Source: Malacoraja senta
Lineage: Eukaryota
Direction: 5' to 3'
NCBI GenBank assembly: GCA_038087875.1
Contig: CM075989.1
Span: 12,526,001 to 12,586,000, forward strand
Length of the DNA stretch: 60,000 bases
Positions 1-60,000 of this stretch are shown in pieces. The stretch's first letter is position 1. The number at the start of each line of letters is the position of its first letter. A program made the position numbers and the translations under genes. The notes under the pieces are model-generated. The model was not told where the DNA came from. It made no database searches and was given only the letters and a program-made list of their open reading frames with translations.

Positions 1-214
1 TTTCATACTATACCAATTGTTTTAATGAAGTGTACGGTGTTTTAGAAAATTATAAACTACTCATTTAAAAAGATTAGAAATGTGAGTTTAGAAGAAAGGG
101 AGGGGATTTAATTGATATGCAACGTCGCAGACTGAGATAAGAAGGAAATTAATCTGAGGGATGTGAATCTCTATAATCCACAACCTAAAGAGCTGTGGTG
201 CTGTGTACATAAAT

Positions 215-350
215 AGAGTCATAGAGTCAGACAGTATGGAAACAGGCCTTTCAGCCCAATTCATCCATGCCAATGAACATGCCCATCTATGCTGGTCTGA
301 TGTACCCTCTAAAATGTTCCTATCTACAAATCTGTCCAAATGTGTATTAA
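215..350 (-). mobile_element. CR1-type 3' end fragment
   Basis: 'catagagtcagacagtatggaaacaggcctttcagccc...tctgtccaaatgt' resembles the other CR1/SINE 3' ends in the window (e.g. 5078-5270). Confidence 0.55.
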
Positions 351-1999
351 TTGTTTATAATGAAATGTATTACAAATATAGATAATAAATATACCAAGAA
401 ATTGCACAAATGTATGCAGCAATCTGGTCATCTGCAAAATGTTGCAAAACCACTGTTAAAATTTGTTCGGCTGGTTGGCAATCCTGCATTAAAATGGCAG
501 TCCTTGAATAGACTTAACCGTCTGTAGTTCTGCCACATTTGTTTATTTCCTCATTAATTTTAAAAGGGCATCAGCTCTTAATGCACATTCTCTCTATGAC
601 TATGTGGACTTTTACTTTATGCTCTGATTTCCTTCCACTCACAAAACAAATGCTGGTAAGTTAAATAACCACTGCAAATTATCCCAGTTTAAGGGCACAT
701 TTTGTCCTGTATGACTCTATATGAGAGAATAGATTTAGGAAATTATTGAGGGGAGTGGGATTGTTTGTTCTCAAATAACTATTTTTGCCAGACACCCCTT
801 TATTGCTTTTCTGTTTTTTATGTAAAATACTATGCAACCTTGCACACAATAAGATTTCAGTCAAGTGAATCTTTTCTGAACTGCTTCCAATGCCTATACA
901 AACTTCCTTAAATAATGAACACAATACTGTGCTTATACTCCAGATGTGGTGTCCCCGGCTGTCTATATAATTGAAATATAATCTTCCTATTTTCGTATTC
1001 ACATCCTATTGTAATAAACAATATTCTGTGCTAGTTTTCTTGCTTTTTAATCTCTCATTATTTCAATAACATATTTTTTCTATTTTTTTCCTGCCACCAT
1101 GGGCAATTTTATATTTATTCTCACTTGGTACCGTATTTACCGGATCTTTGCATTTTTATTTAGTCGTAGCAACAGCATATATATGGCTGTTTCCCAGAAA
1201 CATGAAATTTACTATCAAACAAATTTTCTGATTATGTGCAGCAGCTGGAAGTTGAGGGAATGGAAATCCTTCCTGCTGAGAAAAAGATCCATGTGGTTAA
1301 AAGGAACCATTATGTATCCATGGTTGCAATCAATAGCTGCCTACTCGGGTGGGAAGCCAGCAATATTGCCAAATTCCAGTGCTTAACATTCTACCTCTTC
1401 TTCACTAGAAAATGAAGACCAATAACGCATCTCCATGTGGAGAGAACACATCTCTCCATGTGAAGATCATCTAAGTGGCTTATCTGAAAATAGTAAATTT
1501 TGAAAAAAATTGAAGTTGGCAGTCAATATGACATTGACTGATGGAGAAGGCATAAGATTGTTACCAAAGATCTTTGTGAAAATGTTATTCATCTCCATGC
1601 TGGTAACCTCTTTGGCTTTGTTCATTAGGGGGATCCAGGTTCTGAAGATTCTCTGGGAGAAAGCATTTCTGCCCTGTGGTTTTTGACACTCCACCTAAAC
1701 TAAATGAAATTAGGACATATATGTGTATTAGGACATATATGTGCACACAATGATGACATAATTAGGAATCCAACAGATGCCACAAAAGTGTCAGATCCAC
1801 AGGAGGGATTGCACTGGAAGTTCTTGGGCCAGTCTCCAACCACTAATCAATAATAAAATAGTTGCTCCATTTAATGTATGCAAAACTATTTTGTATATCA
1901 TGCAGTGTGGTGAAGTGATATTGTTGCTTCGGTGATTGTATATGCTGTTAAATTATTTATACTCATTACTTTACGTACACATTTGAATAGAAGCTGCCC

Positions 2000-2990
2000 T
2001 CACTGATGAAGGCAAACATACCGTACTCCTCTTTCCCCAATCTATCTGCGTGGGTTGCCACTTTCAGCAAACTTTGGACTTGGACCCAAGATCCTTCTGT
2101 ATATCAATGCTGCTAAAGGTCTTAACTGTATATTTCCCCATTACATTTGACCATCCAAAGTACAGCATTTCACATTTGTTTTGATTAAACTCCATCTGTC
2201 ACGTCTCCGCCTATTTCTGTAGCTGATCTATATCCTGCGGTATACTTTGGCTGCCTTCCTCATTGTCCTCAATTCCATCAATTTTACTGCTGTTGGCAAA
2301 GTTACCATTTATAGATATATATCACAAAACAACAGAGGTCCCACCACCGATACCTGTGGAGCTCCACTGGTCACAGACCTCCAGACAGAGTAATACCCAT
2401 TCACCACAACCTTCTGTCTTCCTTGAGAAAGCCAGTTCTGAATCCAAATGGCCAACTCGCTGTGGATTCCATGTAACCTAATCTTCTGGATTAGCCTACC
2501 ACGAGGGACTTTATCAAATGTCTTCCTAAAATCCATGTAGGCAACATCCACTGCCCTAAACCTCGTCGTCACCGCCTCAAATATCTCAATCTAATTCGTA
2601 AAACATGGCTTGCTGTGGAAAAAGCCATACTGATTGTCCCCAATTATCCCATTCTCATCCAAATGCGAGTAAATCGTATCCTGAAGAATCCTCTCCAATA
2701 GCTTCCTCACCACAGATGTGAGTTTCATTAGCCTATAATTTCCTGTATTAACTCTACTTCCCTTCTTAAACAAAGGTACAACTCTCCAGTCTTCTGGGAC
2801 CTCGTCTGTGGTTAGCGAAGGTACAGCAATCTTTCTCAAAGCTCCTGCAATCTCCTCTCTTGCATTTCAATAGATCCCATCAGGCCCTGAGAATGTATCC
2901 ACTTTAATGCTCTTCCCAACATCATCTCCTTCTTATTCTCAAACTTCCTTTGCTTATTAGTATTCCTCACACTGATCTCACTGCTGATGT
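2000..2990 (-). mobile_element. Degraded CR1 LINE, RT region
   Basis: ORF fragments VPEDWRVVPLFKKG..GNYRLMKLTSVVRKLLE and DVAYMDFRKTFDKVPRGRL..WIQNWL..SGAPQVSVVGPLLF. Confidence 0.9.
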
Positions 2991-3399
2991 GCAGTGGTTA
3001 CTGATTAAGCTGAACATTTGTTTTAAACTTCTCATCCTTTGTTTTAATTCCCTCTCTCTCTTGGGTTTCCATATCAGTAAATTTCATGATCCTATTAACC
3101 TCTGAGGTCTGTGATCCTTCATTTAGTGGCTCTTGACCATTTTAATTTTAATCAATCCACTGTTGGAGGCCATACCTACCAGCTGTTGAGGCCCTAAGCT
3201 TTGGAGATCCCTTATCAGTTTATATGTATTACTTCCTTTCAAGATGGTCAATATTGTCAAAAATTCCTCTTATACTTCCTTTTAATCCCATTGGTTCTAT
3301 TCTGTCTCTTAGAACAATTCCATCATTTACATTCCCCATTTATTTATGTGATTGGATTTATCAGTCAAGTTGTTGCCATTTACATTCCCCTATAATTTA

Positions 3400-4106
3400 T
3401 TAGACAATAGACAATAGACACTAGGTGCAGGAGTACGCCATTTGGCCCTTCGAGCCAGCACCGCCATTCAATGTGATCATGGCTGATCATCCCAAATCAG
3501 TACCCCGTTCCTGCCATCTCCCCATATCCCCTGACTCCACTATTTTTAAGAGCCCTATCTAGCTCTCTCTTGAAAGCACCCAGAGAACCTACCTCCACCG
3601 CCCTCTGAGGCAGATAATTCCACAGACTCACCACTCTCTGTGAGAAAAAGTGTTTCCTCGTCTCCGTTCTAAATGGCTTACTCCTTATTCTTAAACTGTG
3701 GCCCCTGGTTCTGGACTCCCCCAACATCGGGAACATGTTTCCTGTCTCCAGCGTGTCCAAACCCTTAACAATCTTATATGTTTCAATAAGATGCCCTCTC
3801 ATCCTTCTAAACTCCAGAGTGTACAAGCCCAGCTGCTCCATTCCCTCAGCATATGACAGTCCCGCCATCCCGGGAATTAACCTTGTAAACCTACGCTGCA
3901 CTCCCTCAATAGCAAGAATGTCCTTCCTCAAATTAGGGGACCAAAACTGCACACAATACTCCAGGTGTGGTCTCACTAGGGCTCTGTACAACTGCAGAAG
4001 GACCTCTTTGCTCCTATATTCGATTCCTCTTGTTATAAAGGCCAACATGCCATTCGCTTTCTTTACTGTCTGCTGTACCTGCATGCTTACTTTCATAGAC
4101 TGATGC
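3400..4106 (-). mobile_element. 5'-truncated CR1 LINE (ORF2 C-terminus + 3'UTR + (CTATTGT)n tail)
   Basis: ORF 3497-4120 LYRALVRPHLEYCVQFWSP..RTRGHSLRI..FFSQRVVSLWN; tail repeats at ~3400-3420. Confidence 0.95.
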
Positions 4107-4579
4107 ATGCCCATTAACATCCTTCTGATTCTCCTACCACATACACTAAATTCAGATTATCTAATGAACCTATCTAAACACCTTTTGAATATGAAGGAAT
4201 ATGAAGGAAACATGAGAACCTGAAGAAAACATGTAGATTCTTCACTGACAGCACCTGAAATTAGGATTGAACATAAAACTATCTGATAGCCACTGTGCCA
4301 ACCATATCTTAACATGAACAATGCTTATCTCTTCAAGGAACATGGAACTGGTCAGGTTTGCTTCCTTCTGTTATGAATTGTAAAAGCATGTTATTTCTGA
4401 GTAACACCCAAATACCAGCATCACAGCAATGATGTGAAGCAAGAACACTATTTGGTATCATTCAAGTACAGACACATCAGAAAAAATCCATGTTGCATTA
4501 TATGAGTTGGGAAATGAAGATCACTTTTCACAATTGATCCTACATCTCATTTCAATTAGATTGCACAAAACCATGCACT

Positions 4580-5060
4580 ATGTGATTGGATTTATCAGTC
4601 AAGTTGTTGTCATTGCTCCAAGTCCGTCTCAACCGCACCATGGCCTCTCTTAACCCCTCCCCTTCAAAACTATATTCGCAATCTTGTAATCATTTGAGGA
4701 GTCCAGCAACTACATCAATTAAATACTTGCTTACTCTTCTTTTTGATACAACCTTTCTCGAATGTTGTGTTCCCACTCTGCCATTGAAGTCACTCAGGAG
4801 GATCAGTTTGCCTCCATTTGTGAAGCGGTTCAGGATTTTTTTAATGTTGCATTCGAAGTTCTTCTTAGCCTTGACTGAAGCTTTAAGGGCAGGGGTGCTA
4901 CAGCTTATTAGTTCTGTGTCAGATTGAGCTGAAGTGTTATTAGACATTTGTGAATTGCACGGGGAGTGAGTAAGACACTGGGCTAACTCATTCTTGATCG
5001 TAATGATCACTCTATGAAGACGCCATTCTTTACCCTTCCAGAAGAAGTTACTCCCACACA
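4580..5060 (-). mobile_element. Old RTE-clade LINE fragment, APE endonuclease
   Basis: FFWKGK..KLILLSDFNGRVG motifs in ORF 4690-5097 resemble an RTE/BovB-type endonuclease. Confidence 0.65.
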
Positions 5061-5261
5061 TTCTTTGCCATCTCAAAGAGTCATAGACATACTGCACAGA
5101 ACCAGACCCTTCAGGCTAACTTGCGAGTGGTGACCAATATGCCCTATCTACGCTATTCCCACCTGTCCATATTTGGCTCATATCCCTCAAACCTTTTGCT
5201 ATCCATGTACCTGTCCAAATGTCTTTTGAAAATTGTTATAGGCCCTGCCTCAACTACCTTC

Positions 5262-6069
5262 TCTGGCATCTTCCCGCCTCCACCTTTTCCGCTTTTTGTA
5301 GAGGTCACTTCCGCTGCAACTTCTTGTTTGCTGACCCTTTCCCATCCAAACCACCCTCTCCCCAGGTAATTTATCCTGTAAACGCAGGAAATGTAACACT
5401 CGGCCTACACCTTCTCCCTCATCTCCATCCACGGACCCCAACAGCTCTCTCTTCCAGGCGAGATAGAAGTTCACATGCATCTCCTGTAACCTAATCTGCT
5501 ACATTCGGTGCTCCCAGAGTTGCGTCCTTTATATTGGTGACACTAAGCGTAGACTAGGTGATCATTTAGCCAAACATGTGCTCAGTCTGCCTAGGCCTGT
5601 TGGACCTCCCAGTTGCTAACCACTTTAATTCCTCCTTCCATTCTCATACTGATCTTTCTGTTCTGGGCCTGCTCCATTGCCAGTGTGCGGCCAAACGCAA
5701 ACTGGAGGATCAACACTTGGGTTGCTTACATCCTAACAGTATGAATATTGCATCCCTCATTTTAGGTAACACCCCACCCCATTCTTTTTCTTCGTCCCAC
5801 CTCCCTTTCCTGACCCATTCTTCCCTTATTCCAACTATCCCCGACCTGTCCTCTTCCACCCATTTCTCTCCCTCTGGCTTTACATTTTGCTGCTCTTTCA
5901 AACCTCGTCTCTCCTTATCAACAACATTTTGTTGATCAATCAACTCCATCTCCCCACCCACCCAACCTGTATCCAACTGTCACTTGCCAGGCTTTGTCCT
6001 GCCCCAACTCTTTTCCATCTTTCTCTCCCCCACTACAATCAGTCTGAAGAAGGGTCCTGACCCAAAATA
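5262..6069 (+). mobile_element. Penelope-like element 3' part (GIY-YIG fragment + pLTR), split by a CR1 insertion; resumes at 14238-14345
   Basis: CGKCNT, NLICYIRCS..LYIGDTKRRLGDH, PVANHFNS..HSHTD motifs; pLTR motif ctgaagaagggtcctgaccc at 6044-6063. Confidence 0.85.
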
Positions 6070-7410
6070 GAAAATAGACAATAGACAATTGGTGCAGGAG
6101 TAGGCCATTCAGCCCTTCGAGCCAGCACTGCCATTCAATGTGATCATGGCTGATCATCCCCACTCAGAACCCCGTTCCTGCCTTCTCCCCATATCCCCTG
6201 ACTCCGTTATCCTTAAGAGCCCTATCTAGCTCTCTCTTGAAAGTATCCAGTGAACCAGCCTCCACCGCCCTCTGAGGCAGAGAACTCCACAGACTCACCA
6301 CTCTCTGTGAGAAAAAGTGTTTCCTTGTCTCCGTTCTAAATAGCCTACTCCTTATTCTTAAACTGTGGCCCCTGGTTCTGGACTCCCCCAACATTGGGAA
6401 CATGTTTCATGCCTCTATTGTCTCCAAACCTTAATAATCTTATATGTTTCAATAAGATCCCCTCTCATTCTTCTAAACTCCAGTGTATACAAGCCCAGCC
6501 GCTCCATTCTCTTAGCATATGGCAGTCCCGCCATCCCGGGAATTAACCTTGTAAACCTACGCTGCACTCCCTCAATAGCAAAAATTTCCTTCCTCAAATT
6601 AGCGGACCAAAACTGCACACAATACTCCAGGTGTGGTCTCACTAGGACCCTGTACAACTGCAGAAGGACTTCTTTGCTCCTATACTCAACTCCTCTTGTT
6701 ATGAAGGCCAACATGCCATTCACTTTCTTCACTGCTGTACCTGCATGCTTACATTCATTGACTGATGAACTAGGACCCCTTGTTCTTCCCCTTTTCCCAA
6801 CTTGACACCATTTAGATAGTAATCTGCCTTCCTGTTTTTGCTACCAAAGTGGATAACCTCACATTTATCCACATTAAACTGCATCTGCCATGCATCTGCC
6901 CACTCACCCAACCTGTACAAGTCACCCTGCATTCTCATAGCATCCTCCTCACAGTTCACACTGTCACCCAGCTTTGTGTCATCTGCAAATTTGCTAATGT
7001 TACTATGAATCCCTTCATCTAAATCATTGATGTATATTGTAAATAGCTGCGGTCCCAGCACCGAGTCTTGCGGTACCCCACTAGTCACTGCCTGCCATTC
7101 TGAAAGGGATCCGTTAATCCCTACTCTTTGTTTCCTGTCTGCCAACCAATTTTCTATCCATGTCAACACTCTACCCCCGATACCATGTGCCCTAATTTTG
7201 CCCACTATTCTCCTATGTGGGACCTTATCAAATGCTTTCTGAAAGTCCAGGTACACTACATCCACTGGCTCTCCCTTGTCTATTTTCCTAGTTACATCCT
7301 CAAAAAATTCCAGAAGATTAGTCAAGCATGATTTCGCCTTCGTAAATCCTTGCTGACTAGGATCGATCCTGTTACTGCTATCCAAATGTGCCGTTATTTC
7401 TTCTTTTATA

Positions 7411-10400
7411 GAAACATAGAAACATAGAAAATAGGTGCAGGAGTAGGCCATTCGGCTCTTCGAGCCTGCACCGCCATTCAATATGATCATGGCTGATCAT
7501 CCAACTCAGTATCCTGTACCTGCCTTCTCTCCATACCCCCTGATCCCTTTAGCCACAAGGGCCACATCTAACTCCCTCTTAAATATAGCCAATGAACTGG
7601 CCTCGATTACCTTCTGTGGCAGAGAGTTCCAGAGATTAACCACTCTCTGTGAAAAATGTTTTTCTCATCTCAGTCCTAAAGGATTTCCCCTTAATCATAA
7701 ACTTTGACCCCTTGTCCTGGACTTCCCCAACATCGGGAACAATCTTCCTGCATCTAGCCTGTCCAACCCCTTAAGAATTTTGTAAGTTTCTATAAGATCC
7801 CCCCTCAATCATCTAAATTCTAGCGAGTACAAGCCGAGTCTATCCAGTCTTGCCTGACATCCCAGGAATCAATCTGGTGAACCTTCTCTGCACTCCCTCT
7901 ATGGCAAGAATGTCTTTCCTCAGATTTGGAGACCAAAACAGTACGCAATACTCCAGGTGTGGTCTCACCAAGACCCTGTACAACTGCAGTAGAACCTCCC
8001 TGCTCCTATACTCAAATCCTTTTGCTATGAATGCTAACATACCATTCGCTTTCTTCACTGCCTGCTGCACCTGCATGCCTACTTTCAATGACTGGTGTAC
8101 CATGACACCCAGGTCTCGTTGCATCTCCCCTTTTTCTAATCGGCCACCATTCAGGTAATAGTCTACTTTCCTGTTTTTGCCACCAAAGTGGATAACCTCA
8201 CATTTATCCACATTATACTGCATCTGCCATGCATTTGCCCACTCACCCAGCCTATCCAAGTCACCTTACAGCCTCCTAGCATCCTCCTCACAGCTAACAC
8301 TGCCCCCCAGCTTCGTGTCATCCGCAAACCTGGAGATGTTGCATTCAATTCCCTCGTCCAAATCATTAATATATATTGTAAATAGCTGGAGTCCCAGCAC
8401 TGAGCCTTGCGGTACCCCACTAGTCACTGCCTGCCATTCTGAAAAGGACCCGTTTACTCCTACTCTTTGCTTCCTGTTTGCCAGCCAGTTCTCTATCCAC
8501 ATCAATACTGAACCCCCAATACCGTGTGCTTTAAGTTTGTATACTAATCTCTTACGTGGGACCTTGTCGAAAGCCTTCTGAAAGTCCAGATATAACACAT
8601 CCACTGGTTCTCCCTTATCCACTCTACTAGTTACATCATCGAAAAATTCTATAAGATTTGTCAGACATGATTTACCTTTTGTAAATCCATGCTGACTTCG
8701 TCCAATGATTTCACCACTTTCCAAATGTGCTGCTATCCCATCTTTAATAACTGACTCTAGCAATTTTCCCACTACCGATGTTAGACTAACTGGTCTGTAA
8801 TTCCCCGTTTTCTCTCTCCCTCCCTTGTTAAAAAGTGGGGTTACATTAGCTACCCTCCAATCCTCAGGAACTACTCCAGAATCTAAGGAGTTTTTAAAAA
8901 TGATCACTAATGCATCCACTATTTCTGGGGCTACTTCCTTAAGTACTCTGGGATGCAGCCTATCTGGCCCTGGGGATTTATCGGCCTTTAATCCATTCAA
9001 TTTACCTAACACCACTTCCCGGCTAACCTGGATTTCACTCAGTTCCTCTATCTCATTTGACCCGCGGTCCCCTGCTATTTCCGGCAGATTATTTATGTCT
9101 TCCTTAGTGAAGACAGAACCAAAGTAGTTATTCAATTGGTCTGCCATGTCCTTGTTCCCCATGATCAATTCACCTGTTTCTGACTGCAAGGGACCTACAT
9201 TTGTTTTAACTAATCTCTTTCTCTTCACGTATCTATAAAAACTTTTGCAGTCAGTTTTTATGTTCCTTGCCAGTTTTCTTTCATAATCTATTTTCCCTTT
9301 CCTAATTAAGCCCTTTGTCCTCCTCTGCTGGACTCTGAATTTCTCCCAGTCCTCTGGTTAATTTGTACGCTTCATCTTTTGTTTTGATACTATCCCTGAT
9401 TTCCCTTGTTATCCACGGATGCACTACCTTCCCTGATTTATTCTTTTGCCAAACTGGGATGAACAATTTTTGTAGTTCATCCATGCAGTCTTTAAATGCC
9501 TTCCATTGCATATCCACCGTCAACCCTTTAAGAATCAATTGCCAGTCAATCTTGGCCAATTCACATTTCATACCCTCAAAGTTACCTTTCTTTAAGTTCA
9601 GAACCCTTGTTTCTGAATTAACAATGTCACTCTCCATCCTAATGAAGAACTCAACCATATTATGGTCACTCTTGCCCAAGGGGCCATGCACAACAAGACT
9701 GTTAACTAACCCTTCCTCATTACTCAATACCCAGTCTAGAAAAGCCTGCTCTCTCATTGGTTCCCCTACATGTTGGTTTAGAAAACTATCCCGCATACAT
9801 TCCAAGAAATCCTCTTCCTCAGCACCCCTGCCAATTTGATTCACCCAATCTATATGTAGATTGAAGTCACCCATTATAACTGTTTTACCTTTGTTGCACG
9901 CATTTCTAATTTCCTGTTTGATGCCATCCCCAACTCCACTACTACTGTTAGGTGGCCTGTACACAACACCCACTAGCGTTTTCTGCCTCTTAGTGTTTCG
10001 TAGCTCTACCCATATCGATTCCACATCCTCCAAGCTAATATCCTTCCTTTCCATTGCGTTAATTTCCTCTCTAACCAGCAAAGCTACCCCACCTCCTTTT
10101 CCTTTCTGTCTATCCTTCCTGAATATTGAATATCCCTGGATGTTCAGCTCCCAGCCTTGGTTACCCTGGAGCCATGTCTCCGTGATCACAACTATATCAT
10201 AATCATTAATAGCTATCTGCACATTCAACTCATCCACCTTATTACGAATGCTCCTTGCATTGAGACACAAAGCCTTGTTTTTACAACGCTCTTACCCCTT
10301 ATACAATTATGTTGAAAAGTGGCCCTTTTTGATTTTTGCCCTGGATTTGTCTGCCTGCCATGTTTACTTTTCACCTTGTTACCTATTGCTTCTACCCTCA

Positions 10401-10903
10401 TTTTACACCCCTCTGTCTCTCTGCTCACACATTTAAGAAACCCACCACCTCTTATTCTCTGTTTATTATTTTTTTCTTCTTTCCCCCCTACCTGTTGGGT
10501 CTGAGTGCTTCCCTTCTCTGCCTCCTGCCTCACACACTGTCTACAAGCTTTCTTTATTTGAGTCCCTCCCCCCAACTGTTCTAGTTTAAAGTCTCCGCAA
10601 TAGCCTTTGCAAATCTCCCCGCCAGGATATTGGTCCCCCTCGGGTTCAAGTGCAACCCGTCCTTTTTGTACAGGTCACACCTTCCCCAAATGAGGTCCCA
10701 ATGATCCAGAAACTTGAATCCCTGCCCACTGCACCAGTCCTTCAGCCACGCATTTATCCTCCACCTCGCTCCATTCCTACTCTCACTGACGCGTGGCACA
10801 GGCAGTAATCCCGAGATTGTTACCTTTGCGGTCCTTCTCCTTAACTCTCCTCCTAACTCCCTAAATTCTCCTTTCAGGACCTCTTCCCTTTTTCTACCTA
10901 TAA
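7411..10903 (-). mobile_element. CR1 LINE 'B' nested in CR1 A; ORF1 esterase C-terminus plus near-complete, frameshifted ORF2
   Basis: TSD TTTATA (7405-7410 / 10904-10909); (CTATGTTT)n tail; ORF1 DHWD..YKKDGLHLN; APE 9302-10270; RT 8266-9228 (RFADDTK) and 7840-8259. Confidence 0.95.
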
Positions 10904-11420
10904 TTTATAATTGACTCCAGCATGTTCCCCACCACCGATGTCAGGCTAACTGGTCTATAATCGCTGTTTTCTCTCTGCCGCCTTTCTTAAAAATGGGATG
11001 ACATTAGCTACCCTCCAATCCACAGGAACTGATCCTGAATCTATAGAACATTGGAAAATTATCACCAATGCATCCACAATTTCTAGAGCCACTTCCCTAA
11101 GTAACCTGGGATGCAGACTATCAGGCTCTGGCGATTTATCAGCCTTCAGTCCCATCAGTCTACCCAACACTATTTCCTGCCTAATGTGGATTTCCTTCAG
11201 TTCCTCCGTCACCCCAGATCCTCTGGCCACTAGTATATCAGGAAGATTGTTTGTGTCCTCCTTAGTGAAGACGGATCCAAAGTACCTGTTCAACTCATCT
11301 GCCATTTCCTTGTTCCCCATAATACATTCAACTTTTTCAGTCTTCAAGGGTCCAACTTTGGTCTTAACTAATTGTTTCCTCTTGACATACCCTAAAGAAG
11401 CTTTTACTATCCTCCTTTAT

Positions 11421-11625
11421 TGTAAAGAGGCATCATAACACACTGTGTCTTTACTACTGTTTATTCATGATACACATACTTTACTGCCCTAGCTGTTCGT
11501 GGTCTGTCACCGGAACCAGAGAGAGCGAGCACTGGATGGGAAGGTTGTAATTATACTAGTGATGTGGGGAGTGGTTAGTAGTGGTGAGGTCACTATGTTA
11601 AAGGTACATGCACATGTCATCTACA
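11421..11625 (-). mobile_element. Solo LTR (205 bp) of an LTR retrotransposon, inserted in CR1 A
   Basis: TGTA...TACA termini, 5-bp TSD TTTAT (11416-11420 / 11626-11630), AATAAA on the minus strand near 11460. Confidence 0.85.
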
Positions 11626-12260
11626 TTTATATTCTTGGCTAGCTTACCTTTGTACCTCATCTTTTCTCCCTTTAGTGCCTTTTTAGTTATCTTCTGTTGC
11701 TCTTTAAACATTACCCAATCCTCTTGTTTCCCACTCATCTTTGCCACGTGGTACTTCTTCTCTTTTTTTTTTTAAACTCTCCCTGACATCCCTTGTCAGC
11801 CATGGTCGCCCCTTACTCCCCTTGGAATCTCTCTTCCTCTTTGGAATGAACTGATCCTGCACCTTCTGTATTATTCCCAGAAATACCTGCCATTGTTGTT
11901 CCACTGTCATCCCTGATAGGGTATCTTTCCAGTCAACTTTGGCCAGCTCCTCCCTCATGGCTCCATAGTCCCCTTTATTCAACTGTAACACTGACACCTC
12001 CGATTTACCCTTCTCCCTCTCCAATTGTAGATTAAACTTGACCATATTATGGTCACTGCCTCCTAATGGCTCCTTAACCTCAAGTTCCTTTTTCAAATCT
12101 GGTTCATTACATAGCACTAAATCCAGAATTGCCTTCTCCCTGGTAGGCTCCAATACAAGCTGCTCTAAGAATCCATCACAGAGGCACTCCACAAACTCCC
12201 TTTCTTGGAGTCCAGTGCCAACCTGATTTTCCCAGTCCACCTGCATGTTGAAATCTCCCA

Positions 12261-13760
12261 TTCAATTCAATTCAATTCAATTCAACTTTAATGTCATTGC
12301 ACAAATACTGAGTATGGGTACAACGAAATGCAGTTTTGTGTCAGTCCGTAGTAGTAGTGCAATATAGAAATTTAAAAAAAAAAGAGGATACAGAATAATC
12401 AAAAATACAGAATAATTAACAATGGGGACGGAGGGACCGGAGGAATCTATCGGCGGGACTCCGAGTTCAGCAATGCGACGGTATAATTGTAGAAGCTGTT
12501 CCTCATCCTACTGGTACGAGACCTGAGGCTCCTGTACCGCCTCCCTGATGGGAGGAGGGCAAACAGTCCATGGTTAGGGTGGGAGGGGTCTTTAATGATC
12601 TTCCCAGCCCGTTTCAGACACCGTTTTCAGTGGAGGGCATCCATGGCAGGGAGCGGGGCACCGATGATGTGCTGCGCGGTTTTCACCACCCGTTGTAGTG
12701 CCTTCCTGTCCGCAACAGTGCAGCTGCTGTACCATACCGTGAAGCAGGTGGTCAGGATGCTCTCGATGGTACACCGGTAGAAGTTGGTCAGGATCTGGTG
12801 GGACAGCTGGGCTTTCTTGAGCCTCCTCAGGAAGTAAAGGCACTGCTGTGCCTTTTTGATCAGCTTGGAGGTGTTGAGGGACCAGGACAAATCCTCCGAG
12901 ATGTGTACCCCGAGGAATTTGTAGCTGGAGACGCGCTCCACCTCAGTCCCGTTTATATGGATGGGGGTATGTCTGCCCCCTCTGACCTTCCTGAAGTCGA
13001 CAATAATTTCCTTCGTCTTCTTGGAGTTGAGGACGAGGTTATTGTTGGCACACCAGGTTGTCAGGTGCTGGACCTCCTCTCTGTAGGCTGACTCATCGTT
13101 GTCACTGATCAGTCCTACCACCGTGGTGTCGTCAGCAAACTTAATGATGGTGTTGGATCCGTACTTAGGGATGCAGTCGTGGGTGAAGAGGGAGTAGAGG
13201 AGAGGGCTGAGCACACAGCCCTGTGGCACGCCGGTGTTCAGTGTTATAGTGGAGGAGGTGAGGTTGTTGACCCTAACAGACTGTGGTCTGTTGGTGAGGA
13301 AATCCAGTGTCCAGTTGCAGAGGGAGGTGGAGATGCCAAGCCCGCTGAGTTTGGTGATCAAGCTGGCGGGGATGACAGTGTTAAAAGCGAAGCTGAAATC
13401 AATGAACAGCAACCTGATGTAGGAGTTGTTGTTATCCAGGTGGGTCAGGGCAGAGTGTAGGGCCGCCGATATGGCGTCCTCTGTAGACCTGTTGGTCCGG
13501 TAGGCAAACTGATGGGGGTCCAGTGTGGGGGGGAGGCTGGCTTTGAGGTGAGCCAAGATCAGCCGCTCAAAGCACTTAGCAATGACAGGGGTGAGTGCCA
13601 CTGGGCGGAAATCGTTGAGGCTCCCTGTGGCTGACTGTTTGGGCACTGGCACGATGGTTGATGTCTTGAGGCAAGTGGGGACAACACCCTGGACCAGTGA
13701 GAGATTGAAAATGTCGGTAAAGACTGGGGATAGTTGTCCAGCACATGCCCTAAGCATCCG
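12261..13760 (-). mobile_element. 5'-truncated Rex1/Babar LINE nested in CR1 A
   Basis: RT ORF 12627-13775 ([48 protein letters not shown]); (TTGAA)n tail at 12261-12285; host frame ..ATVA|MGDFN is split. Confidence 0.95.
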
Positions 13761-14237
13761 TAGCAACTGTAGCATTACCTTTACTACATGCCAATTTTAA
13801 TTCCTGATTCAACTTGCACCTTACATCCAGGCTACTGTTTGGGGGCCTGTAGATAAGTCCCATTAGGGTATTTTTACCATTCCAATTCCTTAGTTCTATC
13901 CATACTGACTCCACATCACCTGTTTCAATGTCACCCCTTGCAAGGGACTGAATTTCATTCCTCACCAACAGAGCTACCCCACCCCCTCTACTCACCTGTC
14001 TGCCTTTTCGATAGGAGGTATACCCTTGAATATTCAGTTCCCAGCCTTGGCCCTCTTGCAGCCAAGTCTCTGTAATTCCCACAACATCATACTTGCCCAT
14101 TTCTAACTGAGCCTCAAGCTCATCCACTTTATTTCTTATACTTCGCGCATTCATATACAACACTTTGACCGCGGTATTCACCTCCCCTCTCGCACCGCTC
14201 GCAATTGGCTCTGACCTTACTCTCTTATCCCTTCTCG

Positions 14238-14345
14238 AAAATATTGTCTATCCATGTTCTTCAGAGCTGCTGCCTGAGCTGTGGAGTTACTGCAGCACTT
14301 TGTGTTTTAGAAAATATTTCAGCATCTGCAGTTCCTTGTGTCTTG
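14238..14345 (+). mobile_element. Remainder of the Penelope pLTR split by CR1 A
   Basis: gctgctgcctgagctgtggagttactgcagcac..agcatctgcagttccttg matches the pLTR tail in the copy at 57957-58094. Confidence 0.75.
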
Positions 14346-15789
14346 CATTCAGGTCTGTCACTGTTGCGAATATTCAGAGTCCCTGACAGTCCAGATCCTG
14401 AGCTTCATGTTATGGAGTGGATATTGCCTATGTGTGATTTATTTTGAAGCAGGTTAACTGTTGCTCACCAGTTCTCTCATGAGCAAGGTCTTGCTCCAGT
14501 AGAGGGCTTAAGACATCTGGAAACTAGCCTCCGCTATATGGGTTTGAGTGCTCACACATAAAGGTAGACACACAGACAGGCACCACCTGACATCAGTCTA
14601 TAAATAAAATATATTATTATTATTACTTGCCTACATGACGGCACATGTTTAGGAATGTAGACTGACGCCACAGCCAGGGGTGGGAATTTTGGCTTTGGTG
14701 TGCAACTCAATGTGGGAACTGGAAACGGGGTTCAGTATCAGGCTGAATCAAATCTGGTGAGCAGGGGAGGTGAAGAGAGAGGCAGTTAACTCAACTACCG
14801 ATGTCAATGACCAAATAACTTCTCATTTTCCAGAAGCTACCTTTAGATAATGTCAATGAATCTTTTACTCTTTTCCACATCTTGCCTGCAATGGAATTAA
14901 ATTAATGGGCTTTAATCTTCTGTATCTTATGTATTATGCTTTAAAAGCAGATTTTCAAGTAGGAAGACCCCCTCCAGGCCATGTGAACAATTCCATACAA
15001 TAGTGAACACAGCACAAATACAATTTCTTTGAGGATCCTGGCGATCTGTTTGGAAAACCTATATTCTAATAGAATTGTGCCTTTCTTCTAATTTGACATT
15101 TGCAATTATAACATCATATCAAAGACAGATTATTGGCAATGCAAAGAACATAATTAACACAGAAGCATGCCTACAGAAAGACATTACTACTTTAATAACA
15201 GACTATTGTTTCCTGTTTAATGGGGGAAATTATTGAACTTAAAATGTATTCAGTTGAAGGTTGTAGAAAGAGGGCGTTCTGACTTTATGCTCACCAGACA
15301 TTAACACAATACATCATTAGGTAATCAGCAGGCCTCCCACATGATGACATGGACTGCTGTTATTGTCCCTTGTCTGGGGCTCAGTCTGTCTGAAAAACAA
15401 ATATCTGGGCCTCAACGCAGTTGGACTTATTTTCATCTGCTGGCGGGAATGCTACCTGTTGAGAATTGTAAACTCACTGCAGGATTTATTTCCAGATGAA
15501 TCCAATTTGCATTAATGTCTGATCATTTAATGGCAATTATTTGGAAAGGGAACTGCTGCTAAATGATGAGCAGAAAAGCACAGATCGTAAAGCAGATCTT
15601 TCTTTTGCAGCTACCAGTACCATCATAAACATCTCTCATAAATGCAGCATTTCAATGAAAACTAACAGCTTACATTTTTAGTTAATGGAATAATAGAATG
15701 AGGAGCTGGTGATTTGCAGATATTTCAAACCCTTCACTCACATGTGGATGATCTTGCTATTCTTGGTGTGGTGGGCAATATGAGCTAAT

Positions 15790-17030
15790 AGTTGGTGGTG
15801 TGGGCTAGAGACTTAAAAGAAATTGCTAACAAGATGGTCAATGTGTGATTTTACTTTTCCAAAATTCCCTAAATACTGGGAAGATTCCATTAGGTTGGGG
15901 GGAAAAAAGAAGTAAACCCATTAAAAAGGGAGGGAATCAGAAAGCAGGAAACTCCAGGACAGACAGCTTAACATTTGTCACATAAAATGTTAGAAACTAT
16001 TATTAAAATAATTATAGCAGGCACTTAGGAAAACTCAATGCAATCAAGTAAAATCAATGTAGTTTTGTGAAAGGGATTTAGTAGAGTCCTTTGAAAAAGT
16101 AACATGCTATGGATAAAAGATAGATGGTGGATGTTCTTTCTGGTTTTAGTAAGATGTAATGAGAGTTGTGCCACAGGCGTAGGTGCTGGGACTATCTACA
16201 ATTCATGTAACTTACTTAGGTAGACGCATGGAAAATATGTTTGCGGAATTTAACCTAAAGATGGGTTGGAAAGTAGACGGCAGACCAATATAAAGAGGTT
16301 ACATAGTAACATAGATAGTTAAAATTTGTGGGTAATGGAGCATAATGTGGAAAAATGTGAAATTGTCCATTTTTACAGAAAAAAAAGATAAAGAAAATAG
16401 ATCTAAATGAGAAATCGGAAAGCTCTGGGTATCTTAATGAACAAATTTCAAAAGGCTATTATGCAGGTAGTGTAGGTAATTAGGAAAGCTACCAGAATGG
16501 TGTCTATTATTGTGAGGGGAATTAAATGCAAAAATAGGGTGTTCCTTCATTTATATTGGGCACCACTAAGACCACATCTGGAGTACAATGACAGTATTGT
16601 CTTAAAAGCAGTTCTTTGGAAGCAGTTCTGGGAAGGTTTATTAGGCTGATTTATTAGATTTGCAAATGGTGTGAGCAAGTTGTGTTTGAGGAAAGTTTGG
16701 ATAAATAGTCTTGTACCTGCTACAACTTATTGAGAGCGAACTTGATTGAATCATTAAAGATCCCGAGAAGCCTTGGGAGGGTGAATTTGGAAATATTTTC
16801 TCTTGTGGGAAAATCTAGAACCAGTGGTCACTATTTAAAAATCATTTCTGATTGGAACTTCTTCAAAGTGTGACGGAAGTAGACTATTTGAATGTTTTTG
16901 AGGCAGAAATAATTGGATAAGCAAGGGGGTAATGTGGGAAGGCAGGAATAGGGAGTTAGCATTATAGTCAGTTCAGCTGTGATTTCCTTGGGGACTGAGT
17001 GGTCCACTCCTACTCCAATGTATATGTCCG
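15790..17030 (+). mobile_element. Old, heavily degraded CR1 LINE
   Basis: Residual motifs, e.g. agaccacatctggagtac (RPHLEY), aaatgtgaaattgtccatttt (KCEIVHF), tctagaaccagtggtcac (SRT.GH). Confidence 0.75.
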
Positions 17031-17479
17031 TCTGTTTTAATGAGCGATTAAGCATATGTCTTGGTCAACATCAACCGCATAGGATTGCCTGGCTTTTACT
17101 CCAGTTCTTTTATTTCTATTGATGACATAGAGAAACTCGCAATGGCTGGGCCATGAGGTGAATGAGTAATTTGGGGGAATATTGGACGTCTGCTATTCAC
17201 GCTCATGATGACGGTACTTATATTTACTATTCCCAGGGTCACCACAAAAGCTGCTTCTCTGTTTTGCATGGTTATGGTCCAAGGATTTCCATGAGCCATT
17301 AGGAGCATCCTTTAAAAATGTCTTCTGTCTTTGTGTGTCTGAGCTCAGACTAGAAGGTCTGCATCATAGCCTGCCAATTGGAACTAACTGAGTGAACTCA
17401 AAAATTAAGGTCTAAAATCTGGGGACAAACAAATATATCAACATACCAGTTAGGATCAGATGTATGCCAGTTTAGCTCT

Positions 17480-17480
<1 letters not shown>

Positions 17481-17513
<33 letters not shown>
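17481..17513. repeat. (TAA)11 microsatellite, probably the 3' tail of the Rex1 copy beyond 22309
   Basis: Perfect trinucleotide run abutting the DIRS left end. Confidence 0.85.
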
Positions 17514-17514
<1 letters not shown>

Positions 17515-17726
17515 TTTACTTCGGAGTCACGTGAGTGACTACGTGAAGAAGACCCGTCAGGGCACCTGCGCATCATTATGTCAGACGCATTGGCGTGAAC
17601 GGACGTGAGGAGCAGCGCTCCTCCAGTGGAAATGTAGTTGTAAACTACAATGTAAGTAAAAAACTTTTTTCGATAATTTCCGGGTCCGTTTGCTGTGGGT
17701 CTGTGGGGATTTATTCCACAGGCGGC

Positions 17727-19000
17727 ATGGAAAAAACGGGCAAGGGGAAGAGGCGAGCGGCAAAGCCGGTGGAAAGTCGCAAGATTGCGGTCGGCGAACA
17801 GCTGCCTCAGACCCCTGTACAGTCGCCGGCTGGGAGCGTAGCGACTGTGGACTTGGGGTTGAAAAGAACTCAGTCAGCGCCAGTGGGGCGCAAGGCTAAA
17901 GTCAAGTCCATGAGGCCCACGGAGGAGGAGTCCGATCAGGAGGATGCGACTCCAGGGCTGGATACCGCTTTTGAGCGGATTTCTCAGATGAAAAGCCAGT
18001 TACACAGGTTACTGGAGAAAAGCACACTCAGGGAAGAGTGTAGCCAAAACCAGGCTTCAGAAGCCAGGTCAGCAGCACCTAGCAAAGGGCTGTTTAAGAG
18101 CACCCTCATTGATGAGGCGCGTGCACAGGGTCAGCAGAGTTTCCGATACAAGCGAAGACGGCAGCTGCCAGATGTTCTATTCCTGGTAGTACGATTCGCT
18201 GCTCTGTGAGAGTTCTGACCCTGAATCTGACGGTGAGGCCGATACAAGCGAAGATGGCAGCTGCCAGATGTTTTACTCCTGGCAGTATGATTCGCTGCCC
18301 CATCAGGGTCAGGAGAGCCACTGGGAAAGGAAGTGGCCTCTGCGATCAACTATTGTGTCTTCCATCAGCTCTAGTAGCTTACGATGGATGAAAATGCCAA
18401 AAAAGCACGAGACCCCAAGGAACTGCGTATTGCTGATAGTACTAGCAGTGAACCAAGATATAAGGGTTCAGATGGGTGAGGGCATGTGAGCCTAAGAAAA
18501 GTAAACTGCAGAGAATATTGAAGCTGCTGGGTTGATGAACAACTGCAATTTTCAAAAACAATGGATGGAGGCCAGGGATGGAGATGCATCAAGTGGCACT
18601 AGGGTTGCTATGTACCGCCCACTTCGAGATGAATTGTTTCAGGAAGTATGCCATTCGGTCCACCATCAACCCGAAATTGCAGCAACTCTGTAAAGCCCAG
18701 CAATGTGCAGTCATTCAACTTACTCTTCAGAGAAAAAACCTCACGAAACGTGGGAAAGAGTTGGATGATGAGACAAAAGCAGCAAGGTTGATCAAAACAT
18801 CAATGGTCGGCAAGTCTGCAAAGAGGAGGTATCCTTTCAGACATCATACAAAATCCTGGGCCTACACCAGGAACAAACGACCATTGAAGCAGGGGCGCAG
18901 TTGGTGTCCTGCAGGGGGAAAACGAAAAAGCGTGGGTTTTTCCTGCCAGGAGCCAGGGACCACAGGTCACTCAGGTGACAAAGGAGATAGGTGGACCTGG
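17727..19000 (+). pseudogene. DIRS gag-like ORF (frameshifted)
   Basis: ORFs 17595-18209 and 18578-19072 lie directly after the left ITR; IRSTINPKLQQLC motif. Confidence 0.6.
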
Positions 19001-19149
19001 TTCACATGGGAACATATTAAGGCAAAAACAGCCAAATATTGGAAGCAAATTACTTCACATTTATTATTCTGAGTATTATTCAAAGGTTTCGAATTGATTC
19101 GATCCAAATAGTGATTTGCCATCCAGCATGTTCCAAGCAGAACACTCCA

Positions 19150-20720
19150 ATTTCACAAAGAAGTGATGGAGGTTCAAGCTGAATTGAAAACTTGTCTATA
19201 AACAAGTAATTGAAAGGTCGGTTTATCAATACCACCAAATTGTGTTTAAAATTTCTCGACCTAAAAAGGTGAGGAGTATTTTAGATCTGACAAGTTTTTA
19301 AAATTTTGTGAAGTATAGACACTTCAAAATGGAGACTTTGAGACTGTCAAACAACTTATTTCAAAAGATGTTATATGGCACTTATAGATCTGAAAGATGT
19401 ATATTACTTTGTGTCTGTTCATTTGTAAGATAAATATACTTGAAATTTATCTGAATGAACAATTATGGCAATTCAAAGTTCTGTCTAATGGGTTAACTTC
19501 AGTTCCTAGTATTTCACTAAATTGGTAAAACCAATTTTGGGGCTAATTAGAGTCCAAGGACAGATGTTGATGGCTTAACTGGATGATGTCCTAATTAGGA
19601 CGAACAGGAGAATTAGTGAGTTATCTCTCTCAATTGTTCAATCCACTTTTGAAAGTTGGGTTTAATTCATCCAGTGAGAAATTAAGGTTAACGCCACTTA
19701 CAACAATTGATTATTTTAATTTCATAATTGATTCAATTGACAGGGTAGTAATTTACCCAGGGTAAAGGGTAGAGCTAATTGATGGTTGCATTAAGCTGTT
19801 GGAAAAGCAACAATCTTCAATTAAGACAGGTGGCCAGCTTGCTAGGAAAATTAGTGTTATTTCCAGCAATACAATATGGGCCATTGTACTACCAGCAGCT
19901 ACAGACTGCAAAAAGAAAAGGCACTAAGATGCATGGTGGCCAATTTTGATAGGCCATGCAGTTAAACAACAAATGCTGCTTCTGATTGCAGTGGTGGATT
20001 TAACATGTCTCCAGTAGTTCAAGTAAGATACTGATTGAACAGCCTTCCATGGTCTTACAGACTGATGTCAGTGCACTAGGATTGGTGCCACTGAAAAGGT
20101 ATCCATCTGTGGGCAGATGGAATATGGAAGAAGTATTATTTTTGCAGATGAATCTACGTTTTACAGCTATTGGAAGGCTTATGAGCTCCAAGTTTGTTGT
20201 TAAATACAACTAATCTGCATGTTCAGTTTCAAATTAACAACACTACAGCAATGGCATGTATTAATTGTATGGGTGGAATTAAGTTGGTGTCATATGACAA
20301 ATTGGCTAATCAAATCTGAACTTGGTGTGTTGACAAATATTTGGTTTCAGCTATTTATCTACCAGGTAGATTCGATATAGTAGCAGACACCAGGTTACGG
20401 TTATTTCCATAATAACAAAGAATGGATGTTGAACCTTAAGATTTTAATGATATAGTAGTCAGATTTGGGAAGCCAGATACAACTTGTTTCCATCCAGACT
20501 CAATCACCAGGACTACATCGGGAGACAGTAGCGATTGATGTTTCTCGCTCCATTAGGGTGGTATGTTTTTATATGCATTTTCCATCATTCTGTCTCATAA
20601 AACGGTGTCTGCTTAAAATGAAGTAGGGTGCTGCCTCTGGGGTACTGGTGGTACCAGACTGGTCTACGCAGCCATGGTTCCCTTTGATATTGGAATTTAT
20701 GACACAGTTTCTGATAAAGG
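19150..20720 (+). pseudogene. DIRS RT / RNase H / DNA-methyltransferase-like ORF (decayed)
   Basis: HFKMETL, IDLKDVY, NGLTSVP, catalytic *LDD (TAA CTG GAT GAT, 19576-19587), LQTDVSALG, RLNHQ and VPDWSTQPWFP. Confidence 0.85.
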
Positions 20721-20799
20721 TTCCCAAAAGAAGGGAGTTACTGGTGTATCCGATAATTGGAGAGTAACATCCGTTATATGCCTGTATGGATCTGTTAAT

Positions 20800-21790
20800 T
20801 TGCAGGTTTTAAAAAGAGGATTATCTGGGCATGCTGTGGACATGCTTACAGCAGTCTGGCAGAAGAGTACTCAAAAGCAGTACATTTGCGAATCTGAGTT
20901 GTGACTCTGTAAATGCTGCTTTCCCATTATGTAAAGAATGGGGAAACATTTTCTGTGTATAAAAGAATATGGATTGTTGTACGACACATGTCTCAAATGT
21001 CTTGGGTTTTCTCAACACTCTATTTGAGGGGTTGAGTTATAGTGAGATTTATTCAGCCAGAAGTACATTATCCTCGTTTTTTATTGATGAGGTCGGAAAG
21101 ACATCCTGTTGAGTCTCGTTCTTTCATTTCCAGATTAATGAAAGGAATTTTAATTCCAGACCTTCTAAACCTAGGATGGGAATCTGGAATATAGAGTTGT
21201 TTTAAGCTACTTCATCCATGGACTCTTGGTATGATTCTGATTTGGCCAAGCTCAGCATGAAGGTAGTCATGCTTATGGCACTTGTAACAAGCACGGAGAG
21301 TGCAGACATTACAAAAGTTACAGATACACAGGATGGAAGTACCTCAGGATTATGTTATGTTTTACATTTTATGACCTACTCAAATGAAGTAGGATCAGGT
21401 GTGACAGGATTCAAGAGTGTTTTATTAGCATATTCCATGGATCCATGTCTATGTGTTAAGACATATTTGTTGCAATACATTGAGGCTACAAAGGTCTTAT
21501 GAAATATGAAAACAAGATTGTTTATCATTCACGAAAAACCATACAAGATAGTGTCAGTTCAGACTATTTTAAGATGGTTAAAACAAGTTTTGGTTGCTGT
21601 AGGTGTGAACATTGATGTTTTACATCCCATTCGATTTAGCAGCAACATTGGCGACCAGGGCGAAGGACGTCCCGGCGACCATATTTTTGCAGCCGCCGGG
21701 TGATCTAATAAGTTGGTGTTTCAACACTTTTACCATCGGCCTATTGCCAATACGGGGCTGTTTGCAGATACTATATTAAGTTCTGCTTAA
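20800..21790 (+). pseudogene. DIRS tyrosine recombinase (decayed)
   Basis: LSMKVVMLMALVT, LCVKTYLLQY, HSI, AAGW-like and FQHFYHRPI motifs. Confidence 0.85.
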
Positions 21791-22308
21791 ATTTCCCTGG
21801 GTTAAAGGGGATACTGTTAATTATTTTATTCAAATAAATGAATTACTGCATTTGTCATGCAAATGTCATTATTAATGCATTATTGATTATTTCTCGTTCC
21901 GAGTCAATCAATGCAGTGAGAAACCGGGATTTGTATCTGCGGCATGAAATCACAAAGCTTTAAAATCTTCACGTAGTCACTCACCTGACTCCGAAGTAAA
22001 ATAGTAAGATTAAACGAGAACTTACCAGTTTGAAGTTTGATCTTTATTTTATGAGGAGTTACGTTGGTGATTACGTGCCCACCACGGCCCAACCCTCTTT
22101 CATAAAGGTCAGATGGAAGTTCTTAATTTACTCGTTTTATTAGGTTACTATATTACTTCGTTCTTGTTGTTTGTGATTTCACACCGCTGCTTTGAAGATT
22201 GACGCACAGGCGCCCTGACGGGTCTTCTTCACGTAATCACCAACGTGACTCCTCATAAGATAAAGATCAAACTTCAAACTGGTAAGTTCTCGTTTAATCT
22301 TACTATTT

Positions 22309-23430
22309 GTCATTCGAACATTCGAAAAGTATACATTTGAACAAAATGTCGCTATTGATGTACGGTGCAAGTGAAGCGCGCGTGTGTGTTTTAGGTGAGG
22401 TGTGTGTGTTTGTTGGGGGGCAACAGGATGTTCATCATTCTAACAGCCAGGGGAAGGAAGCTGTTGCACATCCTGGTGGTGCTGGCCTTGATGCTTCGGT
22501 ACCTCATGCCGGACGGCAGAAGGGCAAAGGGTCCATGGGAGGTGTATGCTCTCTGTGGTACCTCTATAGAACATAAAGAAGTTGGGTGGGGGAAGCCTCG
22601 CTTGTTTCAGCCTCCTGAGGAAGTACAGCTCCTTCTGAGCCCTCCCGGCCAGGTGTGTAGTGTTGAGAGACCAGGAGAGGTCGTCAGCGAGGTGCACCCC
22701 TAGGAATTTGATGTTGTTCACCCTCTCCACGATGGAGCCATTGATGTGCAGGAGGGAGTGGGCAGCCTGCGTTCTCCAGAAGTCTACAATCATCTCTTTG
22801 GTCTTGGTGATGTTCAGAGACAGATTGTTATCTTCGCACCAGTTCACAAGCTGTGCAACTTCCTCTCTGGAGGCACAGTTGTCTCTGATGAGGCCCACCA
22901 CTGAAGTGTCATCTGAAAATTTGATTATTTGGTTGGTGTGTTTGGCGGCACACGCGAGGATAAGTAGTGTGAATAGTAGTGGACTAAGGACACAGCCTTG
23001 GGGGGGGGCTCCGGTGTTCAGGAAGATAGTGTTTGAGGTGTTGTTGCCAACATGGACTGACTGGTTGATGTGTTAAGTCCAGGATCCAGTTGCAGAGGCG
23101 GGTTATTGAAGCCGAGCAGGGAGAGCTTCCCCATCAGCTTCTGAGGGATGATCGTTGTGAATGCTGAGCTGGTCAATAAATAGCATTCTAGCATAGGTGT
23201 TTTTTTTTGTCTATGTGGGAGAGGACTGCGCAGAGGGTGGAGGAGATGGCGTCTACTGTGGAGCGGTTAAGGGTGGTATGCAAACTGGTGGGGGTCTAGT
23301 GAGGTGGGGAGGTTATTCTTGATGTGACCCATGACTAACCATTTGAAGCACTTCATCACGATGGGGGTTAGTGCCACAGGACGGTAGTCATTGAGGCAGG
23401 AGACAGATGACTTTTTTGGCACCGGTACAA
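22309..23430 (-). mobile_element. Degraded Rex1/Babar LINE
   Basis: [54 protein letters not shown] at ~23390. Confidence 0.9.
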
Positions 23431-23434
23431 CCTG

Positions 23435-24130
23435 CTGTACCATTTGTTAAGATCATGGCTGCTGTTCTTTAACCTCAACTTTGCACTCCTACCTACCTGC
23501 GCTAACATAAGGGCATAGGAAATAGAAACAGGAGTTAGCTAACAGTCCCTCTGAGCCTGCTCTACCATTCATTGAGATCATGGCTGATATTTTGTCTCAG
23601 TGCCATTTTTCAGTACTGTCCCCATGCTCTTGGTTCCCTCAATGACTACAAATCTGTTGGTCAATGTTTTGAATGAATTCAAGAACTAAGCCTCCACAGT
23701 CATTGGGGGAGGTGAATTCCAAAGATTCACCATCCTTTGAGTGACAAAGTTTCTCCTCCGCTACGATTGAAGCAGTCTACTCCTAATACTGAAATAGTGC
23801 CCCTATCTAGATTCCTTCACCAAGGAAATCTTTCTCCATGCTTCTTGCCACTTACGGTCTTTAGGAATTATATATGTTTTGACTGGCGCTTCTCTCATTC
23901 TTAATTGAAGAGAATTATATCCCTGATTTCTTCTCGGTCTCTCCTTATAGGGCAAACCTACCATGCCTGGAACCAGGTAAATTTATCTTTGCTGCACTCC
24001 CTCTTTGGCAAGTATATCCTTTCTTGGAAAATGAAACATAATACTTCAGTCTTCACAAGATCCTTTATAAATGTAGTAGGAATAATCTTGTAATACTCTT
24101 TTCGTCTGAAGGCCAAAGGCTGTGCTGATG
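23435..24130 (-). mobile_element. Old CR1 3' fragments
   Basis: CR1-like 3'UTR (gagcctgctctaccattcattgagatcatggctga) and decayed ORF2 C-terminus. Confidence 0.65.
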
Positions 24131-24169
24131 CGCTGTGAATTTCATAATCTAAGGTGAATGGCTCTTGCA

Positions 24170-24660
24170 ATATTCAAAGTGGTCCACATTTTCCAGAGAC
24201 TCGTCATGCACCTTTATTATTTGGGGATGGTGTTGTACAGTGAGGACAGGTTTGTAGAGAACCTATGTTTTCCAATGGTGTGCAAGATTTATTCCCTTGA
24301 ATGCCTTGGTGAATGAGTGGACAATAAATTGAAGCTTAGTCTTCCAATGTGTGCATACATAAACACTGTCTGAGTACTGCAGTTCTGTGCCTGAAGTTGG
24401 GGTATCTTTATTCTGGAATGGTGGATGTACAGTAGGTTATGGATTCACTGGTCATGCACTGCATGCCATCATTTAACTGGTGTCTGATGTAAATACATTT
24501 CTGTAATCAGCCAAATCTGAGAAGAATGCATCATAATCTCTTTCAATTGGCAGAGTCAACGATTTAGGAAGGTTAAAAGATACTGCTCCTCGCATTTCCA
24601 GAGAGTTCATGTCGTAAAAATCATGTCCACTAATGTCTCTAATGGGCAGAATTCACACAG
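24170..24660 (-). mobile_element. Old RTE-clade RT fragment
   Basis: Minus strand reads VDMIFT..KCEEQ..ILLRFG..LNDGM..ELQYSD. Confidence 0.55.
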
Positions 24661-24789
24661 TGATTATGGGAGCAGCTCCTTGACAACTAGGAGGAGGAAC
24701 CTGAGGAGGACCCTGATGAAGACTTTCCCTGAAGGAATAAGGATGGATGTTTGTGTTGTTGATATATTTCCCATGGATCGTACATTAAA

Positions 24790-25310
24790 GGGATTGATTC
24801 CCATTTGGTAGGTACACATTATCCTAAACTCAATTTGGTGAGCGTTGTCAATGTACCCCTGTCCAACACTCTAACCAGACTCTCCACCTTTGACTCCATC
24901 CACACCACGATGCTTCTGAAAAGCAGCCAACACAATCAAAGACTTGTCCCACCACTATCATTCTTTCATTTCCCTGCTCCAGTCAGCAAAAAGGCACAGA
25001 AGTTTGTCAGCACGCGCTACCAGACTGAAGAGCAGTTTCTGCTCTTCCGGTATTAGGCTTCTGAATGCTCTCTATGGAACTGATGCACTACAATGCTGAG
25101 AACTTTATTCTGTATTCCGTATATTCCCCCTTGTTCTACCTATTCTGCTAGTTCAGTTTACATGACTATCTTTGCACCATGCTGCTGTTTTGCATCCTTC
25201 ATGGCATTTATTGTTGTATCTATCAATACTGTGTATACTGTTTACTTTATGAGCAACATGAACAAGGAATTGCCTTGCACCCTGGTGATATATCACTTCA
25301 AACTAATGTG
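24790..25310 (+). mobile_element. Old Rex1-like 3' fragment
   Basis: ttctgaaaagcagccaacacaatcaaagac..accagactgaagagcagtttc resembles the Rex1 ORF C-terminus. Confidence 0.5.
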
Positions 25311-25389
25311 AATCTCTCTTTATACCTAATACACTCCAAATGAGTCAATATCCTGGTGAACCCCTTCTACATCCTCGTAAAAACCTCCA

Positions 25390-26047
25390 CATCCCTCGCC
25401 AACAGTCTGTCTGTTCTTTCTTCTGTTTTTGCTATTTTATGTGCGTGTTAAAAGAGTATGTTTCTGTGTTCCTTGGTTTGTTGTATGTGGGGGGTCTGGG
25501 GGAAACTTTTTTCAATCTCTTACCTCGACGGAGATGCCATTTTTTTTTCATATCGTATTTCCGTCCCCACTGCGGCCTAACATCGTGGAGTGGCGCGGCT
25601 TTTCCTGGAGACCGACCCGGCGTTTCAACTGTGAGCGCGGCGCGGACTTACTATCGTGGAGCTTGCAATCCTTTGCCGGGGATCAACTGTGGAGAGCCCG
25701 CGGTCCCTGGTTAGAAACCGATTCGGGAGCTCGAAGCCACGGAGAGTTTCAACCATCCCGACGCGGGTGTTTCGATCACCCTGACGCGAGGGCTTCGGAT
25801 CGCCGGCTGCGGGAGCTTTGATGGTCCAGATTGCAGATGTTTTGACAGCCCCGACCGGGAGGATAAAGAGAGAGGATTAGACATTATTACCTTCCATCAC
25901 AGTGAGGAATATGGGGAGCCACTGTTAACTATTATTTCATGTGGTTGTGTGTCTTGTTGCTTTTCACTTAGTATGGCTGTATGGTAACTCAAATTTCACT
26001 GTACCTTAATTGGTACACGTGACAATAAACTGACCTTGAAACCTTGA
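25390..26047 (+). mobile_element. GC-rich non-autonomous retroposon with Rex1-type 3' end
   Basis: Shares head (cctcgccaacagtctgtc), T-rich tract and ccttccatcacagtgaggaat motif with the copies at 40.3 and 43.4 kb; AATAAA + (ACCTTGA) tail. Confidence 0.7.
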
Positions 26048-26115
26048 TATTGCAGTGGCCAAAACTTCACACAGTAATCCACATTTGGCCTCACAAAGGT
26101 TTCATGCAGATGCAA

Positions 26116-27555
26116 CATACGATACGATAGAACTTAATTTATCCCAGGAGGGAAAATGATCTGCCAACAGTCATAAAAACCCAAAATACATGAAACATGA
26201 AATTAAAGTGACGAGTGGAAAGAATTGGGGATGTGCAAAGAGGGGGGAGGGGAGTCGGCCTCAGTCTACCCCATGACAGAAGGGGGAGGAGTTGTATTGT
26301 TTGAGAGCCACAGGTAAGAAGGGTCTCGTGTAGTTCTGTCCTGCATCTTCGTGAAAGCAGACTGTTGCTGCAGTTACTCCTCAGGTTGACCAGTGTGTCA
26401 TGGTGGGGGTGAGCTGTATTGTCCAGGATGCTCTGCAGTTTGAGGAGCATCATCCCCTCCAAGACCACCTCCCATGATTCCGACTCTGTCCCCCGGACGG
26501 AGCCAGTCTTCCTGATGAGTTTGTTAATCCTATTGGCGTCTGCGGCCTTCGCCCTGCTGCCCCAGCACACGACGGCAACGAAGATGACACTGGCTACCAC
26601 TGATTGGTAGAACATCTGCAGCATCTTACTACAGACGTTGAAGGAGCAGAGCCTTCTCAAAAAGTACAGCCAGCTCTTCCCTTCTTGTACTGGGCCTCAA
26701 CGTTCCTGGACCAGTCCAGTTTACTGTCCAGGTACACTCCAAAGTATTTGTGCTCCCTGGTAAACTGCACATCCACACCATTGATGGAGATAGGGGACAG
26801 GGTTGTTTCTCCCCTCCTAATGTCCACCACCAACTCCTTAGTCTTGTTGGTGTTGAGCTGCAGGTGATTCAGCGCACACCCCTCAACAAAGTCATTGACC
26901 ACACCTCTGTAGTCAGCTTCCCTCCACTCACTGATGCAGCCCACAATTGCAGAGTCATCTGAAAACTTCAGCAGGTTCAGGAGTCCAAGTTATATCTGAA
27001 GTCCGAGGTGTAGATGGTGAAAAGGAAGGGAGAGAGGACGGTCCCCTGTGGGGCCCCTGTGTTGCCCACTACCATGTCCGAGACACAGTTCTGTAGCCTG
27101 ACATATTGTAGTCGTCCAGTCAGGTAGTTGGTGATCCAGGACTCCAATGGAGCATCCACTTGCATCTTCATCAATTTGCTCCCTAGCAGTGCAGGCCGGA
27201 TGGTGTTAAAAGCACTGGAGAAGTAAACAAACACATGAGTATCAGAATGCTTCCCAGCTTATCCCGGTGAGCATAGGAACGATGGAGCAGGTGGATGATG
27301 GCGTCCTCAACCCCTATCTTTGTTTGGTAAATGAACTGCAGGGGGTCCAGGTTGGGTTTAACCAGGGGCTGCACGTGAGTGAGCACCATCCTCTCCAGGG
27401 ACTTCATGGTGTGTGAAGTTAGCCCCACCGGTCTGTAGTCATTGGAGGAGCTGGGGTGCATCCTCTTTGGTACAGGAACCAGGCAGGATGTCTTCCAAAT
27501 CACAGGAACCCTCTCCAGGCTCAGACTCGGGCTGAAGATATGCTGGAGCTGGAGT
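26116..27555 (-). mobile_element. Degraded 5'-truncated Rex1/Babar LINE inserted in an old CR1
   Basis: NDYRPVGLT, FSSAFNTI, GAPQGTVLSPFLF, LQLNTNKTKELVVD, MFYQSVVAS; (TATCG)n tail; CR1 sequence on both sides (26050-26115, 27556-27750). Confidence 0.9.
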
Positions 27556-28197
27556 ATATGACTTCCCAACTTTTATACTTAAAGCCCTGACTAATGAGGG
27601 CAAGCATGCCTTCTTGACCACCCTATCCATTTGTGTTGCCACCCTCAGGGAGCAGTGGATTTGTACCCCAAATTCCCTCAAGAGACCTACCATTTACTGT
27701 ATACTTTCCTTTTGCATTTGACCTCCCTAAATGCAACACCTCACAGTTGTAATGGAACTACTAACACTATTCTTGTTCAATTATGATTGAATCCATTTAG
27801 CCGTCGCTGTTGTCAAATCCCAAAATTGGCATGTCTTATACGCCAAAATTCATGCAATATTTAGAAAGAATCGCAGACCTGTGGATCAAACCAGATATAT
27901 TGTTGATAAATATTTCTATAAATACTATTGCTTTGGAAATTATTTTTAAAACTTTTATAATTATCTCTTTGCAATCCTGTAAATACACTTTGTTCAGTAA
28001 CAATGCAATAAATATGGTAGGTTAATTAAATCTAGTGGAATCCCCTTGTGCCTGCTCTCATTACTATTGTCAGTGTAACTCTGTTCAAAACTAACTCAAG
28101 GAAAATAACTATTGAGTAGCATGTAAATAGGTCACCTGACTAATTGTCATTGTTCCTTTTAAATGTTAATGATGCCTCTATGCATATTTGTTACTAA

Positions 28198-28423
28198 AGG
28201 GCCTGTCCCACTTGGGCGTCATTTGCGCGTCATGCAGGTGGCGCGCAAAGATTTTGTGAATCCCCAAATCTTGGCGCTCGTCACCACGCATCATGCGCTC
28301 GTAATGCGCACCATGCGTGTGTAATGTGCACCATACGCTCGTCACGACGCGCGCATCGTGTCGTGACGTGTAAATGATGCCGCGTAGATGACGCGCAAAT
28401 TACGCCCAAGTGGGATAGGCCCT
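28198..28423. mobile_element. PIF/Harbinger-type MITE
   Basis: 36-bp TIRs AGGGCCTGTCCCACTTGGGCGTCATTTGCGCGTCAT (2 mismatches); TAA TSD at 28195-28197 / 28424-28426. Confidence 0.9.
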
Positions 28424-28579
28424 TAAATGGCCTAACGTATATACCCTCATCTGAAAATGCTGATCATTGCAGACAGACCTCTTGGTTGAGGTCTCGCTGC
28501 TGAACTTTCAGTAGGATCATCATGGGCTAATATTGAAAGGCATTTAAAAGTATATTTCCACAGCGAAAATGGTGCTACT

Positions 28580-28900
28580 TGGTTCAGCTTTTATCTTGGG
28601 CTGCATTCACCTTCCTGCTTCCTTGGGTTAACAACCAACTTTTTCGTCTTGCTGACACCATGAAAGAAGATTCCAAATCTCTTACCCATACTATGTGTCA
28701 TCATTGTTGTTGATCAGGCCAACAACAGTGTCATCGGCGAACATAAACCACGAGTTGGCACTGCACTTGGTCATACTATCATGGATGTACAGAGAATGGA
28801 GCAGGCGAGTAAGCACATTACCCCGAGGAGCATGAGTGTTCGAGGTAAGGGTGAAGGAAATGGTATGACCAATTCTATCTGACTGAGGTCTACAATCATA
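28580..28900 (-). mobile_element. Old Rex1 RT fragment
   Basis: LHSLYIHD..MFADDTVVGLINNNDD. Confidence 0.75.
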
Positions 28901-28959
28901 CAATGTACAAAATTGGATTGTTTTCTCTGAAATGTGAGAGATTGAGTGTTGACCATAAT

Positions 28960-29280
28960 ATTTTGAGGCTTAGATAGGATATGTATTCAGAGTCTTTTTC
29001 CTAAAATGGAAATTTCAAATATTAGAGAGTCCAGCTTTAAGGTGAGAGGGGGAAATTTTTAAAGTTTAAACTTATAGCAATATTTAGTTTTAAAAACAGG
29101 AAGAGATAGGTGTCTGGAATGCGCTACCAGGGATGGTGGTAGAAGGTACAACAACATTTAAGAGCAGACAATAAAGGTATATTGACCATGTGCAAGCAGA
29201 TGGGATTAGTTTAATTTTACATCAATGTTGGGGCAGACATACAATGGTTGAAGGGCCTGTTCCCATGTTGAATATTACTA
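28960..29280 (+). mobile_element. Old CR1 3' fragment
   Basis: tggaatgcgctaccagggatggtggtagaag (WNALPGMVVE); gaagggcctgttccc 3'UTR. Confidence 0.65.
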
Positions 29281-30805
29281 TGTAATATTCAAATCACATT
29301 AACAGAACCTGTTGGGACAGATTTCTTGCCATTGATGTCCTAACTGCTGAAAGGCTGATTTTTGGTGAGTTTCTGACATGCAGTGTTGTTGCAGTCACTG
29401 AGAGGCTGGATTTAACTTTTAAATGGTTTAGCAATTTTTGGCAAAGGGAAGGGCTTTCACAAATGTTGGAAGACAATGTTATTTTTTCTTTAACTGAGAC
29501 TGCAAAGCAAGTTATTCTGTGATAAGCATTGTTGCCATTTCCCAATTCCTACTGCACAGCATAGGGACTGGGAAAATAGGACTTGCATCCTACTAAATTT
29601 ATATTTCTCTCTGATCTCAGGAACCACCAGAGACACTGTTTCTCTTAACAAGCAGGAACAAAAATCAGATATGATTTGAAATGTTGTGCTGATGACCTTT
29701 ACACAGGGGTTCCAAGATACATGGCAGACATAATGCGAAGAGCTCTTTAAAAGAAGTGATACGTGGGTGCTTGCTATTAATAATCATGGTTCATGATTCA
29801 TTATGGCTGCTTTTACTATAGAGCCATAGTTTTTAGTTAATCAGCTCCAGAATGTTGTCAAATATTGAAATCATGGGTACTTTTTGTTGGTGTCATGTAA
29901 TTTAAATCTTAATGTATTCTGTAAGAGTTCCCTCTCTTTTCCTGCTGCTATCATCAATATTCACTTTATTCCACTAGAGCTTTCAGATGAGAAAGTCTCA
30001 TTTTTCAAGGAGAATTACTGCATCACTTCTATTTTTCTTTCAATGTACTATACAGAGGAATGTAGTTTTATTTTAAAGCAAAAACAATAGTATACATTTC
30101 TACAGCTTATTTAATGTCATGACATTTCCCAAGCTCCATTATAGAAGCGTTCAAAATTTGACATTGGCTTACATTTTGGGACAGTTGACCAAATATTTGA
30201 TCAGAACGGTAGGTTTTATGGTGCATCTTTAAGGGGAGGGGGGATTTAGGGAGGGGATTTTGAAGTTTAAAAGCTTAACCATTGAAGGCATGACTGCCAA
30301 TAGTCCCAGGATCTTGAGTGCAGCAATTCCTCATTGATGCTCTCTACTAAAGATTCTTCCTTTAAGGTGCTGATCAAAACCTACCAATTTGGCCAAGTGT
30401 TTGCTCATTGCTTAATGTCTCCTAATGTGTCAGATTTTGTTTGATATTGTTACTCTGAATGGGGCCGTTTGCTTTAAAGATTTATAAAAATTTGGTGTTG
30501 GTGTTGTTCATGTTATGGATGATCTGGACCCCTCATAGTGGTCTACACTCCTGCTCTTAAAGATTGCAATTAACTTTCTCACTCAGCTGAAGGAATGCCT
30601 GATCTTGTAGGGGACCAGTGGTTCACAAGAGAACTTCCTGCTCTTTGTTCTATACCCAATCCTATGAACATGACTCTTTAGCCACTATGTAATTGGCCCT
30701 CGATATTTAAAATTTAAGGGATCTCATTCATTTTTCTCTCTGATTGTTCGGGTGAACTTTTTTGATATTTTTCACTTTGAATTTTGTCGATGGCATGTTA
30801 ATGCA

Positions 30806-31100
30806 GTTAGTTTCGATTTAGTTTAGAGATACAGCACGGAAACAGGCCCTTCAGCCCACCAAGTCCACGCCGATTAGCGATCCCCGCACATTAGCACTAT
30901 CCTACACACACTAGGGACAATTTACGCTTATACCAAGCCAATTAACCTACAAACCTGTACGTCTTTGGAGTGTGGGAAGAAACCGAAGATATCACGCGGT
31001 CACGGGGAGAATGTACAAACTTCATACATACAGCTCCCGTAGTTGGGATTAAACTCAGGCGCTGCAAGTGCTGTAAGGCAGCAACTCTACCGCTGTGCCC
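30806..31100 (-). mobile_element. tRNA-derived V-SINE (HE1-like)
   Basis: Minus-strand head gggcacagcggtagag (A box)..gagtttaatccc (B box), V-domain-like core, CR1-like 3' end with (CTAAA)n tail. Confidence 0.8.
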
Positions 31101-31945
31101 CTTTGATTTGCATGATACTTTCTGTTTTTTAAGTTGTACTGAATGGAATTAGGAGCTAAGAGCAGCCCCCGTTGTTTCCTCTTTATAATTGGCCACTAGG
31201 AAATTGTGCTTGTATTGTGTCAAGCTGCCCTGGGAGGAAGCAGCTGGCTGTTGCTTATTCTCCACCCGATGTATGATGGCTGGGATCCAAAATCTCACAA
31301 AGGATATTTTTCGTGTATGTACAAACTTATTTGCAAATGTGGTTGAATGGTGTTTACATAATGATTTTGTGTGGCATTGATAAAACTGACAACAGCATTC
31401 TTTTAGGAAGTAGAATTCGAAATTCAAATTCCAATTTAAATTTTCTCTCAGGAGTGTGCGCTTCTCTTGCTATTAGCTTAGCATGTTGATGAATTAACTA
31501 ATTATCTATCTCTTGGCTTCAGTCTTCTTTAAAGCTACTAATACTTTGGTACTCTGGAAAACATTTTTTGATCCAGATATACCAACACATTAGTGTTCTG
31601 TAAATAGAAATACTGTATTAAAAATATTTGACTAGTTATTGAAAAGGGTAACTTACATTATTACAAGATATTGCAGGAACAACATAGGATTGGAAATGCT
31701 GCTTTAGCTCAAATGATATATATTTATCATGAATATATAATTTACATATCAACAATTTCATTTATATTAATTGGGTCATTTAAACTGGAGCAGATGGATT
31801 GACGTCTATGATTTTGCAAATTTAATTGTTTCAATGTCGAACAGCATTACTACAGCATCAGTACATCATTAAAGAGTCTCACCTTTCAGATGCCTCAACT
31901 AAAACAGAAAACATTGACCTGTTGGTCAGATGCAAAACTGTTGTC

Positions 31946-32083
31946 TTCTTCTTCTTTCGTGTGGCGTGCACAGCCTAAAGTTGTTGGACAACTTGTTCTA
32001 TTTGATCTTCTGTTTGTGCACGTCGAGTTGATTGCATTAGTCGAAACAGGGCGGACCACATGAAGGTTGCAATCTTCCACCCC
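31946..32083 (-). mobile_element. HDV-like-ribozyme-headed short retroposon, copy 1
   Basis: TSD AAAACTGTTGTC (31934-31945 / 32084-32095); (GAA)n tail; homologous to the copies at 32424 and 44689. Confidence 0.92.
32030..32083 (-). ncRNA. Predicted minimal HDV-like ribozyme (best-preserved copy)
   Basis: GGGGUGG(P1) AA GAUUGCA(P2) ACC(P3) UUCAUGU(L3) GGU(P3') CCGCCCU(P1') GU UUCGA CUAA(J4/2) UGCAAUC(P2'). Confidence 0.85.
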
Positions 32084-32423
32084 AAAACTGTTGTCAAAGA
32101 CACTTCATAATTAACTGCTTTATGGTGGCAACAATCACTCATCCACAAAATATAGCCCTCGTTTGGTATATTCAGTCACAGGATATGTGCAGATGTAAAG
32201 AATTAATGTATATATATAAAACAAAGTTGCCCTGATACATTTGATCCAAGACGTGAAATGGGGGCATTGGAAACAGCTCACTCCCAGCAGAGTTCTCGCT
32301 GCAAAATTGTTGTGCAGCAGGAACAAAAATAATGTATTGCTATTTTAAAATATTATTTTTTCCAAGACATTTAATGTGTGTGGATAGATGAACAAGTCAG
32401 ATAGTAGTTTTATAGATAATACT

Positions 32424-32565
32424 TCTTCTTCTTCTTGCGTATGGCGTGCACAGCCTAAAGTTGTAGGGCAACTGGTTCTATTTGATCTTATTTGATTGTG
32501 CACGCCGGGTTGATTGCATTCGTCGAAACTGGGCGGACCACGTGAAGGTTGCAATCTTCCACCTC
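32424..32565 (-). mobile_element. HDV-like-ribozyme-headed short retroposon, copy 2
   Basis: TSD ATAG(A/T)TAATACT (32412-32423 / 32566-32577); (GAA)n tail. Confidence 0.92.
32512..32565 (-). ncRNA. Predicted minimal HDV-like ribozyme (two P1 substitutions)
   Basis: GAGGUGG AA GAUUGCA ACC UUCACGU GGU CCGCCCA GU UUCGA CGAA UGCAAUC. Confidence 0.75.
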
Positions 32566-34434
32566 ATAGTTAATACTGAAAAGTCAGCTCAGTATCAGGA
32601 CTAATTAAAGTGTTAACAGCAATATAACGTTTCAATGATAATTTATGCACCATCTCCACAGTTTAATTGTGTTTGTTCGTTTAAGACATTCCATAAAATA
32701 TCCATTTAGTATAATATAGAACTTTGCTGCCAAACCTTTGTGGACATAAATACACTTATTTTATTACTTTAATAAATGGTGTACTTTTTAAGTAGAACCA
32801 ATGAAAAGCATCTTGCCAAGCAAGCTGATTGGCAGTATTCTAAACTTGCACTCAGTGTCTTAAGATATTGATGTAATATGCAAAACACTCAAATATCTTT
32901 GCCATTAGTCGCTGCCTTTAAGGACCTACAATAGTCAGCAATTTCCTGTGCTGAAGCTCTGTCCACCTATGCACAATTGTACTATCTCAGGTTAGGAAAT
33001 TTCAAGTTCAGAAGAAGGGTGGTTGATACCTTCAGAACCAGAGACGGGCTGATATTTTCTTCCTCTGGAAAGAATGATTAGAGTTTATCCATTCCTCTTC
33101 AGTAATATTACCCATCAATCAAACTGGTGATTGTATCTGAGTTTCCTGTTTTCAGATTCATGGCTCACAAATGTAATAATCTTGCCTGGCAGGCATTTCC
33201 CTGCACTGACGGGCAATTGCATGGTTCACACGTAGCTGCAAGCTGCTTAACTGTTTGAGAAATATGCAAATCTAGCAATTTTCTTATCCAAATGTAGAAA
33301 ATATGTTTACATAACATTTTCACACATCTTGCCTTACTACCTACTCATAAGTACGCACCAATACTATGTTTCCTACTCGTAACAGGGTGTAACTTCCGCT
33401 TGATCCAGCAAATAGCTTCCAACTATACTAAAGTATAATCAGGTACAAATTTGCCCCTGCCTTCTGCCTTCACCTGTCCATACCCTGGTACCAAAGCAAC
33501 TCTGATAACATTATCAATCCACAGCTCGCCTGAAAGTGCAGAACCTTGAATAACAATTTATAGCAGCGACAGTGGTACCAGACCACAACAACACTCCCAA
33601 TATCAAATGAGTCACAGAAATTAATGAATTTCTGTTCGAAAATCATCAGAAATTCTTGTCACTCCTGTAAATGCATTTCTGGTGCATTAAGCAACGTCTT
33701 ATTTTGCAGCCATGACTTTCTAAACTATTAATTCAGTAAGTCCACGAACTATTATTGAGGGTTTCGTTCATTGTTAATGTGATGGGTTGCACTGCACCTT
33801 GTCATCAGGAGTTATGCTAAGTGCTGCATATTTCCCTAAGGGCTGGTATAGCAGGATGAATTGTACGAGGAGGATGTTAGATAACGGCTATTAGCAACAT
33901 TCAGTTGAAGACTGCTACCTGGACATTCTTGTGCTGAGACTGATGCAAGCGAATGAGCTTAGAACAGCAATGAGAAAACACAAATGGCGAGCCTGATTAG
34001 GTAATGATATTGCTGTCTTTAAATTGGTTGTATGTTAAGGAAATCTCTGTCAATTCATAAGCAAATGCGTACAGCAAGCATATTCCTGAAATTGTCAGGC
34101 AGTCAATAAGTCAGTTTATTGTGTACTGTTGTTTAAGTTTCAGCACTTTGAGCATTACATAAAAATGTATTTTTTTAAAATAGAAATAAAGACATGCAAT
34201 GAGACCATTCAGACCATCTAGCCTATGCCGGCTCTCAGAGAAATTCTATCAACCCCATTCCCCCATTTATTTCCTGTTGCTTTTTCTCCCTCTCCTGCAA
34301 CCCACTGACAGCCCCCTGATTTTTCCCCTCTCCTTACCAACACCAGCGATAATTTACACTAACCAATTAATCTACAAAACGGCACCGGATTGTTTTTTAC
34401 CTTGTAATTCAGTCTATTGGGGGGGGGGGGGGTG

Positions 34435-34740
34435 ACCTGACACTTTCATTCTCCATTCAACCCCCACTATGACATAATGGTTTAAGGCATCCTGCAATAT
34501 AACAATGAGACTTAATGCAAGCAAGCTTGAGGAATAGGATCTCATCTTCCGTCTTGGAAACTTGCAGTCTTCTGGATCCAATATTGAATGCTACAGTTAA
34601 TGAAGGAAACGGTCACTGCGAAATGCTGAAAGGGAAATATGTGTTGTGGTGGAGTCTCTTCGAAGGTGTTGGAAATTGCAGAAAATGATCTGGGAGGAAG
34701 GTGAGGACCTTCTTTGTTCTGGGAGTGTGAGCAGAACTGT
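34435..34740. mobile_element. Old Penelope fragments in opposite orientations
   Basis: + strand KLEE.DLIFRLGNLQSSG; - strand FQHLRRDSTTTHI..LSAFRSDR. Confidence 0.6.
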
Positions 34741-35169
34741 GGGAAATGGATGAGGTGTCATAGAATCCATGTGGGCTAGTGCCCATCCATACCAGTCCCA
34801 TTTGCCTGCATTTGACCCATATCTCTTTAATCCTTTTCTATCCATGTACCTTTCCAAATGCCTTTTAAATGTTGTTATTGTGCCTGCTTCAATCACATGA
34901 GGTCAAGGGCTTTGTTAACAATGGAAGAAGGAAAACATTTCACTGTAACCTGAATGGAAAGTCCACAGCTGTGCAAATGTTACAGAGAAGAATGTAATGC
35001 ATTCCTTGCAGGAGGCAGGGTGGGCTGTGAACCACATCATAGCAAACCAGCATGTTGTACACCATTTTGATTTAAATTTGAAAACATTTTTAGCTGAGGA
35101 CACATATAGTTGTGTCCAAAGTGCAGTCATAATATGACTGGTCCAGGAACTTGCACCAGTCCTGACCAA

Positions 35170-35648
35170 GTGTAGCCTAAGACATTGTGGGAAACCAGCA
35201 AATAAATTACTGGGGCCCTGGCAGAGATATTTGTATAATCGTTAGCCATGAGGAATGTATTGCAAGATTGGTAAGTGGCTAATTTTGTGCCTTTATTTCA
35301 GAAGGGCTTCAAGAATAAATCAGGGAACTACAGGCTGGTGAGCTTGATATCAGTGGCCGTAAGATTACTGGAGGGAATTCTGTGAGATAGGATCTATGTG
35401 CATTTGGAAAGTAATGGGCTGATTAAGGATGGTTAGCTTGGCTTGGTGTGGAAAATCAAACAGTGGGTGGTTGGTACATGGAACAGCATGCCAGAGAAAG
35501 TGGTAGAAGCATGTACAATTACAACATTTGGCTAGATCATGGACAGGAAAGGTTTAGAGGGATATGTGCCAAACACAGGCCAATGGGACTAGCTCAGGTA
35601 GGTAATTGGCTGGCACAGACGAGTTGGGCCAAAGCTCTATAACTCTAT
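35170..35648 (+). mobile_element. Old CR1 fragment (internally deleted)
   Basis: DW.VANFVPLFQKG..GNYRLVSLISV..KLLEGIL followed by a CR1 3' end. Confidence 0.75.
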
Positions 35649-35736
35649 TTCATTCCTGTCCTGGATTCATCTGGGGGTTCCTTGGGTTCACAGCTGAAGT
35701 GGTTGTGATGCATTGTGCAACAACTCTTTTACCATC

Positions 35737-35915
35737 TGTATGAAGGATCTGCAGATGCTGGTTTAAACCAAAGATAGACACAAAATGCTGGAGTAACTCA
35801 GCGGGACAGGCAACAAAATACGAGATGCTGTTCCTACAATTTGCGCTGGGCCTCACTCTGATAATGGAGGAGGCCCAAGACAGAGTGTGGGAATGGGAGG
35901 GGGAGTTAGAGTGTT
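35737..35915 (-). mobile_element. Penelope pLTR / endonuclease C-terminal fragment
   Basis: gatagacacaaaatgctggagtaactcagc also occurs at 54014-54043. Confidence 0.7.
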
Positions 35916-37555
35916 TAACACTTTAACCTTAACCCAGCGCAAATTGGACCAACCACCATTAACACATCTGTTCCAGTTTCGCAAGCTGTATTTGCATCCC
36001 AGCCTCCACAAACGTTTGAGGAAGAGTGTTCTTGATTTACGGGCTCTTTGTATGGAAAACTGCATTCTAATTTCACTTCTGAAAGTCTTTGTTCTAATTC
36101 TCAAGTTTCTCCATCCGATGATACTGTTCTCAGCCTCGTCTTATCAAAATAAATCAGTAAAATCTCAGAGACCAGACTAGGTTGGAAAGCAACAGAGAAT
36201 GCGAGTGAACCTATGCTTATCATTTAATTCTCTCCCCCATATAATTAGGATAAATCTCCACTCCCATTTCAAGTTCCAGATAACCTTGCTCAGATGCATT
36301 TCCCAAAACTTAACATAGCTGCTCTAGAATGAAGTCTGACCAAGGCTTTGTACAACTGAAGGAAAGCATAGTGGGATGAAGTAGTAATTATTTTTCCGTT
36401 TTTCTCTATTGATAACTTTATATTTACCTCATGATCCTTATTGTTCTTCTACTGTTTTCAGCTTCTCACATTTAAAAACGCTTCATTTTCTCTCATTATT
36501 TTAAAATTATATATTTTAATGAAATTTTCAAATATGCAAGTATATTTTCTCCAGATTATTTAATTTACTTACAAGATTCACATTTACATCCGGGTGGAAT
36601 TACTTTTTCCTATACATATATTCCATGACCAAACTGTTCAAGGATTTTTTATATGTTCGGGCCAACAATGGACTGACCATCTGCCGTTGACATGGCCATG
36701 TCAACATTCAGTGCATCTCTCAGCAGGTAATCCTGGAATATAATTCTCCACATTGTACTCATTTGCCAGATTTCACAATTCCTTCAGCTTCTCTCATTTT
36801 TGTGTAGTAGCTAACCTGTTATTAACAAAGAGTTGTACGTTTTCATAACATAGAATGATCTTGAGAGAAAATACTCCAAACTAATGGATGTCAGTTAAGG
36901 CCATAATTTTATCTGTGGAAGTCATTGAGCAAACTCTGTCTCTCCAAGAAAGTCCCTTGATCCTCTCACTGCTTCAGCCTATGGGATATATGTGCAGACC
37001 CAGTGTTACTGCCCAAGTTAAAATCAATTAAGTAACACGGGGGCCTGATCAGCAAATTGTGAGACTGTAGTTCGTCCTTTCTGGGTAATTGAGAAACCAG
37101 ATTACAGAGGGTACTCCATATTAAACCTGTTCTCCCAAGTAAGTTTGGTTAAAATTCATCCAAGAGCAATGCGTTGTGTTTGAGAATTGTTTTAAATTAA
37201 TATGTTATTGGGGATATATTAGTGTCTGGAATAATGGAATCAGGTAATGATTGATAGTGAGGTGGTTACACCATTAATTGTGGACATGGTTCGAAGGCAG
37301 CAGGTTCTTTTCAGAAGAATATGATAATAATGCTGCATTTTGTTTGTGCTATACTGGCAGATATATTTGCATGAGAGCTGCTTATGATTGGAACAGAATG
37401 GAAACTAATTCTCCTGAATGAAGAGCTACCTGCATATGTCACCTCTTATTGTAAACTGGCATGTTATTGCTGTCATTATTGCGTATTACAAGATAAGTAT
37501 TTGCTGATAGATCCGAGTATAAACAGTGACATCGACGGTTTCTCCAGAATGAAAT

Positions 37556-37672
37556 CTGGTCTCAAGAAAGTTCTCGACCCGAAACGTCACCCATTCCTTC
37601 TCTCCAGAGATGCTGCCTGTTCCACTGAGCTACATCATTTTGTTTTTATCTTCGGTTTAAACCAGTTCTTTC
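37556..37672 (+). mobile_element. Stand-alone Penelope pLTR fragment with degenerate hammerhead motif
   Basis: ggt ctcaaga aagttctcgaccc gaaacgtc acc + ctccagagatgctgcctg. Confidence 0.75.
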
Positions 37673-38133
37673 CTAATCAAGCGATTGGCATTGGACATCT
37701 GAGCATCATTTGCTCTTCGTTGCCGAACCATAAAAGCATATATTTTTCCTGAGTACATTTACTAAAGAAACTAGATGTAAACTAAGGGAGGAAGCTAGCA
37801 ACCATGTTTTGTTTGTATTGTATTTGTGTTTTTGGCACCAGGCTGCTCTGCTGACGGGAGCTAACAGCAGTGTGAAAACTGAAGCGAGTCAATTTAGTTG
37901 GACAGTTAATCCATCTTCACTCAGTTGCAGATGTGCAAGGAGTCAGCAAGCTCAACTTTCTGCTGACTTTAACACTCTGTCACAAGGAAGCTAAGCATAA
38001 GAAAGGTTGGCAGACCTTGAATTAACAAATTACTCTCCATGTACAAGTTTTCAGTCATAATTTTTATTTTTAGAAAGGACTAGGCCATCTGAATTATGAT
38101 CACCCTACATTTAAACTGAAATCAGTTTCATAA

Positions 38134-38567
38134 CTGATGGGCTTGTACAAACTGGGATTTAGGATGAGAGGGGATCTTACTGAAACATACAAGATTATTA
38201 AGGGATTGGACACACTAGAGGCAGGAAACATGTTCCCGATGTTGGGGGAGTCCAGAACCAGGGGCCACAGTTTAAGAATAAGGGTTTGGCCATTTAGAAT
38301 GGAGATGAGGAAAAAACATTTTCACCCAAGAGTTGTGAATCTGTGGAATTCTCTGCCTCAGAAGGCAGTGGAGGCAATTCTCTGGATGCTTTCAAGACAG
38401 AGTGAGATAGAGCTCTTAAAGATAGCAGAGTCAAGGGATTTGGGGTGAAGGCAGGAACGGGATACTGATTGTGGATGATCAGCCATGATCACAGTGAATG
38501 ACGGAGCTGGCTCGAAGGGCTGAATGGTCTACTCCTGCACCTATTGTCTATTGTTTATTGTCTATTG
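38134..38567 (+). mobile_element. 5'-truncated CR1 LINE 3' end
   Basis: MRGDLTETYKIIKGLD..SRTRGHSLRI; (CTATTGT)n tail; same subfamily as 3400-4106. Confidence 0.93.
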
Positions 38568-40294
38568 AAGGTACATCATGAAAAAAACACTTTGAATCTT
38601 GAAACATCCTTTGATTTGGGCAAAGGTTATATCACTTGGGAGCTTGCATGTTTGTTGACAAACTGTACTCTAGAAAGATATCAAGTAGGTTCAGTATACA
38701 AAGTTCTAGTAACAGTTGTACCATGAAGTGGGGGATGATTGAAAATAGGCACAACATTAAGGAAATGAAATTCAAGGAGTCAATAAGTTGAAGTTTCATA
38801 TACCCCTGCTTCCACCTATCCATGCACCACACCCTACAGAGCCCCATCCCTGTCTCCATGCACCCAAAAGAGTGCAAGCCCAAATGTCCAGTTCAGTAAA
38901 GAAAAGGCTTTCTCAATAGTGATTTTGTGACAGTTGCAAAAAGTAGAATTATGGACATTGGATGAAAACAAGATTTGGCGCAGTAAGGAATCCCCATTTC
39001 ATAGATCACCTGCTGCTACTCATTCTGGTAAAAGGCTAATGGGACCTTGGTTCAGCATGAAACAGCAACTTCAGTCAAAGAAAGGAGAAATTTGAGAAAA
39101 ACAGTTATCGGGCATCACCTTGTCAAATCAAGCAAAGTGTTGAGAAAGACATTTTGTCTCCACCTTTGCAGTCTCTGCAGAATGATGCATTGTATGTTTT
39201 TTGAATGTGTACTAAATACAAGCACTATAAGAAATACTCGTCAGCACAATTTTTTTAATGTGGTAGATATGAGTGTCCGATGTTCAGAACACATTTATTA
39301 TGATTTAAGTGTCTACATCACTTTGGCTTTAATTGTGAAAGCGAGTCGTGTTGGACAATTTGTAATGCTCATGAATATCTGAAAAGCTCTCATTTGACAG
39401 AAGCAGACTGTGCCAGTATTTGAAGTCTCTCTCAGTAGCTGCTTAATAAATTCCTCATGTCCCACAGTGGGGCATTAGAGTCTTATCTCTGCACACCTGC
39501 TCGCCTGATAATCTGGCTTTCTACTGTGTCTGTATGCAGTCACTCACAGCAAAAAATATCATGAATGATGTCTCGCTTTTGCCCTCCCAGAAATGGGTCC
39601 CTCTTTCCCCTCGGACAGCATTAAATTATTCTTTGTAATTAACAGGAGATTTTCAGCAGTGGATTCTATTGTAATACAAATGTTCAGTGTGAGGCACTGT
39701 AGGCTTTCTCTGACGGCTGCAAATGGATTGAAACCAAAAAAGAAATTGCTGTTTCTGAACACAGCGAGTTGGATTAGGATTTTCCTTTCTAAATGCATCG
39801 CATTTTGCAATTTTTTTTCATTGCTTCTCTTAGTTTGCTGAGCACCATTCATTTCACAGAGAGCAAGCAGGTGCCCTTTTTAAATTACTTGTTATTTTTG
39901 AGATACTTCTTTCCTTAGCTCTCATGTTATTACCATTCAACTGATGAAAAGCTAAGCAGCTGACCTTGTCCCAGGCCTGGGAGAAGCTGCAGCTGGCTGC
40001 AATCCCTTCCCTCTTCCTTCATGGCAGACTGGCATCACTTTAATCATCAGCTCCTCTAAATTATGATATTTAAACTAAGGTGTGTAGGGGTAGTAAGCCA
40101 GAGACATGAAACAAGTGAAGGGAGATGGGAACAGTATGCTTATTTTTTTAATTCTTGGGAACAATGATAACTGCATCTCACTGAAGGCACTCCCCATTCA
40201 TGCCTTCTTTATTCATTCTGTTAATAATAGTATGAAGAACCTTGTCAGTGTTTATTTTTACAGTGAAGTAATATGGATGTCAGAATAAGACCAC

Positions 40295-41038
40295 CAGGTG
40301 CACCGAGGAGATGGCAGCCCTGCCGGCAGTCTATTCATTTTTTCTTTCTATTTGTTATTTTTTAGTGCGTTAAAAGTTTGTTTTAATGTTCTTCGGTATG
40401 TTTTATGTGGGGAGGAGGGCATCGGGGGAAACATTTTCAAGTTCCTACCTTCCCGGAGATGTGATCAATTTTTGGATCACTTTCTCCGAGCTCTGCGGCC
40501 TACCATCCCTGGAGCTGGAGGCCTCCTCGGACTGCCGTGAGTCCCACCACGGGGCGCGGACGTAACAACGGTGCGGATCCCTTGCCTGGGATCGTTCCCA
40601 CCGCGATCACCGTGGACTTACAATCAAGGGCTCGCAGTCTCGGGAGAGGCTAGTCGGGAGCTCCAATGCGGCGGAAGGCTCGACCATCCCCGATGCGAGG
40701 TTCGATCATCTGGTGTGGGGGAGCTGACATTCCGCTGATGCAGGAGCTGATCGCCTCGATGTGGAGTGCCCGAACGCCGCCGGCTACGGGAGTCAAGATC
40801 GTCCCGCCAAAGGAGGGCTCGAGGCCCCCGACCGAGGAAGAACTAAGGGAAGGACTTGAACTTTATTTCGCCTTCCTTCACAGTGAGGAATGTGTAGGAG
40901 TCACTGTGGTGGATGTTCATGTTAAAATGTGTTTTTGAGTGATTTGTTGCTTTTAATTGTATGACTGGCCTGGCCAATGAAATTCCTCGTATGTTGCAAA
41001 ACATACCTGCCGAATAAAGTGTGATTCTGATACTGAAT
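40295..41038 (+). mobile_element. GC-rich non-autonomous retroposon
   Basis: Head gagatggcagccctgcc, T-rich tract, GC-rich body, ccttccttcacagtgaggaatgtg motif, AATAAA + short tail. Confidence 0.7.
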
Positions 41039-41269
41039 TATAATTTCTTGGCACAATAGAGCTGCACATGCACAGCCAAACAATCCCAGTTTCTGGTGAG
41101 AAATAAATCCAGATATGGGTTGATGGCATTCTGGCAGCAAATCCCATCTACAGGCTACTCTTTCATAATTCACATCATCTGATCGAGATTCACACCCAGC
41201 TGTAGGATGTAGAAGAATTATCCTCTAACAGATATCTTCAACCAAGCGGCTATGTTGACAGCCGTTTTG

Positions 41270-42940
41270 CCCCACATGTTCTCAGATTAAACTCCATCTG
41301 CCATTTCTCCACCCATTTCTGTAACTGATATATATATTCCGCGGTATACTTCAACAGCCTTCCTCACAGTCCGTGAACTTACTAACCAACCAATCTACGT
41401 TCAGATCCCTGCAGAACTCTACTGGTCGTAGATCCCCAGTCTGAACATTGTCCTTCCAATACAACCGCTGTTTTCTATTCTTAAACCAGTTCCAAATTCA
41501 TATGATCAAGTTGGTGTTAATCCCATGCATTTTAATCTTCCGGATCAGCCTATCATGGGGGATTTTATCAATGCCTTACTAAAATTTGTGTGGCCAACAT
41601 CCACCGCCCTACCCTCATTGAATGATCACTTTCGCCAATTCTTCAAAAAACCTGATCAAGTTAGTAAGGAACAACTGGCATATACAAAGCTATGCTAACT
41701 GTCCCTAATTAACCCATTCTCTTCCAAACTATCTTGAAGTATCCTTTCCCAATAGTGTCTCTACTACTGATGTGAGGCTCACCGTCCTATAATTCCCTAG
41801 ATTCTCTCTACTTTTTTTTTAATTTAAAAAAATATATATATATTTATTAGAAGTACATTACATTACAACCACATACATTAGTACTCGTCACATATATCTT
41901 CTTACAATTAATGTACTCCGTTTGTTTTTTACACTAATAAAGGGAAAGGATGAGATTGAGAGAAAGAAGAAAGTGAAGGAAAAGGTGAAAGTGTAAAAAA
42001 CGTGACAACAAGAAAGAACGAAGACCCTATAAGAACAAAATTAAAAACAAAAGAAAAAGAGTTAAGAAATAGACCCTAGAAAAGAAGAAGAAAGAGAAAG
42101 AGGGAAAAGAGAAAAACAAATAGTTTTTGTAAGCATCACGCAAAAGGGACATACCAACTCTCGAACTTTCATCCCCCCTTACCTGACCTCAGGTTTTTTT
42201 TAAGGTACTTTTGCACCCTATATTTGTAGTAATACTATAAATGCAGACCACGTCAGGTGGAAGTGATCTGGTTTACCTGCCAGGAGGAGTCTTATCTCTT
42301 CTAGGTGTAATGTTTTGAACATATTTGAAATCCACATGTTTATAGTTGGTATTGGAGCCTTTTTCCAAAATTTTAGGATTAGCTTTTTTCCAGTTATTAA
42401 CCCATAGTCTATTAGTTTCTACTTTCCTTTTTAAACAAAGGACAGCATTAGCTACTCTCCAATCTTCTAGGACTTTGCCACAGCCTTGACAAAGATCTTA
42501 ACAACTTCTCTAGCCAGTTGCAATCTCCTCTCTTCCCGCTAATAACCTGGTGCTGGGCATTTATCCCACTTTATGCTCTTCAAGAGCCCCAAAACCACCT
42601 TAATCTCAACTGCCCCTGCATATTAAAATTCTCCACACTGATCTCACTGTCCTCCATGTCCTTCTCCTTGGTGAATACAGATGCAAAGTACTCATTTTAG
42701 TACCTCGCCTACATCCCCAAGCTCCAAATACAAATTCCTTCCTTTATCCTTGATTACCCACTTGCTTTTAATGTTGGCATAAAAATCCTTCGGATTTTCC
42801 TTAATCCGACTCGCCAAAGCCATTTCATTTCATTTCCCCTTTTTATAGCCCTTTTCACCTTTCAAGTATATCAGTTTTTAAGGTAAGAAGACCAGAACTG
42901 TACACAACAGTTATCTCACCAAGGCCCGATGTAATTGTAT
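41270..42940 (-). mobile_element. Old CR1 LINE RT region, interrupted by an L1 fragment
   Basis: GNYRTVSLTSVVD, EDWRVANAVLCL and related decayed motifs. Confidence 0.75.
41813..42417 (-). mobile_element. 5'-truncated L1-clade LINE (ORF2 C-terminus, 3'UTR, poly-A)
   Basis: GKKLILKFWKKAPIPTINMW..LHLEEI..FHLTWSAFI*; poly-A tail; TSD TCTACT(TT) at 41807 / 42418. Confidence 0.85.
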
Positions 42941-43364
42941 CAAGATACTAATCTTTACTTAATGTATTATGAACATGTGGCTAGAGGGATAGTATAGGAG
43001 TGAGATTTAGACTTCAAAGGCATCAGAATCTGTTCTGGGGAAGATTGGGTCTGTACAAGTGGACGGGTTACACACAGGCAATGAGACTCTTATCCTCCTA
43101 AGTGTTTGTTGGTGTTATTAGATAAGTTTAAACAAATATGGCAAAAGTTGAGAGGAAACACAGATAAAAATGAAAGATAGAAATATAAAGCCAAATCGGA
43201 AAACTGAGGAAAGAAGGGGAAGAAGAATATGGGTCCAGTAGATGGGGTTATGAAAAGAGAGGTGGTAGAAAGACAAAATCAAGAGCTCCTCCATCTAAAT
43301 GTACATGGCATCTGAAACTAATGAACTAACAACACAAATAGAGATAAACAGATATAAACATAAC

Positions 43365-44097
43365 CATTATCATAATCAAAATCGTAATTTATTAGCCATT
43401 TGTTGTAATTTATTTGTTGTAATTTATTGTAACATATGAGGAATTTTGTTTGCCATAGTCATACCAAAAAGGAGACAAGACGCACAACTACATCAAAATT
43501 TGACATAAACATCCACAAGAGCGGCTCCTCCCCATTCCCCTCTGTGATGGAAGGCAATAAAGTCTTATCTTCTTTCCTCCTTTTCTCCCGCGGTCAGGGA
43601 GTTGAACCATCCGCAGTCGGGGAGATTGAAGCTCCCACATCCGGCGATCGAAGCTCCCGCATCGAGGCAATCGAAGCTCCCACGATCGGGGCGGTTGAAG
43701 CTCTTGCGGCTTGGAGCTCCCGAAGTCGGTCACTAACCAGGGACCGCAAGCTCCACGTAGTTAAAGCGCGGGCTCCCGTGGTTGGAGCACAGAGGTCGAT
43801 CCCTGGCAAAGGGATTGCAAGCTCCATGATGCTAAGTCCACAGGCACACGCAGTCGGATCTCCCGGGGTTACAGCAAGAGGCCGCCAGCTCCTCGATGTT
43901 GAACCTCAGTGCAGACAGATATGACATGGAAAAAGTCGCATCTCCGTCGAGGAGAGAGATTAAAAAGTCCCCCTCCCCCCTCCCACATGATACAAAACTA
44001 AAGATAAACTAAAACATACATTTTACAACAAACTAAAAACAGAAAGAAGGAAAATGACGAGACAGACCGTTGGCGAGGCAGCCATTGTACCCCTGTG
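43365..44097 (-). mobile_element. GC-rich non-autonomous retroposon
   Basis: Minus-strand head caatggctgcctcgccaacggtctgtc, ccttccatcacagaggggaatg motif, 3' end similar to the 40.3 kb copy. Confidence 0.7.
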
Positions 44098-44688
44098 GGC
44101 AGTTGGAGACATAGTTATAAGGGCATCAAAGCTAGGAATGCAATATTCAGAGATAATTATTTTTTTAGAATGAACACAAGACTGTAGCAACAGGAGTAGG
44201 CCACTCAGTTCCTCAAGCCTGCCCCACCATTCAATATAATCTTGGCAGATCTCTCTCTCTCTTCTGTGACTGTTCCCCATAATCCTCAATTCCTCGATCT
44301 TTCAAATATTTATCTATCTCCACGTTCAATATATTTGAAAAATTGGATCTCCCCAGGTGGGAGAGAATTCTTCCTCAGTAGCAGAGTTTTTCAGTGGTTC
44401 ATTCCCTTCAGAGTATACTTTTCTGGGCACTTCAGTTTTAAATGTCCAGACCCTTATTTTTCCATTATGTCACCTTATTTGTGATTCTTCCACCAGTGGA
44501 AGCATCTACCCTGTCAAGGCCCCTTAGGAGCATACGTTTTAATAAATTCACCCCCTGTTCTTCTTAACTTCAAGGAATACAGACCCAAACAGCATAGCTT
44601 CACATGGTAGGAAAACTCTCTCATTGTAAAATGTAACATGGTAAATTATCTTTCATCTTTTCAGTTAAGGGCACACAGTATTCCAGGT

Positions 44689-44742
44689 GGGGAGGGAGAT
44701 TGCAACCTTCACGTGGTCCGCCCTGTTTCAACGAATGCAATC
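44689..44742 (+). ncRNA. Predicted minimal HDV-like ribozyme (one P1 mismatch)
   Basis: GGGGAGG GA GAUUGCA ACC UUCACGU GGU CCGCCCU GU UUCAA CGAA UGCAAUC. Confidence 0.8.
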
Positions 44743-44831
44743 AACCTGGCGTGCACAATCAAATAAGATCAAATAGAACAAGTTGTCCAACAACTTTCGG
44801 CTGTGCATGCCATACGCAAGAAGAAGAAGAT
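44689..44831 (+). mobile_element. HDV-like-ribozyme-headed short retroposon, copy 3
   Basis: TSD GTATTCCAGGT (44678-44688 / 44832-44842); (GAA)n tail. Confidence 0.92.
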
Positions 44832-45399
44832 GTATTCCAGGTGTAGCCCCTCTAACACCCTGTAAAACTGTAACCGAACCTCACTAGTCCAATAAAGGCC
44901 AACATGCTTTTTATCTTCTTAACTACTTGTTGGAACTGCCTAGTAACATTTTGTGATTCATGCACTAGAACCCCTGGATCCCTCTGAAGTTCACTCATTT
45001 GCAGTCTCACTCCCTTTAGATAATAATAATCTGGCTATGATTCCTCTTCCTGAAGTGCATGTCCTCATATTTCCCCTCATTTAACTCCATTTGCCAGGTT
45101 ATTTTTGCTCTATCAATATCCCTTTGGAGAATTACAATGTCTTCATCACAGCATACTCCTTCACCAATTATTGTATGATTAGTAAACTTGGAAACCATAC
45201 CTTTTGTCAGACAAGAAGAAAAATGTGGTGGGGTATCTCTGCTAATGAGATGTGAACAAAGTACAATTTGGGCATAGTTTTTTTTTAAAAGCAATGGGTA
45301 GACGATGATGGTAGGAGTAATGCATTGGCTTCCAAACAGTAGCCGCATTGTAGAAAAGGAAAATATGCTAGAAACTATGGATCTATGTAACAGAAAGCT

Positions 45400-47330
45400 G
45401 TGTGTTAATCACGAGTGACCTGCAGTAAATCCTTGGGTAAACTGGGTTAATCAAATTGGAAATGGCGGCTTATAAATTAATTCATAGAATGCGGTTAGGA
45501 TAGTTTCTTAGCGCAATGTGTTACCGAATCATCCAGAGAGCAGGCTTTTTTGGAGCTGATAATGTGCAATGTGACACTTGTAATAAATGATCTCAGAGCA
45601 GCAATTGCAGCCTGATAGATTTTAGTGTTAAGCTTTGAAGTAAAAAACTTAGTTCTGTTACAACTGAGTTAAACTTAAATAAGAGAAATTACAAAGGAAT
45701 GAGGGGAGTTATCTAAACTTGACTGGGCAGGTAGATGAGTAGTAAAGACAATGGACAAGCAGTGGCAGCGATTTAAAGAGATAATTCACAATTCCAGCAA
45801 AAGTGTATCTCAATGTGGAGGAGAGATTCTAAGGAGGGGATGAAGCAATTGTGGCTGAACAAGGATGTTAAGGCAAGTATTGAATTGAATGAAAAAAATA
45901 GGATAGCTTAAAATAAGAGTACGTCTGAAGACCAGCACTGGAGAAAAAAACTAAATATGGAGAATATTAACCAACAAGAAAAATAAAAATTGACAATAAG
46001 AGCAACTTTAAGTTCATAAAAAAAGGGGAGAGCGAGGTGAAAGTGAACATAGGCTTTCGAGAGAATGAAACTGGGAAAATAATAATAATAATAATAATAA
46101 TCATTTTATTTACTGGCGCCTTTCTAAAACCCAAGGACACCTTACAATGCATAGAATCACAAAAAAATACAAAACACATAATCGGAATAAATTAAATATA
46201 AAAACACCACAGTACACAAATCAAGGACAGAATTCAATTTCAAGAGCACCAAAAGAAAATAAGAAACACAATTTGAGGAGAGAGCAGCGGCGACCAATTC
46301 GCGCCAGCGTCCACTCTCCCCTCCGACCGCCATCTTGTACACGGACTAACAGGCACAGCACACAAAATCATCCCCCCACAATGACCACCACTGTGGGGGA
46401 AGGCACAATGTCCAGTCCCCAACCCAGTTCTCCCCAGAGTCAGGCCCATCGAGGCCACCACAGTTGCCTCTACGGAGGCCCGATGTTCCTGGCCGTCGGG
46501 AGAGTCCTCGGAGCGGTTGGAACGGCCGGTTTCCCAGCAGAGTCGATGTCACCCGAAGCCGACAGGGCCGCGCCGATTTGGAGCCACGAGGCTCCCGATG
46601 TTGGAGTCGGCGCCGCCGCCCGCAGCTGGTCGCTCCGCAGTCCTGCAGCCCGGAGGTGTTGGTGTTGGCGGTCCAGCTCACCGGAGCTCCAGCGCGTCGT
46701 TCCAGCGCGGCGACCCAGGCAAGGCATCGCCCGCTACGCTCTCCGATAGCGCTCCAGCGCTGTGCCGCCACCGAAGCTGAAGGTGCTGGGCGGTCCCCGT
46801 CAGGAAACGGCGCTCCATGCCCGCTGGTAGGCCACGAGGACGGGTCGACGAGGCAGCCTGGAGAAAAAGCTGCCTCACCGACCAGGTAGGGACCTAGAAA
46901 TAGTTTCCCCCTTACCCCCCCACATTAAAAGTCAAAACCCCCCAAACAAACAAAGAAATTAGAAACACTAAAAACAAAAGAAAGAGTGAAGTTGACGGAC
47001 GGCTGCTGTTTAGCAGCCGTTCCTCCAAGATGGCGGCTCCTCCTCTATAGTTGTTGGAAACAAGAAAATGGCAGAAGAATTAAACTTATATTTTGCATTA
47101 TTGTTTATATACTGAGAACATCCAAGTAAAACCATAAAAAAAGGTAACAGTATTAAATTTCTGTCTTCAGGAGAAAATCAGGCAGATAAATCGGATAAGT
47201 CCCCAAGACTTGATGGATTTCATCCCAGGCCCCATAAATAATTAGCTATAGCGAGTGAATGCAGTAGTTATAATCCAAAAATCCTCAGATTCTGGAGAAG
47301 TACTGGAGGATTGGAAAACTACCAATATCA
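45400..47330 (+). mobile_element. Old CR1 ORF2 fragment, interrupted at 46080-47045
   Basis: ENETGKI | VGNKKMAEELN across the insertion; DKSPRLDGFHPR; EDWKTTN. Confidence 0.75.
46080..47045 (-). mobile_element. Composite GC-rich non-autonomous retroposon with L2-like 3' end and (ATT)n tail
   Basis: Minus strand ends gtaaggtgtccttgggttttagaaaggcgccagtaaataaaatg(att)n; gccttcccccacagtg motif; interrupts a CR1. Confidence 0.65.
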
Positions 47331-47480
47331 AGTCAAGAGTGTTTTATGGTCATATGTCCCAGATAGAACAATGAAATTCTTATTTGCTGCAGCACAACAG
47401 CATATGTAAACATAGTACACATATGTTAACAATATGATAAATGAGAGAGGAAAAAAAAGTTCAGTGTGTATATATACACA
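47330..47480 (-). mobile_element. Rex1-like 3' end fragment
   Basis: Minus strand aagaatttcattgttc..atatgaccataaaacactcttgacttga. Confidence 0.55.
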
Positions 47481-47496
47481 TACTCACAGGTACACA

Positions 47497-48730
47497 TCTA
47501 TCTATATCTATGTATATACTATTAAAAGTCTCGACTTGTTTGTCTGTCTGTGATCTCAGGAGCTACGCCAAAACGGTACACAATATAGCGATGTTACAAT
47601 ACTCACCTTCAGCGGTGCTGCAGTTCTGCCACTGGCCGTGTGCGCGACTTTGGCGCCTTTGAGGGGGGGGGCGGGATTAAAATGCCGTTTTCTCCTGCCT
47701 GTCGGAGTCGAACTTTCACGGGCTGTTCAGCTGCTGCAGAAAAATAGTTCCGACTGCCGTTCTCGGATGTTTAAAAAAAAAAAATCACGGGACAATTTAA
47801 TCCCTGGAGTAAAATAAAAAACTACTTCTAACGCCGTCAACGCCTACAATGGGACGGATCTCACGTGGGGGACAAAACATAAGGGAAGTAGTTTATTTTA
47901 CATATAAACTTGCTTCTTAGGATGACTTTAATCCAAATTTCATTGGTGAAAATGTGATTTTGGCCCCATACGAACCGGCAGTGTTTTTCCTGTCGATATG
48001 GGGTTCAAATTCACTGCAACCGCAACGTTCCAATCGATCGCGTTCCACAAAAACCCACTCGCAAGATGATTTAAATGGCCATTAATTTACGGGAATTAAA
48101 CATTAAATTCCTTCCATTTGGCCTATAAATTCATGACAATGAGATTTAAAAATCATGTTATATTGTGAATTCTTGTGTGAATGTTATTTGGACACTTAGG
48201 CTATTAAAAAATGTTAACCTTTTCTTAAGAAATGGATAGATGTTTAGATCTAGTAATTGAATTTTGTAATTAGCTACAATTAGGTAACTAACTAATATGC
48301 TTTAATTTCAGGTCATCCAAGTAAGATTGTTTCATATTTGTTTCAGAATGCTTCAATCTATAATAACTAAAAATTTAATTCAGTTCTCTTAACTTTTAAG
48401 AAAGTTATGGGCTTTTTACTGTCCTCGATCACAGCTTTTGAGGTAAGTCAATAGAAAAGCAATAGGGAACAAGCTAATTTCAGAGTATGAAAATGGTCAT
48501 AACGTTTTTAATACTGAAGATATGAAAGTGAATTAGGTGTCAAATTAAACTTCTTTTTATGCTTTATCTGATGGGATAAATTGCAGACTTGATTTTTAAA
48601 ATCTCAAAATTTTGTAACATTTGTAGCGCAAACATTTTTTTCAGAATCTTACTCAGCTTTTTCCTGTGGTCGTTCTTATCAAGTTTCTTCACATTTCATT
48701 TTATTGATATTTAAAGTTTTTAAAAAAACA
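47497..48730 (+). mobile_element. Possible non-autonomous Helitron-like repeat, split by a ~1 kb TIR element
   Basis: A|TCTA..TATATACTATTAAAA start with (GTCT)n; no clear 3' hairpin/CTAG found. Confidence 0.3.
47586..48625. mobile_element. Non-autonomous DNA transposon with short TIRs (superfamily uncertain)
   Basis: ATGTTACAA (47591-47599) / TTGTAACAT (48612-48620); non-coding interior. Confidence 0.55.
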
Positions 48731-50059
48731 CCCCCCCCCCCCCCCCCACCACCACCCAATGTTTCTTGTTTATCACTCAACTAAAAGCTGCAGATTAAAA
48801 CCACAAAGGCTTCTAACTACATTACCAAGGTCTAACTATAAAACATACTAAAATAAACTCATGCCACTGTCACTAATGTAAATCCTCTGAGACTACAGTC
48901 AGAGGAGCACTGTGCTCAAACCATAGTGTGCTCGAGTAACATTCTTTTTTGATGTCAAATATTTTGCCTCTGCTACAGGGCAGATTAAGCTATTTAAGAG
49001 TTTGTAAAAGGTAAGTCTGGAAAAATTATCATAACTTAAATTGCAGATTTGGAAAACGGACAACAGTTCAAACTAATAAAAATAAATAGAAGGCTGGCAT
49101 CTGGAAATTTTCACACAGCATTTTATGAAATGAACTCGAGACAAAGTCTTGGAGATAAAACATTAGAAACTATCTGAAATAATTAGGTGGTGAAATAAGA
49201 CGAGCGTAGGGCCTTTCTGGGTCAAGAATTTAAAATGAATTGATCATCTTTCCTGAGCTGCGATTATTTTTTCTATATTTGAAGTGCTAAACTTTACCAG
49301 CATGTAATACTTATGTAAACAACATTGCAAATGAATGCCTAATTGCAGCAAAATATTTGGAGCATTACCCAGTCAGTTCAGGTTGGCCTTTACTTCATGC
49401 ACATACCCAGGCTGGCTTTCTGCATGCTGGAAGCCAACAGCATTGTCTGGAGCTGATTTGGCCTTAGACAGTACAGGAATGTACTTGCTGCCTGACATTA
49501 GGCCTGCCCTCATTAGGCCCCTACCATCCTTTGGCAAATCTGGGGCAGTGCTTTGCCCATTGTCAGTGTTGCAAATTTTAAAACATGTTCAATACATTTT
49601 TAAAATTATTAAAATTGGAGTATACAATTAACAGAAATAATAACGATTAAAATTTAGAAATAAACTAAAGCATAAAAATAATGAAAAAAAATCAAACAAA
49701 ATAATTTTTAAAGTTGGAACTTTGTCTCTTGGTTTTTTGTTGCACAATCCCCATTGAAATTGGTGGGATATTGAATTGTGTGCGTGATCTGACTTGGTGG
49801 AGGTTCAAGTGGTGATTTCCCTGTGTCATGCTGGGCCATCACAGTAAGACTGGGCCTCATTGCTAGACTTCCTGTTGAGTCCAGTACAGGGCGACGAGGC
49901 AAATTTGGCCTTCAGGATCTGTCAGTTTCTGTGTTCATCCATATGTGATGACACAAAAGGAGCAAAAGCAAGCAACATCTGGCCAATTATTCATTTTTCA
50001 TGTATTCATCCAGTGGTTCAGATGTGGTTCCCCATCAATATATTGCTTCACATAATTTG

Positions 50060-50640
50060 AGAACATAACAAATAGCCGGAGTAGGCCATCCTATACCTTG
50101 TGCCTGCTCTACTGTTCAGTACGATCTTTCCTTGATTCCTTTCATATCCACAAAATTATTAACCTTGTACTTCGCACCTCAGCCCCCCACCTCTCTTGTA
50201 TCAGGAAGTCCACAGTTACATTGCCTTCTGATGAAAAAAAAAAGCCTCTTCATCTCAGTTCTGAATGGGATCCTTGGTTCTCAACTACTTAGCCAGGGGA
50301 AACATCAACTCTACATCTACCCTGTTAAACCACCTAATTGTTTTGCACATTTTAATTAGATCAGCTTTCCTACTAAAGCCAAGTGTAGGACTAGTCTGCT
50401 AATCTCTCCTCGTTGGATAATACCTTCATTGCTGCAATCAGTCTGGTGAAGCTTTGCTGCACACCCTCCATTGTAATTACCTCCTTTCATGACAAGACTT
50501 CCGCATGATATTACACATGCAATCTCACCAGTGCTCTAGAAGGATTGATTAAAGGATAGAAATGATATTAATGGTTCATTTTACCAATGGGCCATTGTGA
50601 CCAGTAGGAGCAAGATGCCTCTACTCTTGTACTTTTTTAA
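50060..50640 (-). mobile_element. Old CR1 3' fragment
   Basis: ctggtgaagctttgctgcacaccctccat (EGVQQSFTRL on minus); gagtaggccat 3'UTR. Confidence 0.65.
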
Positions 50641-52794
50641 ATTGCTTTTAATGACAACTATCATATCCACCATTGCCATCATCAACTTCAAGATCCACGA
50701 GTCATAATTCCTGGGAATTTTTCACTTTTCAGTTTCATTAAATTCTTCAATGCCATTTCTTACAATAATATATTCTTTGAGCTCCTCATTTACTTTAAAC
50801 CTACCACCCTACACAATTTCTAGGTTTTCTTGGTCACCTTCCATTACCAAAAATATTTGTTTATTTTATTTGCTTGTATATAAGGCAGAAAATATTCTGT
50901 GGTGTTTATGGGGTATCTGACATTGGCTACCTTGAGTATCCAGTGTGGTGAGTTGGGCAATATCAAACCATGATTTCATGCACTATCTTGCTGTTCTTAA
51001 TCCTGAGGCAGTGGGGATTGGCACAGGGAAAATAGGAAATGGAGACCGCAAATAAATCCATGGCTGCTCATGCCAAACAGTCACTTGGCTGCCTGTTGTA
51101 TTTGCCACATGATATTTAGTTTCATGGACTTCAGTCAGTGGGACAGTAGGTTGCTGACAGTGTAACTCCTATTTAGCTCTAGAAAGCAATGAATTTGTGT
51201 CAAAGATGAAAAGAAAAGAAAAAACAGGGTAACCTTTGTTCTTCTGCGGACTGACTTGAGAGGAGTCAGATTGATTATGGTGCACCCAGCTTTGACATCT
51301 TTCCCAGTGGTATTTAAAAGAAAATAAGAAAAGAAAACTACCTTTAAAATGTGTCAGGAAATGAGAGGATATCATTTGACTATTCTAAGAACAATGGAGT
51401 TAATCTCATTCAAATTTACTGGGAAACCCCAGGTTATTCTGAAACTATGATAATTATATACCAATTGTAGTAATTAAGAAAATTGAACTCATTACAGAAA
51501 AAATATGGCTTAATTTTCCTTATCAATTCCCAGCTGTGTGATGCAGTTCAGCACCAGAAGACCGTAATGAAATATAGTTACTAGAGCATGGATTTGTGAA
51601 TACATTTGCTGATTACAGGCTGTATTCACAATTGAAGTTATACAGTTCAATGTATTAAACCATTTAGATGAATTAAAGCAACAACGTTAATTTTAATAGT
51701 AAAAATGTAAACATTATGTTATTTGGAAATTTATAAGCACTTATTTTCAAGCAATGATTATGGAGCAGATACACTGAATGACCTCGACACAGAATCAAGG
51801 TCTGCCAAGATCATTGAGGTTATTCTTGCCTGTGGTCATATCAATGGGATACAGGCTCTGAGCTAATATTACTGATGGAGAAAAATCATAATGCAGCACA
51901 CAGTAAATATGAATTCAATGTTGGGTTCCACAAATGATGGTGAGATCTTCCATAAACATACTTCAGAGTAACCATCAATTTCCATTAATTAAAGAACAGT
52001 ATAAATTATGGTTAACACACGCCTTTCATCAAATCAAAATAAAAATTGAAATAAAGAGTATGCAATAATTATTTTACATTGGAATATTTTTGAAGATGAT
52101 GTTGTGAAAACTAAATTAATGTCATTATCTTGGGTTGTTATTCCAACTAGTCAACCATGCATTATTACGGATAATTGTTTTATCAGACATCTGATGTTGC
52201 CAGGTTTAATGATAGAAAATTTGAATATGCTTTTTATATTGTAGAAGATTTAACTAACAGCCAGTATTTCTCTGAACAATAGAAAGAATAATCAGCATTT
52301 GGATGTTGACATTGGGCTATTAAAATGACTAAAGGCTCTTAAGAAGAAAGGTTCTCGTTTGACAAACGCATTGTGGCATTTTTGTGAAATGGTGCAGTTT
52401 TCTTTGTTTAATTTCTAAGGTCAGGCACTATGTGGGAATGACTGGGTCTGGTTTAATCTGCAGTGCTGGCAGGCGATTGGGACAAGTTGGTTCTGTTTTC
52501 TAATATGCTCAGCAGAAAATCAATAACTTCAGGTATGCAGAGATAATGGTGCTGCCCCGATCGATGCCGTGCGATTGATCCACCTTGAGCTTTTGGCTAA
52601 ATTTGCAGTATAATTAGAATTATTAATTAAAAATAGGAAATCAATCAACACAAATTGCATGTCAGTGAACTGTGTTTTAATTTCTTCGACATTGTCTCTA
52701 CAGTCCCCATTGTTGACTGTGACAGAACTGACACACAAGTAGACATTTTTTTTGTATTTGCATCATTCCTGGCTAAAGGTTTACAGTTTTTATT

Positions 52795-53292
52795 TCTCGC
52801 CACCTCCAACGGGATCTCACTATGACCACATCATCCAATCTCTACCCCTTTCTGCTTTCCGCAGAGACCGTTCGCTCCATAACTCCCTGGTCAACTCGTC
52901 CCTTCCCAACCAAACCACCCCAGGTACTTTCCCCTGCAACTGCAGGAGATACAACACCTGTCCCTTTACCTCCCACCTCGACTCCATCCAAGGACCTAAA
53001 CAGTCTTTACAGGTGAGGCAGAGGTTCACTTGCACCTCCTCCAACCTCATCTACTGTATCCGCTGTTCCATGTGTCAATTTCTCTACATCGGCGAGACCA
53101 AGCGCAGGCTCGGCGATCATTTCGATGAACTTCTCCGCTCAGTCTGTCTTAACCTATCTGATCTCCCTGTGGCTCAGCACTTCAACTCCCCCTCCCATTC
53201 CCAATCTGACCTTTCTGTCCTGGGCCTCCTCTATTGTCAGAGTGAGGCCCAGAGCAAATAGGAGGAACAGTGCCTCATATTTCGCTTGGGTA
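52795..53292 (+). mobile_element. Penelope GIY-YIG endonuclease fragment
   Basis: LSAFRRDRSL..FTCTSSNLIYCIRCSMCQFLYIGETKRRLGDHF..PVAQHFNSPSH. Confidence 0.92.
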
Positions 53293-53329
53293 TACACGCT
53301 GGCTTATGCTGTCCTGCGGGTGAAGCCCG

Positions 53330-54012
53330 GTTAGGATGGGATATGCTTTTGAAAAGGCCTAGGTCTTTAACTGCAGTGCATTTTCAGATGTTAAATACTA
53401 CAGCCATGTGTGCTGGTGGTGATGGGAATACATGTTTAAGGTAATTGGTGGGGTGTCAATTAAATATTGTATTGTTCTGAAAATCCTTTTTGAGATTATG
53501 GAGCCACATTCAATCAGGCCAGAGGAGAGCATTCCATCACTCCTGACTTATGCTTTGTAGATGGTGGAAATTTGTAGTCAGGAGGTGAGTCACGTGCTGG
53601 ATACCTGGCCTCTGACCTGCTCTTGTAGCCATGGTATTTATGTGGCTCGTTCAATTTAGCTCTGATTAGTGGCGACCACCAGGATATTGATGAAAAAATC
53701 ACTGGGAAATGGCAATTTAATTGAATATCAAGGGTAGGTGGTTAGATTTTCTCTTCTTGGAAATGGTCATGCCTGGCACTGTGGCACAGATGATACTTAT
53801 CATTTATCAGCTCATGCCTGAATCTTGTCCTATTCTTGCTGAATTGAGGCATGGGCCTCAGTGAATATCCCTACTTCTGACTGTGTATTGGAAAGAAGGT
53901 TGTTGATGAAGAAGCTGTAGCTAGTTGGTTCTCAACACAGTCCTCAGGAACTCCTGCAGCGATGTTCTGGGACTGGGATGATTGACCTCCAATAACCAAA
54001 GAAATCTTCCTT
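53330..54012 (-). mobile_element. Old CR1-like RT fragment (upstream part at 56712-57200)
   Basis: QRKISLVIGGQSSQSQNIAAGVP here; KSNPANYQPVSLFTIIRKL at 56699-56944. Confidence 0.7.
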
Positions 54013-56137
54013 TGATAGACACAAAATGCTGGAGTAACTCAGCAGGACAGGCAGCATCTCTGGAGAGAAAGAATGGATAACGTTTCGGGTCAAGACCCTT
54101 CTTCAGACTGATGTCAGGGGAGTAGATGGTACTGAGATAAAATGTAGTCAGAGACAGGAAGACTGGTCAGAGAATTGGGGAGGGGAGGGAGAGAGAGGGA
54201 AAGCAAGGACTACTTGAAGTAGAGAAGTCAATCTTCATACCGCTGGGGTGTAAGCTACCCAAGCAAAATATGAGGTCCTGTTCCTCCAATTTGCGCTGGT
54301 AATGGAGGAGGCCCAGGACAGAAAGGTCAGTGTGGGAATGGGAGGGGGAGTTAAAGTGTTGAGCAACCGGGAGATGAGGTAGGTTTAAGCGGACTGAGCA
54401 GAGGTGTTCTGCAAAACGATCGCTGAGCCTGCGCTTGATCTCGCCGATATACAGGAGTCCACATCTGGAACAGCGGATACAATAGATGAGGTTGGAGGAG
54501 GTGCAAGTGAACCTCTGCCTCACCTGAAAGACTGTCGGGGTACTTGGACGGAGTCGAGGGAGGAGGTAAAGGAACATGTGTTGCATCTCCTGCGGTTGCA
54601 GGACCTGGGTGGTTTGGGTGGGAAAGGACGAGTTGACCAGGGAGTTGCGGAGGGACAAGACTCTACGAAAAGCGGAAAGGGGTGGAGATGGGAAGATGCG
54701 GCTATTAGTGGGAGGTGACAAAAATGTCGGAGGATTATGCGACGGCTGATGGGGTGGAAGGCGAGGACAAGGAGGACTCTGTCCTTGTTACGACTGGGGG
54801 GAGGGGGAGCAAGAGCGGAGTTTCTGGATATCGAGGAGACCCAAGTGAGAGCCTCATCTATAATGGAAGAGGGGAACCCCCATTCCCTAAAAAATGAGGA
54901 CATCTCCGATGACCTGGTATGGAACACCTCATCTTGGGCGCAGATGCGGCGTAGACGGAGGAATTGAGAGTAGGGGATAGAGTCTTTACAGGAAGCAGGG
55001 TGGGAAGAAGTGTAGTCTAGATAGCTATGGGAGTCAGTGGGTTTGTAATAGATGTTCTAGAAACGTTAGGGAGATTTCGGAGAAGGTCCAAGTGAATTTG
55101 AGCAGGACGGAAATTAGTCATGATGTTAATGAAATCAGTGAGTTCTGCACGGGTGCAGGTGGTAGCACCGATGCAGTCGTCAATGCAGCAGAGGTCGAGT
55201 TTGGGGATAGGGTCAGTGTACGCCTGGAACAGTGATTGTTCGACGTACCCTACAATGAGGCAGGCATAGCTGGGGCCCATGCGAGTCCTATGGCTACTCC
55301 TTGGATTTGGAGGAAGTGGGAGGAAGGAGAAGTTGTTAAAGTTAAGGACCAGCTCTGGTAGGTGGAGGAGAGTGTTGGTAGACAGAAATTGGCTGGTTCT
55401 GCAGTCGAGGAAGAAATGGAGGGCTTTAAGACCTTCCTGGTGGTGGATGGAGGTGTAGAGTGACTGAACATCCAGAATAAAGATGAGGTAGTGGGAGCCT
55501 GGAAAACAGAAGTCATTGAAGAGACGAAGGGTGTGTGAGGTGTCTTGGACATAGGTAGGGAGGGATTGGACCAGGGGGAATAGGATGGTGTCGAAGTTTG
55601 TGGAAATTAATTCAGTGGGACATGAACAAGCAGAAACAATGGGTCTGCCAGGGCAGTTCTGTTTGTGGATTTTGGGCAGAAGATAAAATCGAGTCGTGTG
55701 GGGCTGGGGAATGATAAGTTTGGAGGCTTTGGAGGACAGACAGCCGGAAGTAATGAAATCACTAATGGTGCGTGATATTAAGTCCTGGTGTTCGTCTGTG
55801 GGATCATGGTCCAAGGATAAGTAGGAGGAGGTGTCCGAGAGTTGTCGCCTGGCCTCAGCCGGGTACAGGTCAGCACACCAGACTGCCATGGCACCTCCCT
55901 TGTCAGCGGGTTTGATTATAATGTCGCGGTGAGATTGCTGCTGTACATTCAATGTGGGAGAAGTTAGAGTAGATAAGGGTAGTGGAAAAGTTAAGACGGT
56001 TGATGTCATACCGGCAGCTGGAAATAAAAATGTCTAAAGAGGGTAGAGGGCCATCCAGGGGATTCTAAGAGGAGGGGCACCGGTGGAGATGGGAGAAGGG
56101 GTCATCACTGGGTAGTGAGGACTCATTCCCATAGAGT
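54013..56137 (-). mobile_element. Penelope-like element: RT + GIY-YIG ORF (frameshifted) with 3' pLTR
   Basis: IIKPADKGG, FYLLPKIHK..PGRPIVS, DVQSLYTSI, MGPSYA, CIDDC; NLIYCIRC..LYIGEIKRRL; pLTR ~54013-54170. Confidence 0.93.
54074..54112 (-). ncRNA. Minimal hammerhead-ribozyme motif in Penelope pLTR
   Basis: CUGAAGA-A-GGGUC-UU-GACCC-GAAA-C-GUU. Confidence 0.65.
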
Positions 56138-56710
56138 GTCCCGGGGAGCCACGCGGGCCCGATCCCCCCTCTGAACAACCGCACCACCAACTGGAACGGG
56201 CCCCGGTAGGCCCGACTCGCCCCACAGGCCTCCCAGGGACTGCGGTGAAACCGGGCAACGAGGCCTGTCTGGGCCAAAGGATTCTCAGCGGTGGTGACGA
56301 TGGGAGCCTCGGCGGCGGCAGCGGGTTCCTTGGTGGCAGCGTGAGCCGCGGCGGGGCCTCGCAATCGACTCGCGATCAGCCATCGATGAGCATGAGGGGG
56401 GGATGGAGAAGACAATGGGGACCCGGCGTGGGGGGATTGCCATGAGGGATGCGCAGAGTACAAAGGTGACCCGGTGTGGGGAAGGGGGAGGAACTCTAGT
56501 TTAGAATGCTCTGCCCATGGGATAAGTCTGTTTTCGTTTGTCTGTTCATTTGTTCCGGTGAAGGCGCTGTGCACACAGCAGCCAGCCAACAGTCGATTGT
56601 CTTTATCTTTTTGTTTTCACTTTTAATTTCAAGTTTTCATTTACCTTGTGTGTTGTGACTGTTGACCGACCAATTTCCCTCCAGGGATGAATAAAGTTTT
56701 ATTGTATCAA
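56138..56710 (+). mobile_element. GC-rich non-autonomous repeat ending in a Rex1-type 3' end
   Basis: gactgttg..atttccctccagggatgaataaagttttattgtatc matches the 3' end of the Rex1 copy at ~26120-26175 (minus). Confidence 0.6.
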
Positions 56711-57956
56711 ATTAATGTGTTTGGTCTTTGTATGAAGGCTGTGCTGGAGGAGTGTAATCTTGGTAAACCCCAAATTGGGCAACAATGGGCAGTATGTTGT
56801 TGAGTAAGTGTCCCTTGATAATACTGTCAACAAGAGATCCCATAATTTCCTGATTATTGTGAATAGACTGACTGGTTGGTAATTAGCTGGATTGGATTTG
56901 TACTGCATTTGATGAGCAGGATTTACCTGGGCAATTTTCCACATTGGCAGGAAAATGCCGGTGTTGTATCAGTGCTGGAAGAGCTTGGCTCGAGATGCAT
57001 CTAGTTTTGGAACATAGCTCTTCAGTATTTCAGCTGGGCTGTTGGCTGGTCCCATATCTTTTGCTGTATCCAGTGCTTTCAGCTGTTTCTTGATATTCCT
57101 GGCCTCAGTTGTGGTGGGGTTCTCAGCACGAAGCCCAGGTGGTACTGGTACACTTGGTACTTTTTCTGCAACTAGTGGTGAATGCTTCAGCTTTGCTGGT
57201 TTATTAGGGACTCAACTTTAGGAGTGATCTATACTGCTTAAAGGGGAAGAGTCTGTGGCATGATTAAAAACTGAGACACATTGCCTGGGGAGGAGGACTG
57301 GATGGTTTTGCATCCCTTCAGTGGCAACTTTACTGGAGGAAGTGAAATTAAGTTCTTTCTCGACAGGAGTATTCATTCCAGGAGGCCCTCAGAATATACC
57401 TTGCAAAGGCTGTTGAGGACCGAGTTGTCAAAGTTTGGATCAGATTGTAAGAACCAAAATGCAATGTTGCAAGAGGCTAAATGATCACAGCAGTGATCAG
57501 GGTTATCTTTAAATACTGTAACAGTGCCAGACATGCCTCATGCCATAACTGTCTCCAACAAAAAGCAGACCTAGTGGAACATTGACTGACCTCATTCTCA
57601 ACTTTAGCATTGCTGCAAATCACAGACCTACAGCTTGGACACTGAAAGGCAGATTACGGTTCGGGTTAGGTCTACGGTTAACACTAACACACATAGCCTT
57701 CATTCTCGCAGGATACACAAGAGTTGACCATTATATTTGCAATGTCATCCAGTGGGAAGTAATGGAAGGAAAGGTTGAGACACATCAAATTGAGGTGATG
57801 AGGATGTCCAGAATCTGGAGGGGAGCCGATTTGCTTGTGGATAGAAACTCTCCTTATAGACTGTTTTCCACGGCAGTGGAGAACCAGTCTGTATAATCTC
57901 AACAAAGCTTGTGGCTTCTAATGAAACTATAGTGAAAATCTCACAAAGGCACCTTT

Positions 57957-58094
57957 GGGTAGATGTCTAAAGAAGGGTCTCGACCCGAAACATCACATAT
58001 TCCTACCCTCCAGAGATGCTGCCTGACCTGCTGAGTTACTCCAGCATTTTGTGTCTTATCATCGGTATAAACCAGCATCTACAGTTCCTTCCCA
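57957..58094 (+). mobile_element. Stand-alone pLTR mini-element with hammerhead motif (G5>A)
   Basis: atgt ctaaaga agggtctcgaccc gaaacatc acat; possible TSD CACCTTT (57950-57956 / 58095-58101). Confidence 0.75.
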
Positions 58095-58287
58095 CACCTT
58101 TAAGTTTGATGCTTTTAAAAGAACTGGCTTGTTTGTTTAAGTAAGAAGCAATTTGCTGGATGAACTCAGCAGGCCAAGTTACATCTGTGGACAAATCAGG
58201 ACCAATGTTCAACCTGCTGATTTCCTACAGCAGATTCTTCATTGCTCCAGAGTCCGGCATCTGCAGTCTGTTGAGTCTCCTTGTTTC

Positions 58288-58564
58288 TTTAGAGATACAG
58301 CATGGAAACAGTTCCTTCAGCTCACCAAGTCCATGCTGACCATCGATCAGCCATCTACACTTGTTCTATCTTATCCCACTTTTGCATCCATTCCCTACAC
58401 ATTAGGGCAATGAACCTAAAAACACGCACATCTTTAGGATGTGGGAGGAAACCAGAGCACCCAAAGGGAACTCACACAATCACAGGGAGAATGTGCAGAC
58501 TCCACACAGACAGCACCCGAGGTCAGAATCAAACCCAAGTCTCTGGCAGTGTGAGGCAGCTGCC
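58288..58564 (-). mobile_element. tRNA-derived V-SINE (HE1-like), second copy
   Basis: Collinear with 30806-31100 (agagatacagcatggaaacag, tgtgggaggaaaccagag; B box gggtttgattc on minus). Confidence 0.8.
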
Positions 58565-59013
58565 AGAGGGAGGTCACAGGGTAATTTGGGAATATGTCTC
58601 ATCTTCCAGAGTACATCTTTATACAGGTCTTCATTCCGGTGGGTCAAGACTCAAATGGCAAGGACTTGCTCTAAAATTAATGGTCCTTCAATAGTTGTTA
58701 GTATTGAGCTTCAGGAGCTTTTTGCAGGAATACCCACCACTGGCAGCAGCACTTCATGGCTGATAGCAAATGCCCCTCACCCTTCCATCCCATTCCCACC
58801 AGGAACCTTCACTGATGGATGAACAGTGGGTGAGGGCTCGATGTGCCCTACAACTTCTTTCTCCGTTGGTATTCACTGTGAGGTATTAAGGATTTAATAG
58901 AAATTCTGCAGTGTTTACCTCTAGCTGAATTTCTGCCCCTTTTCGAATGCCTCAAAAAGGCAGAGGTCTATTGTCACATTTCCTGCCGCAGCAATGATCT
59001 ATAAAAAATGTGA

Positions 59014-59123
59014 AGGGAGACAAAAATGCTGGAGAAACTCAGCGGATGAGGCAGCATGTATGGAGCGAAGGAATACTATTCCGAATAGGTGACGTTTCGG
59101 GTCGCGACCCTTCTTCAGACTGA
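59014..59123 (-). mobile_element. 110-bp hammerhead-containing pLTR mini-element
   Basis: 14-bp TSD TATAAAAAATGTGA (59000-59013 / 59124-59137); intact core CUGAAGA-A-GGGUC-GC-GACCC-GAAA-C-GUC. Confidence 0.85.
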
Positions 59124-59297
59124 TATAAAAAATGTGATGTACAATGTTCAGTTAATTCTGTACCATTTAAAAAGAGTTAATTAGTTTAATTTTGCATAGC
59201 TTTCAGTAATTTTGAAATGCCAAATTGCGATTTAAGCCAATTATCGGATTTCTACATGTATAACTTGATCCAGTACTGTTGAGGTCGCCTCACCTGT

Positions 59298-60000
59298 TAG
59301 GGTGGCCAACTTTCTCACTCCCAAATAAGGGACAAAAGGTGGCGTGCCGCGGCAGTGTGGGTATGGTGCAGGCCCGGGATGAAGTGACTGAGGGGGCTGG
59401 CAGCTACCAGATGGTAACAGGGACCTTTTTCAAAAGAGAGAGAGAGAAAAAAACAACAACCCTGAATAGGTAAACAATACAATATATGAACAATGTATAC
59501 ATATCTTCAGTGTTGTATATGAAATGTAACAGCAAATTATAACAAAGCATAATACAGAGCATAATCTGACTAGCAGTCAGACATGAAATAACACCAAATA
59601 ACCCTATCTGTATGTGCCTATTGAGTAGACATATAATCACTGCAAAAGAGGAAAGGGGGGAGGGTCTCACCAAGTACTTTTTCCATGGATATTTCTTCCT
59701 GCTCTTGACTGATTGAAACAGTCCTTTGTCCTTTTGCACAGCCAAAGAGAAGTCCTTACATGACAAGTCACAGTTCACAGATATTTGAAGTTCATTTTTG
59801 ATCAAATCTGCGCTGCATCAGTTTCTTGAGTTTGAACATTTGATGGTCATCAGAGAGACGATCCTCTCTACAAAGGCATTTGAGCCGGACACACTGAGGA
59901 CAAATGAGACAATCCTGAACATGTTGATCAGGTTGACTTTCCCTATGTTTTGGAAAACTGCCACGTACTTCTCACTGTGGATTTTGTGGTATCCTGTCTG
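59298..60000 (-). mobile_element. hAT (Blackjack-like) DNA transposon end with decayed transposase C-terminus; runs off the window
   Basis: Terminus TAGGGTGGCCAAC at 59298; minus-strand VLSVSGSNAFVERIVSLM..SRN*CSADLIKNELQI (hAT dimerization domain, in-frame stop at 59818-59820). Confidence 0.8.

What the first reader, a model, noticed from the sequence alone, without database searches (positions are those of the whole stretch)
31946..44831. A ~140-bp SINE-like family whose 5' head is a minimal HDV-like self-cleaving ribozyme (3 copies)
Seen in sequence: three dispersed copies (31946-32083 -, 32424-32565 -, 44689-44831 +), each with a different 11-12 bp TSD and a (GAA)n tail. The first 54 nt pair as a nested double pseudoknot: P1 GGGGUGG/CCGCCCU with the G1.U wobble, P2 GAUUGCA/UGCAAUC, P3 ACC/GGU, a 7-nt L3 UUCAYGU with the U..G positions of the reverse wobble and a single C-G P1.1 pair, and J4/2 C(G/U)AA holding the catalytic C. 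P4 is reduced to a ~5-nt loop. All three copies begin at G1, the predicted cleavage site. No tRNA A/B boxes are visible. Established: HDV-like ribozymes process the 5' ends of R2, RTE and some other non-LTR elements, and R2 has ribozyme-headed short derivatives in insects. Inference: this is a promoter-less vertebrate SINE that cuts itself out of read-through transcripts and is mobilised by a LINE (RTE suggested by the long TSDs and GAA tail). I cannot tell whether the repeat is already catalogued.
Basis: partly seen in the sequence, partly recalled or inferred. Interest (0 to 1): 0.93.

Follow-up and report, generated by a model that had tools for sequence, protein, structure and literature searches.

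The report
Ribozyme-headed mini-copies of an RTE LINE
The three ~140-bp repeats belong to a family of over 5,000 gene-less short copies of an RTE-like jumping gene whose first 54 bases fold like a very small HDV-type self-cutting RNA, a known trick of such elements seen here in an unusually minimal form.

Summary
There are three copies with target-site duplications (TSDs) and (GAA)n tails, and every full-length copy examined starts at G1 of the proposed ribozyme. At least 5,010 copies lie in the 1.94-Gb genome.

The element is not a classical SINE. It is an ORF-less internal-deletion derivative of an RTE-like LINE ("RTE1"). It keeps the LINE's ~95-nt 5' UTR, including the 54-nt head, and its last ~40 nt (last codons, stop, ~20-nt 3' UTR, (GAA)n).

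A second RTE-like family ("RTE2", ~40% protein identity, intact ORFs) also starts exactly at G1 of an HDV-like fold, with a full P4 hairpin. Between the two heads, L3 (UUCACGU), the P1.1 pair and the catalytic C with its two following As in J4/2 are invariant. Eight of 17 P1-P3 base pairs change on both sides and stay paired. This is real covariation support.

The head is therefore a P4-less HDV-like ribozyme. Cleavage itself is untested.

The youngest subfamily carries tail changes that resemble RTE2's 3' end, which hints at a switch of partner.

HDV-like ribozymes on RTE LINEs and ribozyme-headed non-autonomous derivatives are already published. The minimal form, the scale and the probable vertebrate host are new.

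The parts
31945..32083 (-). Copy A, youngest subfamily ('A'), 139 nt, complete from G1 to the (GAA)n tail
   Evidence: The 40 best genomic matches are 99-100% identical to it.
32030..32083 (-). 54-nt HDV-like head of copy A: P1 32077-32083 with 32048-32054; P2 32068-32074 with 32030-32036; P3 32065-32067 with 32055-32057; L3 32058-32064; G37 at 32047; 6-nt linker in place of P4 at 32041-32046; J4/2 at 32037-32040
   Evidence: Descriptor hit with G1 at 32083. Pair counts.
32040..32040 (-). Predicted catalytic cytosine (C44, first base of J4/2)
   Evidence: C in 94 of the 100 copies listed (counted by hand). Invariant in alignment A2.
31945..31985 (-). 3' module of copy A, homologous to the LINE's 3' end (last codons, TAG stop, ~20-nt 3' UTR, GAA repeats)
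32084..32094 (.). 5' TSD of copy A; the 3' copy lies at 31934-31944
32424..32565 (-). Copy B, older subfamily ('B'). Head at 32512-32565 with P1 damaged (G2>A, U36>A)
   Evidence: One contig of a related organism's run reaches 31 nt across its 3' junction (record 28).
32566..32577 (.). 5' TSD of copy B; the 3' copy lies at 32412-32423 with 1 mismatch
44689..44831 (+). Head at 44689-44742 with U5>A
44678..44688 (.). 5' TSD of the copy at 44689; the 3' copy lies at 44832-44842

Best explanation
The repeat is a non-autonomous, ORF-less internal-deletion derivative of an RTE-like LINE (RTE1). It consists of the LINE's 5' UTR fused to its last ~40 nt.

Its first 54 nt form a minimal HDV-like self-cleaving ribozyme in which a 6-nt linker replaces P4.

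The proposed cycle is as follows:
1. A copy lying in a transcribed region is made as part of a longer RNA.
2. The ribozyme cuts immediately 5' of G1.
3. The LINE reverse transcriptase recognises the 3' end ((GAA)n plus the short 3' UTR) and copies the ~140-nt RNA into a nick by target-primed reverse transcription.
4. The new insert starts at G1 and is flanked by 9-13-bp TSDs.

Shown here: the anatomy, the copy number, the exact 5' ends, the sharing of both ends with the LINE, and covariation of the fold between two LINE families.

Inferred: the cleavage itself, transcription by read-through, and which LINE protein moves the youngest subfamily.
For: (1) 5' ends.
- 39 of the 40 best genomic matches start at query base 1 and one starts at base 2.
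- All 31 copies read begin at the same position directly after their TSD. 29 begin GGGGTGG and 2 have one changed base there.
- A tail-anchored sample of 71 tails on contig C1 gave 49 with the head core at the expected distance (paired by hand). Of the other 22, 16 are full-length copies with mutated heads, 3 are LINE 3' ends, 1 is a truncated copy, 1 is nested and 1 is unclear.

(2) LINE partner.
- L088 and L108 show coding sequence running into the shared tail, with the stop codon inside it.
- L112 has head, then short-element body, then ATG, then an AP-endonuclease domain, then RT (Pfam Exo_endo_phos_2 1.7e-8 and RVT_1 3.3e-13).
- L117 is a LINE 5' end that starts at G1. The other 6 of the 7 LINE 5' junctions found are truncated at various points.
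- A 72%-identical relative is a 1019-aa ORF on a 3344-nt contig.

(3) Second family, RTE2.
- 9 of 10 RTE2 5' ends start GGGGATC after unrelated flanks.
- They fold as P1, P2, P3, L3, an 8-bp P4 hairpin and CGAA.

(4) Covariation between the two heads.
- 97.2% of cells are paired, against 31-45% when the 3' partner is slid.
- 9 pairs change on both sides; 8 of these are among the 17 P1-P3 pairs.
- L3, G37, the catalytic C and the two As are invariant.

(5) Specificity.
- My HDV-like descriptor gave 0 hits in 10 Mb of random sequence and 0 non-family hits in 647 kb of real sequence, against 44 family heads.
- With P4 allowed it gave 0 hits in 5 Mb of random sequence. It placed G1 at the first base of the element in L117, L125 and L126.
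Against: - There is no cleavage assay and there are no RNA 5' ends. The runs available were contigs only.
- Rfam finds no HDV family here.
- Within the family there is no compensatory change: 0 of 18 pairs.
- Decay at the four CpG sites looks largely neutral. At L3 the count is TG 7 against CA 6, and the catalytic C is lost in 6 of 100 copies (hand count).
- The nested fold of the 54-mer is no better than shuffles (z = +0.92; 168 of 200 shuffles fold as well).
- The covariation rests on two lineages only.
- I wrote the descriptor after seeing the sequence, from recalled HDV features.
- A 6-nt linker plus a single P1.1 pair may fold slowly.
- No intact RTE1 ORF was seen among the copies scored.
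Confidence: 0.8

Rival explanations
1. The head is (also or only) an internal promoter, and G1 is a transcription start. The precedent is Pr77 of L1Tc/NARTc, where the same 77 nt act as both promoter and ribozyme. On this view the HDV-like fold is secondary or serves translation or protein binding.
For: The uniform 5' end is what any fixed transcription start would give. Read by eye, TTCGA at positions 39-43 weakly recalls a B box. The search listing shows that Pr77 is such a dual element (abstract of PMC3383444).
Against: ARAGORN and Rfam find nothing tRNA-, 5S- or 7SL-like. By eye there is no A box. The LINE-like subfamily has a TTTT run in its body, which is a Pol III stop signal (recalled). 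A promoter does not explain compensatory changes in three helices with an invariant L3 and an invariant catalytic C and following As in J4/2.
Confidence: 0.1
2. The double-pseudoknot fold is conserved but no longer cleaves in the P4-less lineage. It would serve only as a structural cap, a translation-start element or an RT-binding element, and the 5' end would be made by another nuclease or by the RT stopping at the structure.
For: P4 is lost and P1.1 is one pair. The review passages report IRES-like and protein-binding roles for R2 and L1Tc ribozymes.
Against: The ORF-less element needs no translation yet keeps the head. All catalytic-core letters are kept in every subfamily representative. 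P4-less HDV-like ribozymes are reported active in vitro (passages of the theta-ribozyme preprint).
Confidence: 0.08
3. The resemblance to an HDV-like ribozyme is chance.
For: Rfam does not recognise it, and the nested-fold energy is unremarkable.
Against: There were 0 descriptor hits in 10 Mb of random sequence. The fold sits exactly at base 1 of two separate LINE families, with covariation between them.
Confidence: 0.01

Closest known systems
HDV-like ribozymes at the 5' ends of non-LTR retrotransposons (R2, RTE, Baggins, L1Tc)
   Same: A double-pseudoknot ribozyme sits at base 1 of a promoter-poor LINE, with cleavage predicted exactly at the element's 5' end. The review passages (PMC6765202; PMC7761336) state this for R2, RTE, Baggins and other LINEs.
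   Different: Here one lineage has no P4 (54 nt in all). The host is probably a vertebrate. The primary paper (Ruminski et al. 2011) is not held, so I could not check which species and RTE families it lists.
R2 SIDEs and NARTc (ribozyme-headed, ORF-less derivatives of R2 and L1Tc)
   Same: A non-autonomous element made of the LINE's 5' ribozyme region plus its 3' end, moved by the LINE's protein. I saw only the search listing and the start of the abstracts of PMC3414825 and PMC3383444.
   Different: The parent here is RTE-type with an AP endonuclease. Copies are dispersed with TSDs rather than sitting in rDNA. There are at least 5,010 copies. The youngest subfamily has a tail that resembles a second LINE family.
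Minimal (P4-less) HDV-like ribozymes and theta ribozymes of gut phages
   Same: The P4 domain is missing while the P1-P3 core and the catalytic C in J4/2 are kept. Such forms cleave in vitro (passages of bioRxiv 10.1101/2023.06.13.544163).
   Different: According to that preprint, the known ones come from metagenomes and phages, often next to tRNAs. This one heads a eukaryotic retrotransposon, and a relative with P4 lies in the same genome.
Perere-3 (RTE clade) with twister variants; hammerhead-bearing SINE-like elements of Schistosoma
   Same: An RTE-type LINE or a SINE-like element with a 5' self-cleaving RNA and TSDs (passages of PMC8501958, and PMC6765202).
   Different: The ribozyme class differs.
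LINE/SINE pairs that share 3' ends; Rex3 of teleosts
   Same: The LINE and the short element share a 3' end. Rex3 (RTE clade) has its stop codon 3 nt before (GAA)2 (passages of PMC6274825).
   Different: The tail here is pure (GAA)n after a ~20-nt UTR. The short element has no Pol III head and shares the LINE's 5' end too.

Membership tests
HDV-like (delta-like) self-cleaving ribozymes | Nested double pseudoknot in the order P1, P2, P3, L3, P3', P1', (P4), P2' | tested here: met
   95.9% of cells paired within the family. 97.2% paired across the two families, with 9 pairs changed on both sides.
HDV-like (delta-like) self-cleaving ribozymes | G1.U wobble closing a 7-bp P1, with the cleavage site 5' of G1 | tested here: met
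   G.U in 28 of 34 distinct heads and in 14 of 14 sequences in A2. G1 is the first base of the element. The cleavage itself was not tested.
HDV-like (delta-like) self-cleaving ribozymes | Catalytic C as the first base of J4/2, followed by N-A-A | tested here: met
   C(G/U)AA. Columns C63, A65 and A66 are invariant in A2. C is present in 94 of 100 genomic copies (hand count).
HDV-like (delta-like) self-cleaving ribozymes | L3 of 7-8 nt with U at the first and G at the sixth position, and P1.1 to J1/4 (positions recalled from the HDV structure) | tested here: met
   L3 is UUCACGU in both families. C22-G37 pairs in 34 of 34 and 14 of 14 sequences. P1.1 is a single pair.
HDV-like (delta-like) self-cleaving ribozymes | P4 helix | tested here: not met
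   RTE1 and the short element have a 6-nt linker instead. RTE2 has an 8-bp hairpin. P4 is dispensable in published minimal forms.
HDV-like (delta-like) self-cleaving ribozymes | Divalent-ion-dependent self-scission, lost on changing the catalytic C to U | not testable with these tools
   Needs a bench assay.
Rfam HDV-type families | Match to a curated covariance model | tested here: not met
   0 matches at gathering score in the window. No HDV-type family among the 5 matches at E<=10 in 31900-32620. As far as I recall, these models do not encode pseudoknots and are sequence-specific.
RTE clade of non-LTR retrotransposons | Single ORF of about 1000 aa with AP endonuclease then RT, and no ORF1 | tested here: met
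   Pfam hits. P0001 is 1019 aa with both domains. RTE2 has open frames of 1008-1014 aa.
RTE clade of non-LTR retrotransposons | Element of about 3.2-3.5 kb with a very short 3' UTR and a short-repeat tail | tested here: met
   About 3.06 kb for the copy that lacks its first 7 nt. The stop codon lies about 20 nt before (GAA)n. Relatives sit on contigs of 3.1-3.6 kb.
RTE clade of non-LTR retrotransposons | RT groups with RTE references in a phylogeny | not tested
   No labelled reference sequences were on hand.
Classical SINE | Head derived from tRNA, 7SL or 5S with an internal Pol III promoter | tested here: not met
   ARAGORN found 0 genes. No such Rfam match. The head is the LINE's own 5' UTR.

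The most novel reading that the evidence does not exclude
The ORF-less element has outlived its parent. RTE1 copies look dead, yet the youngest subfamily (99% alike) keeps the RTE1 minimal ribozyme. Its three subfamily-specific changes in the 3' module all move towards the 3' UTR of the intact RTE2 family (CCATACGCAA to CCACACGAAA against RTE2's GACACGAAAA, and CCTAC to CCAAC against RTE2's CCAAC).

This would be a parasite that switched LINE partner by tuning its tail. It would also carry the smallest natural HDV-like ribozyme known from a eukaryote, with its ancestor-like form that still has P4 in the same genome.
Probability: 0.35. Interest if true: 0.7.

Novelty: new variant of a known kind. 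Interest (0 to 1): 0.55.

Why it matters
The genome offers a natural pair of HDV-like ribozymes, with and without P4. They share the same L3, the same P1.1 pair and the same catalytic C and following As in J4/2, and differ in their helices. This is ready material for asking what P4 contributes.

According to the preprint read, the origin of minimal HDV-like ribozymes (eukaryotic, bacterial or viral) is open, and it found them only in phage and metagenome data. This element places one in a eukaryotic retrotransposon.

It also shows that a ribozyme-headed, promoter-less mini-element can reach thousands of copies in what is probably a vertebrate genome. It may have done so by changing which LINE it exploits.

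For annotation, the family should be filed as a LINE-derived non-autonomous element, not as a tRNA-type SINE.

Tried and rejected
- Five pattern searches used 'not' letters to find a LINE sharing the head or the tail. All missed it, because the LINE shares more of both ends with the short element than I had assumed. They returned only deletion variants, nested insertions and 5'-truncated copies.
- A scan of 264 kb of fetched loci for other (GAA)n tails gave nothing useful. The window has none either.
- The abundant family with a 1271-aa ORF is L1-like with an A-rich tail, so it is not the partner.
- No RTE1 or RTE2 copy lies in the window. tblastn with P0001 found only RT hits of 23-29% identity, from other LINE types.
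- Read laying gave contigs only. It shows no RNA starts, ends or strand. The loose-end table is truncated, so 5' and 3' junction crossings cannot be compared.
- The CpG-asymmetry test for selection within copies was inconclusive (hand count). Only G32>A is strongly skewed (31 CA against 6 TG), and that is a single subfamily founder event.
- The search of earlier findings returned nothing.
- Ruminski et al. 2011 is not held.
- Library searches for the term sets found no description of this element in the titles and abstract starts listed. Dfam and Repbase could not be consulted, so I cannot say it is uncatalogued.
Full report
**What is in the window.**

Three copies of a ~140-nt repeat are present. 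A 26-nt head motif and a 25-nt tail motif each match three times and never in 100 shuffles.
- Copy A: 32083 to 31945, minus strand.
- Copy B: 32565 to 32424, minus strand.
- The third copy: 44689 to about 44831, plus strand.

Each has its own 11-12-bp TSD and ends in (GAA)3-4.

Only copy A keeps every pair. Copy B has G2>A and U36>A, and the third copy has U5>A. ARAGORN finds no tRNA gene. Rfam finds nothing at gathering score, and no tRNA, 5S, 7SL or HDV family at E<=10.

**Scale and ends.**

The window lies in a 1.94-Gb assembly. With copy A as query, the 40 best matches are 99-100% identical. 39 start at query base 1 and one at base 2, out of 2,512 first-look candidates.

In the 30 loci fetched, all 31 copies begin at the same position right after a 9-13-bp TSD and end in (GAA)n. 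29 begin GGGGTGG and 2 have one changed base there.

Exact-word counts:

| Word | Matches |
|---|---|
| 22-nt head word | 4,645 |
| 22-nt tail word of the older subfamilies | 3,982 |
| 35-nt head pattern with the four CpG sites left free | 5,010 |

I also took a sample anchored on tails, not heads: the 71 tails in the first 28.3 Mb of contig C1.
- 49 have the head core at the expected distance. I paired these by hand from the listings.
- I fetched the other 22. 16 are full-length copies with mutated heads. 3 are LINE 3' ends. 1 is a copy truncated near position 50. 1 is interrupted by a nested insertion. 1 is unclear.

So about nine in ten tails belong to copies that still have the head region. 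That is unusual for LINE-driven insertions and fits a short, well-defined template RNA.

**The autonomous partner (RTE1).**

Five 'not-letter' pattern searches missed it. The tail-anchored sample found it.
- *3' end.* L088 and L108 share about 150 nt of coding sequence that runs into the shared tail. The frame ends ...LDLQL, with the TAG stop inside ACTT-TAG-GCTG. The 3' UTR is therefore only about 20 nt before (GAA)n.
- *Abundance.* This C-terminal peptide has 1,770 first-look candidates in the genome. The 150 that were scored were all significant.
- *5' end.* Walking upstream reached L112. There the head (from base 8) and the body of the LINE-like subfamily are followed by 10 LINE-specific bases, an ATG at about base 103, an AP-endonuclease domain and RT. 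Pfam gives Exo_endo_phos_2 at 1.7e-8 and RVT_1 at 3.3e-13.
- *Truncation.* Of the 7 LINE 5' junctions found, L117 starts at G1 with the full 54-nt head. The other six are truncated at about bases 8, 9, 9-10, 14, 45 and 66. That is the usual behaviour of a LINE.
- *Relatives.* A 72%-identical protein from another source is a 1019-aa ORF with both domains on a 3,344-nt contig. Dozens of relatives at 40-48% identity are about 1,000 aa on contigs of 3.1-3.6 kb.

A single ORF, a length of about 3.1-3.4 kb, a tiny 3' UTR and a short-repeat tail are the RTE architecture, as described for Perere-3 and Rex3 in passages of PMC8501958 and PMC6274825. No phylogeny was made.

The short element is thus the LINE's 5' UTR (about 95 nt) joined to its last ~40 nt. 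Two further subfamilies have remodelled the middle.

**The second family and the covariation.**

Searching the genome with the 1019-aa relative showed RTE1 copies (61-75% identity), all fragmentary or with stops among those scored. It also showed a second family, RTE2, at about 40% identity, with open frames of 1,008-1,014 aa and no stops. Only 45 of 124,185 candidates were scored.

Ten RTE2 5' ends were fetched. Nine begin GGGGATC after unrelated flanks.

Their first 73 nt read as follows:
- P1 GGGGAUC/GAUCCCU
- J1/2 AA
- P2 GGUAGAA/UUCUACC
- P3 GCG/CGC
- L3 UUCACGU
- G
- an 8-bp P4 hairpin
- CGAA

The nested minimum-energy fold returns P1, P3 and P4.

Aligned with six heads of RTE1 and the short element, columns 1-37 need no gap. 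The pair counts:
- 97.2% of cells are paired, against 31-45% with the partner slid by 1-3 columns.
- 0 of 500 shuffles reach the observed paired share or the observed covariation score.
- 9 pairs change on both sides: 3 in P1, 3 in P2, 2 in P3 and 1 at the base of P4.
- L3, G37, the catalytic C and the two As never vary.

This is the signature of a conserved catalytic core with free helices. It is the evidence that the within-family alignment could not give: there, 0 of 18 pairs showed a compensatory change.

My descriptor is post hoc and built from recalled HDV features. It hit nothing in 10 Mb and in 5 Mb of random sequence, and nothing outside the family in 647 kb of real sequence. It placed G1 at the first base of the element in L117, L125 and L126. 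The other 8 RTE2 heads carry point mutations and fail its strict pairing rules.

**Mechanism.**

The best reading is the published one for ribozyme-headed LINEs (passages of PMC6765202 and PMC7761336): co-transcription with host RNA, self-scission 5' of G1, then target-primed reverse transcription from the (GAA)n end. The ORF-less element rides on the same two ends.

Not shown here: cleavage, the polymerase involved, and the 3' end of the RNA. The available runs were contigs, which cannot show RNA ends.

Evidence that cuts the other way:
- The nested-fold energy of the 54-mer is ordinary.
- Rfam is blind to it.
- Decay of genomic copies looks neutral. By my hand count, the catalytic C is lost in 6 of 100 copies, and at L3 the TG and CA products stand at 7 and 6. 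This is expected for dead-on-arrival copies, but it gives no support.

**A possible partner switch.**

The youngest subfamily, to which copy A belongs, differs from the older ones and from RTE1 at three positions of the 3' module. All three changes move towards the RTE2 3' UTR.
- Its end reads CCACACGAAA(GAA)n.
- The older subfamilies and RTE1 read CCATACGCAA(GAA)n.
- RTE2 reads GACACGAAAA(GAA)n.
- Its loop reads CCAAC, as in RTE2, where the older subfamilies read CCTAC.

RTE2 has intact ORFs, and no intact RTE1 was seen. This suggests, but does not show, that the element now uses RTE2's protein. Only two RTE2 3' ends were read.

**Host.**

A CR1-like ORF in the window has named relatives in birds, turtles, a manta ray and a frog at 44-60% identity. 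A vertebrate host is therefore likely. From memory, the repeat landscape looks like that of a cartilaginous fish; this was not tested.

Contigs from runs of four coded organisms (A, B, C and F) hold the element at very high summed depth. One contig of organism B reaches 31 nt across the 3' junction of copy B.

**Novelty.**

The published passages I read already state the following:
- HDV-like ribozymes head RTE and other LINEs.
- Some non-autonomous SINEs use hammerhead or HDV-like ribozymes.
- R2 SIDEs and NARTc are ORF-less derivatives with the parent's ribozyme (listing and abstract starts only).

What appears new:
- A P4-less, 54-nt form in a eukaryotic transposon. The theta-ribozyme preprint reports minimal forms only from phages and metagenomes.
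- Its coexistence with a relative that has P4.
- The copy number.
- The tail shift.

The listings showed no description of this element. Dfam, Repbase and the primary 2011 paper could not be consulted.

Noticed in passing
L120 (G000:C8:937536-937935) and L124 (G000:C4:35489609-35489918), both minus strand: The two RTE2 copies with intact ORFs carry a 26-nt unit (end of P1, then J1/2, P2, P3, L3, P3') repeated 6.2 and 4.2 times in tandem inside the ribozyme (TRF). If the ribozyme still forms, this gives a very long J1/2. Ten other RTE2 5' ends have a single unit. Whether the array acts as a promoter-like monomer array or merely reflects slippage at GATC is unknown.
   Followed up: partly
L062, L064, L066: Three copies have the segment between the two P2 arms inverted, that is, an inversion across the 7-bp inverted repeat GATTGCA/TGCAATC. 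This may be template switching or recombination at the P2 stem.
   Followed up: no
L050, L072, L074 (CR1-like 3' ends) and L059 (L1-like poly-A end): The last 36-55 nt of the element sit directly behind the 3' microsatellite or poly-A of other LINEs. These could be chimeric retrocopies made by template switching, or 5'-truncated insertions into those tails.
   Followed up: no
G000:C7:7612183, C7:7624757, C3:54642472 (listing): 'Mini' variants in which the end of the ribozyme (..TGCAATCAAC) is joined directly to the tail (TTTAGGCTG..), so the whole middle is missing.
   Followed up: no
L121/L122 (G000:C1:165940918-165944356, minus strand): A third RTE-like family (48% identity to P0001, one stop in 1,028 aa) ends in an AAAT-type tail rather than (GAA)n. 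Its 5' region was not examined for a ribozyme.
   Followed up: no
window 3497-14247 and 22440-27572: The window is dense with CR1-like and other LINE ORF fragments on the minus strand. No host gene was identified around the three copies.
   Followed up: partly
L087 (G000:C2:44048300-44050800); listing: A young L1-like family shows many identical-scoring 1,271-aa open frames and an A-rich tail, so a second LINE type may also be active in this genome.
   Followed up: no
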